Assembly: GCA_965277895.1 (NCBI GenBank)
Contig: CBDIDR010000001.1
Location: 512,430 to 576,429, forward strand
Direction of reading: 5' to 3'
From: Flavobacteriales bacterium
GTDB lineage: Bacteria > Bacteroidota > Bacteroidia > Flavobacteriales > UBA7312
Length of the DNA stretch: 64,000 nt
In this document: positions 1 to 64,000 of the stretch, piece after piece
Position numbering within the stretch: the first letter of the stretch is position 1
Layout of the letters: the number at the start of each line of letters is the position of its first letter
Notes under the pieces: generated by a model
What the model was told of the DNA's origin: nothing
The model's input: the letters and a program-made list of their open reading frames with translations, nothing else
Databases searched by the model: none
Position numbers and translations under genes: made by a program

Positions 1-3000
1 GCTGGTGTGTACAACCTATCTGTGCAAGATGCAAATGGGTGTACCGCTCAAACCTCTTACGAAATATTTGAGCCAGCAGCTCTTTCAGTATCTCATATAG
101 TGACTAGCACACTTTGTAATTCTTCCTCTGATGGCGAAGTATTAGTTATTGCCAATGGTGGAACCCCCGGTTATACTATCTCTTCACTTCCTTCTTCTGT
201 GACAGTTACTGTTGTTTCAGCGGATACGTTCTTATTAACTGGACTTTCTGAAGGGATGTATTTTTACGATTTAGAAGATTCAAATGGGTGTGAATTATTA
301 AATAATTCTTTTTATGTTGGTGAGCCTACTGAAGTAGAAATTACTGGAGTTTCATCTACTCAAGAAAGTTGTCTTGGTTGGGATGCTACCGCTAATGTTA
401 ATGTTACAGGCGGTGTAGGTTCTTACACAATCCTTTGGACATATGATGATGCATATCAGTTGCCACTACTATTACAAGACGGTAGTTTGAACCCAACATC
501 GCAAAGTTCAAATCCACAAAATTTATCTGCAGGCTTAGTTTATGTTCATGTTTGGGATATAAATTCGTGCTACACTATGGATAGTGTATTGATTTCTCAA
601 ACAAACTCTCCAAGTTTGGTTCTCATAGGCACACTAAATAATTTATGCTATGGCGATACAGACGGTCAAATTTCATTGAATGCCACTGGTGGAACACCAT
701 TTTATGAGTTCTCGATTAATGGAGGCGTGAGTTGGCAAAATTTATCAACCTTCCAAGACTTAGCAGGAGGGATTTATAACGCTACTGTAAGAGATTCATT
801 AGGATGTACCGACGAATTAGAAAATATTGAAATATTAACACCAGATCCAATCAGTGTTTCTGTCAGCTCTGAAGATGTTAGTTGTACATCAGCATCTGAT
901 GGTAGTGCTTCTGTAGTTACTGTTTCAGGAGGAACTGTCAGTTCAGGAGCATATGGCTTTAGTTGGCAGAATAGTCAAGGAATAAATTTATGGCCTGCAA
1001 ACCTTTCAGCAGTAAACGCTACTGTTAGTGGTTTACTACCAGGTTCATACCAATTAGAGGTTGAAGACGACAATGGATGTACAACAGTTTATTCACCAGT
1101 CAATATAGGTGAGCCATCGCCTGTTACCCTTGACTTATCAATCTTATCTGATTATAATGGTGTTGATATCTCTTGCTTTGGATATTCTGATGCAGTTGTT
1201 TTAGCAAATGCAGGTGGCGGAACTGGACTATATACGTTTGAATGGTTTAATTCTACTAATCCAAACGATATTAGAACCTCTACATCTGCGTCGTTTGATA
1301 CTTTGTCTCTTGTTCCACAAGATGTTTATTCGGTAACGGTTACTGATGATAGAGGATGTACAGCTGAGGATAATATCACAGTAAATCAACCAGAGCAAAT
1401 TATTGTTGACTTTGAAAATGTTACCAATATACGATGTGAAGGTAATAATGATGGTCAAGCTACTGCAATATATACTGGCGGTCTTGGATTTGGTAACTAT
1501 GCTGTGAGTTGGTTTGATAGTGATAATAATGTTATTTCATTAATAGCACAAGCATCTAATTTAAGTGCTGGAGATTATAGTGCTACCTATACTGATAACA
1601 ATGGTTGTGTAGGAACTGGATTAATAAGTATAGATTATTCAGAACTATTTTCAATTAATAATACTGATGACACTACCTCTGTTAGCTGTTTAGGTGACAT
1701 TGATGGGACATTTAATTTTAATGTTTCTGGTGGCTGGTTACCTTACTCTTACGATTGGAATGACCCTTTGAATCAGCAATTAGCAACAGCAGTTGGTTTA
1801 GCACCTGGTCAATGGTATACAAACATAATTACTGACGCTAATAACTGTGTTCTTGTTGATTCCGTTTATGTTACATCACCAATCGATGTTGTTGAAATTT
1901 CTACTTATTCTGTAACCGATAATGAATGTTATGAAGATAACTCGGGAGCCATTACAGTAGAAGTAGTTGGTGGAACTCCAGCCTATCAGTTCGAATGGTC
2001 AGGAGCTAATGGTACTGTTGGAAACAACCAAAATATCAACGGCTTATCTAACGGGACTTATAATCTTGTAATTACTGATTTATACGGATGTGTTCATACT
2101 TCATCTTACACGGTTGATGGACCAGATAGTCCACTACTTATAAACTCTGTTGTTACAACTAATGTTAGTTGTAATGGACTTGAGGATGGTACTGCAAGCT
2201 TAACTAATCAGATTTCTGGAGGTACTCCTCCTTACGTTAACATAGATTGGGATGGAGAAAACCCATCAATATTAGCAGCAGGAAATTATACTGTTGAAGT
2301 TACAGATGATAATGGCTGTACAAAGGCCTCATCTTTTACAATATATGAGCCAGATGCTTATTCTGTTTCATTAGACGTAATAAATGAAAATTGCGCGGGA
2401 CAAAACGGAAGCATTTTAGTTCAAACAACTGGTGCTACTCCATCTAATACTGGTGACTACGATTACGATATTACTCCTATTTCTGGAATTTCACCTGACT
2501 TTGATTATCAATCTTCAAGTGCTTCACAAGCAAATATTGTTGTTGATTTCCCTTCAGTAAATGATGTTGCGGACACACTGTTTCAATTAACTATTACTGA
2601 TGAGAATGGGTGTGAATACACGCAAGAAATTGAAATTCATCCAGCAAGAGTATTCAATTATAATGAAGTATTGAATGTGTGTTATGGCGATAGCATTTCA
2701 CTTGATGGAAGCTTATTTGCTGAATATGATTCATATAGCTGGTCTGTTTCACCGAATCAAGAGTTGTTTGTAAACGGCTCAGAACTAGATTTAATCGTCA
2801 ACAATTCATCTACAATTACTGTTGAGGTAGAAGATTTATCATCTTCATGTTCATTTACTGATGAGCTAAACGTTCAAGTATTAAACCCTGTAATAGTAGC
2901 AAATGATGATATTGGTATCACAAGAGGTGAGTCTTTGACTCTCACAATTACAGAGGGTGAACCTCCTTACTTGTGGAGTACTGATGAAACATCAAGTAGT

Positions 3001-3363
3001 ATTGACGTCAGTCCGTTAATTACTACTAACTATGTAGCTTATGCTTTAGATACTGTTACTGGCTGTATAGGAAACGATACAATACGTGTTTTTGTTGGGA
3101 TGAATGAAGGCTTTTCTCCAAATGCTGATGGATACAATGATACATGGGAAATCAGTTATTTAAATCAATATGAATCTGTTAAGGTTCAAATTTTCAACAG
3201 ATGGGGAGCATCAATTTGGGAAAGTAGTTCTCCTAATATTTTAAACTGGGATGGTAAATACAATGGTAACGACTTACCAATTGGTACTTACTATTATATA
3301 ATTAGTTTTGAAGACGATATCAATAAGGAACCATTAACCGGTCCTGTAACCATTGTAAGGTAA
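1..3363 (+). CDS. Large cell-surface adhesin-like protein with SprB-type repeat modules and a T9SS type-B (gliding-associated) C-terminal domain; 5' end cut by the window edge
   Basis: The reading frame is open to nt 1, in the same frame as ORF 7..3363. At least 11 tandem ~80-aa modules each carry a D-x-N-G-C-like motif (QDANGC, EDSNGC, EDDNGC, TDDRGC, TDNNGC, TDDNGC, TDENGC...) and GG(T/S)xPY turns. The C-terminus GFSPNADGYNDTWEI...IFNRWG...WDGKYNGNDLPIGTYYYII matches the type-B T9SS CTD pattern. Confidence 0.8.
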   Translation, partial: AGVYNLSVQDANGCTAQTSYEIFEPAALSVSHIVTSTLCNSSSDGEVLVIANGGTPGYTISSLPSSVTVTVVSADTFLLTGLSEGMYFYDLEDSNGCELLNNSFYVGEPTEVEITGVSSTQESCLGWDATANVNVTGGVGSYTILWTYDDAYQLPLLLQDGSLNPTSQSSNPQNLSAGLVYVHVWDINSCYTMDSVLISQTNSPSLVLIGTLNNLCYGDTDGQISLNATGGTPFYEFSINGGVSWQNLSTFQDLAGGIYNATVRDSLGCTDELENIEILTPDPISVSVSSEDVSCTSASDGSASVVTVSGGTVSSGAYGFSWQNSQGINLWPANLSAVNATVSGLLPGSYQLEVEDDNGCTTVYSPVNIGEPSPVTLDLSILSDYNGVDISCFGYSDAVVLANAGGGTGLYTFEWFNSTNPNDIRTSTSASFDTLSLVPQDVYSVTVTDDRGCTAEDNITVNQPEQIIVDFENVTNIRCEGNNDGQATAIYTGGLGFGNYAVSWFDSDNNVISLIAQASNLSAGDYSATYTDNNGCVGTGLISIDYSELFSINNTDDTTSVSCLGDIDGTFNFNVSGGWLPYSYDWNDPLNQQLATAVGLAPGQWYTNIITDANNCVLVDSVYVTSPIDVVEISTYSVTDNECYEDNSGAITVEVVGGTPAYQFEWSGANGTVGNNQNINGLSNGTYNLVITDLYGCVHTSSYTVDGPDSPLLINSVVTTNVSCNGLEDGTASLTNQISGGTPPYVNIDWDGENPSILAAGNYTVEVTDDNGCTKASSFTIYEPDAYSVSLDVINENCAGQNGSILVQTTGATPSNTGDYDYDITPISGISPDFDYQSSSASQANIVVDFPSVNDVADTLFQLTITDENGCEYTQEIEIHPARVFNYNEVLNVCYGDSISLDGSLFAEYDSYSWSVSPNQELFVNGSELDLIVNNSSTITVEVEDLSSSCSFTDELNVQVLNPVIVANDDIGITRGESLTLTITEGEPPYLWSTDETSSSIDVSPLITTNYVAYALDTVTGCIGNDTIRVFVGMNEGFSPNADGYNDTWEISYLNQYESVKVQIFNRWGASIWESSSPNILNWDGKYNGNDLPIGTYYYIISFEDDINKEPLTGPVTIVR

Positions 3364-3368
3364 TAAAA

Positions 3369-4271
3369 ATGAAAAAATTCATATTATATTTCGTTTTATT
3401 GATAATTGGTAATGAAGCATTTGCTCAACAATTACCTCAATTTAGCAGCTATCAATTAAGCCCCTATCTATACAACCCTGCCTATGCTGGTGTTGACGGA
3501 ACTACTCAGCTTAATGCAGTAATTCGTAATCAATGGGCGGGAGTTAGAGAAGCTCCACAAACTGACGTTATCAACGGTTATGGTTTGTTACGTAACGAAA
3601 AAATGGCAGTTGGTGCTACTGCTTTCAAAGATGTAGCAGGTGCTGATAGCAGAAGAGGAATAAATGTAAGCTATGCCTACCATCTAAGATTAAAAGATGA
3701 CATGAGCCTTTCATTAGGTTTGTCAGCAGGCTTTTTACAATACAAACTAGACCATACCATTGTTAACCCTTATGATGATGGTGACCCTGTATTTAATAAC
3801 TCTATATTATCTTCAGTAGTCCCTACGGCTACTTTTGGGGCATATCTTTATGCAGATGACTTCTACGCTAGTTTATCTTTACCACAGCTTCTAACCTCTA
3901 CATTTGATATAGATAGTGACTATTCAGATAATAGTTTAGTAAGTGATGGACTTACAAATCATATCTATATTGGTGGTGGATATATTAAAGAACTGAACAG
4001 TACTTTTACGCTAGAGCCTTCAGTATTGTTTATGCTTGCGCCTCCAGCACCATTATCATTAGAGATTATGTCTAAAGTAATTTATAAAGATATGCTTTGG
4101 ACGGCTCTTTCTTACAGGCTGAATGATGCAGTAGCTTTATATATAGGCGTAGATTTAAATGAAAAGTTTTACCTAGCTTATGCACATGACTTTGTTACTT
4201 CTGACATTTCAACAGTTTCTTCAGGTACGAATGAATTTAAATTAGGCTTCAGATTTAATCAGCCTAAATAG
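3369..4271 (+). CDS. PorP/SprF-family T9SS outer-membrane protein, the likely cognate partner of the upstream type-B CTD cargo
   Basis: Signal peptide MKKFILYFVLLIIGNEAFAQ. The N-terminal QLPQFSSYQLSPYLYNPAYAG motif is typical of PorP/SprF. About 300 aa with a beta-barrel-like alternating pattern. Starts 5 nt after the cargo gene stop. Confidence 0.75.
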   Translation: MKKFILYFVLLIIGNEAFAQQLPQFSSYQLSPYLYNPAYAGVDGTTQLNAVIRNQWAGVREAPQTDVINGYGLLRNEKMAVGATAFKDVAGADSRRGINVSYAYHLRLKDDMSLSLGLSAGFLQYKLDHTIVNPYDDGDPVFNNSILSSVVPTATFGAYLYADDFYASLSLPQLLTSTFDIDSDYSDNSLVSDGLTNHIYIGGGYIKELNSTFTLEPSVLFMLAPPAPLSLEIMSKVIYKDMLWTALSYRLNDAVALYIGVDLNEKFYLAYAHDFVTSDISTVSSGTNEFKLGFRFNQPK

Positions 4272-4273
4272 AA

Positions 4274-4302
4274 AAAGTCCCCTAAATTAATAAAGGACTT
4301 TT
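4274..4302 (+). terminator. Possible weak rho-independent terminator after the PorP/SprF gene
   Basis: AAAGTCC (4274-4280) pairs with GGACTTT (4295-4301), followed by TT. The 14-nt loop is large, so this is a weak call. Confidence 0.35.
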
Positions 4303-4399
4303 GGATTGTCTAACAATAAAGCTAACCAAAAACAAATGTTACGACACCACAAATCTATGTATATTGCTGAGTTCTAACTTTTTACAGATTTATTCTTTT

Positions 4400-4415
4400 T
4401 AACATTGAGATGTTA
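4400..4415. promoter_or_regulatory. 16-bp palindrome TAACAT-N4-ATGTTA upstream of the sulfur-module genes (candidate operator)
   Basis: TAACATTGAGATGTTA is read directly. It has perfect 6-bp arms, lies 52 nt upstream of the tauE-like ATG (4468), and sits in a 196-nt intergenic region. Confidence 0.3.
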
Positions 4416-4467
4416 GTTACCTTCACTAAATGGTCGTAAATAAACACTTTTTTATAGTCTTTAAATC

Positions 4468-5265
4468 ATGATTCTACTAGGTTATTTAATGGCTTTAATA
4501 GTCGGTATATTTCTTGGATTGTTTGGAGGGGGTGGTTCTATCCTAACTGTACCCATATTAGTGTATATAATGGGTGTAAATCCAATTAGTGCAACAGCTT
4601 ATTCCTTATTTGTTGTGGGTGTAGCGGCTTTATTCGGCACTCAGAGATACATTTCAAAGAAACAAATCAATATTAAGATAGGACTCTTATTTGCAATACC
4701 ATCCTTCATTGGAGTGTTTGCAAGTCGTAAATGGATATTGACTGCACTGCCCGATGTAATACATTTTTCTGAACTATTTCCATTAACTAAAGATACATTC
4801 ATATTAATCTTATTTGCGGTGATAATGTTACTGGCGTCATTATCAATGATATTTTCTTGGAAACCCAAAACCTCTCAAGCGAGTAATAATTATATAATGA
4901 TAATCCTAGATGGCTTTATCGTGGGGATTATAACTGGATTGGTTGGTGCAGGTGGAGGATTTCTGATAGTTCCAGCCCTTCTTCTATTAACTAATATAAA
5001 TATGAAAGAAGCTGTGGGTACGTCTTTAATGATTATCTCAATAAAATCCTTATTTGGTTTTCTAGGTGAACTATCAAACCCTATAGACTGGAACTTAATG
5101 CTCTTATTTACGTTCTTATCTATTATCGGAATTTATATTGGAATATTTGTATCAAAACATTTAAATAGTCAGGTATTAAAAAAATCATTTGGTATTTTTG
5201 TCTTACTTATGGCTATTGTAATTCTTATAAAAGAAACCATAGTTAATCAACTTCCTATTAATTAA
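4468..5265 (+). CDS. TauE/SafE (TSUP) family sulfite/anion exporter-like membrane protein
   Basis: Polytopic 265-aa protein with the two glycine-rich half-repeat motifs of the family (GLFGGGGSILTVP and GLVGAGGGFLIVP). Confidence 0.8.
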   Translation: MILLGYLMALIVGIFLGLFGGGGSILTVPILVYIMGVNPISATAYSLFVVGVAALFGTQRYISKKQINIKIGLLFAIPSFIGVFASRKWILTALPDVIHFSELFPLTKDTFILILFAVIMLLASLSMIFSWKPKTSQASNNYIMIILDGFIVGIITGLVGAGGGFLIVPALLLLTNINMKEAVGTSLMIISIKSLFGFLGELSNPIDWNLMLLFTFLSIIGIYIGIFVSKHLNSQVLKKSFGIFVLLMAIVILIKETIVNQLPIN

Positions 5266-5277
5266 AAATAAAGAGTT

Positions 5278-6675
5278 ATGAAACTAGAACAACTGTACAC
5301 TAAATGCCTTTCAGAAGCAGCTTATTATATAGAGTCTGAGGGTGAAATTGCCATTATTGATCCATTAAGAGATATTGATGTTTATATTGATATGGCTCGA
5401 AAAGCAGGAGGGACAATTAAATATATTTTTGAAACACATTTTCACGCTGATTTTGTTTCTGGTCATTTAGATTTAGCTAGAAGAACAGGAGCAAAAATTA
5501 TTTATGGACCAAATGCAGACGCTAAGTTTGATTTTCACAAAGCTGAAGATGGCGAAGTATTTCCATTAGGTAAGGTAAGCCTTACCTTATTACATACACC
5601 TGGACATACTATGGAATCATCATGTTATTTATTAAAAGATGAAAACGGCAAAAATCATAGTGTCTTTACAGGTGACACCTTATTTGTAGGAGATGTTGGT
5701 AGGCCAGATTTAGCAGTTAAGTCAGGTGAAATTACTAAAGAGGACTTAGCAGGAAATTTATACGATTCTTTACACACAAAATTATTGCCCTTAGAAGATG
5801 AGGTTCTTGTCTTTCCAGCTCATGGTGCGGGTTCTGCTTGCGGAAAAAATATCGGTACGGAAACCTCCTCAACTATTGGTGAACAAAAACAAACTAATTA
5901 TGCCCTCCAAAAAATCAGTAGAGAGCAATTTATTGAAGAAGTTACCGACGGTCTTTTAGCCCCTCCATCTTACTTCTTTACCGATGTTATGATGAACAAA
6001 AACGGTTATGAAGACATCGATGATGTTATTGAGCGAAACTTAAACCCAATGTCATATTCAGAGGTTATTGAAGCTCAGTCTAAAGGAGTATGTCTTTTGG
6101 ATACAAGGCAACCTTCCGACTTTGCAAAGGGATTTATCAAAGGCTCTATTAATATTGGATTAAAAGGACAGTACGCCCCTTGGGTAGGAGCTTTAATTGA
6201 TCCAGAGTCTACTTTGATTTTGATAACTGATAAAGACTCAGAAAAAGAGTCTGTAACACGATTAGCCAGAGTAGGCTATGAGAAGGTTCATGGCTTTTTA
6301 GATGGTGGAGTAGATGCCGTTGAAGACACTTTATGTAAAATTGAAAATAAAAGTGCAGCTGATGTTACTCAATTAATAGACGAAGATAAGTCGACTATAT
6401 TGGATGTTAGGAAGCCTGGTGAATTACAAAATGGTTTTGTTGCTGGCTCTACTCATATTAGACTTCAAGAGTTGCCACAAAAAATGTCTTCATTAAATAA
6501 AGAAGAACCACTTGTAGTCTATTGTGCCGGAGGCTATCGATCTATGATTGCCTGCTCATTGTTGGCGGCTAATGGATTCAATTCATTAATAAATACTGAT
6601 GGAGGATATGCTAAATTATCAAAAGAGAAGTTACTGCCCGTTTCATACGGCAGTTCTTGTTCTCGTGAAATATAA
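5278..6675 (+). CDS. MBL-fold persulfide dioxygenase-like enzyme fused to two rhodanese domains (Blh/CstB-like architecture)
   Basis: Metallo-beta-lactamase motifs ETHFHADF and LHTPGHT, plus a later FPAHG. The first rhodanese module lacks the catalytic Cys (ILITDKDSE). The second has the active loop YCAGGYRS. Confidence 0.8.
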   Translation: MKLEQLYTKCLSEAAYYIESEGEIAIIDPLRDIDVYIDMARKAGGTIKYIFETHFHADFVSGHLDLARRTGAKIIYGPNADAKFDFHKAEDGEVFPLGKVSLTLLHTPGHTMESSCYLLKDENGKNHSVFTGDTLFVGDVGRPDLAVKSGEITKEDLAGNLYDSLHTKLLPLEDEVLVFPAHGAGSACGKNIGTETSSTIGEQKQTNYALQKISREQFIEEVTDGLLAPPSYFFTDVMMNKNGYEDIDDVIERNLNPMSYSEVIEAQSKGVCLLDTRQPSDFAKGFIKGSINIGLKGQYAPWVGALIDPESTLILITDKDSEKESVTRLARVGYEKVHGFLDGGVDAVEDTLCKIENKSAADVTQLIDEDKSTILDVRKPGELQNGFVAGSTHIRLQELPQKMSSLNKEEPLVVYCAGGYRSMIACSLLAANGFNSLINTDGGYAKLSKEKLLPVSYGSSCSREI

Positions 6676-6681
6676 AAACAG

Positions 6682-6939
6682 ATGGATAGAAAAGTTACGT
6701 TGATTGATGTGAGGACACCGCTTGAGTATAACTCTGGCAATGTTAAGGGCTCTATAAATATACCAATGAATGAGGTTCCTCAGCGATTGGATGAAATTCG
6801 AGAATTAGAACCTATGATTGTATTCTGTAAGTCTGGCGTTCGCTCCCAAAAGGTTTTGGAGTTCTTAAAAGACAATGGAATAGTTGAGGTAGAAAATGGA
6901 GGAGGATGGATGGAAGTTAATGCTTCTGTCAATGAGTAA
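6682..6939 (+). CDS. Single-domain rhodanese-like sulfurtransferase
   Basis: 85 aa with LIDVRTPLEY and the active-site loop FCKSGVRS (C-X4-R). Starts 7 nt after the upstream gene. Confidence 0.8.
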   Translation: MDRKVTLIDVRTPLEYNSGNVKGSINIPMNEVPQRLDEIRELEPMIVFCKSGVRSQKVLEFLKDNGIVEVENGGGWMEVNASVNE

Positions 6940-7531
6940 TAGCTTTAAACTCATAACCTTGTTTACTAAAATGCTCTAACATTTTAGGCAAGCAATACTT
7001 TACATTTTTAATGGCTTTGTCATTTTCGTGAAACACAATGATAGAGCCATTTTTTGTTTTCTCCTTGACAATTTTAAAGCACTTTTCAGCTGAGGTGTTT
7101 TTGTGAAAATCCCAGCTTAATACGTCCCACATAACTATTTTAAAAGCTTTTTTTAAGTGTCGTATTTGTGAAGGTTTAATTCTTCCAAATGGAGGTCTAA
7201 ACAGCTTGCTGTTCATAATACTGTGACATTTTTCAATATCTGAAAAGTACTTGCTATTTTTAGTCGCCCATCCGTTTAGATGCGAATAGGTATGATTTCC
7301 GACCGAATGATTTCCCTGTAAAATATCCTTGTATAATGATGGGTGTGAATCTACCTCTTTGCCGAGAAGAAAAAAAGTAGCCTTTGCATTATACTTGTCT
7401 AGTTCTTGCAGAATGAAAGGCGTAAGTTCTGGGTTAGGGCCATCATCGAAGGTAATATAAATCACCTTTTCTTTGGAAGGTAAATTCCAAATTAATGAAG
7501 GGAACAACATTTGAAGAATTCCCCTCATCAA
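6929..7531 (-). CDS. Polysaccharide deacetylase (NodB homology domain, CE4-like)
   Basis: NodB motifs ITFDDGP and HTYSH, plus a later RPPFG. 200 aa. Confidence 0.8.
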   Translation of the reverse strand: MMRGILQMLFPSLIWNLPSKEKVIYITFDDGPNPELTPFILQELDKYNAKATFFLLGKEVDSHPSLYKDILQGNHSVGNHTYSHLNGWATKNSKYFSDIEKCHSIMNSKLFRPPFGRIKPSQIRHLKKAFKIVMWDVLSWDFHKNTSAEKCFKIVKEKTKNGSIIVFHENDKAIKNVKYCLPKMLEHFSKQGYEFKAITH

Positions 7532-7568
7532 CTTGATTTAATAAGATTTTTAGCAATAAAATTCAATT

Positions 7569-10500
7569 CTATTGATATTGATTGTATAGCTCAACAATTT
7601 TCTCTTGCGATTCGTTGTCTTTGTATTTAGTAGTGATGCTATACAAGTTAGAAACTATCTGGTTAGCAAGCTGATATTCTCTTTGCAGTTTGCTCAGAAT
7701 TTTATCATCAACTTTATTATAGTACTCTAACTCATTAAAGTATGAATCTGTAAGTATGGAAACAATCTCTTTGGCTTTTTCTACTTTGCCAATTTTATAA
7801 TATACCTCTGCCATTGGGAGGTTAAAATAATTGAATGGAATAGCCTCATTAGGCATAACCTCTAAACACCTGTCGATAACATTTTCGGCTCTTTCGAAGT
7901 CCCCTTCACGGATTAAGGCTTCAGCCAGTCTAACAAAGTTGTTTCTGAAGTTCATTGTCATTCTCATATTGGTCTCATCTAAATAAACATTAGGGTCTTG
8001 CATGTTCCCCCAATTGAATTTATTGATTAGGTTATCATACATTATATCTGTAGCGACTTCACCAGTTTGTCCGTCAGCAGATTTAGCTAAATATGGAACA
8101 AATCTGTAAGCTAAGCCTTCCAATTGGAAGTACTTCTCTAAGCCCATGAAATTACCTGAGCCAACGGTAATAGCAAAGTATATAGGTCTATCCCAGTTGA
8201 AATTAGCAAGAATATCAAGCACCATCATTTCATTTTTGTTGATGCTATTTCCTTTGAGTTCCCATTTAACCTCATCTACTATTCTGTTAGAATCTTCAGC
8301 CGCGACGATTCCTTTTCGAATAATGTCTGCTTTGTTGATTGGGATTTTCAATTTATTAGTAGGGCAGTAATCGGCCTTCTGTCCATTTCGCGTAAAGCCT
8401 TTTGTTTTATCGTTGTCACTTGCAATAAAGTTTACAACATCTTTTACATCGACATAACCTTTGCCGTTATCTCTAATTATGACATAATCTCTAGTGCCTT
8501 GCTTATACTTGTCCCATTCCATAGAACTAGGAATAGGGGCTGCGTCATAGGCAGCACGTTTCATTTGGTCTATATACCAGTCTGTATTAAATAGACTCAA
8601 GTTTACCACTCTAATATCTGTTCTAATACCTTCAACCTCTTGAGCATACCAAAGCGGGAAGGTGTCATTATCCCCATTAGTGAAGATTATAGCATTAGGA
8701 GCACAAGAGTTTAAATAATTAGCAGCAACATCTCTTGCCGTATAACGGTCTGAACGATCATGGTCATCCCAGTTTTCTTTAGCCATAAGAGTAGGTACTA
8801 ATAGCAAACACAAGGCTGTAGCAACAACAGAGCTATTAAGTGAGGATAGCTTTTTGGAAAGAAAATCAATGACTGCTAGAACACCTAAGCCAACCCAAAT
8901 AGAATAAGCATAAAATGAGCCAACATAAGCATAGTCTCTTTCCCTAGGTTGATATGGGTATTGATTAAGATAGACAACAATAGCTAGTCCTGTAAATAAA
9001 AACAGCAATAGAACTACAAAGGCATCTTTATTGTTTTTACTGAACTGATAGAGCATTCCAATAACACCAAGCAAAAATGGAAGCATAAAATAGATGTTCC
9101 TTCCCTTGTTGTTAGCCATATTTTCCGGGATAATATCCTGAGGCCCTAAACCTCTTAAATTATTATCTATGAAAGGAATACCACTAAGCCAATTTCCTTT
9201 GTTTATTTCCCCATGGCCTTGGATGTCATTTTGTCGACCAGAGAAATTCCACATAAAATATCGCCAGTACATATGTCCAATTTGATAATTGAAGAAGTAC
9301 TTTAGATTTTGTGAAAACGTTGGAGGTCGTTTAGCATTCTTTTGTCCGCTCCATTGCTGATAAGCTTTAGCATGAGACGCTTGAGAAGAACTCCACATCC
9401 TTGGGAAAAAGCTTGAAAATTTAGGGTCATAAACTGGTTTTGAATTTTTTCGGTCATTTGTTATGACATACTCACCTTTGTCTTCATCTTTAGTATAAAC
9501 AGGATTACCATCTTTTAAGTCGATGATTTTTGCATTGTAATACTGTCCATTAAGTATGGGCCAATCGCCGTATTGCTCTCTGTTGAGGTAAGCTAGTAAA
9601 CTTACTGCATCTTCAGGGTTATTTTCATCAATGGGAGTGTCTGCATTAGATCTAATTACTAATATAAAAAACGTTGAGTAGCCAATCAGAATAGCAGCAA
9701 AGCTAACCAATGAAATGCCCATTATATCCTTGTTGTTCTTTTTGGCATAAATTAGTCCAAATACAATTCCTGAGATGATGAGGATAAAATAAATAATTGT
9801 ACCAGTGTTAAAAGGCAATCCGACAGTGTTAATGAAAAATAATTCAAACTTTCCAGCCAGACTTACAATACCAGGAATTATAACCCCTTGTAATCCGCCA
9901 GTAACTATTACAGCTAAAAGAAACACCTTTAGTAAAGCAAATTTATTTACCTCATGTTTTTTGAAAAAGTATATAAAAATTACAGCTGGTATAGCCAATA
10001 AATTAAGTAAGTGAACACCAATTGAAAGACCTATTAAGTAGGCAATAAAAATAATCCATCTGGATGCGTATTTATCATCTGCTTCACTTTCCCATTTTAG
10101 AATTGCCCAAAATGTTATAGCAGTGAAAAAGGATGACATGGCATAAACTTCACCTTCAGTAGCTGAAAACCAGAAAGAATCTGAAAAAGTATATGTTAAT
10201 GCACCTACTAAAGCACTTCCGAATATGGCGATTTTATTAGCTAGTGTTGCTGTTTCCTGTTGTTTAACAATTTTTTTGGCAAAAGCACTGATAGACCAGA
10301 ATAAAAACAAAATGGTAAGAGCACTACAAAGAGCGGACATGATATTTATCATGAAAGCAATGTTTGCAGTGTCACTTGCAAAAAGACTGAAAAACCTACC
10401 AATGAGCTGGAAAAATGGTGCGCCAGGAGGGTGACCTACTTCAAGTTTGTATGCAGTACTAATATATTCTCCGCAATCCCAAAAACTAACGGTGGGTTCT

Positions 10501-10577
10501 ATTGTGGCATAATATGTTATAAAAGCTATTGTAAAAGTTAACCATCCAAATAGATTATTTAGCTTAGAGTAAGTCAT
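7569..10577 (-). CDS. Large polytopic GT-C-like membrane protein (DUF2723 / TMEM260-like putative glycosyltransferase)
   Basis: 1002 aa. The N-terminal ~600 aa has many hydrophobic segments and an early loop motif EPTVSFWDCGEY...GHPPGAPFF. The C-terminal ~400 aa is a soluble, helical/TPR-like region. The family name is from recollection. Confidence 0.65.
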   Translation of the reverse strand: MTYSKLNNLFGWLTFTIAFITYYATIEPTVSFWDCGEYISTAYKLEVGHPPGAPFFQLIGRFFSLFASDTANIAFMINIMSALCSALTILFLFWSISAFAKKIVKQQETATLANKIAIFGSALVGALTYTFSDSFWFSATEGEVYAMSSFFTAITFWAILKWESEADDKYASRWIIFIAYLIGLSIGVHLLNLLAIPAVIFIYFFKKHEVNKFALLKVFLLAVIVTGGLQGVIIPGIVSLAGKFELFFINTVGLPFNTGTIIYFILIISGIVFGLIYAKKNNKDIMGISLVSFAAILIGYSTFFILVIRSNADTPIDENNPEDAVSLLAYLNREQYGDWPILNGQYYNAKIIDLKDGNPVYTKDEDKGEYVITNDRKNSKPVYDPKFSSFFPRMWSSSQASHAKAYQQWSGQKNAKRPPTFSQNLKYFFNYQIGHMYWRYFMWNFSGRQNDIQGHGEINKGNWLSGIPFIDNNLRGLGPQDIIPENMANNKGRNIYFMLPFLLGVIGMLYQFSKNNKDAFVVLLLFLFTGLAIVVYLNQYPYQPRERDYAYVGSFYAYSIWVGLGVLAVIDFLSKKLSSLNSSVVATALCLLLVPTLMAKENWDDHDRSDRYTARDVAANYLNSCAPNAIIFTNGDNDTFPLWYAQEVEGIRTDIRVVNLSLFNTDWYIDQMKRAAYDAAPIPSSMEWDKYKQGTRDYVIIRDNGKGYVDVKDVVNFIASDNDKTKGFTRNGQKADYCPTNKLKIPINKADIIRKGIVAAEDSNRIVDEVKWELKGNSINKNEMMVLDILANFNWDRPIYFAITVGSGNFMGLEKYFQLEGLAYRFVPYLAKSADGQTGEVATDIMYDNLINKFNWGNMQDPNVYLDETNMRMTMNFRNNFVRLAEALIREGDFERAENVIDRCLEVMPNEAIPFNYFNLPMAEVYYKIGKVEKAKEIVSILTDSYFNELEYYNKVDDKILSKLQREYQLANQIVSNLYSITTKYKDNESQEKIVELYNQYQ

Positions 10578-10670
10578 AGTATTGAAAGAAGTTTTGATTC
10601 GTAGGCGAATTTAATAAAATAATTAATCATTATCTTTAGATTTTAGAATAGAAAATAAAATATTTGATTC

Positions 10671-10701
10671 TTTGCAAAAGAACTATAAATTGTTATTTTT
10701 G
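10671..10701 (+). promoter_or_regulatory. Bacteroidetes-type promoter for tRNA-Gln (-33 TTTG / -7 TAnnTTTG)
   Basis: TTTG at 10671-10674, a 19-nt spacer, then TATTTTTG at 10694-10701. The tRNA starts 13 nt downstream. Confidence 0.5.
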
Positions 10702-10713
10702 CTGCCCTTTTAT

Positions 10714-10786
10714 TGCCCGATGGTGTAACTGGCAACACGTCTGGTTTTGGTCCAGAAGAGTCTAGGTTCGAGCCCTAGTCGGGTAA
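10714..10786 (+). tRNA. tRNA-Gln (anticodon UUG)
   Basis: A 73-nt cloverleaf folded by hand. Acceptor TGCCCGA/TCGGGTA; D arm GTGT-AACTGGCA-ACAC; anticodon stem TCTGG/CCAGA with loop TT-TTG-GT; 5-nt variable region; T arm CTAGG-TTCGAGC-CCTAG; discriminator A. CCA is not encoded. Confidence 0.9.
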
Positions 10787-10826
10787 CTATATTTTCTACA
10801 AATTTACAATGCATAATAAAAAATTG

Positions 10827-10834
10827 TATATTTG
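10827..10834 (+). promoter_or_regulatory. Candidate -7 promoter box (TATATTTG) for the repeat-protein gene
   Basis: Matches TAnnTTTG, 43 nt upstream of ATG 10878. There is no clean -33 TTG at the canonical spacing. Confidence 0.3.
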
Positions 10835-10877
10835 TTTTACTATAAAATCTTAACAACCAATTTAACAAGTTACTAAT

Positions 10878-13175
10878 ATGAAAGGTATTCTACAAAAAAA
10901 TACTAAGTCCAATCTAGTCTTAGCATTATTATTTTCTTTTTTTACGCTGTCTTTAAGTGCTCAGGATTTTTCTCCTGAAGTATCATTTAATATTGACAAT
11001 CCTGTAATGGGTCAAGCGTCAACATTCTCTTTTGAAATATCACAATCTGAAGGTGAGACTGACATTTCAAATAGCACAATAACAACTAATGGAGGCTCAT
11101 TTGATATAGCTTCATTATCTGTTGGAGATGTTGTTGGAAGTGGTTCTGGATTTATTGGTGGTGGTTCAAGCAGTGGAGAATTCAGCTTAGTAGTTTTTGA
11201 TGTCTTTGAAAATAGTGCTGATCTTGATGTGGTTGATTCCAATTCAGAGGTAATTGGCATGATGAACATTTCTAACTCATCAAATAATGGTGTTTCAATT
11301 TATTCTTCAAATACTTATGATGATGGTAATAATGAAACTGCAGGTAATCTACAGCAAGTTGAATTAACGGGAATATTCACTAACCCAATGAGCTCTTCAG
11401 TATTAATAAGTTCTTCTATATTCTCTGAGTTAGAACCTAACGGGCCATCTGCTGATTATTCTACTGAATATGATTTGTTAGGCGATTTTAGTCCTGCAGT
11501 ATCAGTTAGCTTAAGCAGTCAAGAACCTTCAACTTTTACTAACCTATCATTTAGTGTTAGTCAAGATGCCGGTGAAGAAGATATGGCAACCGTTACTTAC
11601 GTATTTGATGGTGGTTCATTTGCATTGTCTTCTATGTCTGTAGGAGACGTTGTTGGTAGTGGTACAGGTTCATATGGTGGCGGCTTCGCTACTGGAAATT
11701 ACTCAATTGTTGTTGATCAGCTAACAGTTGTAACTGCAGTATTCAATGCAGTTGATGATAGTGAAAATGATATTGCAACTTTTTCTGTTGTTAATTATGC
11801 TGATGGTGGAGCTGAAATTTCTTCTACTTCTCCAGGTGATAATAATACAACAACAGCAGGAAACAGCAACGATTTTACACTAGAAGGTATCTTCATTACA
11901 CCAGACTCTGACATGTTAACGATGACAGCTGATTTGGTATCTGAGATGCAGTCTTCTCAAACAAATACATTTGAAGTAGAATTGGAAGAAGTAGTTGATT
12001 TTAGCCCTGTAATTGAAGTTTCATTTGCTAACAACGATTGTAATGAGGCTACTGATATGACATTCACAATTTCACAAGATGCAGATGAAATTGATATGGC
12101 ATCTTCTATACTAACAATGACTGGTGGTTCTTTTGATTTTTCATCTTCAGAAGTTGGTGACTTAGTAGGGACTGGAACTGGTTTTTATGGTGGAGATATT
12201 GCCTTTAACTTAAGTCTATTCGTTAATGAAATAACTGCTACTGGAGCAGTAATTTTAGCAGTTAACGATGATGACGAATCACAAACATCCTTTTTCACGC
12301 TTACAAACTTAGCTGAAGGTGTTCAAATTTCTTCTACCTCCCCAGGTGATAACAATACAGAAACAGCTGGAAACAGCACTACTGTAACGCTTTCTAATGT
12401 ATTTACAAATCCAGATGAAGGCGATTATGAATTTTATGGTTCTTTCACTTCTGAATTAAATAACTCTTCTGAATTTGATGGTGCATATGGTGTTGTTTGT
12501 CCATGTGAGGATGTTGAAGTATCAGAAGAATTCACACTATGTGCAGGTGAAACTCTAACTATTGGAGAAAACACTTATGATGAAGCAGGTGAGTATGTTA
12601 ATGTATATGCCCTAGCATCAGGTTGTGATAGTATAGTAACAACTACATTATCTTTCTTTGTGGTGGCTACACCAACAATTTCTGGTGAAACAAATGCAAC
12701 TGAAAATCAAAGTTACGATTACACTGTTGACGCACAAGATGAGTCTACTTTACAGTGGGGTGTTGTAAACGGAGAAATCAACTCTGGTCAAGGTACTGCT
12801 ACAGCAAACATTACTTGGGGTGATGGTCCTTCAACAGGAACTGTATGGTTATTGTTAACAGACGAAAACGGATGTAAGGCAGATACTGCTTTCTTAGAAG
12901 TTACTATCTCTGAGACAGTAGGAATTACAGAAAAAACTTTATTAGGAGTAAATGTTTACCCTAACCCATTTAAAGAGTCCACAACTGTAGAGTTCAACAA
13001 TCCTAACAACGATACTTACCGCATCAGTCTTATGGATGCTAGAGGACGTACTGTAATGAATACATCAACGCAGTCAAGTCAACTCATTATTAAGAAAGAA
13101 AATCTACAAGAAGGAATCTATTTCCTTGAGATAGACGGAAAAAATAAATCACGACAAATAGTAGTGATTCAGTAA
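10878..13175 (+). CDS. Secreted T9SS cargo protein: three tandem ~170-aa repeats of an unrecognised domain, a Cys-containing region, and a type-A T9SS C-terminal sorting domain
   Basis: Signal peptide ending LSLSAQ. Repeats start DFSPEVSF / DFSPAVSV / DFSPVIEV. C-terminus VNVYPNPFKESTTVEF...GIYFLEIDGKNKSRQIVVIQ is the type-A CTD pattern. Confidence 0.75.
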   Translation: MKGILQKNTKSNLVLALLFSFFTLSLSAQDFSPEVSFNIDNPVMGQASTFSFEISQSEGETDISNSTITTNGGSFDIASLSVGDVVGSGSGFIGGGSSSGEFSLVVFDVFENSADLDVVDSNSEVIGMMNISNSSNNGVSIYSSNTYDDGNNETAGNLQQVELTGIFTNPMSSSVLISSSIFSELEPNGPSADYSTEYDLLGDFSPAVSVSLSSQEPSTFTNLSFSVSQDAGEEDMATVTYVFDGGSFALSSMSVGDVVGSGTGSYGGGFATGNYSIVVDQLTVVTAVFNAVDDSENDIATFSVVNYADGGAEISSTSPGDNNTTTAGNSNDFTLEGIFITPDSDMLTMTADLVSEMQSSQTNTFEVELEEVVDFSPVIEVSFANNDCNEATDMTFTISQDADEIDMASSILTMTGGSFDFSSSEVGDLVGTGTGFYGGDIAFNLSLFVNEITATGAVILAVNDDDESQTSFFTLTNLAEGVQISSTSPGDNNTETAGNSTTVTLSNVFTNPDEGDYEFYGSFTSELNNSSEFDGAYGVVCPCEDVEVSEEFTLCAGETLTIGENTYDEAGEYVNVYALASGCDSIVTTTLSFFVVATPTISGETNATENQSYDYTVDAQDESTLQWGVVNGEINSGQGTATANITWGDGPSTGTVWLLLTDENGCKADTAFLEVTISETVGITEKTLLGVNVYPNPFKESTTVEFNNPNNDTYRISLMDARGRTVMNTSTQSSQLIIKKENLQEGIYFLEIDGKNKSRQIVVIQ
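10965..12497 (+). repeat. Three tandem in-frame coding repeats (10965-11483, 11484-11996, 11997-12497)
   Basis: All three copies share motifs in the same order: DFSP, (F/L)(S/T)(F/I)(E/S)(I/V)SQ, GGSF(D/A), S(V/E)GD(V/L)VG(S/T)G(S/T)G, YGG, then a (S)S(N/T)(T/S) run with DGNNET or PGDNNT followed by TAGN, and (G/N)(I/V)F(T/I)(N/T)P. Confidence 0.8.
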
Positions 13176-13181
13176 GAATTT

Positions 13182-13208
13182 AAAGCCCCAATTTTGGGGC
13201 TTTTTTTT
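13182..13208 (+). terminator. Rho-independent terminator
   Basis: GCCCC (13185-13189) pairs with GGGGC (13196-13200), followed by T8 (13201-13208). It lies 7 nt after the stop codon. Confidence 0.8.
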
Positions 13209-13293
13209 GTCCTATTTGGTAGCTGGAGAATGTGACTATTACTTTTAGAATTAGACTTATCTCTTACTTCAAGGAATAATAAAATAATCATCT

Positions 13294-13324
13294 TTTGCAT
13301 TTTCTTTAAAAAGCATTACATTTG
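13294..13324 (+). promoter_or_regulatory. Bacteroidetes-type promoter of the rimP-nusA-infB operon
   Basis: TTTG at 13294-13297, a 19-nt spacer, then TACATTTG at 13317-13324 (TAnnTTTG). Confidence 0.5.
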
Positions 13325-13347
13325 CACTAGAAATTATTTGATATACG

Positions 13348-13374
13348 AGGGGGCATGCAGCCCCTTCTTTTATT
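13348..13374 (+). promoter_or_regulatory. Terminator-like GC hairpin plus T-rich tract in the rimP leader (candidate attenuator)
   Basis: Core stem GGGGC (13350-13354) / GCCCC (13360-13364) with loop ATGCA. It is extendable by G-T and A-T pairs and is followed by TTCTTTTATT. It ends 5 nt before ATG 13379. Confidence 0.45.
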
Positions 13375-13378
13375 AGTT

Positions 13379-13843
13379 ATGCTAAGTAAAGAGAAAGTAC
13401 AAGAATTAATTGACGACTTCATTTCTGAAAATGATGCTGTGTTTTTAGTGTCATTTAAAATGAGTCCATCAAATCAAATAGAAGTTCTAATTGATTCTAC
13501 CGATGGAATTAGCGTCAAAAATTGTATTGAACTTAGTAGACACATTGAAGGTAATTTTGACAGAGAAGAAGTAGACTTCTCACTGTTAGTATCAAGTGCT
13601 GGACTGAGTGAGCCATTTAAAGTATTTAAACAATACAAAAAGAATATTGGTAAAAACGTAAATGTCTTTCTCAAAGAAGGGAAGAAATTATTCGGTAAAA
13701 TGATTGACGCTGAAGAAGGAAAAGGCATCACACTTGAAACCACACGAAAAGAAAAAGTAGGAAAGAAAAAAACAAATATTACTGAACAACATTCTTTTAG
13801 TTTTGATCAGATTGACAAGACTAAGATTGTTATCTCATTTTAA
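13379..13843 (+). CDS. rimP: Ribosome maturation factor RimP
   Basis: ~155 aa immediately upstream of nusA (conserved rimP-nusA-infB order), with a RimP-like N-terminus (KVQELIDDFI...FLV...). I prefer ATG 13379 over the track start 13355, which lies inside the leader hairpin loop. Confidence 0.8.
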   Translation: MLSKEKVQELIDDFISENDAVFLVSFKMSPSNQIEVLIDSTDGISVKNCIELSRHIEGNFDREEVDFSLLVSSAGLSEPFKVFKQYKKNIGKNVNVFLKEGKKLFGKMIDAEEGKGITLETTRKEKVGKKKTNITEQHSFSFDQIDKTKIVISF

Positions 13844-13857
13844 ATAATTAAATAAAG

Positions 13858-15093
13858 ATGAATGCAACTAATCTAATTGAGTCATTTTCAGAGTTTAAAG
13901 AGTTTAAGAACATCGATCGTGAGACTATGATGAACGTTCTTGAAGATGTTTTTAGAGGTGTTATGATTAAACAATATGGCACTGATGAAAACATTGATGT
14001 TATTATAAATATCGATAAAGGCGATTTAGAAATCTGGAGAAACAGAGAAATTGTAGCCGATGCTGATATAGAAGACTCAAATCTTCAAATAGCATACTCG
14101 GACGCTATTAAAATTGAGCCTGATTTTGAGATTGGAGAAGAAGTTTCAGAACAAGTTTTCTTAGAAGACTTTGGGAGAAGACAAGTGCTATCATTAAGAC
14201 AAACACTAACATCAAGAATCTTAGACCTTGAGAAAAAAGAAGTTTTTGATAGGTATGAAGATAGGATTGGTGAAATTATAAACGGTGAAGTTTATCAGGT
14301 TTGGAGAAACGAAATCTTAATTTTAGACGGTGAAGAGAATGAATTAATTCTACCAAAGTCTGAAGCCATTCCAAGTGATTTTTTCAAGAAAGGCGATACA
14401 GTAAGAGCCGTAGTTAAGAGTGTTGAGATGAGAAATCACAATCCATTAATTATTCTTTCAAGAACTGCTCCAGAATTTTTAGCACGTCTTTTTGAGCAAG
14501 AAGTGCCAGAAGTTTTTGATGGATTAATTACTATCAAGAAAATTGTACGTGTTCCGGGTGAAAGAGCAAAAGTAGCCGTGGAATCTTATGATGAAAGAAT
14601 TGATCCAGTAGGAGCATGTGTAGGAATGAAAGGTGCACGTATTCATGGAATTGTAAGAGAGCTTCGAAATGAAAATATTGACGTTATCAACTATACAGAT
14701 AATATTCAGTTATTTATTACTAGAGCACTAAATCCGGCTAAAGTATCATCAATTCAATTGGATGAAGATACAAGTAAGGCAGATGTATATTTGCACCCAG
14801 ATCAAGTATCTCTAGCAATTGGAAAAGGTGGATTTAACATTAGATTGGCGAGTATGCTTACAGCTTACGAAATAGATGTTTACAGAAACATCGATGAAGC
14901 CGATGATGATGTTGAATTAACAGAATTTACAGACGAAATAGAAGGATGGATAATTGATGAATTAAAATCGATTGGATGCGATACAGCAAGAGATGTCATT
15001 AAGTTAGATAAAGCAGATCTTGTTAAGCGTACAGATTTAGAAGAAGAGACTGTTAATGAAATACTAAGTATTTTAAAAGCAGAGCTCGAATAA
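13858..15093 (+). CDS. nusA: Transcription termination/antitermination factor NusA
   Basis: S1-like region (GEVYQVWRNEILI) and KH motifs GACVGMKGARIHGI and AIGKGGFNIRLAS. 411 aa. Confidence 0.95.
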   Translation: MNATNLIESFSEFKEFKNIDRETMMNVLEDVFRGVMIKQYGTDENIDVIINIDKGDLEIWRNREIVADADIEDSNLQIAYSDAIKIEPDFEIGEEVSEQVFLEDFGRRQVLSLRQTLTSRILDLEKKEVFDRYEDRIGEIINGEVYQVWRNEILILDGEENELILPKSEAIPSDFFKKGDTVRAVVKSVEMRNHNPLIILSRTAPEFLARLFEQEVPEVFDGLITIKKIVRVPGERAKVAVESYDERIDPVGACVGMKGARIHGIVRELRNENIDVINYTDNIQLFITRALNPAKVSSIQLDEDTSKADVYLHPDQVSLAIGKGGFNIRLASMLTAYEIDVYRNIDEADDDVELTEFTDEIEGWIIDELKSIGCDTARDVIKLDKADLVKRTDLEEETVNEILSILKAELE

Positions 15094-15107
15094 CTTTAAA
15101 TTAAATT

Positions 15108-17744
15108 ATGTCAGGAGTGTCACAAAGACTATCAAAAGTTGCTAAGGAATTTAATGTAGGTGTAGATACTATTTTAGATTTCTTAGAAAGTAAGGGAATA
15201 GATAATTTGAATAGAAATTCAAAGATATCTCCTGAAACATATGAAATGCTCGTTGATGAGTATCAACCAGATAAAAAGGTCAAAGCTGAAGCAAAAGAAT
15301 TAAAGAAAGCAGAAGATGATCTAAAGCCAAAAGTTAAGAAGGAAATTGAAACGGTTAAAGTTGAAGCACCTAAAATGGAGGGACTCAAAATTGTTTCAAA
15401 AGTAGACATTGCCCCCTCTAAAACGGTTGAGTCTGAAGTTAAGAAGAAAGAGGTCGAGCCTGAAAAAGTTGAAGCACCTGTAGTAGAAAAATCAGATGTT
15501 GAACCTCCAAAAACCGATGATCCAAAAGTTGCCGAGGAGGTAAAAACTGAACCAAAAGATTCAGTCCCTGAAGATAAAAAAGAAGCGGAGACTTCTGAAG
15601 AAAAGAAAACAGATCAATCTTCAATTATACGTGGAAGAGCAAAGAAATTAGATGGGCCAACTTTAGTGTCGTCTGAAAAAATTGATTTAACAAAGTTTCA
15701 AAAACCTAAGAAGAAAACACCAGTTGCATCATCTTCGGCAAACGTTGAAACGAAGAAAAAAAGAAAACGAGTTTCAACTTCCTCAGGAAATCGTGACAAA
15801 CGCCCTAACAGAGGGAAACAAAATACTACCCCAAGAGTTGAGCTTACCCCAGAACAAATACAAAAACAAGTAAGAGAAAACCTTGCTAAACTTCAAAGTG
15901 GAGGAAAGAATAAAGGAGCTAAACTCAGAAGAGAAAAAAGACAGGCTCGAAAAGAACAGGAAGAAATTAATCTGATTAAATCAGAGGAAGAAAGCAAAAC
16001 AATTCAAGTAACAGAATTTGTTACTACGGCCGAATTTGCTCAGTTAATGAGTGTGGAGCCAACTCAAATCATATCAGCATGTTTCTCATTAGGAATGATG
16101 GTTACTCAAAACCAAAGACTCGATGCCGAAACACTTTCGATTGTAGCTGAAGAATTTGGATTTACTGTCGAATTTGTTGGAGCTGAAGTGCAAGAATCCA
16201 TACAGCAAGAAGAAGATACTGAAGAAAATTTAGTGTCAAGAGCACCAATAGTTACAGTAATGGGTCACGTTGATCATGGTAAAACATCTTTGCTAGACTA
16301 CATTAGAGATGCCAATGTTATTAGCGGTGAAGCTGGTGGTATAACGCAGCACGTTGGAGCATATGAGGTAAATCTTAAAGGAAAGAAAATAACATTTTTA
16401 GATACTCCAGGTCACGAGGCCTTTACTGCGATGAGAGCCCGTGGAGCACAAGTAACGGATGTAGTAATTATAGTTGTAGCAGCTGATGATAAAGTCATGC
16501 CACAAACAAAAGAGGCAATTAGTCACGCACAAGCAGCTGGTGTACCTATGGTATTCGCTTTGAATAAGATTGATAGAGAAACCGCAAACCCAGATAAAAT
16601 CAAAGAACAACTAGCTAATGAAAACGTCTTGTTGGAAGATTGGGGAGGTAAGTTTCAGTCGCAAGAAATATCTGCCAAAACAGGTCTTGGAATACCTGAA
16701 CTTTTAGAAAAAGTGTTGCTAGAAGCTGAACTACTAGACTTAAAGGCAAATCCAGATAAAAATGCTATTGGTACTGTTATCGAAGCCTCATTAGATAAGG
16801 GTAAAGGATATCTTACAACTATTTTAGTTGAATCTGGAACTTTGAAAGTAGGTGATTATGTGTTAGCAGGTTGTTTTTCTGGTAAAGTAAAAGCCTTACT
16901 TGACGAAAGAGAAATTAAAATGGAGAATGCGGGGCCATCCACTCCAGCAGTTCTGTTAGGATTAAATGGAGCAGCACAAGCAGGTGATAAATTCAACGTG
17001 ATGGATGATGAACGTGAAGCTAAGAATATTGCCGCAAAAAGAATGCAGCTTCAAAGAGAGCAAGGTGTAAGAACACAAAAACACATCACGCTTGATGAAA
17101 TAGGCAGACGATTAGCCTTAGGAGACTTTAAAGAGTTAAATATAATTATAAAAGGTGATGTTGACGGTTCTATTGAAGCACTTTCAGACTCATTACAAAA
17201 ACTATCAACCGATCAAATTGCTGTTAATATAATACACAAGTCTGTAGGTCAAATTTCAGAATCAGACGTTATGCTTGCGGCAGCCTCTGACGCAGTAATC
17301 ATTGGTTTCCAAGTTCGTCCATCTGTAAATGCTAGAAAACTTGCAGAAAAAGAAGAAATTGATATTAGACTGTATTCAGTAATCTATAATGCCATTGAAG
17401 AGCTTGAAAAAGCAATGGAAGGTATGTTGTCGCCAGACATTGAAGAGAAGGTAGTCTGTAACATCGAGATTAGAGAAACATTTAAGATATCTAAAATTGG
17501 TACAATTGCAGGTTGTTATGTTCTTGACGGTAAAATAAACAGGAACACCAAGATTCGATTAATACGAGATGGTATTGTAGTTTATTCAGGTGAATTAGCA
17601 ACTTTAAAACGTTTCAAAGACGATGTTAAGGAGGTATCAGCAGGCTACGAATGCGGATTAAGCATCAACAACTATAATGATATAAAAGTTGGCGATATCG
17701 TAGAAGGTTTTGAAGAAGTTGAAGTTAAGAAAACTCTTAATTAG
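15108..17744 (+). CDS. infB: Translation initiation factor IF-2
   Basis: GTPase motifs [20 protein letters not shown] and NKIDR. Long K/E-rich N-terminal region. 878 aa. Confidence 0.95.
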
Positions 17745-18147
17745 TCTGCAGCCCTTCGTTTAATTCGAAATTCACAATAGATGGAACAATATATGTTCCT
17801 CTATATTTTCTACTAATTTCTTTCTGAACTTTGTAAGCTTCAATTCTAGTAATAAAATCCCCTACTTGAATTTTATAGTAAGGAGACTTAAACTTTAGGT
17901 ATGTTTTAAGATGAGGAAAATCTTTTGAAAATCTAGCCCTCACTTTTTGTGACTCCTCTCGACTTTGACTTTGGTTGTGATGAATTTGCACTCTAAATCC
18001 ATCAACACCCTTTTTTAAGCTATTGATTTGAATTTGTTTTGATACCAAACTATCAATTCTACTATTGTTTTCGTCATCGATTAAAGTGTTTTGTGACACA
18101 ACCGAAGTGCTAATTAAGCAAATACATAAAAAATACAAGGCTTTCAT
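17737..18147 (-). CDS. SPOR domain-containing protein (peptidoglycan-binding)
   Basis: Signal peptide, then a C-terminal SPOR-like pattern GFRVQI...A...[23 protein letters not shown]. Its 3' end overlaps the infB 3' end by 8 nt (convergent). Confidence 0.65.
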
Positions 18148-18255
18148 ATGACAAAGATAACTTATTTATTAGTGTAAGTATGTGAATTTGAGATTGATAT
18201 AATATTTAAACGAAGCTTTATTTAGAATGAGTATAAATTGCTGTAAAAATATCAA

Positions 18256-18288
18256 GTAGAACACACTAAAAATTTAGGAATGTTCTAC
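18256..18288. promoter_or_regulatory. 8-bp inverted repeat GTAGAACA-N17-TGTTCTAC overlapping the ACIII promoter
   Basis: GTAGAACA at 18256-18263 and its exact reverse complement TGTTCTAC at 18281-18288. The right arm overlaps the -7 box by 3 nt (18286-18288). Confidence 0.3.
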
Positions 18289-18293
18289 ATTTG
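18286..18293 (+). promoter_or_regulatory. Candidate -7 promoter box (TACATTTG) of the act-cox operon
   Basis: Matches TAnnTTTG, 49 nt upstream of ATG 18342. The TTG used as the ORF-track start (18291) lies inside this box. Confidence 0.4.
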
Positions 18294-18341
18294 TGGGCGT
18301 TAAAAGTGGCTCAATTCTTTACTGAATATTATTTTATAAAT

Positions 18342-19580
18342 ATGGCTAAATTTATTAGATTAGATAAGCATCATTTCCTCTCGATTTTTTCATTAACATT
18401 CCTGTTCACATTTTTATCTTTTACCTCATCTTCACAGAACATTGAAGAAGGCGAAAAGCTATATAAGGCAAATTGTACAGCTTGTCATCAAATTGACAAC
18501 AAACTGATTGGCCCAGCTTTACGCGGAGTGAGTGATAAGTATTCTGAAGAATGGTTGATAAAGTGGATTAAAAATTCTGCTGAGTTAATCGCCTCAGGTG
18601 ATGCTGATGCGATAGCCATTTACGAAGAATACAACAAGTCTCCAATGACGGCTTTTCCTTATTTTTCCGATGAAGATGTCGTAAATATCTTAGCATACAT
18701 TGAAGAAGCTCCTGCAAAACAAACAGTAGCTGTAGCTTCTGCATCAGACGGCGGCGTTGTTGTTGATGAAAGCAAAACAACTGACTATATCATATTAACT
18801 ATTTCTATAGTCCTATTGTTAGTTGTAGCAGGGTTATGGAAAATTAAAAACACTTTAAAGGATGCATCTGGTGAAGAAAGTCAAGATTTCTTTGCCTCAA
18901 CAGTTTCATTACTAAACTCATATTTAGAAAGAAAACCTCTTGTTGTTTTGACAGTGTTAGTATTAGCTGTCTTTGGATTAAATTCAGCTTGGAACCTAAT
19001 GACCGGAGTTGGTGTAACTCAAGGCTATAAGCCGGAACAACCAATTGCATTCTCTCACAAGTTACATGCAGGAATGAATGGTGTTGACTGTAACTACTGT
19101 CACCACTCAGCTAGACATGGAAAATCTGCGGCAATACCATCAGCTAACGTTTGTATGAACTGCCATACATATATTAGTGAAGGACCATCAGGAAAGGAAG
19201 AAATTCAAAAAATCTATGACGCTGTTGGCTTTGACCCTGAAAAAGGAAGATACATTGAGGATTATGAGCAAAAGCCAATTAAGTGGGTAAGGATTCATAA
19301 TCTGCCAGATTTAGCATACTTCAATCACTCTCAGCATGTTGTTGCTGGAGGCATAGAATGTCAAGAATGTCATGGCCCTATTGAGGAAATGGAAGTTGTT
19401 GAGCAGCATTCAGAATTGACTATGGGTTGGTGTATTGATTGTCACAGACAAACAGAAGTAAACGTCGCTGATAACGACTACTACGAGGAGATGCATGCTA
19501 AATTTAAGGAAAACCACCCAGGTGAGGCGTTTAATGTTGAGGCGATTGGTGGTCTCGAATGTGGTAAGTGTCACTACTAA
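18342..19580 (+). CDS. actA: Alternative complex III multiheme cytochrome c subunit ActA, with an extra N-terminal monoheme class-I-like domain
   Basis: Six CxxCH motifs are read: CTACH, CNYCH, CMNCH, CQECH, CIDCH, CGKCH. A membrane anchor lies between the first domain and the pentaheme part. It is the first gene of an act-like cluster. Confidence 0.8.
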   Translation: MAKFIRLDKHHFLSIFSLTFLFTFLSFTSSSQNIEEGEKLYKANCTACHQIDNKLIGPALRGVSDKYSEEWLIKWIKNSAELIASGDADAIAIYEEYNKSPMTAFPYFSDEDVVNILAYIEEAPAKQTVAVASASDGGVVVDESKTTDYIILTISIVLLLVVAGLWKIKNTLKDASGEESQDFFASTVSLLNSYLERKPLVVLTVLVLAVFGLNSAWNLMTGVGVTQGYKPEQPIAFSHKLHAGMNGVDCNYCHHSARHGKSAAIPSANVCMNCHTYISEGPSGKEEIQKIYDAVGFDPEKGRYIEDYEQKPIKWVRIHNLPDLAYFNHSQHVVAGGIECQECHGPIEEMEVVEQHSELTMGWCIDCHRQTEVNVADNDYYEEMHAKFKENHPGEAFNVEAIGGLECGKCHY

Positions 19581-19604
19581 ATCAAAAATTAATTAGTTTA
19601 AGAT

Positions 19605-22586
19605 ATGACTAAGCAAAAAAAATACTGGAAGGGGTTAGCAGAATTAGCTAATGATCCAGCTATTGAAAATTTAAAACACAACGAGTTTGCTGAAAAGATT
19701 CCTGTAGATGACTTTCTTGGCGATAGCGAAACACTTTCTAATTCAAGCACATCGCGTAGAGACTTTTTGAAGTTTTTAGGTTTTAGTACTGCTGCTGCTA
19801 CATTGGCAGCATGTGAAACTCCTGTTATAAAATCTATCCCTTACGTTGTTAAGCCTGAAGAAATTACGCCAGGCGTTGCCAATTGGTATGCCTCAACGTT
19901 TTATGATGGAAATGACTTTGCAAACGTCTTAGTAAAAACAAGAGAAGGACGTCCAATCTTCATTAAATCCAATGACCTAACTTCTGCTACCCCTAATGCA
20001 AGAGTTATTTCATCTGTATTATCATTATACGATTCAAACAGACTAAAAGGGCCAATGCACAATGGTAAAGAAGTTTCTTGGTCTGACGCTGATAGCGATA
20101 TCATTAAGAGACTTTCTGAAGTTGAAGGAGATGTAGTAGTTTTAACGAATACTATCATTAGTCCAACAACACAGTCAGTGATTGACAAATTCTGTTCAAA
20201 GCACAATGCAACTCACGTACAATACGATGCAATTTCATATCAAGGTATGCTAAACGCTAATCTTGAATCCTTTGGTCAGAGAGTAATTCCAACCTATAAA
20301 TTGGATAAGGCAGATGTTCTGGTTTCATTTGGAGCTGACTTTTTAGGAAGTTGGTTGAACGTTGGGTTTGAAAAGCAATACGCTTCAAATAGAAATCCAA
20401 AGTCAGGGAAAATGTCTCGTCATTTCCAGATAGAAACGAATATGTCTTTATCAGGCTCTAATGCCGACGTTAGGATTCCCGTAAAACCTTCCGAAAAATT
20501 AAGCTTACTAGAAAATCTTTTTGATGCATTGAAAGGAAATTCTTCTGCCGATGCTAGAATAAAGGACATGGTAAGTGAACTGTCAGCAGCTAAAGGAAGA
20601 TCTTTAGTAATTTGTGACAGTAATGATAAAGCTGTACAGATAATGGTGAACGCCATTAATGACCTGCTTTCCAACTATGGAGCAACTATAGATTTATCAA
20701 ATCCATCTTATTTAAATGCTGGGGACGATAATGCAGTAGCTCAGCTTGTTGAGGATATGAATGCTGGAAAGGTTGGTGCTTTAATCATGAGTGGTGTTAA
20801 TCCATCTTACACATTATCTAATGCAGAGGACTTTAACTCTGGGTTAGATAAGGTATCACTTACCATTTCTACAGCTTTAAGTATGGACGAAACATCAACT
20901 AATGTTGAGTATGTATGTCCAGATCGCCATTATTTAGAAAGCTGGGGAGATGCACAAGCATTCCACGGACAGATATCATTCACACAACCTACTATCCAGC
21001 CATTATTTGATAGTCGTCAATTCCAGGACTCAGCGTTATTGTGGTCTGGAGTAGACTCAGACTATTACGCTTTTGCAAAGAAGTATTGGAGAGGAAAAAC
21101 ATCATGGTCAAAATCAATTCATGATGGAGTAGCAAGTATATCAAATGAGCCATTAAGATTAACTTCTTTTTCAGCAAATGTAACATCAATCACTAAAAAT
21201 TCTGAGGGATTAGAGCTAGCATTATATCAGTCTAATTCTATGGGTGATGGTTCACAAGCAAACAACCCTTGGCTACAAGAATTACCTGATCCAATTTCAA
21301 GAGCATGTTGGGATAATTACATTACAATTTCAGCGACTACAGCTCGTGAAAATGGATTGTCAAATTGGAATGGTTCCGACGGATCATTAGATGGTGATGT
21401 AGTAAAACTTACAGTTGGTGATAAGGTATTAGAGAAAGTTCCAGTTTTAATTCAGCCAGGACAAGCAATAGGCACTATTGGTTTAGCCTTAGGCTATGGA
21501 CGAACTGCCTCTGGAAAAGTTGGAAATGGTGTAGGAGTAAATGCTTACACTTTAGTTTCTAACAACGACTATACTGCTTCAGGAGTACAAATGGAGAAAG
21601 TAGAAGGAGAGCATGGTTTTGCTTCTGTACAGTTGCACCATACTATGATGGGTAGAAGTCTTATTAAAGAAACTACTCTAGAAGAATATAACGCAGACCC
21701 TAAATCGGGTAATCCTGATATTTTGTTTGAAACACATAAAGGCAAGTTATTTGCTGATGAAGTTACTTTATGGAAAGAACACGACCATGAAACAGGTCAT
21801 TTCTGGAATTTATCTATAGACTTGACATCTTGTATAGGTTGTAATGCATGTGTAGTAGCTTGTCATTCGGAGAACAACGTACCTGTTGTTGGAAAAGAAG
21901 AGGTAAGAAAAAGTAGAGATATGCACTGGTTACGTATCGACAGATACTTCTCTAGTGATATGACAGAAGAAATCGCTGAAGAGCAAGACTTAGGAGCGGT
22001 ATCTAAATACAAAGCAATGGAAGTTCCTTCTGAAAATCCAGATGTTGCTTATCAACCAGTTATGTGTCAGCACTGTAATCATGCTCCATGTGAAACTGTT
22101 TGCCCTGTTGCGGCAACTTCACATAGTGCAGAAGGACAGAATCATATGGCTTACAATAGATGTGTAGGTACACGTTATTGCGCAAACAACTGTCCTTATA
22201 AAGTTCGTCGTTTCAACTGGTTCAACTATGCTGAAAACGATGCCTTTGACTACAATATGAATGATGACTTGGGTAAAATGGTATTGAACCCAGATGTTAC
22301 TGTCAGAATTAGAGGGGTCATGGAAAAATGTAGTATGTGTATTCAAATGATTCAAAAAACAAAACTTGATGCTAAACGCGATGGCAGAAAGGTTTTAGAT
22401 AAAGATGCACAAACCGCTTGCTCAACAGCATGTCCAACAAACGCACTCGTATTTGGTGATGTTAACGACGAATCAAGTGAAGTAAGAACCCTAAAATCTG
22501 ATGAAAGACAGTATTATTTACTTGAGGAGATTAATACTGCTCCTTCTGTATTTTATCAGACAAAAATTAGAAATAGAAAAGCTTAA
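19605..22586 (+). CDS. actB: Alternative complex III subunit ActB (molybdopterin-oxidoreductase-like domain plus 4Fe-4S ferredoxin domain)
   Basis: Tat-type signal SRRDFLKFLGFSTAAA. The C-terminal half has Cys clusters CIGCNACVVAC, CQHCNHAPCETVCP and CVGTRYCANNCPY. Confidence 0.85.
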   Translation: MTKQKKYWKGLAELANDPAIENLKHNEFAEKIPVDDFLGDSETLSNSSTSRRDFLKFLGFSTAAATLAACETPVIKSIPYVVKPEEITPGVANWYASTFYDGNDFANVLVKTREGRPIFIKSNDLTSATPNARVISSVLSLYDSNRLKGPMHNGKEVSWSDADSDIIKRLSEVEGDVVVLTNTIISPTTQSVIDKFCSKHNATHVQYDAISYQGMLNANLESFGQRVIPTYKLDKADVLVSFGADFLGSWLNVGFEKQYASNRNPKSGKMSRHFQIETNMSLSGSNADVRIPVKPSEKLSLLENLFDALKGNSSADARIKDMVSELSAAKGRSLVICDSNDKAVQIMVNAINDLLSNYGATIDLSNPSYLNAGDDNAVAQLVEDMNAGKVGALIMSGVNPSYTLSNAEDFNSGLDKVSLTISTALSMDETSTNVEYVCPDRHYLESWGDAQAFHGQISFTQPTIQPLFDSRQFQDSALLWSGVDSDYYAFAKKYWRGKTSWSKSIHDGVASISNEPLRLTSFSANVTSITKNSEGLELALYQSNSMGDGSQANNPWLQELPDPISRACWDNYITISATTARENGLSNWNGSDGSLDGDVVKLTVGDKVLEKVPVLIQPGQAIGTIGLALGYGRTASGKVGNGVGVNAYTLVSNNDYTASGVQMEKVEGEHGFASVQLHHTMMGRSLIKETTLEEYNADPKSGNPDILFETHKGKLFADEVTLWKEHDHETGHFWNLSIDLTSCIGCNACVVACHSENNVPVVGKEEVRKSRDMHWLRIDRYFSSDMTEEIAEEQDLGAVSKYKAMEVPSENPDVAYQPVMCQHCNHAPCETVCPVAATSHSAEGQNHMAYNRCVGTRYCANNCPYKVRRFNWFNYAENDAFDYNMNDDLGKMVLNPDVTVRIRGVMEKCSMCIQMIQKTKLDAKRDGRKVLDKDAQTACSTACPTNALVFGDVNDESSEVRTLKSDERQYYLLEEINTAPSVFYQTKIRNRKA

Positions 22587-22596
22587 TTAATAAATT

Positions 22597-23970
22597 ATGC
22601 AAAAAGAAAGCCCTATAAGAGAGCCACTAATTTTAGGTAATAAAAGTTACCATGATATTACTGTTGACGTCGCTAAGCCAGTATTAGCCAAAGCCAACAA
22701 AATGTGGTGGATTGTATTTGGAATCTCATTAGTCTTATTTGTTTGGTGGATATTATCTGTTGGATACACAATAGGTACAGGAATTGGCGTTTGGGGATTG
22801 AACAAAACCGTTGGATGGGCATGGGATATTACTAACTTCGTTTGGTGGGTAGGTATCGGTCACGCTGGAACGCTAATTTCAGCCGTACTATTACTATTCA
22901 GACAGAAGTGGAGATTATCAATCAACCGTTCTGCAGAGGCGATGACTATTTTTGCCGTTGTTCAGGCAGCAATGTTCCCATTAATTCACATGGGAAGACC
23001 ATGGTTAGGCTATTTTGTATTTCCTATCCCAAATACTTTTGGGTCATTGTGGGTAAACTTTAACTCACCATTACTTTGGGACGTTTTTGCGATTTCTACT
23101 TATTTCTCCGTTTCTTTTGTATTCTGGTATGTAGGTTTAATTCCTGACTTTGCTATGATTAGAGACAAGGTTAATGAAAAGTATTGGCCACTGCGTAAAA
23201 AGGTATATAGTATACTATCGTTCGGATGGAGCGGTAGAGCTAAAGATTGGCAACGATTTGAAGAGGTATCATTGGTATTAGCAGGTTTAGCTACTCCGCT
23301 TGTATTCTCGGTGCACTCTATTGTATCTTTTGACTTCGCAACCTCTGTTATACCTGGATGGCACACCACTATATTTCCTCCATACTTTGTTGCTGGAGCG
23401 GTATTTTCTGGTTTTGCCATGGTACAAACTCTCTTATTAGTGATGAGAAAAGTTGTAGGTTTAGAAGCTTACATTACTATTAAGCATGTAGAGTACATGA
23501 ATATAGTTATTATGTTGACTGGTAATTTGGTAGGTATTGCATACTTAACTGAGCTTTTCATGGCATGGTATTCAGGAGTTGAATTTGAGCAATATGCTTT
23601 CTTGAACAGAGCAACAGGACCTTACTGGTGGGCATATTGGAGTATGATGACGTGTAATGTTATCTCACCTCAGTTAATGTGGTTTAAAAAATTAAGAACC
23701 AACATCGTGTTTACATTCATATTAGCATTGTTCGTAAACATAGGCATGTGGTTTGAGCGATTTGTAATTATTGTAACATCTCTCCACCGTGATTATTTAC
23801 CATCAAGTTGGAGTATGTTCTCACCAACCTTTGTTGACATAGGTATTTTTGTGGGGTCTATCGGTTTCTTCTTTGTACTATTCCTATTGTATTCAAGAAC
23901 ATTCCCAGTAATTGCACAAGCGGAATTAAAAACGATTGTAAAATCTTCTAGCGAACAATATAAAAAGTAA
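22597..23970 (+). CDS. actC: Alternative complex III quinol-oxidising membrane subunit ActC (NrfD/PsrC-like)
   Basis: 457-aa polytopic protein with NrfD-like sequence (WGLNKTVGWAWDITNFVWWVGIGHAGT), positioned after actB. Confidence 0.85.
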   Translation: MQKESPIREPLILGNKSYHDITVDVAKPVLAKANKMWWIVFGISLVLFVWWILSVGYTIGTGIGVWGLNKTVGWAWDITNFVWWVGIGHAGTLISAVLLLFRQKWRLSINRSAEAMTIFAVVQAAMFPLIHMGRPWLGYFVFPIPNTFGSLWVNFNSPLLWDVFAISTYFSVSFVFWYVGLIPDFAMIRDKVNEKYWPLRKKVYSILSFGWSGRAKDWQRFEEVSLVLAGLATPLVFSVHSIVSFDFATSVIPGWHTTIFPPYFVAGAVFSGFAMVQTLLLVMRKVVGLEAYITIKHVEYMNIVIMLTGNLVGIAYLTELFMAWYSGVEFEQYAFLNRATGPYWWAYWSMMTCNVISPQLMWFKKLRTNIVFTFILALFVNIGMWFERFVIIVTSLHRDYLPSSWSMFSPTFVDIGIFVGSIGFFFVLFLLYSRTFPVIAQAELKTIVKSSSEQYKK

Positions 23971-23974
23971 AGAC

Positions 23975-24496
23975 ATGAGTAAAAAAGTCATTTACGGAAT
24001 ATTTGATGATGAAGAAGTACTTCTTGATAGTATCAAAGAGGTGCGTTCTAAGGATATTTCCATTAAAGAAGTTTATACACCATTTCCTGTCCATGGACTT
24101 GACCATGCTTTAGGTTTGGAAAGAACTCGATTGGCAATAGCGGCTTTCATCTATGGAGCTATTGGTTGTACTCTAGCAATATGGATGACTTATTACATTA
24201 TGATTTTAGACTGGCCTCAAAATATTGGTGGTAAGCCAAGTTTTGCATACTACTTGAACATGCCAGCATTTGTTCCAATCATTTTTGAGATGACAGTATT
24301 ATTTGCTGCTCACCTGATGGTAATTACTTATTTATTTAAATCTAAGCTGTTCCCAGGTCAAGAGTCATCTAGTCCTGACCCACGTACAACAGATGATAAA
24401 TTCCTTATGGAAATAGAATCTGATGATGATAAGAAAATCAGTGATTTATTAAAAAAGACTGGTGCAACAGAAATTAACGTTAAAGACATTGCATAA
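23975..24496 (+). CDS. actD: Alternative complex III subunit ActD (DUF3341-like)
   Basis: 173 aa. N-terminal IYGIFDDEE...VYTPFPVHGL pattern followed by two TM segments. Conserved position. Confidence 0.8.
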   Translation: MSKKVIYGIFDDEEVLLDSIKEVRSKDISIKEVYTPFPVHGLDHALGLERTRLAIAAFIYGAIGCTLAIWMTYYIMILDWPQNIGGKPSFAYYLNMPAFVPIIFEMTVLFAAHLMVITYLFKSKLFPGQESSSPDPRTTDDKFLMEIESDDDKKISDLLKKTGATEINVKDIA

Positions 24497-25093
24497 ATGA
24501 AAACAGTATCTACTAAAATCCTTCTAATAGCGGTACCTTTTTTAGCGATATCGTTGTTATTTTCGTCTTGCTCTAATAATGAGGATGGAAGACCTGGTTA
24601 TGAATTTATGCCAGATATGTACCGTTCGCCTTCTTTAGAAATATATTCGTCTAATACCTTTTTCAAAGACAGCCTCAATGCACGTCAGCCCGTAGATGGG
24701 ACTATGCCAAGAGGGTTTGTAGCTTTTGATTATGAGAACACACTTGAAGATTATTTATTAGCAGGTAACGAATTGAAAAATCCGTTTGAAAACTCTGAAG
24801 AAAATCTTGAGAAAGGCAAGAAATTATATCAAATGTTTTGTACGCACTGCCATGGAAAAAATGGTGACGGTAAAGGAAGCATTACACATCCAGTATACGG
24901 AGCTATCCCCAGTTATGCTGATGATGTGATGATTAGAAGAACTGGAGGAAATATGAATACTCTAGCGGATGGTAACATTTACCATGCCATATATTATGGA
25001 TTAAATGCTATGGGCCCTCATAACACACAGTTGAACGATACTGAAAGATGGTTAATAACCATGTATGTTAAAGAATTACAAAAAGGAAACTAA
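24497..25093 (+). CDS. actE: Alternative complex III monoheme cytochrome c subunit ActE (lipoprotein-like)
   Basis: Signal peptide with LFSSC lipobox-like Cys and a single CTHCH heme motif. Its start abuts the actD stop. Confidence 0.8.
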   Translation: MKTVSTKILLIAVPFLAISLLFSSCSNNEDGRPGYEFMPDMYRSPSLEIYSSNTFFKDSLNARQPVDGTMPRGFVAFDYENTLEDYLLAGNELKNPFENSEENLEKGKKLYQMFCTHCHGKNGDGKGSITHPVYGAIPSYADDVMIRRTGGNMNTLADGNIYHAIYYGLNAMGPHNTQLNDTERWLITMYVKELQKGN

Positions 25094-25120
25094 AATTATA
25101 AAGATTAAAACAACTGTTAT

Positions 25121-26299
25121 ATGTACACAGTAACTAAAAATACCAGATTAATCTCTTACGCTTTAATGCTAGTGGGTTTGTTAGCCACTATCTTTGGTTT
25201 TGTTAACGATGCTCATAGAGCTTGGCCGAGTTTAATGGTTAATAATTACTTTTTCTTAGGCATTTCTGCATTTGCCATATTTTTTATTGCCTTGCAGTAT
25301 GCTTCTGAGGCAGCATGGGCAACACCATTTAAACGTGTAGCAGAAGGAATTACTTCCTATTTTATTGTTGGTGGTATCATTATGTTATTTATAATAATTG
25401 CAGGCAAGATGCACTGGAATCACATTTGGCACTGGATGGCAGATGGTATAATGGATCCAAATGACGAGCATTATGATGCTATTATTGCTGGTAAAGAAGG
25501 TTACCTTAACTTTCCTTTTTTCTTCCTAAGAGCTGTAGCCTATATCCTAGGATGGTGGTACGCTGCTAAACGACTAATTGCATTATCCAGAAGAGAAGAT
25601 ACTGAAGGAGGACTAAAAAGCTATAAAGCAAGTATTACAACATCGGTAATTTTTATTGTTTTCTTTGGCTACACCTCTTCCATGATGGCTTGGGACTGGA
25701 TAATGTCGATTGATACACACTGGTTCAGCACACTATTTGGTTGGTTTGTTTTCTCTTCAATGGGAGTAACAGGTTTTACTATGATTGCAATGGTAGCTAT
25801 ATACTTAAAACGAAAAGGCTATTTAGAGCAGGTTAATGAAAACCATATTCACGATTTAGGAAAATGGATTTTTGCATTTAGTATACTATGGACATACATG
25901 TGGTTTTCTCAATTCATGCTGATTTGGTACTCAAATATTCCAGAAGAGGTAACGTATTACATGGCACGTTGGGACAACTACAATGCTTTATTTTGGATAA
26001 CATCTGTTATTAACTTCATATTCCCATTATTAATATTAATGAGCCGAGACAGTAAAAGAAACTTTGGCTATATAATGACTGTTGGTGTTATAGTCTTAAT
26101 CGGACATTGGTGTAATGTGTTTTTGATGATTGAACCTGGTGTGATGAAAGACCATTGGCATATTGGCTTCACTGAAATAGGCATGTTTGCTGGCTTTTTA
26201 GGGCTCTTCCTATTCATTGTGAACAAAGCCCTAACTAAGGCACCATTATTTGTAAAGAATCACCCTTTTGCTGATGAGAGTATTCATCATCACGTATAG
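25121..26299 (+). CDS. actF: Alternative complex III membrane subunit ActF
   Basis: 392-aa polytopic protein in the conserved position after actE. Confidence 0.75.
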   Translation: MYTVTKNTRLISYALMLVGLLATIFGFVNDAHRAWPSLMVNNYFFLGISAFAIFFIALQYASEAAWATPFKRVAEGITSYFIVGGIIMLFIIIAGKMHWNHIWHWMADGIMDPNDEHYDAIIAGKEGYLNFPFFFLRAVAYILGWWYAAKRLIALSRREDTEGGLKSYKASITTSVIFIVFFGYTSSMMAWDWIMSIDTHWFSTLFGWFVFSSMGVTGFTMIAMVAIYLKRKGYLEQVNENHIHDLGKWIFAFSILWTYMWFSQFMLIWYSNIPEEVTYYMARWDNYNALFWITSVINFIFPLLILMSRDSKRNFGYIMTVGVIVLIGHWCNVFLMIEPGVMKDHWHIGFTEIGMFAGFLGLFLFIVNKALTKAPLFVKNHPFADESIHHHV

Positions 26300-26338
26300 A
26301 TATATATTATTAGATAACAAAAAAACAAATAAGCGAAA

Positions 26339-27370
26339 ATGACTACTTTTTTAAGCTTTTTAATCATAACCCTAACAGTAATTGGACTAGTACAAGTTGT
26401 TCGAATAATCGAATTAGCTACAAAGTTAAAAGGTCCTCAAGACAAGATAATTACTGACCAAGATAACCGCTACAATGCACTTGCGATGCTGATAGTAGGC
26501 TTAGGATTTACGGCCTTCGTAGCCTATTCTTTCAAGCTATGGGGACACTTGATTTTACCTGACCCTGTAAGTGTACACGGTGAAGGGATAAAACTATTGT
26601 GGGATACCACTATGGCTCTAATTCTTGTTACCTTTTTTATCACACAGACGTTATTGTTTGTATTTACCTATAAATACAGAGGTAGAGAAGGTAATACAGC
26701 TCTTTTCCAAACCCACAATAATAAATTAGAGTTACTATGGACATCCGTTCCGGCTTTTGTTCTAACAGGTTTAATACTATTTGGATTAAGCACTTGGAAT
26801 AAAACTATGGTCCCTGATACTACTAACGCTAAAATTGTAGAGGTATATGCTCAACAATTTAACTGGACAGCTCGATATGCTGGAGATGATAATCAGTTAG
26901 GTAGAGCTCATTATACTTTGATTGGTGGTGTTAACACTTTGGGTGTAGATATTAATGATTCAACCTCATTTGATGATAAGGTTGTTAGAGAAATTCACCT
27001 TCCTGTTGACCAGCAAGTGCTGATGAAGTTTAGGTCTCAAGATGTAATTCATTCCGCATATCTTCCGCATTTTAATGTGCAGATGAACTGTGTACCAGGT
27101 ATGAATACTCAATTTGCGTTCACACCAACAAAGACGACCAAAGAGATGAGGGAAGACCCTGAAATGATTGAGCGTATGAAATTCATCAACGAAGCAAGAG
27201 CAAAACGAGGTGAATCACCAGTTGAATTCGATTATGTTCTACTTTGTAACAAAATCTGTGGTTCTGCCCACTACAATATGCAGATTAAAGTAATTGTTGA
27301 AACCCAAGAAGAATACGATGCTTGGCTTAAGGAACAAGAGACTTTCAAAACTCTAGTAAGTGCAAACTAA
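26339..27370 (+). CDS. ctaC: Cytochrome c oxidase subunit II
   Basis: Two N-terminal TM helices. Cupredoxin CuA ligand pattern DVIHSAYLPHF ... CNKICGSAHYNM (C-x3-C-x3-H-x2-M). Confidence 0.85.
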   Translation: MTTFLSFLIITLTVIGLVQVVRIIELATKLKGPQDKIITDQDNRYNALAMLIVGLGFTAFVAYSFKLWGHLILPDPVSVHGEGIKLLWDTTMALILVTFFITQTLLFVFTYKYRGREGNTALFQTHNNKLELLWTSVPAFVLTGLILFGLSTWNKTMVPDTTNAKIVEVYAQQFNWTARYAGDDNQLGRAHYTLIGGVNTLGVDINDSTSFDDKVVREIHLPVDQQVLMKFRSQDVIHSAYLPHFNVQMNCVPGMNTQFAFTPTKTTKEMREDPEMIERMKFINEARAKRGESPVEFDYVLLCNKICGSAHYNMQIKVIVETQEEYDAWLKEQETFKTLVSAN

Positions 27371-27392
27371 AAATATAGATTAAGAATATATT

Positions 27393-29156
27393 ATGTCAGA
27401 TAATCACGAACACCACCACGAAGAAACATTCATTTCCAAGTACGTTTTTAGTACTGACCATAAGATGATTGCTAAGCAATTTCTTATTACGGCGATGGTA
27501 ATGGGTGTCATTGCGATTTTAATGTCGGTATTTTTCAGAATGCAATTGGCATGGCCCGCTGAAGGCTACCCTATACTTGAAACATTTTTAGGTAAGTGGG
27601 CTCCTGATGGGGTAATGGATCCAAACATCTATTTAGCACTAGTAACCATTCACGGAACAATCATGGTGTTCTTTGTATTGACTGGTGGACTTAGTGGTAC
27701 ATTTTTTAACCTACTTATTCCACTGCAAATTGGAGCAAGAGATATGGCATCAGGATTCCTGAATATGTTATCATATTGGTTCTTCTTTGTATCTTCAGTT
27801 GTTATGGTCATATCCTTATTTGTGACCTCTGGACCTGCCGCTGCTGGTTGGACTATTTATCCGCCATTGAGTGCCTTGCCACAAGCTATGCCTGGTTCTG
27901 GATTAGGAATGACGCTTTGGTTGGTAAGTATGTCTTTATTTATTGTTTCAGCACTATTAGGCGGACTAAACTATATTGTTACAATACTTAACTTAAGAAC
28001 TAAAGGAATGTCAATGACTAGACTACCTCTAACAATGTGGGCGTTTTTAGTGACGGCAATTTTAGGTGTATTATCTTTCCCAGTATTATTATCAGCAGCT
28101 TTATTGTTGATTTTCGATAGAGGGTTTGGTACAGCCTTTTACTTGTCAGACATTATGATTCAAGGTGAAATGCTGACACAAACGGGTGGTTCTCCGGTAT
28201 TGTTCCAGCACTTATTCTGGTTTTTAGGACACCCTGAGGTATACATTGTATTGCTGCCTGCATTAGGTATTACGTCAGAGGTAGTATCCACCAGTTCTCG
28301 TAAGCCTATATTTGGTTATAGAGCGATGGTTGGCTCTATCTTAGCTATTGGTTTCCTATCCTTTATAGTATGGGGTCACCATATGTTTATGACGGGAATG
28401 AATCCATTTTTAGGTTCAGTATTTACATTTACAACTCTATTAATTGCTATTCCATCGGCAGTAAAAGTATTTAACTACCTTACTACTCTTTGGAAAGGAA
28501 ACATACAATTTACTCCTGCAATGCTGTTCTCAATAGGTTTGGTTTCTACCTTTATTTCTGGTGGACTAACAGGACTTATTTTAGGAGATAGTGCATTAGA
28601 TATTAACGTACACGACACCTACTTTGTAGTAGCTCATTTCCATATTGTAATGGGACTATCTGCTATCTTCGGGATGTTTGCTGGAGTCTATCATTGGTTC
28701 CCAAAAATGTACGGTAAGATGATGAATAAAAACTTAGGTTATGTTCACTTTTGGTTAACCTTTATTTCTGCCTATGGTGTATTCTACCCCATGCACTTTG
28801 TAGGATTGGCTGGTGTACCAAGACGATACTATTCTAACACTGCCTTCCCTATGTTTGACGGCCTAGTAGAAATTAATGAGCTGATAACGGTCTTTGCTAT
28901 TTTAGGAGCTGTTGCTCAGGTATTTTTCTTCTTCAATTTCTTCTACAGTATTTATAGAGGAAAAGATGCTCCGCAAAACCCATGGCGTTCGAATACATTA
29001 GAGTGGACAACACCTACACATGATAGAATACACGGTAACTGGCCAGGTGAAATACCTAGCGTTCACCGTTGGGCATACGACTACAGTAAGCCAGGTGCTG
29101 ATGAAGATTTTGTATCTCAAATAGTGCCACTCAAAGAGGGTGAAGAAGAACACTAA
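27393..29156 (+). CDS. ctaD: Cytochrome c oxidase subunit I
   Basis: Heme-copper oxidase signatures: WFLGHPEVYI, VWGHHMF, and HDTYFVVAHFH. Confidence 0.95.
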   Translation: MSDNHEHHHEETFISKYVFSTDHKMIAKQFLITAMVMGVIAILMSVFFRMQLAWPAEGYPILETFLGKWAPDGVMDPNIYLALVTIHGTIMVFFVLTGGLSGTFFNLLIPLQIGARDMASGFLNMLSYWFFFVSSVVMVISLFVTSGPAAAGWTIYPPLSALPQAMPGSGLGMTLWLVSMSLFIVSALLGGLNYIVTILNLRTKGMSMTRLPLTMWAFLVTAILGVLSFPVLLSAALLLIFDRGFGTAFYLSDIMIQGEMLTQTGGSPVLFQHLFWFLGHPEVYIVLLPALGITSEVVSTSSRKPIFGYRAMVGSILAIGFLSFIVWGHHMFMTGMNPFLGSVFTFTTLLIAIPSAVKVFNYLTTLWKGNIQFTPAMLFSIGLVSTFISGGLTGLILGDSALDINVHDTYFVVAHFHIVMGLSAIFGMFAGVYHWFPKMYGKMMNKNLGYVHFWLTFISAYGVFYPMHFVGLAGVPRRYYSNTAFPMFDGLVEINELITVFAILGAVAQVFFFFNFFYSIYRGKDAPQNPWRSNTLEWTTPTHDRIHGNWPGEIPSVHRWAYDYSKPGADEDFVSQIVPLKEGEEEH

Positions 29157-29180
29157 GGTTTACTTAATATTGATTTAGTA

Positions 29181-29209
29181 AAAGCCTCATCGAAAGATGG
29201 GGCTTTTTT
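29181..29209 (+). terminator. Strong rho-independent terminator ending the act-cox operon
   Basis: GCCTCATC (29184-29191) pairs with GATGGGGC (29196-29203) across a GAAA loop, followed by T6 (29204-29209). Confidence 0.85.
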
Positions 29210-29293
29210 GATTTTCACCCTAATTGTAACCATTAAATATTAAATCGCGTACAATTAAACACACATAACCTCCTTTATAAAACCTGTGTGCCT

Positions 29294-30083
29294 ATGAAAA
29301 TTAAAATTTGGACATTTATTTTTTTACTTCTTTTTGGTTTAGAAATTTAAGCCTTAAATTCCTTTAGCCACTCTGTTTATTTTGATGTCAATCAAAGTAT
29401 TTTGAGTGCTGAGGAGTTTAAGAAGTTTGAAAGCTATATCCAAAACGTGTCCAAAGAAAACAAGGTCATTAAAATAGAGGTGTTGGGCTATTGTGACGAT
29501 ATTGAACATGAAAGCATAGAGCTTAACCTATCAAAAAAACGCTCTAACTATATAAAGAATAAGTTAAAAAAAGTATTTAGTAAGCAGCAACTAAAGCAAA
29601 TTAATTGGTGTCATAAACTGGACTGGCAGTCTATGGACACCGAGCAGATAAATTCTCTTTTGGCAAAATACAGACGTATCGATATTGTTTTCAATGTAAA
29701 AGAGAATAAACATACCGCTTCACCTTCAGTGCAAAAAGGTGATAAATTTATTCTTAACGGCATTCTTTTTAAAGGTGGTGAGGATATCTTACTTGAAGAA
29801 TCCATGCCTACCCTAAAAACCTTATACAATGAATTGATTAAGAACCCTAATTTGATAATTCAAATACAAGGGCATATCTATGATGCTGATTTTACCTTTA
29901 CTGATGTATCAGCAAATGAAATGACTCTGTCCGCTCGCAGAGCCAAACGCATATTCGATTACTTACTCTTTAAGGGTGTTGATGATTCAAGGCTATCATA
30001 TATTGGTTTTGAAGGTCAATATCCCTCTTGGTAAAGGACCTAAGTTCGATAGGCGAGTCGAGGTTGAAATAATAGCTATCTAA
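29294..30083 (+). pseudogene. OmpA-family (OmpA_C-like) envelope protein gene disrupted by an in-frame TAA and a late 1-nt frameshift
   Basis: ATG 29294 encodes a signal-like MKIKIWTFIFLLLFGLEI, then TAA (29348-29350). The same frame continues ALNSFSHSVYFDVNQSI into track ORF 29402..30034. That ORF ends GFEGQYPSW*, but the +1 frame from 30024 reads PLGKGPKFDRRVEVEIIAI* (stop 30081-30083), the canonical OmpA-domain C-terminus. Confidence 0.6.
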
Positions 30084-30125
30084 AGCTATTTCGTTTGCTT
30101 CTATTTTAGTTTATCTTTGTTCTGA

Positions 30126-31151
30126 ATGAACGATAATTTAAATCCAGAAAGAGAATCCCTTTCTAAGGTAGATTTAGAACTTGACAAGGCATTACGTCCC
30201 AAGCAGTTTGATGATTTTAGTGGTCAACCCAAAGTGGTTGAAAACCTAAAAGTATTTGTTAGTGCTGCAAAAATGAGGGGCGAAGCACTTGACCACGTCT
30301 TGCTACATGGCCCTCCGGGATTAGGAAAAACCACCTTATCAAATATTATTGCCAATGAAATGGGTGTTGGAATTAAAATCAGTTCTGGACCTGTATTAGA
30401 TAAACCAGGAGACCTCGCGGGTTTATTAACCAACCTTGAAGAAGGCGATATTTTATTCATAGATGAGATACACCGTTTGAGCCCTATTGTGGAAGAGTAT
30501 TTATACTCCGCTATGGAAGACTTTAAGATTGATATTATGATTGAGTCAGGGCCAAATGCAAGAGCGGTTCAAATAGAACTTAATCCCTTTACATTAATTG
30601 GCGCTACAACACGCTCAGGCCTACTCACAGCACCTCTAAGAGCACGATTTGGCATCAACTCACGACTGGAGTATTATAAGATTGAAACGCTTTCAGATAT
30701 CGTTAATCGTTCATCTAGTATTTTAGATATTTCCATTTCAAAATCGGCATCCGACGAAATTGCCGGACGTAGTAGAGGGACACCACGTATTGCCAACGCT
30801 TTGTTGCGTCGAGTAAGGGATTTTGCCCAAGTCAAAGGTGATGGAACCATTACCCTTGATATCACTCATATAGCTTTAGATGCTTTGAACGTAGATGCTC
30901 ATGGCCTGGATGAAATGGATAACCGTATTCTATTGGCAATTATCGATAAGTTTAAAGGCGGACCAGTTGGCTTAACTACCATTGCCACAGCCGTTGGTGA
31001 ACAAAGCGGTACTATTGAAGAGGTGTATGAACCCTTTTTAATTCAAGAAGGCTATCTCATGCGTACACCAAGAGGAAGACAAGCTACTGAAAAAGCCTAT
31101 CAACATTTAGGTTTAAATCCATCTTCACAAATCGGTGGTCTCTTCGAATAA
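30126..31151 (+). CDS. ruvB: Holliday junction branch migration helicase RuvB
   Basis: Walker [10 protein letters not shown], Walker B FIDEIHRL, and the [17 protein letters not shown] motif. Confidence 0.95.
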
Positions 31152-32058
31152 ATCCTACAAAAAGATAATTTCTGATGAAGCACTTCGCTTAGGGTTTTCG
31201 CATTGTGGCTTTTCCAAAGCAGACTTTTTAGAAGAAGAAGCCCCTCGTTTAGAAAAATGGTTAAATGACAATCATCACGGTGAAATGTCTTATATGGTAA
31301 ATCATTTTGATAAACGTCTAGATCCTAGGTTATTGGTTGATAATGCCAAAACTGTCGTTTCATTATTACTAAACTATTATACTGATGAACGTCAAAATTC
31401 AGATGCACCAAAACTATCTAAGTATGCTTATGGCGAAGATTATCATTTTGTAATAAAGGACAAACTCAAAAGTTTACTCGCCTTTATTCAAAACGAAATA
31501 GGAGAGGTTAATGGCCGAGTATTTGTGGATAGTGCACCTGTAATGGATAAAGCTTGGGCAGTAAAAGGAGGCTTAGGATGGATGGGTAAAAACACCAATA
31601 TTATAAATAAGTCCAGAGGCTCCTTCTTCTTTATTGCAGAGTTGATAATTGATTTAGAGATTGAGCCAGATAAGCCAGTGCTAGATCATTGTGGCACATG
31701 TACCGCTTGCATAGATGCTTGTCCAACACAAGCCATTGTAGCACCTTATCAGATTGATGGAAGTAAGTGTATTTCCTATTTCACTATAGAGCTAAAGGAT
31801 TCTATTCCCAATGATATGAAGGGTAAAATGGAAGATTGGATGTTTGGTTGTGATGTTTGCCAAGATGTGTGCCCTTGGAATAGATTTTCAATTCAGCACA
31901 ATGAAGAACGCTTTAGTCCTCATCCAGATTTATTGAATATGACCAAAGACGATTGGAATGAAATGAATGAGCTTACCTTCAGCAAAATCTTTAAAAAATC
32001 AGCTGTAAAGCGAACAAAATTTTCAGGGTTGAAGCGAAATCTAGATTTTCTTAAATAG
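31135..32058 (+). CDS. queG: Epoxyqueuosine reductase QueG
   Basis: Two ferredoxin-type clusters, [12 protein letters not shown] and [11 protein letters not shown], and the GLGWMGKNT motif. The GTG start overlaps the ruvB end, so the exact start is uncertain. Confidence 0.85.
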
Positions 32059-32236
32059 TACTTTCAAAAACCTCAATAATTATGCTTTTGTAGTTAGAAA
32101 ATGTCGTTAGACACCAGATTTTCAATAATAGAAGTTCGTGCTTATTTAAAAGACCAGTAGATTTTCGTAATTCTTTCTTAAATAATTGCTTGTCAAAAGA
32201 AACTTTTTGGAGTATGGTTTGGCAGAACTTGAGCAT
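32051..32236 (-). CDS. Small hypothetical protein (61 aa), possibly the last gene of the minus-strand operon
   Basis: ORF only. It starts 35 nt downstream of the ubiX stop on the same strand, is Lys-rich, and has no recognisable motif. Confidence 0.2.
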
Positions 32237-32270
32237 AATAAATCGTTTTTTACAAAACGTAGAGGATACT

Positions 32271-32840
32271 CTATTTATTGCCCCACTGATAGGAATCTAA
32301 TTCGAGACCACTTAGAGAAATTACTCTGTCGACTACTGTAGCGGCTAGTTCTTCAAATGTATTAGGGTTGCTATAAAAAGAAGGTGTAGCAGGACAAACT
32401 ATACCGCCGGCTTCAGTAATAGTCTTCATATTATTGATATGAATAAGATTCAAAGGTGTATCACGTGCTACTAAAATCAGCTTTCTTCTTTCCTTTAAAA
32501 TAACGTCAGCCGATCTAGTAGTTAGGTCATTAGAAATACCCTGAGCTATTCGCCCTAAAGTACCCATAGAACATGGGCAAATAATCATTGTTTCAAATCT
32601 GGCTGAACCCGATGCAAAGGGAGCGGTAAAATCTTGTGGAGAATAAAATGTGAAAGGCAAATCCTTATAGCCAGTGTTACCAAGTTCTGTCTTCCATACA
32701 TACTTAGCATTATCAGACATGAGTACTCCAACTTCATCAATTTGATCAGAGAGTTGTTGCAGCCTATCAAACAACACTTTAGCATAGATAGCACCACTGG
32801 CACCACTTACTGAAACGACTATTTTTTGTTTCTTACTCAT
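32271..32840 (-). CDS. ubiX: Flavin prenyltransferase UbiX (prenyl-FMN synthase)
   Basis: 189 aa with the pattern VSGASGAIYA ... ICPCSMGTLGRIAQG ... Overlaps the upstream gene by 4 nt. Confidence 0.9.
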   Translation of the reverse strand: MSKKQKIVVSVSGASGAIYAKVLFDRLQQLSDQIDEVGVLMSDNAKYVWKTELGNTGYKDLPFTFYSPQDFTAPFASGSARFETMIICPCSMGTLGRIAQGISNDLTTRSADVILKERRKLILVARDTPLNLIHINNMKTITEAGGIVCPATPSFYSNPNTFEELAATVVDRVISLSGLELDSYQWGNK

Positions 32841-33427
32841 TCAGAGTACAAATATCGGAAAGAAAAACTTAATATGGAATTATATTTTCCTTTGTTTAGC
32901 CCATAAGTAGCTCCTCCTGGATGGTCTTGGATAGGTGTGAATGGCAATGAATTAGTGATTTCCCAAAACATAAAAAGTCTTGGTTTTAGCTTAATCCCTG
33001 CGGCTAATTTTGCTCCAATGTCGAATTTATTGTAATCACTTTTTGTGACATCTTTATAGCCATAAATATCATAGGTTTTACCATCTAGCAGTACGGAAAA
33101 CAGCAAGCCGCCTTCATAAATAAATCCTTTTGATGATTTTTGTACACACCAAGATGTTTCAATGTATGATAAGTCAATTCGGAAATTACTGTTGAGGTCA
33201 TTACTACCTTTATCAATGTAATACATAGCTAATTCTCCTCTAGTGGCTAAGTTTATGGGATGGTTTACAAAGGAACCCAATTTTACACCCACTTTATTGA
33301 AGCCTCCTAATTGGTCACCAGAAACTTGTGAAGTACTAATACCTCCTATGGCACCAGCCTTGAAATTCTGTGCCGATAGTATTCCAGCAGTAAGTAGTAA
33401 AATGAATATAAAGTGTAATCGAATCAT
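32837..33427 (-). CDS. Small predicted outer-membrane beta-barrel protein (porin-family-like)
   Basis: Signal peptide (LTAGILSAQ). 196 aa with alternating hydrophobic beta-strand pattern throughout. No enzyme motif. Confidence 0.5.
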   Translation of the reverse strand: MIRLHFIFILLLTAGILSAQNFKAGAIGGISTSQVSGDQLGGFNKVGVKLGSFVNHPINLATRGELAMYYIDKGSNDLNSNFRIDLSYIETSWCVQKSSKGFIYEGGLLFSVLLDGKTYDIYGYKDVTKSDYNKFDIGAKLAAGIKLKPRLFMFWEITNSLPFTPIQDHPGGATYGLNKGKYNSILSFSFRYLYSE

Positions 33428-34383
33428 CTAAAGCTTACGCCAATACCAGCTGAAGTTATAGGGTAGTCTGAAAACGTTTGGTTGGCATAGATTGTAAATA
33501 TAGCAAATTGAAGCCTAACCCCTGCCGCTACTTGAAAAACTGATTGGGATTCAAATTCCATATCTAGAGGGACATTAAATTCGATGACATTAGTACTTCC
33601 AAGTTGAAAATTGGTGTTAGAACTGAATGAAGTTTTCACAGAGTTATAACCCATACTTCCATAGGCAGTAATGAGTGCGAATTTCTTAGACAATATAAGG
33701 TTATATGTAGCGGCATCAATATCTAAACTTACATCTTGCTTTACACTTTGACTTTCGACTTCAAAAGACGTTTTAAATCTACTTAACGCTCCTTGAAAGG
33801 ATAGGTCGAAAGGCAGTTTGTTCACAATAGGTATCCATTGAAGGAGATCGTGCTTTACACCTGCTCCATATAATTTGATAGAACCTTCACCAATGAAACC
33901 GATATCATAGTCATAAGCAGGTATATATCTTACATTTACTTCAGTGCCTTTGAAAAAACCAATGCCAGCATTCAGGGTTGGAATAGGAATAGATGTTAAA
34001 GAGACATTTTGTTCAGGCATAGTAAATGTACTCGAAAAATTACTTCCTGTATAGTCAATCTCCGCACCCATTCCTTCACCAAGAATCGTGGGTGTAAAAT
34101 TATCACTACTACTAAAATTAGCAATGTCATTTGGGTTGAATGATTTTTGCTCGTCTGAAAGGGTTATCATGTTTATTGTAAGGCTCACATCAAAACCAGC
34201 TAGTTTATGAGGTTTAGCAGTATTGTACCAACCGCTATTAAGTCCTGCTCCTATACTATTTGAGAAGGGGGAAAAATAGGCTGATAAGAACGCCTCTGCA
34301 TCATCGCTATTAACGATGTTGTTTTGTTGAGCACTAGATGAAAGAAATACAAATGCAAAAATTAAGGTTAAGATGTTTTTCAT
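33424..34383 (-). CDS. Secreted/outer-membrane hypothetical protein
   Basis: Signal peptide FLSSSAQ. 319 aa, beta-rich composition, no recognisable catalytic motif. Confidence 0.45.
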   Translation of the reverse strand: MKNILTLIFAFVFLSSSAQQNNIVNSDDAEAFLSAYFSPFSNSIGAGLNSGWYNTAKPHKLAGFDVSLTINMITLSDEQKSFNPNDIANFSSSDNFTPTILGEGMGAEIDYTGSNFSSTFTMPEQNVSLTSIPIPTLNAGIGFFKGTEVNVRYIPAYDYDIGFIGEGSIKLYGAGVKHDLLQWIPIVNKLPFDLSFQGALSRFKTSFEVESQSVKQDVSLDIDAATYNLILSKKFALITAYGSMGYNSVKTSFSSNTNFQLGSTNVIEFNVPLDMEFESQSVFQVAAGVRLQFAIFTIYANQTFSDYPITSAGIGVSFR

Positions 34384-34395
34384 AGTCTAATTTCT

Positions 34396-35196
34396 TTAAT
34401 CAGTTAGATGAATCTTTTCGGCTTGCAATACTTCTTTATTGCTATCATTGTATACGTAAGCCACTACATTGCAGTTACTTCTTACCCAATTATTATCTAA
34501 ACTATAATCAAATTCGAATGAGGAATATTCGCTAGTCAAAGTAATATCAGTACCCCAAGTGCCATTAACATTGGTTCTTAAGACGTGGTTATGCTCGTAA
34601 TCTTCCACTAAATCTACACCGTCAATTTGGTAATCAATAATTTTATCTTCGGTAATACATACCACTAACTTTAAGTTCCCGCTTATATCACTCAAACTTT
34701 TAGCCCGTACTGTAATTTTGTTATTACTTTCTGAAAGTAATATTCCTACTGATGGCGTTTGATTTAGGATTTCAGTGACCATGCTTGCCCACTCTGTATA
34801 GTCTACGAGTACATTTTCAGGATATCCTTTTCTATTTACCATTCCGATAGGAAAACTCTCAGGGCCAAAAAAGGTAGCTAATTCGTCTCCAGCAGTTGTT
34901 CTAAAATCGGTAGTAAATACCCCAGATGGTGCGGCGAAAAAACCAGAGTGTACGCCAATACCTACAATTTTACCTTCAAATAAGTTTTCAATAGTATGTA
35001 ACTCAGAAGATGCTAAGGGGCAGTTTGTACACTTGTAGCCAGTGAAGTCTTCAATGAGTACTTTTTGCACAATAGTAGTTGTATCGACTCCACCGCCGCC
35101 ATTATTATCTCCTTGAAGAAAATCGGTTCTTTCAATTTTATCGCAAGAACTAAAAAATGCAATCAATACGATTAGATATGTAGTTGTAATTTTCAT
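34396..35196 (-). CDS. Lipoprotein with thioredoxin-like CxxC region (Omp28-related family, by recollection)
   Basis: Lipobox AFFSSC followed by a Gly-rich linker, then VLIEDFTGYKCTNCP (CxxC). Confidence 0.55.
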   Translation of the reverse strand: MKITTTYLIVLIAFFSSCDKIERTDFLQGDNNGGGGVDTTTIVQKVLIEDFTGYKCTNCPLASSELHTIENLFEGKIVGIGVHSGFFAAPSGVFTTDFRTTAGDELATFFGPESFPIGMVNRKGYPENVLVDYTEWASMVTEILNQTPSVGILLSESNNKITVRAKSLSDISGNLKLVVCITEDKIIDYQIDGVDLVEDYEHNHVLRTNVNGTWGTDITLTSEYSSFEFDYSLDNNWVRSNCNVVAYVYNDSNKEVLQAEKIHLTD

Positions 35197-35199
35197 GTT

Positions 35200-36855
35200 T
35201 TAAAAGCTTGAGGTGATACTTAAAGTAAATCCGTTGGAAGATGGTACGTTTTTACAAACTCCTCCTACACAAAATACACCTTCACGTTTTTTACCATATC
35301 CTAATTCAAATCTATTCGTTCCTTTTGAGTAACCACAACTAATGTTGAGGTAATGAACAGCTTCATGCGACACGCCATCGTGGTCCGTGTAGCCGCCATT
35401 GTATTGGTCTATAAAGGCAAAAAACCAGTGTGGGGAAAAGGTATATTCTACTAGGCCCATTACCCAATCGCCTTGGTCATAGTCATATTCTTTGCTGTCA
35501 TCAATAGATAAATATTGAAACTCTGTTCTTACTGTATGTTTTGGCTTTATTTTATAATTCACATCAATAATACCTATTCTTGCGTGAATATCTTTACCGT
35601 AGTTTTTACCTTGAATAACATCTTTGTTGTATATAATATTAAGGTAGTTTGCCATAACTTTTACCTTTTTGCTGATTTTCTTTTTGATGTCAAAATTGAA
35701 GTCTCTAAAATATAACTCCTCACCAATAACACTAAAGAACATAGGGGTATGGCTTTCTGTTTCAGTCAGTACAGATGAACCACCATTTAGACCATTTATT
35801 CTGGAATAGTTAAGGCCTAATTGCGTGCCGTATTTACCACCTAGTGGGCTTTTCTTTTTAAAGGTATAATTTACTTGTCCTTGAAAGCCTAATTCGCCTA
35901 ATGGTTGTGTTGCAAAAGGGTAAAAGGCAGCCAAGGTATAGACGTGTTGCTTGCTTATTGCAGGAATGAAGTTTAAGGTCAGTTCTTTTCCAGTTCCCCC
36001 TCTTTTTGAGCGATAATCCATATTATCTACTCTATGTGCCTCAAGAATAATACCTAAACCTCTTTCAGAGTATGTTAAATTTGCCATTAATGCGTTGCCC
36101 GGAGCATAGTTGTTGTAGGTTACGCCACCAGCAGGGTCATTAAATTTGTAAGCGTACTCTGAATTGAAGGAAAACTTTCCTCTGTTAACAGTTGTTCTTA
36201 ATGCATATGCAGCAACATTTTCTGGAAGGTTATAAACAGGGTTATTGTCTTCTTGAAAACGACTTACAAAGCTACCTCCAACAATGGCGTTTGTTTTGCT
36301 GTTTTCTAAAGAAAGAGCATCATTAACATTTAATTCACCATCAATTCCTCGAATGATACCAGGACCTTGTTCCCAAAATAAACGCTGTTTAGCCACAAAA
36401 CCTTTAAGGGATAAACCTTTAGCTGGAGTATATTTTAAGCGAACCCCATCCATAGCGTTATCGATTCCTAAGCTTTTTTCTTCATAACTTCTGAAGATAA
36501 GTCCATTACCAAACTGCTCATAGAAATTACCAACGGTAATGTCTAATCCATACACATTGTACTGTGCAAATCGGTAGGGAATACCATTTCCATTGAATCT
36601 AGAGTCAAAGTCTTGAAGGGCATTTAGGTAGCTTTCGTAACGAATACCTGCAGTAAAGTTACCTTTATTGAACAGGATATTTGAATAACCATTCATTAGC
36701 ATAAACTCATCTACTTTTGATGCGTTTATTGAAGGGTCTTCTGTATAGGTTTGTGCATTAAAGTTAAAATCCCCTTGAATAGTTCCAGGGGAATTTTCTT
36801 GACCGAATACTACAAACGGTAAAAGCACTATTAGGAGGAGATTTAATTTTTTCAT
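35200..36855 (-). CDS. Predicted outer-membrane beta-barrel protein (DUF6029-like, by recollection) with a C-terminal CVGGVC pair
   Basis: Signal peptide VVFGQ. 551 aa, beta-strand-rich, terminal residue Phe (...LSITSSF). The FCVGGVCKNVP motif lies ~20 aa from the C-terminus. Confidence 0.5.
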   Translation of the reverse strand: MKKLNLLLIVLLPFVVFGQENSPGTIQGDFNFNAQTYTEDPSINASKVDEFMLMNGYSNILFNKGNFTAGIRYESYLNALQDFDSRFNGNGIPYRFAQYNVYGLDITVGNFYEQFGNGLIFRSYEEKSLGIDNAMDGVRLKYTPAKGLSLKGFVAKQRLFWEQGPGIIRGIDGELNVNDALSLENSKTNAIVGGSFVSRFQEDNNPVYNLPENVAAYALRTTVNRGKFSFNSEYAYKFNDPAGGVTYNNYAPGNALMANLTYSERGLGIILEAHRVDNMDYRSKRGGTGKELTLNFIPAISKQHVYTLAAFYPFATQPLGELGFQGQVNYTFKKKSPLGGKYGTQLGLNYSRINGLNGGSSVLTETESHTPMFFSVIGEELYFRDFNFDIKKKISKKVKVMANYLNIIYNKDVIQGKNYGKDIHARIGIIDVNYKIKPKHTVRTEFQYLSIDDSKEYDYDQGDWVMGLVEYTFSPHWFFAFIDQYNGGYTDHDGVSHEAVHYLNISCGYSKGTNRFELGYGKKREGVFCVGGVCKNVPSSNGFTLSITSSF

Positions 36856-36858
36856 TGT

Positions 36859-37350
36859 CTATTTTGAAAGTGCTTCTATTTGCTCATATAGTTCGTATTC
36901 ATCACCATCTTTGTAGCCAGTGTGTTGCCAAACAATTTCTTTCTTAGAATTAAGTAAGAAAGTATGTGGTACACCTCCTACACCCATAGCTCTTTTGAAA
37001 TCTCCGTTTGGATCACAGTAGACTTCGTATTCCCACATTTCTGAATTTACTTTAGGCTTAACTTTTGACATATTTCTTGCATCATCAATAGAAATAGCAA
37101 TAATTTTTACGTCTGTTTCATCTTGCCAATCTTCGTACACTTCAGCAATGGTAGATAATTCTTTGATACAAGGTTTGCACCAAGTTGCCCAAAAACTGAT
37201 AACAATAGGGTTGCCGTCATTATCAAATTCTGATGAGTTGATTATGGTGTTCTCTAAAGTTTTTAAATCAACTTTTGGTAGTGTTCTGTTTTGCGAAAAG
37301 GCTACAAAATTGATGCTGATTAGAGCGGAAATTAAAAGGAATTTTTTCAT
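36859..37350 (-). CDS. TlpA/ResA-like periplasmic thiol:disulfide oxidoreductase
   Basis: Signal peptide and the thioredoxin-fold active site SFWATWCKPCIKEL. 163 aa. Confidence 0.85.
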   Translation of the reverse strand: MKKFLLISALISINFVAFSQNRTLPKVDLKTLENTIINSSEFDNDGNPIVISFWATWCKPCIKELSTIAEVYEDWQDETDVKIIAISIDDARNMSKVKPKVNSEMWEYEVYCDPNGDFKRAMGVGGVPHTFLLNSKKEIVWQHTGYKDGDEYELYEQIEALSK

Positions 37351-37372
37351 AGTATTTTATTTTTTAAGCATT

Positions 37373-37418
37373 AAAAAAAGGTCAGCAATTAGTTTTGGCT
37401 AATCTACTGACCTTTTTT
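37373..37418. terminator. Bidirectional-looking terminator hairpin between the T9SS thioredoxin gene and the tlpA-like operon
   Basis: GGTCAG (37380-37385) pairs with CTGACC (37407-37412), with an inner ATTAG/CTAAT pairing. An A7 run lies upstream and T6 downstream, so it can terminate either strand. Confidence 0.6.
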
Positions 37419-37437
37419 GTTTTTAGCAAATTAACTC

Positions 37438-38955
37438 TTACTTGCTAACAGTAATTTTTATTGTATTGATTTCACCGTTTATTGATAGGTGAGCAAAGTA
37501 AATACCGTTAGTCATTTTATCAACGTTAATGCCTATAGTGTTATTGCCAGAATTTAGAGAATAGTTTTCTCTCATAATAGTTTTACCTAATACATCTACA
37601 ATTTCAAGGGTAGTATTAGCATTTTCTAATAAGTCTACTGAAATGGTAGCATTAGAAGAAATTGGATTTGGATATAAGGATACTGAGATATTATTTCCTT
37701 CAATAATTGAAGTTGTTCCTTCTCCATCTGAGTCAGCACCAAAGTTTTCTTTTGTATTAAATCCAAAGTTTGGCTTACTCATGTTTTCAATAACTGCTGT
37801 ATTTCCAGCATAAACTGCATATCCTGCCTCATCTAAACTTGATAAAGAAATACCATCACCAAAAGAATCGTCAATATTTAGTTCATAGCAGTCAACTCCA
37901 GCAGGTAATGCTACAGGATATTCAAAGGTTTGCATAGCGTCAGGGCCACCTGCTCCATATTGATCATCTGTTCCAGCCTCATAAGGTCCAAAACTTGCGA
38001 GAGTATTACCATTGCCGTCGTTTAATTCCCAAGTAATTTCACCAGGGTAATTATCTGTAACTATTACAACTTTCACTAAATTTTCGGAGGTAAATCCAGC
38101 CAGGCTAACAAATATCTTACCTTCATTTCCATCAGTATACAAATCAGTGGTTCCATTAGGCTGTGATACAACAACGTCAAAATTAAGTTCATTTTGTACA
38201 TTGTCAATTTCAGTGAACTCAACTGTAGTAGTAGCTAAAGAGGCTAAATTACCTTGCCAGTTTACTGTTTCTATTGCTTCTGCATTTCCTTCTTCAAATA
38301 ATTCAATTGTAGCTGATGTTAAATTATTAGTTCCATAGTTACACAATGTGATGCTTGGTGTTACACTTTCGCCTGCAATACACATGATGTTAGTGTTATC
38401 TTCTAAAGATGAGTTATCAGTTGCACCAACAGGAGAAACACCACAGTTTGCAGAAAATTGTGATAATACACTTGCTGTAGGTGATTGACCAAATTCATAT
38501 ATAGTTCCATCTGGACAAACACCATATATTGTAGGGTAATATGATATTTCTAATAAATTGCCTACGGAATTGTCATCAATTATTGGATAAGGAGTACCTT
38601 CAATCCAGTTTCCTTGAGTGCCGCTAGTAGTGCCTTCTAGGTCAGCTTGACCCGTGTTGGCGTCTCCTTCGACAAATAATACGCCGATTTCATTACTTCC
38701 TCCTGGACCGTATACATTGTATAAGTCTTTGAGAGTATGTGCTTCATGGAATGACCAACAAGGTCCACACCAAGTTGCAGATACGTCAATGATAACTGGC
38801 ATGCCATTATTTAAGTAGTCAGAGTATAAAGAATGGGAATTTCCATTAATATCAACTGCTGTGAAATCTGGGGCAGTAGAGCCATCTGCTAATTGTGCAG
38901 TTGCGTTAAATGTAAATGACACTAAACACGCTAAGGCTAATAAATATGCTTTCAT
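37438..38955 (-). CDS. T9SS-secreted thioredoxin-fold protein (WCGPC) with middle beta-rich domains and a type-A C-terminal sorting domain
   Basis: Preferred start MKAYLLALACLVSFTFNATAQ (ATG at 38955-38953). Redoxin-like N-terminal domain APDFTAVDINGN...IIDVSATWCGPCW. C-terminus VSLYPNPISSNATISVDL...NGIYFAHLSINGEINTIKITVSK. Confidence 0.75.
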   Translation of the reverse strand: MKAYLLALACLVSFTFNATAQLADGSTAPDFTAVDINGNSHSLYSDYLNNGMPVIIDVSATWCGPCWSFHEAHTLKDLYNVYGPGGSNEIGVLFVEGDANTGQADLEGTTSGTQGNWIEGTPYPIIDDNSVGNLLEISYYPTIYGVCPDGTIYEFGQSPTASVLSQFSANCGVSPVGATDNSSLEDNTNIMCIAGESVTPSITLCNYGTNNLTSATIELFEEGNAEAIETVNWQGNLASLATTTVEFTEIDNVQNELNFDVVVSQPNGTTDLYTDGNEGKIFVSLAGFTSENLVKVVIVTDNYPGEITWELNDGNGNTLASFGPYEAGTDDQYGAGGPDAMQTFEYPVALPAGVDCYELNIDDSFGDGISLSSLDEAGYAVYAGNTAVIENMSKPNFGFNTKENFGADSDGEGTTSIIEGNNISVSLYPNPISSNATISVDLLENANTTLEIVDVLGKTIMRENYSLNSGNNTIGINVDKMTNGIYFAHLSINGEINTIKITVSK

Positions 38956-38985
38956 AAAATTGTATTGATTAAGGTTAGTTTGACA

Positions 38986-38993
38986 CAAAATTA
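38986..38993 (-). promoter_or_regulatory. Candidate -7 promoter box (TAATTTTG on the minus strand)
   Basis: The plus strand reads CAAAATTA, matching TAnnTTTG on the minus strand. It lies 30 nt upstream of the preferred ATG at 38955. Confidence 0.35.
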
Positions 38994-39039
38994 ATAAAAA
39001 ATGATAACTAAACAGTTAAAAAAGAGAGATTATACTTAC

Positions 39040-39073
39040 AAAAAAAAGAGCAGCCAAATTTGACTGCTCTTTT
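39040..39073 (-). terminator. Rho-independent terminator after the short Omp28-like gene
   Basis: AGAGCAG (39047-39053) pairs with CTGCTCT (39064-39070). On the minus strand the hairpin is followed by T8 (plus-strand A-run 39040-39047). Confidence 0.7.
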
Positions 39074-39091
39074 AATTACTTTCTAAATTTA

Positions 39092-39478
39092 TTATTCCTT
39101 ATTTGATACTAAGGTCCATGCCCCTCTATTCATCGAAGTTGAACTTCCAGAAAATACATGTCGATTAATAGTTCCAGTTGGATAACCTGTAATTCCCGAT
39201 TGACCTGCTAGTTGTGGGCCAAAGGCAGTATTTAAGTTTGGATATGACGTTGGAGCGTATCCACCAGTATGGACTCTGATTAAAACAACATCGCTTGGAT
39301 TAGCTACTTTTATGTCGTTTGCTATCTTATGTCCATCGGGGCAGTAAGGACAATTTCTACCAGTATATTCCTCAAGTAAAACATTTTTGTTTTCAGCTTG
39401 GGTTGTATCAACTAGCAACTGTGCGAATGAAGAAATACTAACAGCAATTCCCATTATAATTAGAAGATGTTTTTTCAT
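39092..39478 (-). CDS. Short secreted thioredoxin-like CxxC protein, homologous to the N-terminal part of the Omp28-like lipoprotein at 34396-35196
   Basis: Signal peptide ISSFAQ. VLLEEYTGRNCPYCP aligns with VLIEDFTGYKCTNCP of the paralog. Only 128 aa versus 266 aa. Confidence 0.5.
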   Translation of the reverse strand: MKKHLLIIMGIAVSISSFAQLLVDTTQAENKNVLLEEYTGRNCPYCPDGHKIANDIKVANPSDVVLIRVHTGGYAPTSYPNLNTAFGPQLAGQSGITGYPTGTINRHVFSGSSTSMNRGAWTLVSNKE

Positions 39479-39670
39479 GATTTTTTCAATTTTTTAAAAT
39501 TAGTTAAAAATAAGAGCTCCATTCGTTAGTGAATGGCAAATAAGGGATGCTAAATTACAGATAATCTTTCTTTTGAGGGCTACTTTACTTAAAAGTGTAC
39601 ATTCAAATCTTACTCTTTCAAAGTCATTTTTTAACTTTATTAGTTGAATGCCAATTATTTTTTTTCTTAG

Positions 39671-39678
39671 TATATTTG
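39671..39678 (+). promoter_or_regulatory. Candidate -7 promoter box (TATATTTG)
   Basis: Matches TAnnTTTG, 17 nt upstream of ATG 39696. This argues against the track start at 39648. Confidence 0.4.
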
Positions 39679-39695
39679 TACAAAACCAAATCATT

Positions 39696-40403
39696 ATGAA
39701 AAAAGCAATACTTTTCTTTTTAGTTGTGTCAACTGTTCAAGTTTTTTCTCAAAGCATTACTGTTGAGCCACACGAATACAATGTGAATACTGGAAATTCT
39801 ACTTCTTTATTTGGTGATTTAGGTATTGATATTACTGTAAAAAATATTTCATCTAACACTATTGATATAAAAGTTTCTAGGGAAGTTATTTCAGCAACTT
39901 CAGGCACTGAGAATTACTTTTGTTGGCAATCCTGTTATTTACCTTCAACTGACGTTTCGCCGCATACTCTCTCATTCTCTCCAGGACAAGAGTTACCATC
40001 AAACTTTCAAGTCCACTTCGATAATAAAGGGATTGCACCGGCTTCAGCAGTCATAAAATATTGTGCCTTTAATGCAGATAATGAATCTGATTCAGCTTGT
40101 GCAATTGTGAATTATAATGTCAATGTTGGTGGATTTGATAATATTGAGAGTAGTAGCTTTTCGGACTTTCACCCTAATCCAGCATCGTCTTATGCTAGTT
40201 TAAATTATACAATTCTACCCTCACAAGCTGCGGAAGTAGTAGTAACTGATATGCTTGGGACAGTTGTTGAGAATAAAATCATTCAAAATAATGAAGGTAT
40301 TGTAAGATTAGATGTGAGTAATACTCCAAACGGTTTGTATTTCGCTAATATTTATGTTGATGGAAAATTGGATGCCATAAAACGATTATTAGTTAGAAAA
40401 TAA
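39696..40403 (+). CDS. Small T9SS cargo protein of unknown function (type-A C-terminal sorting domain)
   Basis: Signal peptide MKKAILFFLVVSTVQVFSQ. C-terminus FHPNPASSYASLNYTI...NGLYFANIYVDGKLDAIKRLLVRK. The N-terminal ~150 aa carries four Cys (CWQSC, YCAF...SAC). Confidence 0.65.
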   Translation: MKKAILFFLVVSTVQVFSQSITVEPHEYNVNTGNSTSLFGDLGIDITVKNISSNTIDIKVSREVISATSGTENYFCWQSCYLPSTDVSPHTLSFSPGQELPSNFQVHFDNKGIAPASAVIKYCAFNADNESDSACAIVNYNVNVGGFDNIESSSFSDFHPNPASSYASLNYTILPSQAAEVVVTDMLGTVVENKIIQNNEGIVRLDVSNTPNGLYFANIYVDGKLDAIKRLLVRK

Positions 40404-40423
40404 TAAAACCATCATATTAATAA

Positions 40424-40449
40424 AATGCCGGCTTCAAGCCGGTTTTTTT
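40424..40449 (+). terminator. Rho-independent terminator
   Basis: CCGGCT (40428-40433) pairs with AGCCGG (40437-40442) across a 3-nt loop, followed by T7 (40443-40449). Confidence 0.8.
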
Positions 40450-40464
40450 ATATATTTTTACGCC

Positions 40465-42735
40465 ATGTCTAATAAACGTAAAAAACAAGAAGCTCTAGAT
40501 TATCATCAGTCTGGCAGACCAGGAAAAATTGAAGTTGTACCAACAAAGAAACACAGTTCACAACGGGATTTAGCTTTAGCCTATTCCCCTGGTGTTGCAG
40601 AGCCCTGTATTCGTATTAGTGAGGATAAAGACGATGTATACAAATACACCGCAAAAAGTAATTTGGTTGCGGTTATTACAAATGGCACAGCAGTTTTAGG
40701 TTTGGGAGATATTGGTCCTGAAGCATCTAAACCTGTGATGGAAGGTAAGGGTTTGTTATTCAAGATTTTTGCAGATATCGATGTATTCGATATTGAAGTT
40801 GATGCTTCGGATGTCGATAAATTTGTTGAGGTAGTAAAATCCATTGCTCCAACATTTGGAGGTATAAATTTGGAAGATATTAAAGCTCCTGAATGCTTTG
40901 AAATTGAAAAGCGTTTGAAAGAAGAATTGTCTATTCCAATTATGCACGACGACCAACACGGAACAGCAATTATTTCTGCAGCAGCTTTGATAAATGCTTT
41001 AGAGATTGCTGAAAAGGAAATAGGTTCTGTAAATATTATCATTAATGGTGCAGGAGCAGCAGCAATGTCATGTGCTAAACTGTACCTTTCCTTGGGAGCA
41101 AAAAAGGAAAATATAGTAATGCTAGATAGTAAAGGTGTTATTAGAAAAGACAGTGAAAATTTAACAGCAGAAAAACAGTTTTTCGCCACCGATAAAACTA
41201 TTTACACTTTAGATGAAGCCATAAAAGATGCTGATGTTTTTCTTGGGCTTTCCTCTGGAAACATCCTGTCTCAGGAAATGGTAAAGTCTATGGCTAGGAT
41301 GCCTATAGTATTTGCTTTGGCAAATCCTGATCCTGAAATTTCCTATAATGAGGCGGTATCATCTAGGGAAGATATCATTATGGCAACAGGGCGTTCCGAC
41401 CATCCTAATCAGGTAAACAACGTATTGGGTTTCCCCTACATATTTAGAGGAGCTTTGGATGTGCGAGCTACTTGTATTAATGAAGAAATGAAGCTTGCTG
41501 CCGTAAAAAGTATAGCCGATTTGACTAAAGAATTAGTGCCTGATACCGTTAACCTTGCCTATGGTGAAAAAGTCATAACCTTTGGTCCAGAATATATAAT
41601 TCCAAAGCCACTTGACAGCAGACTGATTTCTGTAGTAGCACCAGCAGTAGCAAAAGCTGCCATAGATTCTGGTGTAGCACGTAAAAAGATAACGGATTTT
41701 GAAAAATATGCTCAGCAACTTGAAAAACGCTTGGGCTTAGATAATAAACTAGTCAGACAAATTACTACTAAGGCTAAAAGAAATCCAAAGAAAATTGTAT
41801 TTGCTGAAGCTGAAAACTATAAAATTTTAAAAGCAGCACAGCAAGTTAAAGATGAAGGAATTGCGATTCCTATTTTATTAGGAAGAACTCGAAAAATCGA
41901 ACAACTGATTGAAGATAATGTACTTGAGCTCGAAGGGGTTGAAATTATTGACCCAAAGAGTGAAGAAGAGAGAAGTCGTCGTCATGAATTCGGTAAAGTA
42001 TTATTCGAAAAACGTCAAAGAAAAGGACTTACCTTATTTGAGTCACAAAAGCTGATGCGTGAGCGAAATTACTTTGGTGCCATGATGGTTGACCAAGGTC
42101 TAGCCGATGCCTTTATTTCAGGAATCAACAGAAACTACCCTAATACCGTTCGTCCAGCACTCCAAATTATTGGGACAGAGGAAGGCGTTGAAAAGGTTGC
42201 TGGTATGTTCATTCTTAACACTAAAAAAGGAAGTTTGTTTTTAGCAGATACCACCGTAAACATTGATCCTACCGCTGAAGAGTTATCCAACATTGCTGAA
42301 CTTACAGCCAAAGCAGTCAGACGATTTAACATAACGCCAAAAATTGCGTTATTGTCGTATTCCAATTACGGTTCATCACAAAGTGCAAATGTTTCTAAAA
42401 TTATGGAAGCTAGAAACATAATTAAGAAAAACAATCCAAGCCTAATTGTTGATGGTGAAATACAAGCTGACTTTGCACTCAATAAAGAAAAAAGAGAACA
42501 AAACTTCCCTTTCACTGACTTGAAAGAAAATGCCAATACACTTATATTTCCTAACTTAGAGTCTGGTAATATAGCGTATAAACTTATGCAAGAATTTGAT
42601 GATGTAGAAGCTATAGGACCTATTCTTATTGGAATGAAAAAACCAGTACATATTCTTCAGTTGGGATGCTCAGTTCGAGAAATAGTAAATATGGTAACCA
42701 TAGCAGTAATAGACGCTCAAGTAAAAAGAAAATGA
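40465..42735 (+). CDS. maeB: NADP-dependent malic enzyme (malic enzyme fused to a phosphate-acetyltransferase-like domain)
   Basis: 756 aa. Malic-enzyme N-terminus (LALAYSPGVAEPC, VITNGTAVLGLGDIGP, HDDQHGTA), the dinucleotide fold INGAGAAA, and a PTA-like C-terminal half. Confidence 0.9.
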   Translation: MSNKRKKQEALDYHQSGRPGKIEVVPTKKHSSQRDLALAYSPGVAEPCIRISEDKDDVYKYTAKSNLVAVITNGTAVLGLGDIGPEASKPVMEGKGLLFKIFADIDVFDIEVDASDVDKFVEVVKSIAPTFGGINLEDIKAPECFEIEKRLKEELSIPIMHDDQHGTAIISAAALINALEIAEKEIGSVNIIINGAGAAAMSCAKLYLSLGAKKENIVMLDSKGVIRKDSENLTAEKQFFATDKTIYTLDEAIKDADVFLGLSSGNILSQEMVKSMARMPIVFALANPDPEISYNEAVSSREDIIMATGRSDHPNQVNNVLGFPYIFRGALDVRATCINEEMKLAAVKSIADLTKELVPDTVNLAYGEKVITFGPEYIIPKPLDSRLISVVAPAVAKAAIDSGVARKKITDFEKYAQQLEKRLGLDNKLVRQITTKAKRNPKKIVFAEAENYKILKAAQQVKDEGIAIPILLGRTRKIEQLIEDNVLELEGVEIIDPKSEEERSRRHEFGKVLFEKRQRKGLTLFESQKLMRERNYFGAMMVDQGLADAFISGINRNYPNTVRPALQIIGTEEGVEKVAGMFILNTKKGSLFLADTTVNIDPTAEELSNIAELTAKAVRRFNITPKIALLSYSNYGSSQSANVSKIMEARNIIKKNNPSLIVDGEIQADFALNKEKREQNFPFTDLKENANTLIFPNLESGNIAYKLMQEFDDVEAIGPILIGMKKPVHILQLGCSVREIVNMVTIAVIDAQVKRK

Positions 42736-43310
42736 TAACACATATTCAAGGAAAATTAATAGAAAAAAACCCCTCTTTTGTAGTAATCGATTGCAATGGA
42801 GTGGGGTATTTATTACGAATTTCATTACAAACATTTTCAAAATTATCAGATGATGAATTTTGTAAACTATTTACTCATCTTTCCATAAAAGAAGATGCAC
42901 ACACCCTCTATGGTTTTTTCGATAACAACGAAAGGGACTTGTTTAGGCAACTTATTTCTGTATCAGGTGTAGGTCCAAATACCGCTCAAATGATTCTATC
43001 TTCGTTGAACCCACATGAAATCCAGCAGGCTATTCTTTCTAATAATGTAACTACCCTACAAAGCGTGAAGGGTATTGGAGGCAAAACCGCACAGCGAATA
43101 ATTTTGGATTTAAAAGACAAAGTTATCAAGTTAGATTTAGGAAATTCTTCCACTATTTCACACAATACTGTTAAGGATGAAGCGTTATCGGCATTAACAA
43201 TGCTAGGGTTTAATAAAAATAGTATCGAAAAAGTAATCGATAAAGAACTGCAAGGAGCTTCTGATTTAGGAGTCGAAGAAGTTGTTAAAAGAGTACTTAA
43301 AAAAATGTAA
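42732..43310 (+). CDS. ruvA: Holliday junction DNA helicase subunit RuvA
   Basis: MITHIQGKL... N-terminus. HhH motifs VSGVGPNTAQ and VKGIGGKTAQRI. ATG 42732 overlaps the maeB stop (ATGA). The track start 42666 lies inside maeB. Confidence 0.9.
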   Translation: MITHIQGKLIEKNPSFVVIDCNGVGYLLRISLQTFSKLSDDEFCKLFTHLSIKEDAHTLYGFFDNNERDLFRQLISVSGVGPNTAQMILSSLNPHEIQQAILSNNVTTLQSVKGIGGKTAQRIILDLKDKVIKLDLGNSSTISHNTVKDEALSALTMLGFNKNSIEKVIDKELQGASDLGVEEVVKRVLKKM

Positions 43311-46300
43311 TATTTTTGGCGGCCTTATATTAAGAAATCAGATAGTGATTTATAGACATCTTATTTTTAAGCGAGCACTTTGGTGCTTTTTGTTGTTTTT
43401 GGCACTGAGTAATAGCCTTTTTGCTCAGAACGAAAGCGATAGTCTGATATTTGATTTCCCTGACTCAGAGCCTTGGGAGTCTCCACTAGATGAACAAAAC
43501 AGCGGTTTTTATTTTTCAACCCCATCATTTTTACAGCCAACAATAGAATATGATCCTGAAAGTAAACTGTATAGCGTAGAGCATGAAAACAACGGTTTAC
43601 GTTTAAGTAATTCTTCATATTTAACATTTGATGAGTATAATGACTATAATATTCAGAAGTCTATTTCTGAGTATTGGAAGGAAAAAACAGCCAGTCCAAA
43701 ATTAAATGAAGGCAATCAAAACAAAGGCCCATTGAGCATTGATATAGGGGGTGAAATTTTTGACAAAATTTTTGGAAATAGCACGGTTGATATTAGACCT
43801 CAAGGTTCTGCCGAACTGATTTTTTCTGTAAAACATAACAAGACTCAAAATAATGCTCTGCCTTTAGATAGACAAAGCAATACGAGTTTTGATTTTAAGC
43901 AAAAAATACAAATGAATGTGATTGGTAAAATTGGCGATAAACTCCAGCTGAACACCAATTACAATACAGAAGCTATTTTCGATTTCGATAATAAGATTAA
44001 GCTCGAATACGAGGGTGAAGAGGATGAAATAATTAAGAAGATAGAAATTGGAAATGTTGGCTTACCACTTAATGGAACATTAATTTCTGGAAGCCAAAGT
44101 TTGCTAGGTTTAAAAACGCAATTGCAATTTGGTAGGGCGACAGTTACAACCATTATTTCACAGCAAAAAAGTAATTCAAAGGTCATTGATGTTGAGGGTG
44201 GAGCTCAAACAACAGAGTTTGATATTTATGCCGACCAGTATGAAGCTAATAAACACTTCTTCTTATCCCATTATTTTAGAGAACAGTATAATGAAGCGAT
44301 GTCAAACTTACCTTTCATTAGTTCACCAATAAACATTACAAAAATTGAAGTTTGGGTAACCAATAAAACAGGTACAGTAGAGAATAACAGAAACTTACTA
44401 GCCTTTCTAGATTTAGGGGAATCGGCATCAGACATGTACAATACAACTCTCTTTTCTGACAACGCTGACCAGTCCTTTCCAGATAATGATAATAATACCC
44501 TTTATCAGCAAATGTTGTCTGAAGGAATTAATTTAAGAAATATTAATCAGGTAAATAGTATTTTCAATACCAGTAATTACCCTGACTTTCTAGGCTCTCA
44601 GGATTATGAGAAATTGGAAAGAGCTCGGTTGCTTTCACCTACAGAATACACCTTTCATCCCCAGTTAGGTTATATTTCCTTGAATAGCGTTATTGGACCG
44701 GATGAAGTCCTTGCAGTAGCCTATCAATACACTGTTGGAAATGAAATTTATCAAGTGGGTGAATTTAGCTCTAACGGTCCATCCGCGCCAAGTTCTTTGT
44801 ACGTCAAACTATTAAAAAACTTGAGCTTCTCACCTCTATTGCCAAACTGGGATTTGATGATGAAAAACATCTACTCCTTAGGTGCTTATAATATTAGTGC
44901 TAAAGAATTTTATTTAGATGTTGTATTTGAGAACACTAGAGATAACGGAACAATTACGAATTACATACCAGAAGAAGGCTTAGAAAGTAGACCGCTTATA
45001 AATCTATTGTCCTTAGACCAATTGGATGTACAGCAAGAAAGGCGAGCAGATGGTATTTTTGACTTTTTGCCGGGGACTACTATTTTGACTTCTAACGGAA
45101 AGATAATATTCCCAATTCTTGAACCTTTCGGAGATGATTTGAGGAGTAAGTTTGATAATAACGATATAGCAAATCAGTACGTGTATGACGAGCTGTATGA
45201 CTCAACATTAACAATAGCTCAGCAATTTCCAGAGTATAATAAATTTAGATTGAAAGGTAGTTATCAGTCCGAGTCTGGTGCAGAAATATATTTGGGTGTA
45301 TTCTCAATAGAACAAGGTTCGGTAGTCGTCACTGCTGGTGGGCTTCGCTTGGAAGAAGGGAAAGATTTTACTGTAAATTACTCCATGGGTAAAGTCAATA
45401 TTATAAATGAAGGCATCTTACTTTCAGGAACGCCAATTCGAATAGCAGTTGAAAGCCAATCCTTAGGTCTTCAACAAAAAACGCTAGTAGGAACGCATGT
45501 TGATTATCGCATTTCGGATGATTTTATGTTAGGAGGGACAATATTAAACCTTACTGAAAAACCATATTCTAAAAAAGTAAATACTGGTGACGAGCCTATT
45601 TCCAATACTATTTGGGGATTAGACGGAACCTATAGAAGAGAGTCAAGCCTTCTAACAAAGATTGTTGACTTTTTACCAATTCTTGAAACAAAAGAGAAAT
45701 CAACACTAACAGCACAAGGGGAATTTGCACACCTTATTCCAGGGCACCAAAGAGCAATTGGAGAGTCTGGAACTGCCTATATTGACGACTTTGAAGCGAG
45801 TAGTACAGGAATTGATATTAAAAACCCAGGGGCTTGGTTTTTGGCAAGTTTGCCAAACGACCCTAATATTTTCCCAGAATCAATGCTTGAAAATCAAGCA
45901 CCACGTTTAGGAAATATAAATACGGGAGCTAATAGAGCATTGCTTTCTTGGTACAATATTGACCCTACATTCTATAGAAATTCAAGCACAACGCCATCAC
46001 ATATTGCCAATGATGACAACCAATTGTCTGACCATAATGTAAGAGAAGTTTTAGAAAAAGAGGTATTTCCAAATAAAGACCCACAATACGCTACGCAAGT
46101 TTCAAACTTACCTGTATTGAACCTTTATTTTGACCCAACCGAAAGAGGACCCTACAATTATGATACTGAAAATATAACCACTTCAGGGCTTTTACTCGAC
46201 CCAGAACAACGCTGGGCGGGGATAATGAGAAAGTTAGAAACCACAGATTTTGAAACACAAAATATTGAGTTTGTAGAATTTTGGCTGATGGATCCATTCA

Positions 46301-49300
46301 ATGAGGATTCTGATAATCAGAATGGCGGTACACTTATGCTTAATTTAGGTAATGTTTCTGAAGATGTGTTGAGAGATGGATTTAAAAGTTTTGAAAACGG
46401 CTTACCTTCATCAACAGAATTAGTAAACGTAGATGATACTAGCAGTGTATGGGGAAGAATGCCAACTACTTTTGCCTTAACCAATTCTTTCGATGTTGAT
46501 GCTGAGTCCAGAGAATTCCAAGACGTTGGCCTCGACGGTCTGAGAGATGTAGATGAAAGAACATTTTTTGATACGGCATACATTCAGAAAATTGGAGATG
46601 TTTATGGAACAACTAGTCAAGCATACAGTTTAGCACTAGAAGACCCTTCGTCAGATAATTATAACTATTTTCTTGGTGATGATTTGGACGACGTAAGTGC
46701 ATCCATTTTAAACAGGTATAAGTATTTTTCTGGAATTGACGGAAACTCTGCTATCCCTAACCCAACACCAACTATGTCGACTACAATACCAAATACGGAA
46801 GACATAAACTTTGATAATACTCTTAATGAATCGGAAAGCTATTACCACTACAATATTCCAATTTACCCGAACATGCAAGTCGGAGAAAGTTACATTACTG
46901 ATATTCAAGAATCTGTTGCCAAAACGCCAAATGGAAATAGGGTTATAAAATGGTATCAGTTCAAAGTTCCTGTTCAACAAGCAGATAAAGTTGTAGGCTC
47001 GATAAGGGATTTTAAATCCATTCGATTCATTCGAATGCTGTTAAAAGATTTTGAAGAGCCTGTAGTCCTTCGTTTCGCCACTTTAGAATTAGTTCGTGGA
47101 GAGTGGAGACGTTACAATTTCGATCTTAAAACCGAAGGGGAATATGTGCCAAACGACAATGTGTCAAATACCTCTTTCGATGTATCAGTAGTAAATATTG
47201 AAGAGAATGGAGAGAAAGTTCCTATTCCGTATGTATTGCCACCAGGCATCGAACAAGAGGTCGATAATACAACAACTTATGTCAGAAGACAGAACGAACA
47301 ATCATTAGTATTAAAGGTATGTGATTTAGAAGATGGAGATTCTAGAGCAGCCTATAAAACATTTAATAATGACTTCAGGACATATAAACGCCTTAAGATG
47401 TATGTTCATGCCGAAGCATCTGGAGAAAACGAATTGGACTTGGCGGATGATGATTTATCCTTATTCATTCGATTAGGTACTGATTTTAATGATAACTATT
47501 ATGAGTATGAAATTCCTTTAAAAGTCACACCTTGGGGCGTTTCAAAACTCGATGATGAATTAATTTGGCCTACTGCAAACGAACTAAATATCGCATTTGA
47601 GGAACTACTCGATGAGAAGAAACTACGAAATAAAGCCGTAAGAGATGGCAATCATTCAAGTACGACAGATCCCTTTTCAAGAGCTGGCTCACGAATTACC
47701 GTTGTAGGAAATCCAAATCTAAGTAAGGTAAAAACTATAATGTTGGGTATTCGAAACCCTAAGAAAGGTCAGCCAAATTCTTCTAGTTTTGATGACGGTT
47801 CTACTAAATGCGGTGAAGTATGGTTGAATGAATTAAGATTAACCGATTTTGACGAAAGAGGTGGCTATGCTGCAAATGGTCGAATAAATGCTCGATTAGC
47901 TGACTTTGCAAATGTGAACCTTACAGGAAGTATGAGTACCATTGGCTTTGGAACTATCGACCAAAGTCTTACTGCACGACAAAAGTATGATGCATACCAA
48001 TACGATTTTTCATCGTCCTTTGCACTAGGAAATTTCTTCGGTCAAAAAGCCAATATAAAAGTCCCAATGTATATCGGAGTGTCGGAGTCTATCCAAAACC
48101 CTCAGTACAACCCTCTTGACCCTGATATTACTTTAAAAGCCTCATTAGATGAGCTTGAAACAAAAGAGGAAAAAGATGTGCTTAAAGAAATTGCTCAAGA
48201 CCTTACTAAGCGAAAGTCGATAAACTTCACCAACGTTAGAAAAAACAAATCAAATTCTACTTCGAAGAAAAGTAGGATTTACGACTTAGAAAATTTCTCG
48301 ACTACTTATTCAAGAAACGAAACTTTTTCTAGAAACTCAAGCCTTAAAGAACGTACTACGGTAACTTCAAAAATGTCTTTGAATTATAGTTACTCTTCCA
48401 AGCCAAAGAATATTAAGCCTTTCCAAAAAGTAAAGCTATTTAAGAACAAATACTTTGCTTTAATTAGAGACTTCAACTTCTATACTTTACCAAAGTCGAT
48501 AACTTTCCAAACGGATTTGGATAGGTATTACAATAAAACTCAGTTTAGAAACTTAAACAACCCAGATTTTATACTATCTCCATTTTACAATAAAGCATTT
48601 GTATGGAATAGAAATTACAGCGTTAAGTATGATTTAACACGTACTCTGAAAACGGAGTTTAAAGTAAGAAATACGGCTAGCATAGATGAGCCTCTTGGGG
48701 AATTAGTGAAGTCTGACCCATACTATTCTGTTAAAAGAGATTCAGTTTGGAATAACATCCTCAATTTTGGTCGACCTACCCTATACCATCATTCTATTAA
48801 TGCCAGTTATAATGTGCCACTCTCCAAGTTTCCGTTAACGTCATGGATTAATATGAATACTAAATACACAGCAAACTATGATTGGTTATCGGCACCTTTA
48901 AGTATTCAAAGTTTAGGTAATACCATACAAAACAGTAATAATAAGCAGGTAAATACAACCTTCAACTTCACTCAGTTATACAATAAAGTACCATTCCTCA
49001 AAAAATTAAATAAGCCTAATCCGCGAAGAGCTTCAAGAACTTCTGCAAGAGTAGTGCAGTTACCAAATGAAGTTCAAGACACGGTAAAAACATCCATAAA
49101 GGATGTAATAAATACTTTGCTGAGAACAACAATGCTAGTGAGAAATGTCTCTATTTCATACAGACAAAATCAAGGAATTGTAATGCCAGGTTTCACAAAA
49201 AAACCTCATTTCTTTGGTCAAGATTGGGATGCTATGGCACCAGGAATACCATTTGCATTGGGTAGTCAGGATATAGATATTAGAGAGTTAAGTACTCAAG

Positions 49301-50481
49301 GAGGCTGGCTGACTAACCGAACAGATTTAAACCAATTCTTTAAACTCACCAACAGCGAAACAGTAAACTTAAGAGGTACACTTGAGCCAGCTAAAGGCTT
49401 CAGAATAGAGCTTACGGCAAATAGAACCAAAACAAATAATTCTCAAGAGATATTTAGGTATGATGATTTGGTGAACGACTATCAATCTTTCAATGCGATA
49501 GAAAATGGAAGTCATAGTATCTCATTTATTAGTTGGAATACTGCTTTTATTCGCGATGCTGAAAACCATTCAAATCAGACTTTCCAAGAATTTAGAAACA
49601 ACAGAATTGCTATTGCCAATAGGCTAGCAAATGAAAACCCTTATGATAACTCAATTGTTGATAGTACTGGCTTTCCATTAGGTTATCAAAGCACCTCACA
49701 AGAAGTTTTGATTCCAGCATTTTTAGCGGCTTATGCTGGCAAAAATCCATCCACTGTCAGCCTAAATAAATTCCCGAATATACCAATGCCAAATTGGAGA
49801 ATAAATTTTGATGGACTTAGAAATGTAAAATGGATTAAAAAACGCTTGAATAATATTATTCTTAGCCATTCATACCAATCAACTTACAGTGTTGGTAATT
49901 ATGTTACAAGTTTAGACTATGAACAAGGATTTGAGGACTGGCCAAATGAAGTCAATGAAGCAACTTTAAACTACTATGATAAGTATGAAATTAATCAAGT
50001 AACGTTAAGAGAAAGTCTTAACCCTTTAATTAAAGTGGATATGACATTCAAAAATAGCTTGACGACTCGTTTTGAAATCAAAAAGGAACGAACACTTAAC
50101 CTTGGTTTGAGTAATAATCAGCTAACGGAAAGAGCCTCTAACGAATTGATTATTGGTACGGGCTATAGAATTAAAGAATTAACATTCAATGTAAAAGCGG
50201 CAGGAAGAGCCAAAAAAATCAGCTCCGACCTAGATTTAAAGTTAGACTTTTCAATACGTTCAAACAAAGTAGTTATTAGAAAGCTTGAGGAGAATTTAGA
50301 GGAAATAACAGGAGGGAATAGTGTGTTGTCTATGAAATTTACCGCTGATTATGTGGTAAGTAGCCGATTTAATTTACGTCTATTCTTCGACAAAGTAATG
50401 ACAAATCCATATGTATCAAATAGCTTTCCATCCGCCGTTACAAATGGAGGATTTAGTGTGAGATTTACCTTAGCACAATAG
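43282..50481 (+). CDS. sprA: T9SS translocon / cell-surface gliding protein SprA (Sov family)
   Basis: ~2400 aa with an N-terminal signal (ALWCFLLFLALSNSLFAQ) and beta-rich sequence throughout. The order ruvA-sprA-gcvH is recalled from flavobacteria. The start is uncertain: TTG 43282 overlaps ruvA by 29 nt, and GTG 43345 is an alternative. Confidence 0.85.
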   Translation: MLKEYLKKCNIFGGLILRNQIVIYRHLIFKRALWCFLLFLALSNSLFAQNESDSLIFDFPDSEPWESPLDEQNSGFYFSTPSFLQPTIEYDPESKLYSVEHENNGLRLSNSSYLTFDEYNDYNIQKSISEYWKEKTASPKLNEGNQNKGPLSIDIGGEIFDKIFGNSTVDIRPQGSAELIFSVKHNKTQNNALPLDRQSNTSFDFKQKIQMNVIGKIGDKLQLNTNYNTEAIFDFDNKIKLEYEGEEDEIIKKIEIGNVGLPLNGTLISGSQSLLGLKTQLQFGRATVTTIISQQKSNSKVIDVEGGAQTTEFDIYADQYEANKHFFLSHYFREQYNEAMSNLPFISSPINITKIEVWVTNKTGTVENNRNLLAFLDLGESASDMYNTTLFSDNADQSFPDNDNNTLYQQMLSEGINLRNINQVNSIFNTSNYPDFLGSQDYEKLERARLLSPTEYTFHPQLGYISLNSVIGPDEVLAVAYQYTVGNEIYQVGEFSSNGPSAPSSLYVKLLKNLSFSPLLPNWDLMMKNIYSLGAYNISAKEFYLDVVFENTRDNGTITNYIPEEGLESRPLINLLSLDQLDVQQERRADGIFDFLPGTTILTSNGKIIFPILEPFGDDLRSKFDNNDIANQYVYDELYDSTLTIAQQFPEYNKFRLKGSYQSESGAEIYLGVFSIEQGSVVVTAGGLRLEEGKDFTVNYSMGKVNIINEGILLSGTPIRIAVESQSLGLQQKTLVGTHVDYRISDDFMLGGTILNLTEKPYSKKVNTGDEPISNTIWGLDGTYRRESSLLTKIVDFLPILETKEKSTLTAQGEFAHLIPGHQRAIGESGTAYIDDFEASSTGIDIKNPGAWFLASLPNDPNIFPESMLENQAPRLGNINTGANRALLSWYNIDPTFYRNSSTTPSHIANDDNQLSDHNVREVLEKEVFPNKDPQYATQVSNLPVLNLYFDPTERGPYNYDTENITTSGLLLDPEQRWAGIMRKLETTDFETQNIEFVEFWLMDPFNEDSDNQNGGTLMLNLGNVSEDVLRDGFKSFENGLPSSTELVNVDDTSSVWGRMPTTFALTNSFDVDAESREFQDVGLDGLRDVDERTFFDTAYIQKIGDVYGTTSQAYSLALEDPSSDNYNYFLGDDLDDVSASILNRYKYFSGIDGNSAIPNPTPTMSTTIPNTEDINFDNTLNESESYYHYNIPIYPNMQVGESYITDIQESVAKTPNGNRVIKWYQFKVPVQQADKVVGSIRDFKSIRFIRMLLKDFEEPVVLRFATLELVRGEWRRYNFDLKTEGEYVPNDNVSNTSFDVSVVNIEENGEKVPIPYVLPPGIEQEVDNTTTYVRRQNEQSLVLKVCDLEDGDSRAAYKTFNNDFRTYKRLKMYVHAEASGENELDLADDDLSLFIRLGTDFNDNYYEYEIPLKVTPWGVSKLDDELIWPTANELNIAFEELLDEKKLRNKAVRDGNHSSTTDPFSRAGSRITVVGNPNLSKVKTIMLGIRNPKKGQPNSSSFDDGSTKCGEVWLNELRLTDFDERGGYAANGRINARLADFANVNLTGSMSTIGFGTIDQSLTARQKYDAYQYDFSSSFALGNFFGQKANIKVPMYIGVSESIQNPQYNPLDPDITLKASLDELETKEEKDVLKEIAQDLTKRKSINFTNVRKNKSNSTSKKSRIYDLENFSTTYSRNETFSRNSSLKERTTVTSKMSLNYSYSSKPKNIKPFQKVKLFKNKYFALIRDFNFYTLPKSITFQTDLDRYYNKTQFRNLNNPDFILSPFYNKAFVWNRNYSVKYDLTRTLKTEFKVRNTASIDEPLGELVKSDPYYSVKRDSVWNNILNFGRPTLYHHSINASYNVPLSKFPLTSWINMNTKYTANYDWLSAPLSIQSLGNTIQNSNNKQVNTTFNFTQLYNKVPFLKKLNKPNPRRASRTSARVVQLPNEVQDTVKTSIKDVINTLLRTTMLVRNVSISYRQNQGIVMPGFTKKPHFFGQDWDAMAPGIPFALGSQDIDIRELSTQGGWLTNRTDLNQFFKLTNSETVNLRGTLEPAKGFRIELTANRTKTNNSQEIFRYDDLVNDYQSFNAIENGSHSISFISWNTAFIRDAENHSNQTFQEFRNNRIAIANRLANENPYDNSIVDSTGFPLGYQSTSQEVLIPAFLAAYAGKNPSTVSLNKFPNIPMPNWRINFDGLRNVKWIKKRLNNIILSHSYQSTYSVGNYVTSLDYEQGFEDWPNEVNEATLNYYDKYEINQVTLRESLNPLIKVDMTFKNSLTTRFEIKKERTLNLGLSNNQLTERASNELIIGTGYRIKELTFNVKAAGRAKKISSDLDLKLDFSIRSNKVVIRKLEENLEEITGGNSVLSMKFTADYVVSSRFNLRLFFDKVMTNPYVSNSFPSAVTNGGFSVRFTLAQ

Positions 50482-50504
50482 AAAAACAATACGACAAATT
50501 GTTG

Positions 50505-50512
50505 TATTTTTG
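50505..50512 (+). promoter_or_regulatory. Candidate -7 promoter box (TATTTTTG) for gcvH
   Basis: Matches TAnnTTTG, 21 nt upstream of ATG 50534. Confidence 0.3.
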
Positions 50513-50533
50513 CACCAATAAAATTTTAAAAAC

Positions 50534-50911
50534 ATGAATATTCCAGCTGAATTAAAGTATACTAAAGATCACGAATGGGTAAGAATTGAAGGTGATGAAG
50601 CGGTAGTAGGAATCACGGATTTTGCACAAAGCGAATTGGGTGATATCGTTTTCGTTGAAATTGAAACGGAAGGCGAAACTATTGACAAAGAAGAAGTTTT
50701 TGGAACAGTAGAAGCTGTAAAAACCGTATCGGACTTATTCATGCCGCTTTCTGGAGAAATATTGACCTTTAACCCTGATTTGGAAGATGCTCCAGAAACC
50801 GTAAATTCAGACCCTTATGGTGCAGGCTGGATGATTCGTATAAAGCTATCTGATACTTCAGAATTAGATGGTTTGTTATCTGCTGATGATTACAAGGATT
50901 TGATTCATTAA
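50534..50911 (+). CDS. gcvH: Glycine cleavage system protein H
   Basis: 125 aa. YTKDHEWV, and the lipoyl-lysine motif VEAVKTVSD. Confidence 0.95.
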
Positions 50912-51288
50912 TGCGTTACACTTTCGCTATATCATGGTTAGTGTTAATAGCGATACTACACGCACTTCCTGGTGACGATATCTCAAAATTTGATTTTTTG
51001 AATAGGCTACATATCGATAAGTTAGTTCATGCCACGCTTTTTATGATTGCTTTTATCTTATTAGCATATGCTGATAAAAGGCAATATAATTTAACCTCAT
51101 TCCGTTATACGATAGTAGGCTTAGCCATGTACGGTCTTGCTTTAGAATATTCTCAAGGCTATTTTTTTGAAAATAGAAGCATGGATATCTTTGATTGGCT
51201 AGCTGATATTTGTGGAATTTTGATAGGCATTTTACTTTTTCGTAAAATTCCCTTTTCAACCTCAACCACTTCTTGTAAAAAAGTTTAA
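50911..51288 (+). CDS. VanZ family membrane protein
   Basis: 125 aa with four hydrophobic segments and the VanZ-like DKLVHATLF...EYSQ...D..DWLADICG pattern. Overlaps the gcvH stop by 1 nt. Confidence 0.65.
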   Translation: MRYTFAISWLVLIAILHALPGDDISKFDFLNRLHIDKLVHATLFMIAFILLAYADKRQYNLTSFRYTIVGLAMYGLALEYSQGYFFENRSMDIFDWLADICGILIGILLFRKIPFSTSTTSCKKV

Positions 51289-51313
51289 ATTTGTTGAGTA
51301 ACATTTATTGAAT

Positions 51314-51985
51314 ATGGACCCAAAGAAAAATCCTAAAGTCGATTTAGAGAAAAAAAGAGGCTTATTTATGCAAATAGGTTTGGCTTTATCTCTTTTGATA
51401 GTTCTTGGTGCTTTTGAATACAGAACTTATGAAAAAGTAGTGTCTTCTCTTGGTGACTTAATTTTAGAGGCTGATTTCGAAGAAGAAATCGAGAATACCT
51501 TTAGAGAAGAAAAACCACCTCCACCTCCACCTCCACCACCAGATGAAATCGTTATCGTTGAAAACGAAGAGGAAATTGAAGAAACGATTATTGAAGAAAC
51601 GGAGTCAGATGAAGATTTAGAAGTTATTGAAGAAGAGGAAGAGACAACAGATGAGGTCTTTATGGTCGTTGAGGATATGCCTCGATTCGAAGGGTGTTCT
51701 GATGAAATATGTACTCAAACTAAAATAATGCAGTTCATCGCCAGAAAAACAAAGTATCCACCAATTGCTAAGGAAAACAATATTACTGGAAGGGTGTTTG
51801 TCAGTTTTGTAGTTGATAAAACAGGCTCGGTAACAAATGTTAAAATTCTTAGAGGTGTAGACAAATACCTAGATGCTGAGGCGGTTAGAGTTGTAAAAAG
51901 CCTTCCTAAGTTTAGGCCAGGAAAGCAAAGAGGAAAACCCGTAAAGGTGCAATACAACGTGCCAATCAGCTTTAGACTAAACTAA
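51314..51985 (+). CDS. TonB-family energy transducer
   Basis: N-terminal anchor, a 9-codon proline tract (51515-51541), an acidic linker, and a C-terminal TonB domain (GRVFVSFVVDKTGSVTNVKILRG...QRGKPVKVQYNVPISF). Confidence 0.75.
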   Translation: MDPKKNPKVDLEKKRGLFMQIGLALSLLIVLGAFEYRTYEKVVSSLGDLILEADFEEEIENTFREEKPPPPPPPPPDEIVIVENEEEIEETIIEETESDEDLEVIEEEEETTDEVFMVVEDMPRFEGCSDEICTQTKIMQFIARKTKYPPIAKENNITGRVFVSFVVDKTGSVTNVKILRGVDKYLDAEAVRVVKSLPKFRPGKQRGKPVKVQYNVPISFRLN

Positions 51986-52006
51986 GTTTTAATTAATAAT
52001 TTTAAG

Positions 52007-52035
52007 AGGCTTGTCATTTTTGGCAAGCCTTTTTT
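52007..52035 (+). terminator. Strong rho-independent terminator
   Basis: AGGCTTGTCA (52007-52016) pairs with TGGCAAGCCT (52021-52030) across a TTTT loop, followed by a T-run through 52035. Confidence 0.85.
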
Positions 52036-52085
52036 AGTGTCCATAAAAAAAGTATTTTTATAGACTTTACCAATTCAGAGCATTT

Positions 52086-52835
52086 ATGACTGATTCTATT
52101 ACTGGTTTTTTCGATTCTACCTATCTAAAAACATCCGAGCAACAACATATTTCGGAAGAAGAAAATATAGCTAATGTCACTTCTGTAATCAATGAAGCCA
52201 TTGACTATAAATTCAAACTTGTAATGATACGTCAGTCGTACATTTCACTAGCTAGAAAGTTAATATCAGCTAAAGAAAGCAACGTTCTTATTGGAACCGT
52301 CATCGATTTTCCTTTAGGAGATTCGCCTTACCAACAAAAGCTCGATGAAATACAATCAGCTATTAATTTGGGAGTAGACGAAATAGATATAGTCATAAAC
52401 TACAACAGTTTTATCAATTGCAATATTTCAGAAATTACCGATGAGGTTTTACTGTGCACGTCCTTATGTCTTAAAAATGGCAAAATAGCGAAGTGGATTA
52501 TTGAGTCTGCTGCCCTAACAAACGATGAAATATCATCAATTTGTACCCTTATTAAGAATACTGTCATTGAAAATTTTGGCACTCAAAAAGCCAATGATGT
52601 TTTTGTAAAATCCTCAACAGGTTTTTTTAAAACTATTGACGGAAGTCCCAGTGGTGCGACAGCTGAAGGAATTGAAATTATGGTAAAATATTCATCTCCT
52701 TTACCAGTGAAGGCATCAGGAGGAATTCGCAATAGAGAAGATGCCAACCGTATGATTAATCTAGGAGTTAAACGACTTGGGACATCTTCGGCACTTAAAA
52801 TTTTTAAAGGCCTAGAAAGCAATTCTGATTATTAG
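52086..52835 (+). CDS. deoC: Deoxyribose-phosphate aldolase (DeoC/DERA family)
   Basis: The DERA catalytic context is conserved: EIDIVIN, KWIIE, the Schiff-base Lys in VFVKSSTGF, and VKASGGIR. Confidence 0.8.
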   Translation: MTDSITGFFDSTYLKTSEQQHISEEENIANVTSVINEAIDYKFKLVMIRQSYISLARKLISAKESNVLIGTVIDFPLGDSPYQQKLDEIQSAINLGVDEIDIVINYNSFINCNISEITDEVLLCTSLCLKNGKIAKWIIESAALTNDEISSICTLIKNTVIENFGTQKANDVFVKSSTGFFKTIDGSPSGATAEGIEIMVKYSSPLPVKASGGIRNREDANRMINLGVKRLGTSSALKIFKGLESNSDY

Positions 52836-52853
52836 TAATTCAAGAAGTATTCA

Positions 52854-54185
52854 TTGAATAAAATTAGAACATATCTAAAAAGTTTGTACGATGATGTCCA
52901 TTTGATGGAGTTATTGAGAGGAGCTTCAAGTACTTTAATGATAAAATTATTTGGACTTGTTGTAGGCTATGGCTTTGCAATTTACATAACCAATAAGTAC
53001 GGAGCGTTTGTGTTTGGGCAGTATGTAACGGCTTTATTGGTGGTAGAAATATTGAGTATTATTTCGAGGTTAGGAATCGACACTTCACTAGTTAGATTTA
53101 TTTCAAAATATGCTAAGAACGGCTCGGTAAATTTGATTAATCAGTTATATTTCAAATCGGTTGCACTAGTCACTTTTTCCGCTATTTTCTTCACTTTACT
53201 CTTATTGTTTTTTTCTGTTGAAATAGCAGAATTTATGAACCTCAACAGAGATTATTTGTTAGTAGTTTCATTTTCCTTTATTCCTTTGGTGCTATTTTAT
53301 ATGAATGTTCAGGCGATACGTGGACTAAAAAAAATGTTGTCGTATTCATTTCTAAATAATGTAGCGATTACATTAGGTGTATTCATCCTATTGGTAATGT
53401 TTTCTATGTTTACCACATCGGAGATGCTACCTATTTATGCTTATGTTTCAAGTGTATTCATTCTTACATTATTATCCTATTTTTTATGGTTCAATCACAA
53501 AGCAAAAGTTAGTGTAGAGAATATCGTTAATGAGGAGCCATTGTCAACTAATGAATTACTTACCACTTCGTTTCCGCTATTGCTTGGGCAATCGATGATG
53601 ATAATTATGGGAAAAGTGGATTTATTTATGTTGGCAAATATTAGTGGTTCAGTTCAAGTAGGGATATATAATATTGCCCTGAAATTATCAATGTTATCAT
53701 ACATGGGGCTTATGGCAGTGAATAGTATTGCTGCTCCGAAATTTTCTGAAATACATTCTACTGGAGATATAGAAGCACTAAAAAAGATAGTTCAACAATC
53801 CACTAAAACAATTTTTTGGGTGAGCATCCCTGTACTAACCATATTATTACTTTTCCCAGAATACATTTTGAGTGTTTTTGGCGATGAGTTTAAAGTAGCA
53901 TCTTATACTTTGATCATATTGTCTATAGGTAAAATGTTTAGTGCAATTTCGGGTTCTGTAGGTACATTTTTACAAATGGTTGGCAAGCAAAAAGTATTTC
54001 AAAACATACTTATCTTAGCAGCAATCATTAATGTAGGTTTAAATTATTTGCTGATACCTATTTATTGTATTGGTGGAGCAGCCATAGCAAGTGCAGTTTC
54101 TGGAATATTTTGGAATGCGTTGATGATAATTTATATTAAAAAGAATTTCGGTTTTTATACCATATATATACCTTGGATTAAATGA
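52854..54185 (+). CDS. Wzx-like oligosaccharide flippase (polysaccharide biosynthesis / MOP superfamily)
   Basis: 443-aa polytopic protein (about 12 hydrophobic segments) and first membrane protein of a glycan cluster. The TTG start is uncertain. Confidence 0.65.
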   Translation: MNKIRTYLKSLYDDVHLMELLRGASSTLMIKLFGLVVGYGFAIYITNKYGAFVFGQYVTALLVVEILSIISRLGIDTSLVRFISKYAKNGSVNLINQLYFKSVALVTFSAIFFTLLLLFFSVEIAEFMNLNRDYLLVVSFSFIPLVLFYMNVQAIRGLKKMLSYSFLNNVAITLGVFILLVMFSMFTTSEMLPIYAYVSSVFILTLLSYFLWFNHKAKVSVENIVNEEPLSTNELLTTSFPLLLGQSMMIIMGKVDLFMLANISGSVQVGIYNIALKLSMLSYMGLMAVNSIAAPKFSEIHSTGDIEALKKIVQQSTKTIFWVSIPVLTILLLFPEYILSVFGDEFKVASYTLIILSIGKMFSAISGSVGTFLQMVGKQKVFQNILILAAIINVGLNYLLIPIYCIGGAAIASAVSGIFWNALMIIYIKKNFGFYTIYIPWIK

Positions 54186-55105
54186 TAAAGTATCCTAATT
54201 TTTTTATTGTTGGAGCTCCAAAGTCAGGAACGACTTCGCTTTATCATTATTTGAAGCAGCACCCTGATATATCTATTCCAGAGAAAGAGCCCAGATATTT
54301 CATTAAAGATTCAATTCTTGGGGTATCAGAGGAAGATCCAATAAAACCCTATCTGCTACGCAGTTCTATTCTAGATGAAAACGAATATTTTGACCTATAT
54401 AAAGACAAGACGGAAAAGATTTTGTGTGACTCCAGTACTCAGTATTTGTTTCATCATGACGAGGTTATCCCAAAGATTAAAGCCTTGGAGAATGAACCCA
54501 AAATATTAATCTTATTGAGAAACCCAATCGATAGAGCATATTCGAATTATCAGCACAATCTATCAACATTTGAGAATCTAAGTTTTGAAGAAGCTATTAA
54601 TCAAGAGCAACAACGCTCGGACAAAAAATTTAATTCCTTTTGGTATTATCAAGGCTTAAGTTTGTATTCTAATCAGGTTAGAGCCTATCAAAAAGAATTT
54701 AAAGATGTTAAAGTCTTATTTTTTGAAAATTTCATAAAAGATATCAATGGAACACTGTCAGATATCTTTGACTTTTTAGAAATAGATTCCTCTTTTGAGC
54801 CATCTAACTTTATGGTGAACAAGAAGAGTACAGGTGTTCCAAAAAGAAAATGGGTGAATTCTCTGTTGCAATATTTTTCAGGACTTTCATTTCTAAAAAA
54901 CAGTTTTTATAGACTTTTTGGAAAGGAGAAAACTAAACTCATCAGAGAGTTGGTTATGCGAAAAAACTTAACTAAAACAAAGAAGGGAATTGATGATAAG
55001 CTTAGACTACAATTAGAATCTTTTTTCTTGGATGACGTGAATAAATTAAAAGAGATATTAAATTTACAGAATGTCAATTGGCTGAATAATGGAAAGGATT
55101 CATAA
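54182..55105 (+). CDS. PAPS-dependent sulfotransferase (copy 1)
   Basis: 5'-PSB motif GAPKSGTTSL near the N-terminus and a 3'-PB-like LLRNPIDRAYSNY. ATGA overlap with the flippase gene. Confidence 0.8.
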   Translation: MIKYPNFFIVGAPKSGTTSLYHYLKQHPDISIPEKEPRYFIKDSILGVSEEDPIKPYLLRSSILDENEYFDLYKDKTEKILCDSSTQYLFHHDEVIPKIKALENEPKILILLRNPIDRAYSNYQHNLSTFENLSFEEAINQEQQRSDKKFNSFWYYQGLSLYSNQVRAYQKEFKDVKVLFFENFIKDINGTLSDIFDFLEIDSSFEPSNFMVNKKSTGVPKRKWVNSLLQYFSGLSFLKNSFYRLFGKEKTKLIRELVMRKNLTKTKKGIDDKLRLQLESFFLDDVNKLKEILNLQNVNWLNNGKDS

Positions 55106-55670
55106 TTTTTTAAAAAAGATTTATGATAAAGTATTCACTCTACTTTATCGAAGCTCATTCAAAAAACTGGGTAGGAAGTCAATGCTGTGTATGCCTTTTA
55201 GTATTAATGGGGCTAAATATATGTCTATTGAATCTGAAGTTTACATAAAGCCCAACTCTTGGCTTCTTGCTGTTGAAGAAGATGGTTCACCGAATGAAAA
55301 GCTAAGTATAGGAGCTAAAACATATATTGGAAGAAATGTACATATTGTTGCTCTAAGAGGAGTTCATATCTCAAGTAATGTGTTGATAAGTGATAATGTT
55401 TATTTAGCTGACAACTATCACCATTTTAAAGATGGAAATAAGCCTTATAAAGAGCAAGGCATTGGATTTAAAAAGGAAGTACTAATAGGTGATGGAACAT
55501 GGTTAGGAGAAAATGTATGCGTATTATCCTCACACATTGGAAAGCAGTGTATTATAGGAGCTAATTCTGTTGTTACAAAAGATATTCCTGATTATTCGAT
55601 GGCGGTGGGGACTCCCGCAAAAGTGATTAAGAAATTTGATCAAACAACAAATACTTGGATTGAAGTATAG
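55089..55670 (+). CDS. Hexapeptide-repeat (left-handed beta-helix) O-acetyltransferase
   Basis: C-terminal hexapeptide run IGDGTWLGENVCVLSSHIGKQCIIGANSVVTKDIPDYSMAVGTPAKVI. Confidence 0.8.
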   Translation: MERIHNFLKKIYDKVFTLLYRSSFKKLGRKSMLCMPFSINGAKYMSIESEVYIKPNSWLLAVEEDGSPNEKLSIGAKTYIGRNVHIVALRGVHISSNVLISDNVYLADNYHHFKDGNKPYKEQGIGFKKEVLIGDGTWLGENVCVLSSHIGKQCIIGANSVVTKDIPDYSMAVGTPAKVIKKFDQTTNTWIEV

Positions 55671-55673
55671 TAA

Positions 55674-56894
55674 ATGGAAATTGACTTAAAAAAATATAAC
55701 TTTAACTGGTTCCCTATGCTACTGCTCTTATTATCAGGAGGGACTTTAGGTTTTGTATTTTTTAGAAAGGAGTTACTTTTCGTAATCTTCTTTCTCTTCT
55801 TAATTCTATTTTTTATCCGTGGCTTATATAAAAATGAGCTTGCTAAGTTCTTTCAATTATTTGGTTTATTTACATCACTCCTATTAGTTAATTTTTATTT
55901 TGCTGATGTTGAGCAATCTATTCAAAAGTTATTTGCAAATCTTTTAGTATTTACATCTTCAATTTTTGCGGCTCTATACTACTCAAGAGAAGAGAATAAA
56001 AGTAAATTCATTTCACATGTACGGACTATATTGAAGTTTGTTTTGATTCATAGCCTAATCAACTTTTTTATTTATCCATATATTGAGCTTAACTTGACCG
56101 AAATTAGTACTGAAAGGTATGATTGCCTAACATATAATTACTTGTTTTATTATTTAGGAGAAACACACCTCATTAACTTTTCTACATTTGAAATTGCACG
56201 AAATCAGGGCATCTTTTGGGAGCCTGGGATATTGCAAATCTTTATGAACCTCTTGCTATTTATAGAAGCTTTCATTTTGAAAAAAAGAGGACTAGTTTTT
56301 TGGCTATCTATACTGTCAATTGTTAGCACATTTTCTACAACAGGCTTATTAGTGATGTTTATTCAGTTGATTTTATATTTCTTCAACACCTTTAAGCAAA
56401 ATGTATATATATCCATTCTTGTTTTTGGTGTGATAGGCGTGATTTATGTTATTACTGCAGCAAATGTTCAGAATAAAATTTCTGGTGACGGACAAGTATC
56501 TTTTCAGGCAAGGTTATTTGATTTAGTACAGCCACTGTATATACTTGCGGATCATCCGCTAACTGGAGTAGGTTTAGATGACGAACAATATGTTAGTACT
56601 CGACAAAACACATCATATTCATTAAACCTTAATGCAGTTGATTTTACAAACAGAAAAAAAGGATCGACAAATTCGGTAAGCTTTTTTCTAGCCGCTGCAG
56701 GAATTCCTTTTTTCATTGTTGTGTTCTACATGCTTTATTCTCAGCAGTTCATTTTGGAAAAACGGTTATGGTTTTTTATATTTATAGTAATTTCTTTGAT
56801 GTCAGAGCCGTTATTACTTAGGCCTTTTTTCTTAACCTTTGTGATGTCTGGAACGATACATTTTTTTGAAAAATTCAGATGGAAAGAATATTAA
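55674..56894 (+). CDS. Wzy-like O-antigen/repeat-unit polymerase (or ligase-family) membrane protein
   Basis: 406-aa polytopic protein with a larger loop near residues 270-330, located inside the glycan cluster. No soluble-enzyme motif. Confidence 0.55.
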   Translation: MEIDLKKYNFNWFPMLLLLLSGGTLGFVFFRKELLFVIFFLFLILFFIRGLYKNELAKFFQLFGLFTSLLLVNFYFADVEQSIQKLFANLLVFTSSIFAALYYSREENKSKFISHVRTILKFVLIHSLINFFIYPYIELNLTEISTERYDCLTYNYLFYYLGETHLINFSTFEIARNQGIFWEPGILQIFMNLLLFIEAFILKKRGLVFWLSILSIVSTFSTTGLLVMFIQLILYFFNTFKQNVYISILVFGVIGVIYVITAANVQNKISGDGQVSFQARLFDLVQPLYILADHPLTGVGLDDEQYVSTRQNTSYSLNLNAVDFTNRKKGSTNSVSFFLAAAGIPFFIVVFYMLYSQQFILEKRLWFFIFIVISLMSEPLLLRPFFLTFVMSGTIHFFEKFRWKEY

Positions 56895-58012
56895 TTACAG
56901 GAGGAGCGGGTTTTATTGGCTCTCGATTAAGCTTGTGCTTAGTTGAGCAAGGATATGAAGTAACTGTTTTGGACAATCTTTCGAAACAGATTCACTCTGA
57001 TGCCCCTGAGCAGTCGTTTTTATATAATTCCATAAAAGATAAGGTTAGTTTTATTAATGGTGATGTGCGTAGCCTTTCCGATTGGCAAAAAGCGATTGAT
57101 GGGAATGATGTTATTGTGCACTTAGCTGCTGAAACGGGGACAGGTCAGTCTATGTATCAAATAGACAAATATGTTGAGGTTAATTGCGGTGGAACAGCCA
57201 AAATGCTAGATGTATTAGCAAACTCTCAGCACAACGTAAGAAAAGTAATAGTTGCTTCATCAAGGGCTATTTATGGAGAAGGTAAATATCTATGCGAAAA
57301 ACATGGAGAAGTCTTTCCAGAAAGAAGAAATCAAAGTAATTTAGATAGCGGAAAGTTTGAGTGTAAATGCAACCATTGTGGTGGTGAGTTGGAGCTGATG
57401 CCAACGGACGAAAATTCAAAAATTCATCCTGAATCAATTTATGGGATTACAAAAAGTAATCAAGAGCAAATGGTATTGATGAGTTGTGAAAGCTTGAACA
57501 TATCTGCTGTGGCTCTTAGGTATCAGAATGTATACGGGCCAGGTCAATCACTGACAAATCCTTACACTGGCATACTATCCATTTTTTCAACTCGAATACT
57601 GAATAATAATTCAATTAATGTGTTCGAAGATGGTGAAGAAAGTAGAGATTTCGTCTATATTGATGATGTGATTGATGCTACTATACTGGCCATTCAAAAG
57701 GATATCAAAAATAATATAGCTCTTAATGTTGGTTCAGGAGTTTCAACAACTGTAAAGTATTTAGCGGACAGTCTAAAAAAGCTGTACGATTCTGATATTG
57801 AGATCAACATTTCAGGAGATTATAGAATAGGAGATATTCGTCACAATAAAGCGGATATTAAAAAAGTAAAAGAAGTATTAGGTTACAGCCCAAAAATGTC
57901 TTTTGAAGTTGGCCTTAGAAACTTTGTTGACTGGGTAAAGCGTCAAGAAATACAATCAGATAATTACGAGGAGTCTATTACTGAAATGAAGAAAAAAGGC
58001 TTAATGAAATGA
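56879..58012 (+). CDS. NAD-dependent sugar epimerase/dehydratase (extended SDR) with a Cys-rich insertion
   Basis: Rossmann motif TGGAGFIGS and catalytic YGITK. A ~45-aa insert, LCEKHG...ECKCNHCGG, lies between the catalytic Ser region and the YxxxK. Confidence 0.85.
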   Translation: MERILITGGAGFIGSRLSLCLVEQGYEVTVLDNLSKQIHSDAPEQSFLYNSIKDKVSFINGDVRSLSDWQKAIDGNDVIVHLAAETGTGQSMYQIDKYVEVNCGGTAKMLDVLANSQHNVRKVIVASSRAIYGEGKYLCEKHGEVFPERRNQSNLDSGKFECKCNHCGGELELMPTDENSKIHPESIYGITKSNQEQMVLMSCESLNISAVALRYQNVYGPGQSLTNPYTGILSIFSTRILNNNSINVFEDGEESRDFVYIDDVIDATILAIQKDIKNNIALNVGSGVSTTVKYLADSLKKLYDSDIEINISGDYRIGDIRHNKADIKKVKEVLGYSPKMSFEVGLRNFVDWVKRQEIQSDNYEESITEMKKKGLMK

Positions 58013-58911
58013 AAATAGGAATTGTAACCGTTACGTATAACAGTGAACATGTCTTAGACGATTTTTTCAAATCAATTCAGCATCAAGATTATAAAAATTT
58101 CCTTCTTTTTTTTATTGATAATTCCTCTTCTGACAAATCGGTAGAACACATCAAATCATGGGACTTTCCCAATAAAGTGTTGCTTGAAAACGAGCAAAAT
58201 TTAGGCATTGCAACTGGTAATAATCAAGGAATAAAATTGGCTGTTGAAAACGATTGTGATTTTGTTCTTTTACTGAATAATGACACTGTTTTTGAAGCAA
58301 GTTTGCTTTCCAAATTATTGAATACTCAGCTCAAGTATAACTCTAGTGTGGTAGTTCCTAAGATGAATTATTTTTCTCTACCAAACAAAATTTGGTATGC
58401 CGGTGGGTTCTATAATAGAAATAAGGCATTTCTAAATTATCACAGAGGTCAAGGAGAGCTGGATACCCAACAGTATAATGAAGATGACATTGTTGATTAC
58501 GCTCCATCGTGCTGTGTGTTAATTCACAAAAAAGTCTTTGAAGATATTGGAAATATGGACGAAAAATATTTCGTTTATTTTGATGATGCTGACTTTTTTT
58601 ACAGGCTAAAACTAGATAAAAGGCATAAGATAAGGTATATGCATGACGTGGAATTTTTTCATAAAATAGGTAGTCTAACAAAGTCCAGGAGTTCAAAGGG
58701 TTCTAATTATTACAGCGAATTTTTTATTAAGCAAAACTGTAAGAATCATGTGTATTTTTTGAAAAAAAATGAACCTCGTTTCTCATTTATATACCTTATT
58801 CAATTATGGTTTTATGTGACATTAAGGTTCTTTTTAAGTTCCAATTTTGAAAAGAAATGGAGCACGTTTATATTAATTCAATCCTCCTATTTTAAAGGTT
58901 TAAAAATGTAG
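58009..58911 (+). CDS. Family 2 glycosyltransferase
   Basis: IVTVTYNS, FIDNSSSD, and the LLNNDT (DxD-like) pattern. Confidence 0.85.
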   Translation: MKIGIVTVTYNSEHVLDDFFKSIQHQDYKNFLLFFIDNSSSDKSVEHIKSWDFPNKVLLENEQNLGIATGNNQGIKLAVENDCDFVLLLNNDTVFEASLLSKLLNTQLKYNSSVVVPKMNYFSLPNKIWYAGGFYNRNKAFLNYHRGQGELDTQQYNEDDIVDYAPSCCVLIHKKVFEDIGNMDEKYFVYFDDADFFYRLKLDKRHKIRYMHDVEFFHKIGSLTKSRSSKGSNYYSEFFIKQNCKNHVYFLKKNEPRFSFIYLIQLWFYVTLRFFLSSNFEKKWSTFILIQSSYFKGLKM

Positions 58912-58913
58912 CT

Positions 58914-59759
58914 ATGAAGGTAAATACATTTATAGTTGGCGCACCAAAAGCAGGAACAACCTCACTCCATTATTATTTAGGTAATCATGCAAATGTAAGC
59001 ATGAGTACAGTCAAAGAACCTAACTTTTTTTCATCAAAAGAAGTATCTTCTTTATACTATGATTCTAAGTCAATAGATAACACTAAAAATTATCACAGTC
59101 TATTTTCTGAAAACAAAAAGATTATGGGCGAGGCAAGTGTATCTTACTTATTTTATGAGGATGTGCCAAAACGCATTCATGATTATAATGAGGACGCAAA
59201 AGTAATTATCATGCTTAGAGACCCACTTGAAAGAGCATTATCTCATTACCTCATGGATTGTCGGCTAGGATTTTGTAATTTGAGTCTTGAGGATATTATT
59301 TCAAACAAGGAAAAATATTCGCAATTTTTTCAGCAATTTATAGAGTTAGGGCTATATAATAGTCAGCTTGAACGTTACCTATCTGTTTTTGGAAAAGACA
59401 GAGTAAAAATCATTTTCTATTCAGATTTTAAAATTAGAACTGCTCAAATAATGAATGAGGTTACAGACTTTTTAGACATTGAAAAGTTGGATATAGATTT
59501 CACTATTCAAAATCCTTTTTTGTCGCCCTCATCAAGCTTAGTATCGTTTCTATATAAATTCAATTGGATAAGGAAATCAGTTAAGTTTTTACTATCAAAA
59601 AAGAGTCTTGAGCTCGTGAAAAAAAGAGTCTTTCTAAAGAAGAATAAACCCATTTTTTCTAATGAATTAAAATCAAAAATTAGAGCCTTTTACCTGGCTG
59701 ATATTGAGAAATTAGAATCCCTACTAGAAGTAGATTTAAGCAGATGGAAAAAAGAGTAG
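58914..59759 (+). CDS. PAPS-dependent sulfotransferase (copy 2, paralog of 54182-55105)
   Basis: GAPKAGTTSL (5'-PSB) and MLRDPLERALSHY (3'-PB-like). The N-terminal ~40 aa align with copy 1. Confidence 0.8.
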   Translation: MKVNTFIVGAPKAGTTSLHYYLGNHANVSMSTVKEPNFFSSKEVSSLYYDSKSIDNTKNYHSLFSENKKIMGEASVSYLFYEDVPKRIHDYNEDAKVIIMLRDPLERALSHYLMDCRLGFCNLSLEDIISNKEKYSQFFQQFIELGLYNSQLERYLSVFGKDRVKIIFYSDFKIRTAQIMNEVTDFLDIEKLDIDFTIQNPFLSPSSSLVSFLYKFNWIRKSVKFLLSKKSLELVKKRVFLKKNKPIFSNELKSKIRAFYLADIEKLESLLEVDLSRWKKE

Positions 59760-60859
59760 CCATAATAGACCCAGTAGGGATTAAAAGCGGCATGAATCAT
59801 TATGATATTTATTTATGCCAAGCTTTTAACGATTTAAACGTTCAGACGTTTATATACTCTAACTTTGAGAGCCATTCAAAATCAATAGTTTCCAAAGTAG
59901 TTTTTGGAACTTTCTTTTCCTCTAAGCTTCATCAATTAATAGACTTTCTTAAAGGAATTATCTTGTCTTGCATAGATTGTAAACGAAAAGGTGTAAAGGA
60001 GGTTATCGTTCATGTATTTTCTACTCACAATATGGCATTCTTAACTTACTTTATGTGTAAGTTGTTTGGCTTCAAAATCATAACTATTTCTCATGATGTT
60101 TCATCTTTCACGAATCAAGATAATAAAATGTATCATCGATTGATTTACAACCATTGGTCGGAGTATATTGTTGTTCATAATGAGTATTCAAAGCAAAATA
60201 TACTGCCCTTAATATCTCCAAAAATGCATTCGAAGATTTGCATAATAAAACACGGTGGTTTTATAGAACTACCTGACTCTAATATAACTAAGGCTAATGC
60301 TAGAAAGGAATTAAATTTAGATATTGAAACACCTTACATACTTTTCTTTGGTCGCTTGAAGTCTACCAAACGACTCGATATTTTGCTAAGAGCTATGGTA
60401 GGTATTAATTCTAGCATTCATTTGATAATTGCTGGTGATTCAGGGAAGGAAAGCTTTGATGAATATCAAAACCTCATCGATAAGCTTGGAATAAGTGAGC
60501 GTGTAATTTTAGATATAAATTATGTCTCTGATTCTAAGAGAGAATTGTATTTCAAGGCAGCAGATGCTATGGTTTTGCCCTATGAAATAATTTTTCAAAG
60601 TGGTGTGTTACTGATGGCTATGTCCTATGGTTTACCAGTAGTGGCATCTGACATACCGCCATTTAAAGAGGTCATAGACCACAACAAAAATGGCATGCTT
60701 TTTGAATCACTTAATGCTAAGGATTTAGCCCATATGATCAACACTCTTTTTGAGGATAACGTTTCAGTTCATGAGTTTTCAAAATCTGCAATTGAGACCA
60801 TTAACACTACATTTTCGTGGGATGAAATAGCAGCTAACTATAAGCAGTTGCTGTCTTAA
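59744..60859 (+). CDS. GT-B glycosyltransferase (family 4 / group 1)
   Basis: C-terminal GT1 pattern ILFFGRL...K..D.L ... YGLPVVASDIPPFKEVIDHNKNGMLF. Confidence 0.85.
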   Translation: MEKRVAIIDPVGIKSGMNHYDIYLCQAFNDLNVQTFIYSNFESHSKSIVSKVVFGTFFSSKLHQLIDFLKGIILSCIDCKRKGVKEVIVHVFSTHNMAFLTYFMCKLFGFKIITISHDVSSFTNQDNKMYHRLIYNHWSEYIVVHNEYSKQNILPLISPKMHSKICIIKHGGFIELPDSNITKANARKELNLDIETPYILFFGRLKSTKRLDILLRAMVGINSSIHLIIAGDSGKESFDEYQNLIDKLGISERVILDINYVSDSKRELYFKAADAMVLPYEIIFQSGVLLMAMSYGLPVVASDIPPFKEVIDHNKNGMLFESLNAKDLAHMINTLFEDNVSVHEFSKSAIETINTTFSWDEIAANYKQLLS

Positions 60860-60883
60860 TCTTTTAATTACCTTTGTTTTCGT

Positions 60884-62464
60884 ATGAAAAGAATACTGTT
60901 TCAACTTATTTTTCTGTTACTAATTAAAGTGTCATTTGCTCAGTACAATGCTCCTTTAAGCCATACCTATAATGTTAATTTTGAAAAAGATTTGCATGCC
61001 ATTGGAATTTCTGAACACACCTCTATTAAACCCTTCAAACTATCCGTAAATGATACGACCTATTATAATTCTATTTCGCCAATAGAAACAAAAAAAACGT
61101 ATCTCCACAATTTTTTGAATGGCAATTTATTTTTTGTTAAATCAAAAAATTATGAATTTTACGTAAACCCTCTTTTACATTTAGAAGTAGGTGCTGATGA
61201 TCAAAATAGATTCGTTAATACAAGAGGAATTGAGCTTAAAGGAAGAATCGGGAATAAGGTGCGTTTTAACTCTTCATTCTATGAAAATCAGATGAATGTA
61301 CCTGATTATATTTATGATTATATGTTAGCTCACGACAGGGTGGTGCCTGGTCAGGGAATGGCAAAAATTAATGGAATAAATACGAATTCTGATTTAGACT
61401 TTTATTTTTCCCAAGCTTATGTAAACTATGATGCCAGTGATTATTTTAACTTAGAAATAGGGCATGGCAAACATTTTTTTGGTGACGGTTACCGATCCAT
61501 GTTACTTTCTGACAATAGTTTTAATTATCCCTACTTTAAACTAACCACCAATATTTGGAAAATAAAGTACGTCAATCTGTTTTCAAGTTTGCTGCAGTTG
61601 GACTTGATTACTGATCGAAGGGATATCAGTCGAGAAAAATTTAACGCAACTCATTATTTAAGTGCAAATATTGGCAGTAGATTAACCTTGAGTTTATTTG
61701 AGTCGATTTTAATTGGAGAGGACAGCTTAGGCAATGTATTTAATATAAATTATTTAAACCCCATAATATTTTATAGACCCGTTGAGTATTCGGTTTCTTA
61801 TTCTAGACAAGGTAATGCCATTATGGGTTTAGGTCTCAAATACAAACTTTCCGACTTGTCTCATCTGTATGGTCAATTAGTTTTAGATGAATTTACCTTA
61901 TCAGAGTTAAGAGCAGGAAATGGCTATTGGGCTAATAAATTTGGTGGGCAAATTGGGTTCAAATGTTTTGACTTATTTGGCTATGAAAATCTAAGTTTTC
62001 AGACAGAGATAAACTCTGCAAGACCATTTACATTCAGTCATAAATACCCTATTTTATCGTATTCGCACTATTCACAACCTTTAGCACATCCTTTTGGAGC
62101 AAACTTTTTGGAGAATGTAAGTATATTGAGGTATAGACAGAAAAGATGGACGGCGGACTTAAAAGTTGTTGTCGCTAAACATGGCGGTCAAATTGATGGG
62201 GATTCAAGAAACTACGGAAGCGATATTCTTGTAAGCTATGACGAGAATAGAGAGGATTATGGAAACGAAGTAGCTCAGGGAAATACGACTGACCTTCGGT
62301 TTGTTGATTTTAGGGTGGGTTACCTGATAAACCCCATTACCTATTTGAAGTTGGAGGTAGGAGTCTCAAATAGAACTACTGAAGATTTAAGTACAAGTAC
62401 TGAAAATCAATATATATTCTTTGGTCTGAAAACAGATTTGAGAAATATCTACTACGATTTTTAG
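60884..62464 (+). CDS. Predicted outer-membrane beta-barrel protein at the end of the glycan cluster (possibly Wzi/RemB-like)
   Basis: Signal peptide KVSFAQ. 526 aa, beta-rich, C-terminal ...IYYDF (terminal Phe). The GDGYRSMLLSDNS motif is recalled from capsule-assembly Wzi-like proteins. Confidence 0.45.
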   Translation: MKRILFQLIFLLLIKVSFAQYNAPLSHTYNVNFEKDLHAIGISEHTSIKPFKLSVNDTTYYNSISPIETKKTYLHNFLNGNLFFVKSKNYEFYVNPLLHLEVGADDQNRFVNTRGIELKGRIGNKVRFNSSFYENQMNVPDYIYDYMLAHDRVVPGQGMAKINGINTNSDLDFYFSQAYVNYDASDYFNLEIGHGKHFFGDGYRSMLLSDNSFNYPYFKLTTNIWKIKYVNLFSSLLQLDLITDRRDISREKFNATHYLSANIGSRLTLSLFESILIGEDSLGNVFNINYLNPIIFYRPVEYSVSYSRQGNAIMGLGLKYKLSDLSHLYGQLVLDEFTLSELRAGNGYWANKFGGQIGFKCFDLFGYENLSFQTEINSARPFTFSHKYPILSYSHYSQPLAHPFGANFLENVSILRYRQKRWTADLKVVVAKHGGQIDGDSRNYGSDILVSYDENREDYGNEVAQGNTTDLRFVDFRVGYLINPITYLKLEVGVSNRTTEDLSTSTENQYIFFGLKTDLRNIYYDF

Positions 62465-62523
62465 ACCATTTCTAAATAAGGAAATATTTATCCGTTTTAC
62501 AGGGCATTGAAAATAGAAAAAGT

Positions 62524-62535
62524 GGTAAATTTACC
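62524..62535. promoter_or_regulatory. Perfect 12-bp palindrome GGTAAATTTACC upstream of ctaB
   Basis: Read directly. It lies 58 nt upstream of ATG 62594 in a 129-nt intergenic region. Confidence 0.25.
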
Positions 62536-62593
62536 CTTTGGAAAAAATCCTTCCAATTAATGCGTAAGTTACACTAAATCAACCACTTATAAA

Positions 62594-63448
62594 ATGTCTT
62601 TAAGCGACATTCTTCAGCTTTCAAAAATCAGACTAACAACAAGTGTTGTTTTTTCCGCCATTGCAGGCTTTTTTATTGCAGGCGGAGCATTCAATTCGAT
62701 TGATTTGCTTTATTTAGTTCTTGGTGGCTTTTTGGTTGTAGCCTCTTCTAACGGCTTCAATCAAATTATTGAAAAAGACTTAGATAAGCTCATGCAAAGA
62801 ACTGCCGATCGTCCACTGCCTAAAAGTAGAATGAAAGTCAATCAGGCTTTTTTCTTGTCCATATTCATGGGGAGCTTTGGTGTATTGTTTTTGTTTATGA
62901 TTAATCTGTATTGCGGATTTTTCGGTGCATTATCAGTACTTCTCTATGTGTTAGCATACACCCCTTTGAAAAGAACAACTTCATTTTCGGTTTTTGTAGG
63001 AGCATTTCCGGGGGCCATACCATTTATGTTGGGCTGGGTAGCAGTGACTAACAATTTTTCAATTGAAGCAGGTATACTTTTTGCCATACAGTTTATTTGG
63101 CAATTCCCTCACTTTTGGGCAATAGCTTGGGTCTGTGATGATGACTATACAAGAGCAGGATTCAAAATGTTGCCGGGAGGAAAAGATAAAAATACAGCAT
63201 CAAAGACCTTGATATATACTTTATTCTTAATACCCTTATCTATACTGCCAGTGTTTAGTTTCACAGGAGCATTAGAGATGTCCATTGTGGCGATGCTTTT
63301 GGCTATTTTACTTGGCTTATGGTTTTTTACAAAATCCCTTATCCTTTTTAAAACCTTGAGAGATGAAGACGCAAAAAAACTCATGTTTGCCTCTTTCTTC
63401 TACCTTCCTATTTTACAATTAATCTACGTTATTGATAAACTATTATGA
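62594..63448 (+). CDS. ctaB: Protoheme IX farnesyltransferase (heme O synthase)
   Basis: UbiA-family polytopic protein with NQIIEKDLDKLMQRTADRPLP and YTPLKR motifs. 284 aa. Confidence 0.9.
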   Translation: MSLSDILQLSKIRLTTSVVFSAIAGFFIAGGAFNSIDLLYLVLGGFLVVASSNGFNQIIEKDLDKLMQRTADRPLPKSRMKVNQAFFLSIFMGSFGVLFLFMINLYCGFFGALSVLLYVLAYTPLKRTTSFSVFVGAFPGAIPFMLGWVAVTNNFSIEAGILFAIQFIWQFPHFWAIAWVCDDDYTRAGFKMLPGGKDKNTASKTLIYTLFLIPLSILPVFSFTGALEMSIVAMLLAILLGLWFFTKSLILFKTLRDEDAKKLMFASFFYLPILQLIYVIDKLL

Positions 63449-64000
63449 CAACATTCGAAGAACAAAAAAAGAAATCGGCTAAGCCGTTATTATGGATTTC
63501 AATGATTAGTATGGCAATGATTTTTGCCGGTCTTACGAGTGCCTATGTGGTGCGAAAAGCGGAAGGCAATTGGTTAGATTTCGAATTTCCTGTATGGTTT
63601 TACTTAAGTACCGTATTTATTATTCTTTCCAGTTTCACCATTAATTGGGCAAAGAAGAGTATTAAAAATGATGAACTAGAAAAAGCCAAAAAAGGCTTTA
63701 ATTACACCCTCATATTAGGTTTAGCTTTTGCCTTATCTCAGTATATAACTTGGAAGGTGTTGTATACCAACGGTGTGTATTTTACAGGTCCAGGAAGTAA
63801 CGCTTCAGGCTCATTTTTATATGTCTTAACCCTTATGCATTTATTCCATTTAGGAGGTGGATTATTGGCATTAGCGTATACGACTTACAAAGCAAAAAAA
63901 GGAGCATATAGCAATAATAATTATCTAGGAGTTGAGCTTTGTGTTATTTTTTGGCACTTTCTTGACTTTTTATGGCTCTATTTATTCCTGTTTTTACTAT
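63445..64000 (+). CDS. ctaE: Cytochrome c oxidase subunit III (3' end beyond the window)
   Basis: ATG 63445 overlaps the ctaB stop (ATGA). The frame is open to the window end (not in the ORF track because there is no stop). The motif FWHFLDFLWLYLF corresponds to the subunit III WHFVD-type signature. Confidence 0.8.
   Translation, partial: MTTFEEQKKKSAKPLLWISMISMAMIFAGLTSAYVVRKAEGNWLDFEFPVWFYLSTVFIILSSFTINWAKKSIKNDELEKAKKGFNYTLILGLAFALSQYITWKVLYTNGVYFTGPGSNASGSFLYVLTLMHLFHLGGGLLALAYTTYKAKKGAYSNNNYLGVELCVIFWHFLDFLWLYLFLFLL

Follow-up and report, generated by a model that had tools for sequence, protein, structure and literature searches.

The main new result of this analysis is a conserved module of neighbouring genes around a thioredoxin gene whose product is a predicted T9SS cargo. 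The gene lies in the window, the whole stretch of 64,000 nucleotides of Flavobacteriales DNA that was analysed. We give a probability of roughly 0.55 to the reading that its product is a surface thiol-disulfide oxidoreductase, placed outermost in an envelope redox module that is conserved. The protein would leave the cytoplasm by the Sec route, by which T9SS cargo first enters the periplasm. Its type-A CTD would then target it for T9SS export to the surface or the medium, with two beta-sandwich modules forming a stalk that bears the thioredoxin domain at its distal end. The module would further include a TlpA-like reductase in the periplasm, the DUF6029 outer-membrane barrel, an Omp28 lipoprotein with a CxxC and a second, small T9SS cargo.

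A predicted thioredoxin-fold T9SS cargo from a large family

The gene and the parts of its product are as follows.

37438..38955, minus strand: whole gene, encoding a predicted T9SS cargo of 505 aa that has a thioredoxin-fold domain at its N-terminus (ORF, homologues, alignment, AlphaFold2 model; stop codon at 37438-37440)
38896..38955, minus strand: Sec signal peptide, residues 1-20, predicted cleavage between ATA and Q (MKAYLLALACLVSFTFNATA followed by QLADG, read from the ORF)
38434..38895, minus strand: thioredoxin-fold domain, residues 21-174, TlpA/ResA/Etrx-like (partial Pfam/NCBIfam matches, PDB sequence matches, Foldseek, conservation)
38758..38772, minus strand: WCGPC active-site codons, residues 62-66 (read from the sequence; invariant in the family alignment)
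38086..38433, minus strand: D2, a CARDB-like beta-sandwich, residues 175-290, with invariant Cys192 (model strands; CARDB matches)
37714..38085, minus strand: D3, a TDNYPGE...DSFGDG beta-sandwich, residues 291-414 (domain model pLDDT 96.3)
37687-37713, minus strand: disordered linker, residues 415-423 (pLDDT dip at 415-421)
37441..37686, minus strand: type-A T9SS CTD, residues 424-505 (PF18962 E 4.7e-12, TIGR04183 E 1.4e-10)

The start codon is the ATG giving MKAYLL, which matches Met1 in 34 of 34 aligned homologues. More than 653 homologues of the protein were found, and the gene is therefore real. Its AlphaFold2 model (pLDDT 89.4) has four domains, and the analysis confirmed an architecture of signal peptide, thioredoxin fold with intact catalytic set, two beta-sandwich modules and type-A CTD. 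The hydrophobic N-terminus is followed by ATA and the predicted cleavage site, where Ala20 is nearly invariant and Gln21 invariant in an alignment of 35 sequences. In Bacteroidota, proteins cleaved by signal peptidase I typically start with Gln in their mature form.

Relatives were found at no fewer than 550 loci in species-representative genomes, with many more in metagenomes, and they occur in cultured Flavobacterium dankookense, F. arcticum, Mesonia ostreae and Psychroflexus. The protein is a member of a large uncharacterised Bacteroidota family, which is separate from HBP35. Literature searches on T9SS with thioredoxin or thiol-disulfide, on DUF6029 and on Omp28 with thioredoxin returned no paper or experiment on this family.

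The thioredoxin domain keeps a full catalytic set

The earlier note had read an intact WCGPC site in an N-terminal thioredoxin fold, and this reading stands. The site occupies residues 62-66, and the AlphaFold2 model contains a complete thioredoxin fold over residues of about 22-172, with block pLDDT mostly above 90 and, for residues 21-170, mostly 84-97. The catalytic set comprises Asp57, W62-CGPC-W67 and Y140-P141-T142, the predicted cis-Pro loop. In the model this loop comes before strand 142-146, and the CxxC is at the start of helix 64-71.

The same note would have counted a CxxC that is not conserved among orthologues as a refutation. The motif is conserved: of 118 homologues with a complete N-terminus, 117 keep W-CxxC, and the remaining one retains CGPC. 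Among 120 homologues the active site reads CGPC in 112, CPPC in four and CSPC in one. Asp is found at C-6 in 108 of the 118 and Asn in the other ten; this spacing is that of Asp26 in E. coli Trx. The predicted cis-Pro loop, [YFW]-P-[TIV], was present in 116 of 120 homologues, with Pro141 invariant in the alignment. Since the catalytic set as a whole is near-invariant although identity within the family has fallen to 37%, its redox chemistry appears to be under selection. The protein is probably catalytically active, as a reductase or in the direction of an oxidase/isomerase. Four further Cys beyond the CxxC are invariant (C147 and C171 in the thioredoxin domain, Cys192 in D2 and Cys356 in D3), which is what one would expect of an exported protein with structural disulfides.

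Pfam profiles matched the window protein below their cut-offs and over residues 24-96 only (Redoxin 22.4 bits, cut-off 26.6; AhpC-TSA 20.9 bits, cut-off 26; Thioredoxin 18.5 bits). The match is confined to the first half of the domain; an insertion at residues of about 97-125 splits it. Homologues do pass the Pfam cut-offs, among them the F. dankookense protein (AhpC-TSA 34.4 bits); the best E-value in the family is 4.5e-10. A peroxiredoxin reading was rejected: the AhpC-TSA match spans the common N-terminal half only, and the motif is WCGPC, not of the peroxiredoxin type.

Relation to known thioredoxin-fold proteins

Foldseek placed the thioredoxin domain on Etrx2 (4hqz) with a TM-score of 0.74 (on target), 24% identity and an rmsd of 3.5 over 150 columns, and PDB sequence matches included the Bacteroides thiol-disulfide oxidoreductases 4k9z and 2lja. 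A Foldseek search with the full-length protein was swamped by unrelated multi-Ig chains, with Etrx2 the sole useful match. The fold layout is that of the extracytoplasmic TlpA/ResA/Etrx reductases and not that of cytoplasmic TrxA.

With TlpA, ResA and CcmG (DsbE) the protein has in common an N-terminal beta-hairpin before the thioredoxin fold, an xPDFT...ATWCxPC context and an extracytoplasmic location. Those proteins, however, are single-domain, membrane-anchored or periplasmic, recharged by DsbD/CcdA and not secreted. The window domain further adds the insertion of about 30 residues noted above and a Trx-like CGPC dipeptide. ResA (NF002854) and the Bacteroides structural-genomics oxidoreductases 4k9z and 2lja are the best sequence matches, but the scores stay far under the family cut-offs (31 bits against 170). 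The closest structural match, Etrx1/Etrx2 of Streptococcus pneumoniae, consists of thioredoxin lipoproteins displayed outside the cell. In that Gram-positive organism the 'surface' is the outward side of the cytoplasmic membrane, which CcdA can reach, whereas the window protein must cross an outer membrane. A methionine sulfoxide reductase partner was not seen among the annotated conserved neighbour clusters. TrxA has the same WCGPC, Asp six residues before the first Cys and x-Pro-Thr cis-Pro loop. Identity with cytoplasmic TrxA was nevertheless rejected, as TIGR01068 scored 17.7 bits against a cut-off of 96.8, and the window protein has a signal peptide, extra cysteines and 330 more residues (505 aa against a single domain of about 105 aa).

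The concept of a T9SS-exported thioredoxin is not new. HBP35 of P. gingivalis is the published precedent: it is T9SS-dependent and surface-displayed, and its thioredoxin activity, measured by insulin reduction, is lost in C48S/C51S (PMC2907840, PMC3120885). HBP35 (PGN_0659; PDB 5y1a) and the window protein have a common design of signal peptide, N-terminal CxxC thioredoxin fold, intervening region and type-A CTD. HBP35, however, has WCGYCPGG and groups with the Omp28 N-domain, while the window protein belongs to a different thioredoxin subfamily. They also differ in size and setting: HBP35 has 344 aa and comes from an anaerobic pathogen that uses haem, whereas the window protein has 505 aa with CARDB-like and D3 modules and comes from an aerobic, apparently marine lineage. 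Homology with HBP35 was rejected, with 5y1a absent from the 60 PDB matches listed and an hhalign probability of 29% for the family profile against HBP35 residues 28-126.

Sorting domain and export machinery

The C-terminal type-A T9SS sorting domain described earlier was borne out, with both models over their curated cut-offs at residues of about 427-503 (PF18962 46.5 bits over residues 427-501, cut-off 27; TIGR04183 41 bits, cut-off 23). This domain was found in 35 of 35 aligned members and forms a seven-strand beta-sandwich in the AlphaFold2 model. Two T9SS genes lie in the window.

43282..50481, plus strand: SprA/Sov, the T9SS outer-membrane translocon (TIGR04189 2604.5 bits, cut-off 200), about 4 kb from the thioredoxin gene
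3369-4271: PorP/SprF (PF11751 228 bits)

The organism encodes a T9SS, the export machinery that the cargo needs. The window protein is probably exported through it to the surface or the medium.

Two beta-sandwich modules between the thioredoxin domain and the CTD

The beta-rich region that the earlier note had placed between the thioredoxin domain and the CTD was resolved by structure prediction into two beta-sandwich domains, at residues of about 175-290 and 291-414. The first of these, D2, had CARDB matches in 4 of 35 family members. D3 contains four invariant acidic residues in addition to Cys356, and no match to it was found in Pfam or in a profile search of PDB sequences. Foldseek of the pLDDT-96 domain model against the PDB gave no significant match either (best E 2.9e-3, TM below 0.45). 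A search of 1.84 billion representatives detected the D3 module in 7481 representative proteins, often in 3-10 copies, and sampled carriers included T9SS cargo and a subtilase. D3 is a widespread extracellular repeat module without a library model. We regard D3 as a generic module for binding or for building a stalk, because it recurs commonly in large secreted proteins and no match identifies it. The number of D2-D3 modules varies, with duplications in 729-741-aa relatives, and they behave as a stalk rather than as a functional core.

Another explanation is that the redox motif acts while the protein is in the periplasm, either ahead of export or in place of it, or that the main role of the protein is non-redox, with the beta modules binding a ligand, haem or particles. 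In HBP35, hemin binding maps to residues 135-344, outside the thioredoxin motif, and does not require C48 or C51 (PMC2907840), and the invariant acidic cluster of D3 could bind metal or glycan; the generic nature of D3 in many secreted proteins points the same way. The near-invariant catalytic set at 37% family identity, the stalk-like variation in module number and the sorting domain in every aligned member all speak against it, and we consider this explanation very unlikely.

The thioredoxin gene has conserved neighbouring partners

The surroundings of the gene contain the following features.

36859..37350, minus strand: partner 1, a periplasmic TlpA/ResA-like thiol-disulfide oxidoreductase with WCKPC (AhpC-TSA 69.6 bits, Redoxin 56.9 bits, ResA subfamily match)
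35200..36855, minus strand: partner 2, a DUF6029 outer-membrane beta-barrel (PF19494 585 bits), 3-nt gap to the TlpA gene
34396..35196, minus strand: partner 3, an Omp28-family lipoprotein with an N-terminal CxxC, CTNC (NF033782 183 bits, PF11551 115 bits; PDB 2r2c Omp28 E 6e-17), 3-nt gap to the DUF6029 gene
39696..40403, plus strand: partner 4, a small second T9SS cargo, 235 aa, divergent, with a conserved F-C-x3-4-C-Y motif (Por_Secre_tail match)
39092..39478, minus strand: short HBP35/Omp28-N-like thioredoxin-fold ORF with CPYC (top PDB match HBP35 5y1a, E 0.0015)
37374..37418, minus strand: hairpin with a U-run, separating the gene from the TlpA operon, terminator or attenuator (-25.1 kcal/mol)
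38986..38993, minus strand: candidate Bacteroidota -7 box TAATTTTG, 31 nt 5' of the ATG, at the right position
39044..39073, minus strand: intrinsic terminator of the upstream short ORF, which isolates the gene from upstream transcription (13-bp stem, 5 G-C pairs, T-run)

Three CxxC neighbours had been pointed out before, and all three are present: the TlpA-like protein (WCKPC), Omp28 (CTNC) and the short Omp28-N-like ORF (CPYC). The neighbours had, however, been treated as incidental, and here our results differ. The TlpA-like, DUF6029, Omp28 and small T9SS cargo genes are conserved partners across Bacteroidota. Fifty-three loci had 5 kb or more of sequence on each flank; the TlpA-like gene was present in 38 of them, DUF6029 in 36, and TlpA, DUF6029 and Omp28 together in 33. 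The linkage persists through at least four gene orders, from a Crocinitomicaceae type to those of Flavobacterium and Saprospiraceae. Fifteen of the 53 loci were without partner genes, and some of them at least represent a second copy in a genome whose cluster lies elsewhere. Homologues of the small cargo (clusters 4 and 7) adjoin the thioredoxin gene in 56 of 80 loci. The cysteine motifs of the partners are kept as well, with WCxPC in 50 of 50 TlpA-like neighbours and CxxC in 41 of 41 Omp28 neighbours.

The TlpA-like gene is the first of a tightly packed operon, and HHpred similarity of DUF6029 to the Wzi barrel has been described (PMC9603273). The Omp28 neighbours have a lipobox followed by acidic residues, which suggests that this lipoprotein may face outward. 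A redox CxxC in the small cargo was rejected, its motif being really C-x3-4-C and not thioredoxin-like. The short CPYC ORF is 65% identical to the 5' part of the gene at locus L083, which runs on into an Omp28 domain and a Por_Secre_tail; it is what remains, after truncation, of an Omp28-like gene that in close relatives includes a T9SS CTD. The F. dankookense cluster holds three periplasmic thioredoxin-fold genes.

The gene had also been described as a separate transcription unit with its own -7 box and hairpins on both sides. The hairpins and the position of the box stood, while the status as a separate unit became uncertain. The motif TAATTTTG occurs 88 times in the window against 92 expected; being no commoner than chance there, it is weak evidence by itself. 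The downstream hairpin has a z-score of -4.52, and none of 200 shuffles was as stable. The TlpA operon begins 87 nt 3' of the thioredoxin gene, and a separate -7 box for it is lacking on that strand, so this hairpin could be an attenuator and not a full stop.

We compared divergence in relatives whose MaeB is about 84% identical to that of the window. The thioredoxin protein was 33-63% identical in these close relatives, against 75-85% for TlpA and DUF6029, and the predicted surface partners were 51-67% identical. The DUF6029 homologues listed were all at least 80% identical, and the contrast in divergence was seen there. The fast divergence of the thioredoxin gene at a fixed locus fits surface exposure, and this turnover likely marks the gene as a target of surface-directed selection.

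Possible electron supply to the proposed surface thioredoxin

A catalytic thioredoxin outside the outer membrane was said to have no obvious electron donor, and the conserved linkage to TlpA, DUF6029, Omp28 and the small cargo bears directly on this puzzle. Electrons may pass from the periplasm to the surface thioredoxin. In its specific and stronger form, the main reading would have the neighbouring genes encode a relay that keeps the thioredoxin domain reduced outside the cell. The path would run from cytoplasmic thioredoxin through DsbD/CcdA to the TlpA-like protein, on to Omp28, which would sit within or beside the DUF6029 barrel, and from there to the T9SS thioredoxin, which would reduce external disulfides or oxidised targets. 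The genes around it offer three CxxC proteins predicted for successive compartments and a barrel, linked across several gene orders, and the 3-nt gaps among the TlpA, DUF6029 and Omp28 genes suggest co-translation and complex formation. The strongly reducing CGPC dipeptide and buried Asp are retained, and the three thioredoxin-fold genes of the F. dankookense cluster would also suit such a path. NCBIfam also has a model for a selenoprotein related to Omp28, and this implies that the CxxC of Omp28 takes a catalytic part in redox chemistry. To our knowledge, however, no mechanism moves thiol-disulfide electrons across an outer membrane, and such a relay is without precedent. DsbD/CcdA was not found in the conserved neighbour clusters or in the annotated parts of the window, which exclude the ORFs at 52854-63448. 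The terminator-like hairpin lies between the thioredoxin gene and the TlpA operon, and the Omp28 topology is drawn only from its acidic residues. We regard the recharged form as unlikely. A further proposal, that the five linked genes form an outer-membrane-crossing thiol-disulfide relay from the TlpA-like protein, by way of Omp28 docked in the DUF6029 barrel, to thioredoxins displayed by the T9SS, and that HBP35-type proteins are a fused variant of it, is quite unlikely.

The organism is aerobic, with an alternative complex III and cytochrome oxidase in the window. This favours an oxidoreductase that is not recharged. In oxic seawater its CxxC would be mostly oxidised, and it would act as an oxidase/isomerase or capture thiol ligands or proteins as mixed disulfides. 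It would have no dedicated donor, and its neighbours would share only regulation, for example in an envelope oxidative-stress regulon. When exported to the periplasm, E. coli Trx1 behaves as an oxidant, and complementation of a dsbA mutant of E. coli by hbp35 is likewise cited in PMC2907840; the hairpin hints that the gene is expressed at a level of its own, which is perhaps higher. Strict retention of CGPC and the buried Asp is nonetheless more typical of reductases than of DsbA-like oxidases, and co-regulation alone poorly explains the persistent linkage to a periplasmic reductase-type protein. This explanation is unlikely.

The surface oxidoreductase as outermost member of an envelope redox module, our preferred reading, is itself weakened by several observations. 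The strong hairpin parts the gene from the TlpA operon, the partners are missing at 15 of 53 loci, and the Pfam scores are below cut-off. TlpA-like proteins often serve cytochrome maturation, and there are respiratory genes close by in the window.

Significance for environmental Bacteroidota

T9SS cargo is usually discussed as hydrolases, adhesins and S-layer proteins. A 2023 effector review places HBP35 under haem acquisition only (PMC10202324). The size of the present family, at least 550 loci, and its fully conserved catalytic set suggest that surface thiol chemistry is common and has been overlooked in environmental Bacteroidota. That cultured hosts carry the family is among the reasons it merits attention. 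If the relay were true, aerobic marine Bacteroidota would have a rechargeable surface reductase, whose roles could be unfolding disulfide-rich protein substrates, defence against oxidants or reduction of surface targets. The link to a periplasmic reductase, a barrel and a CxxC lipoprotein provides a genetic handle on the electron supply of extracellular thioredoxins, HBP35 included.

Architecture of the predicted T9SS thioredoxin

The T9SS thioredoxin proposed in the earlier note is a real gene in the right place, and its outline was read correctly. Its mechanical ORF extends to a TTG eleven codons upstream of the ATG that gives MKAYLL. The Met of MKAYLL is the start in all 34 of 34 aligned homologues, and the coordinates below are therefore exact.

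37438-38955, minus strand: T9SS thioredoxin ORF, 505 codons from the ATG giving MKAYLL
37714-38085, minus strand: D3, its TDNYPGE...DSFGDG module (general form TDxYxxETxW...DSYGDG), a modelled beta-sandwich

The claim of a type-A T9SS sorting domain was borne out, as residues 427-501 matched PF18962 with 46.5 bits (curated cut-off 27) and the same C-terminus matched TIGR04183 with 41 bits (curated cut-off 23). The Redoxin, AhpC-TSA and Thioredoxin profiles matched residues 24-96 only, all below cut-off. Despite these scores, an AlphaFold2 model (mean pLDDT 89.4, 35-sequence alignment) predicts a complete thioredoxin fold at residues ~22-172, in agreement with the N-terminal domain originally described. 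The beta-rich middle was likewise recovered in the model, as two predicted beta-sandwiches, D2 (residues ~175-290) and D3 (residues ~291-414). These are followed by a disordered linker (residues 415-423) and a seven-stranded C-terminal sorting domain (CTD). The thioredoxin domain superposes with the S. pneumoniae surface thioredoxin lipoprotein Etrx2 (4hqz; TM 0.74 on target, 24% identity), and the top sequence matches among solved structures were the Bacteroides 'putative thiol-disulfide oxidoreductases' 4k9z and 2lja.

The family is large. We found at least 653 homologues in a protein search that scored 8000 candidates, and at least 550 confirmed loci in a scan of one genome per GTDB species. 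Lineages with the family include Crocinitomicaceae, Cryomorphaceae, Flavobacterium, Psychroflexus, Mesonia and Saprospiraceae, with F. dankookense, F. arcticum, F. rivuli, F. subsaxonicum, Mesonia ostreae and Psychroflexus aestuariivivens as cultured carriers. Databases list the members under generic names, either 'T9SS type A sorting domain-containing protein' or 'thiol-disulfide isomerase/thioredoxin'. The CTD was found in 35 of 35 aligned members; in a few 437-aa variants the C-terminus is a short tail, with remaining similarity to the last CTD strands. Since the D2-D3 pair is duplicated in relatives of 729-741 aa, the middle acts like a stalk whose length varies.

In some family members D2 resembles CARDB. 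D3 had no match in Pfam or among PDB sequences, and a Foldseek search with its pLDDT-96 domain model returned nothing significant (best E 2.9e-3, TM < 0.45). When 1.84 billion representatives were searched with a profile, D3 turned up in 7481 representative proteins, 2380 of them at E 1e-10 or better. These often carry 3-10 tandem copies and reach up to 4444 aa; other domains in the sampled carriers were T9SS CTDs, CARDB or subtilase. D3 thus looks like a common and widespread extracellular repeat that is absent from domain libraries and apparently undescribed. Its four invariant acidic residues suggest a putative metal or ligand site.

Conservation of the catalytic site

The WCGPC site (residues 62-66) is intact and is shared by orthologs, W-CxxC being present in 117 of 118 N-terminally complete homologues. 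Among the best 120 homologues (to ~35% identity), 112 had W-CGPC, four W-CPPC, one W-CSPC and one C-CGPC, and the remaining two were fragments truncated at the N-terminus. A Trp directly follows the motif in all 118. Six residues ahead of the first Cys, 108 homologues have Asp and 10 have Asn; the buried Asp26 in E. coli thioredoxin has this spacing. The cis-Pro loop [YFW]-P-[TIV] is kept in 116 of 120. Homologue searches rely on shared words, and the genome-scan loci are biased towards the motif because ATWCGPCW was one of the two scan patterns; the protein-search homologues are full-length matches (E < 1e-86) and so carry much less of this bias. Four further cysteines (C147, C171, C192 and C356) are invariant in the 35-sequence alignment, a pattern that structural disulfides of an exported protein would give. 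The conserved catalytic set speaks against a mainly periplasmic or non-redox role, which we regard as very unlikely.

Two thioredoxin-plus-CTD designs at one locus

A T9SS-exported thioredoxin is less novel than the earlier note supposed, since HBP35 of P. gingivalis combines a thioredoxin motif with a CTD, as the T9SS thioredoxin does, and makes such a protein an already known kind (PMC2907840, PMC3120885). Recombinant HBP35 outpaces E. coli thioredoxin in insulin reduction, its C48S/C51S mutant is inactive, and hemin binding is located to residues 135-344 (PMC2907840). Surface display and A-LPS attachment of HBP35 need the T9SS (PMC3120885). The T9SS thioredoxin may act without being recharged, as an oxidase, an isomerase or in mixed disulfides. 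Such a role agrees with the known behaviour of exported Trx1 and with dsbA complementation by hbp35 (both cited in PMC2907840), although we consider it unlikely.

HBP35 was rejected as a homologue of the T9SS thioredoxin: profile comparison gave 29% probability, and 5y1a was absent among the PDB matches listed. It was the best PDB match of the upstream neighbour instead.

39092-39478, minus strand: short ORF of 128 aa with a signal peptide and a CPYC thioredoxin-like motif (HBP35 5y1a, E 0.0015)
39044-39073: terminator of this ORF, stem 13 bp

Homologues of the short ORF in the close relatives L083 (3575-4684) and L084 are longer: they add an Omp28 domain plus a T9SS CTD and thus have an HBP35-type architecture. 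They carry an in-frame TGA in place of GGA two codons after CGYC, identical in two independent samples. The ORF in the window is a truncated 128-aa remnant with its own terminator behind it. The truncation and the in-frame TGA could reflect gene decay, with programmed read-through or recoding less likely. The locus therefore unites two independent thioredoxin-plus-CTD designs, of which the T9SS thioredoxin is the TlpA/ResA-type one. Literature searches gave nothing on this family.

A conserved neighbourhood of envelope redox proteins

The CxxC proteins reported beside the gene are all present: the TlpA-like protein has WCKPC, Omp28 has CTNC and the short ORF has CPYC.

36859-37350, minus strand: TlpA-like
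35200-36855, minus strand: DUF6029
34396-35196, minus strand: Omp28
33424-37350, minus strand: packed string of TlpA-like, DUF6029, Omp28, DUF6588, a 196-aa beta-barrel and UbiX (gaps of 3, 3 and 12 nt, then 4-nt overlaps)
39696-40403, plus strand: small T9SS cargo, 235 aa, with a CTD and the motif F-C-x3-4-C-[YF]

We compared these neighbours with 80 fetched loci, 53 of which had at least 5 kb on both sides. The TlpA-like gene was near the T9SS thioredoxin in 51 of 80 loci (38 of the 53 fully flanked), DUF6029 in 48 (36 of 53) and Omp28 in 42; all three occurred together in 33 of the 53. The window order of thioredoxin, TlpA, DUF6029 and Omp28 on one strand was found in 18 loci. In 15 others, mainly from Flavobacterium, Omp28 lies downstream and the TlpA and DUF6029 genes sit upstream in divergent orientation, and several further arrangements exist. 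When linkage persists through rearrangement, it usually signals a functional connection. Clustering of all locus ORFs revealed that the small T9SS cargo (235-255 aa) adjoins the gene in 56 of 80 loci, making it the tightest and most constant neighbour; it could be a partner or substrate. DUF6588 and the 196-aa beta-barrel are conserved in the closest relatives only.

WCxPC is kept in 50 of 50 TlpA-like neighbours and CxxC in 41 of 41 Omp28 neighbours, often as WCGYCP as in HBP35. A lipobox followed by acidic residues, a pattern linked with surface export in Bacteroidota, was present in 11 of the 12 Omp28 N-termini looked at, and the exception resembled a mis-called start. NCBIfam includes an 'Omp28-related selenoprotein' model, which implies a catalytic redox role for the Omp28 CxxC. 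The F. dankookense cluster has three periplasmic thioredoxin-fold genes. DUF6029 forms a barrel in the outer membrane, for which similarity to Wzi has been reported (PMC9603273). On gene order and content, the T9SS thioredoxin appears to belong to a conserved five-gene envelope redox module, with neighbours more structured than in the first reading.

A relay from TlpA through Omp28/DUF6029 could recharge the surface thioredoxin. This would agree with the order of the compartments, with an active site that has stayed of the reducing type and with the translational coupling of the partner genes, but it is without mechanistic precedent and we hold it to be rather improbable.

Transcription and export machinery

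38986-38993: candidate -7 box TAATTTTG, 31 nt 5' of the T9SS thioredoxin ATG
37374-37418: hairpin with U-run 3' of the gene, -25.1 kcal/mol, z -4.5

The gene had been described as a separate transcription unit. The -7 box and the hairpins on both sides are there, but the 87 nt between its stop codon and the start of the TlpA-like gene hold no -7 box on that strand, and the downstream hairpin may be either a terminator or a mere attenuator. With 88 occurrences in the window and 92 expected by chance, the box motif carries little weight alone.

43282-50481, plus strand: SprA/Sov, the T9SS translocon, 2399 aa, 2604 bits
3369-4271, plus strand: PorP/SprF, profile match

The window also encodes two CTD proteins besides the T9SS thioredoxin, and ruvA directly precedes the SprA/Sov gene. 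The order SprA-RuvA-MaeB-cluster recurs in related contigs (L081). A large ORF (7-3363, plus strand, 1118 aa listed) runs in from the window start and precedes the PorP/SprF gene; together (7-4271) they show the arrangement usual for a type-B CTD cargo, here putative, and its dedicated PorP-like partner. A further type-A cargo of 765 aa lies at 10878-13175 (plus strand), its CTD being the sole recognised domain. At 4468-6675 (plus strand), a TauE/SafE sulfite-exporter-family gene lies beside a metallo-beta-lactamase and rhodanese fusion (persulfide-dioxygenase-like); this small pair for sulfur oxidation or detoxification shares the window with the thiol-redox cluster. The host is aerobic, since alternative complex III and cytochrome c oxidase are encoded at about 18-29 kb.

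Rapid divergence at a fixed locus

Protein identities were compared in three loci of equal housekeeping divergence (MaeB ~84%, RuvB ~94%), including the closest genome-collection locus, L053, from a TARA Oceans Flavobacteriales MAG.

Percent identity to the window proteins in L081, L083 and L053
T9SS thioredoxin: 63, 35, 33
TlpA-like: 85, 79, 75
DUF6029: 81, 83, 79
Omp28: 67, 61, 60
Small T9SS cargo: 60, 51, 53

Periplasmic and barrel proteins diverge slowly, predicted surface proteins fast and the T9SS thioredoxin fastest. This gradient is indirect evidence, consistent with surface exposure and with turnover of the gene. At 80-83% identity to the window copy, DUF6029 has more than 100 clusters; for the T9SS thioredoxin, a 97% identical copy on metagenomic contigs is followed by a next-best match of 63%. 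L081 has two tandem paralogues at 8350-11515 (P0006, 54%, and P0002, 63% identity) versus one in the window, and tandem copies occur in 8 of 80 loci. Across genomes with ~84-95% identity in their housekeeping genes, the same syntenic slot is filled by three allelic types that differ clearly from one another. This makes the locus a hotspot of gene turnover.

Proposed role

The analysis shows the domain anatomy, the conservation of the catalytic set, the presence of T9SS machinery, the gene linkage and the pattern of divergence. From sequence and models, we give a probability of about 55% to a T9SS-exported surface thiol-disulfide oxidoreductase on a modular stalk. The T9SS would carry the protein out of the cell, the stalk would hold the thioredoxin domain away from the membrane, and this domain would act as a thiol-disulfide oxidoreductase on the surface, where it may work together with the neighbouring envelope redox proteins.
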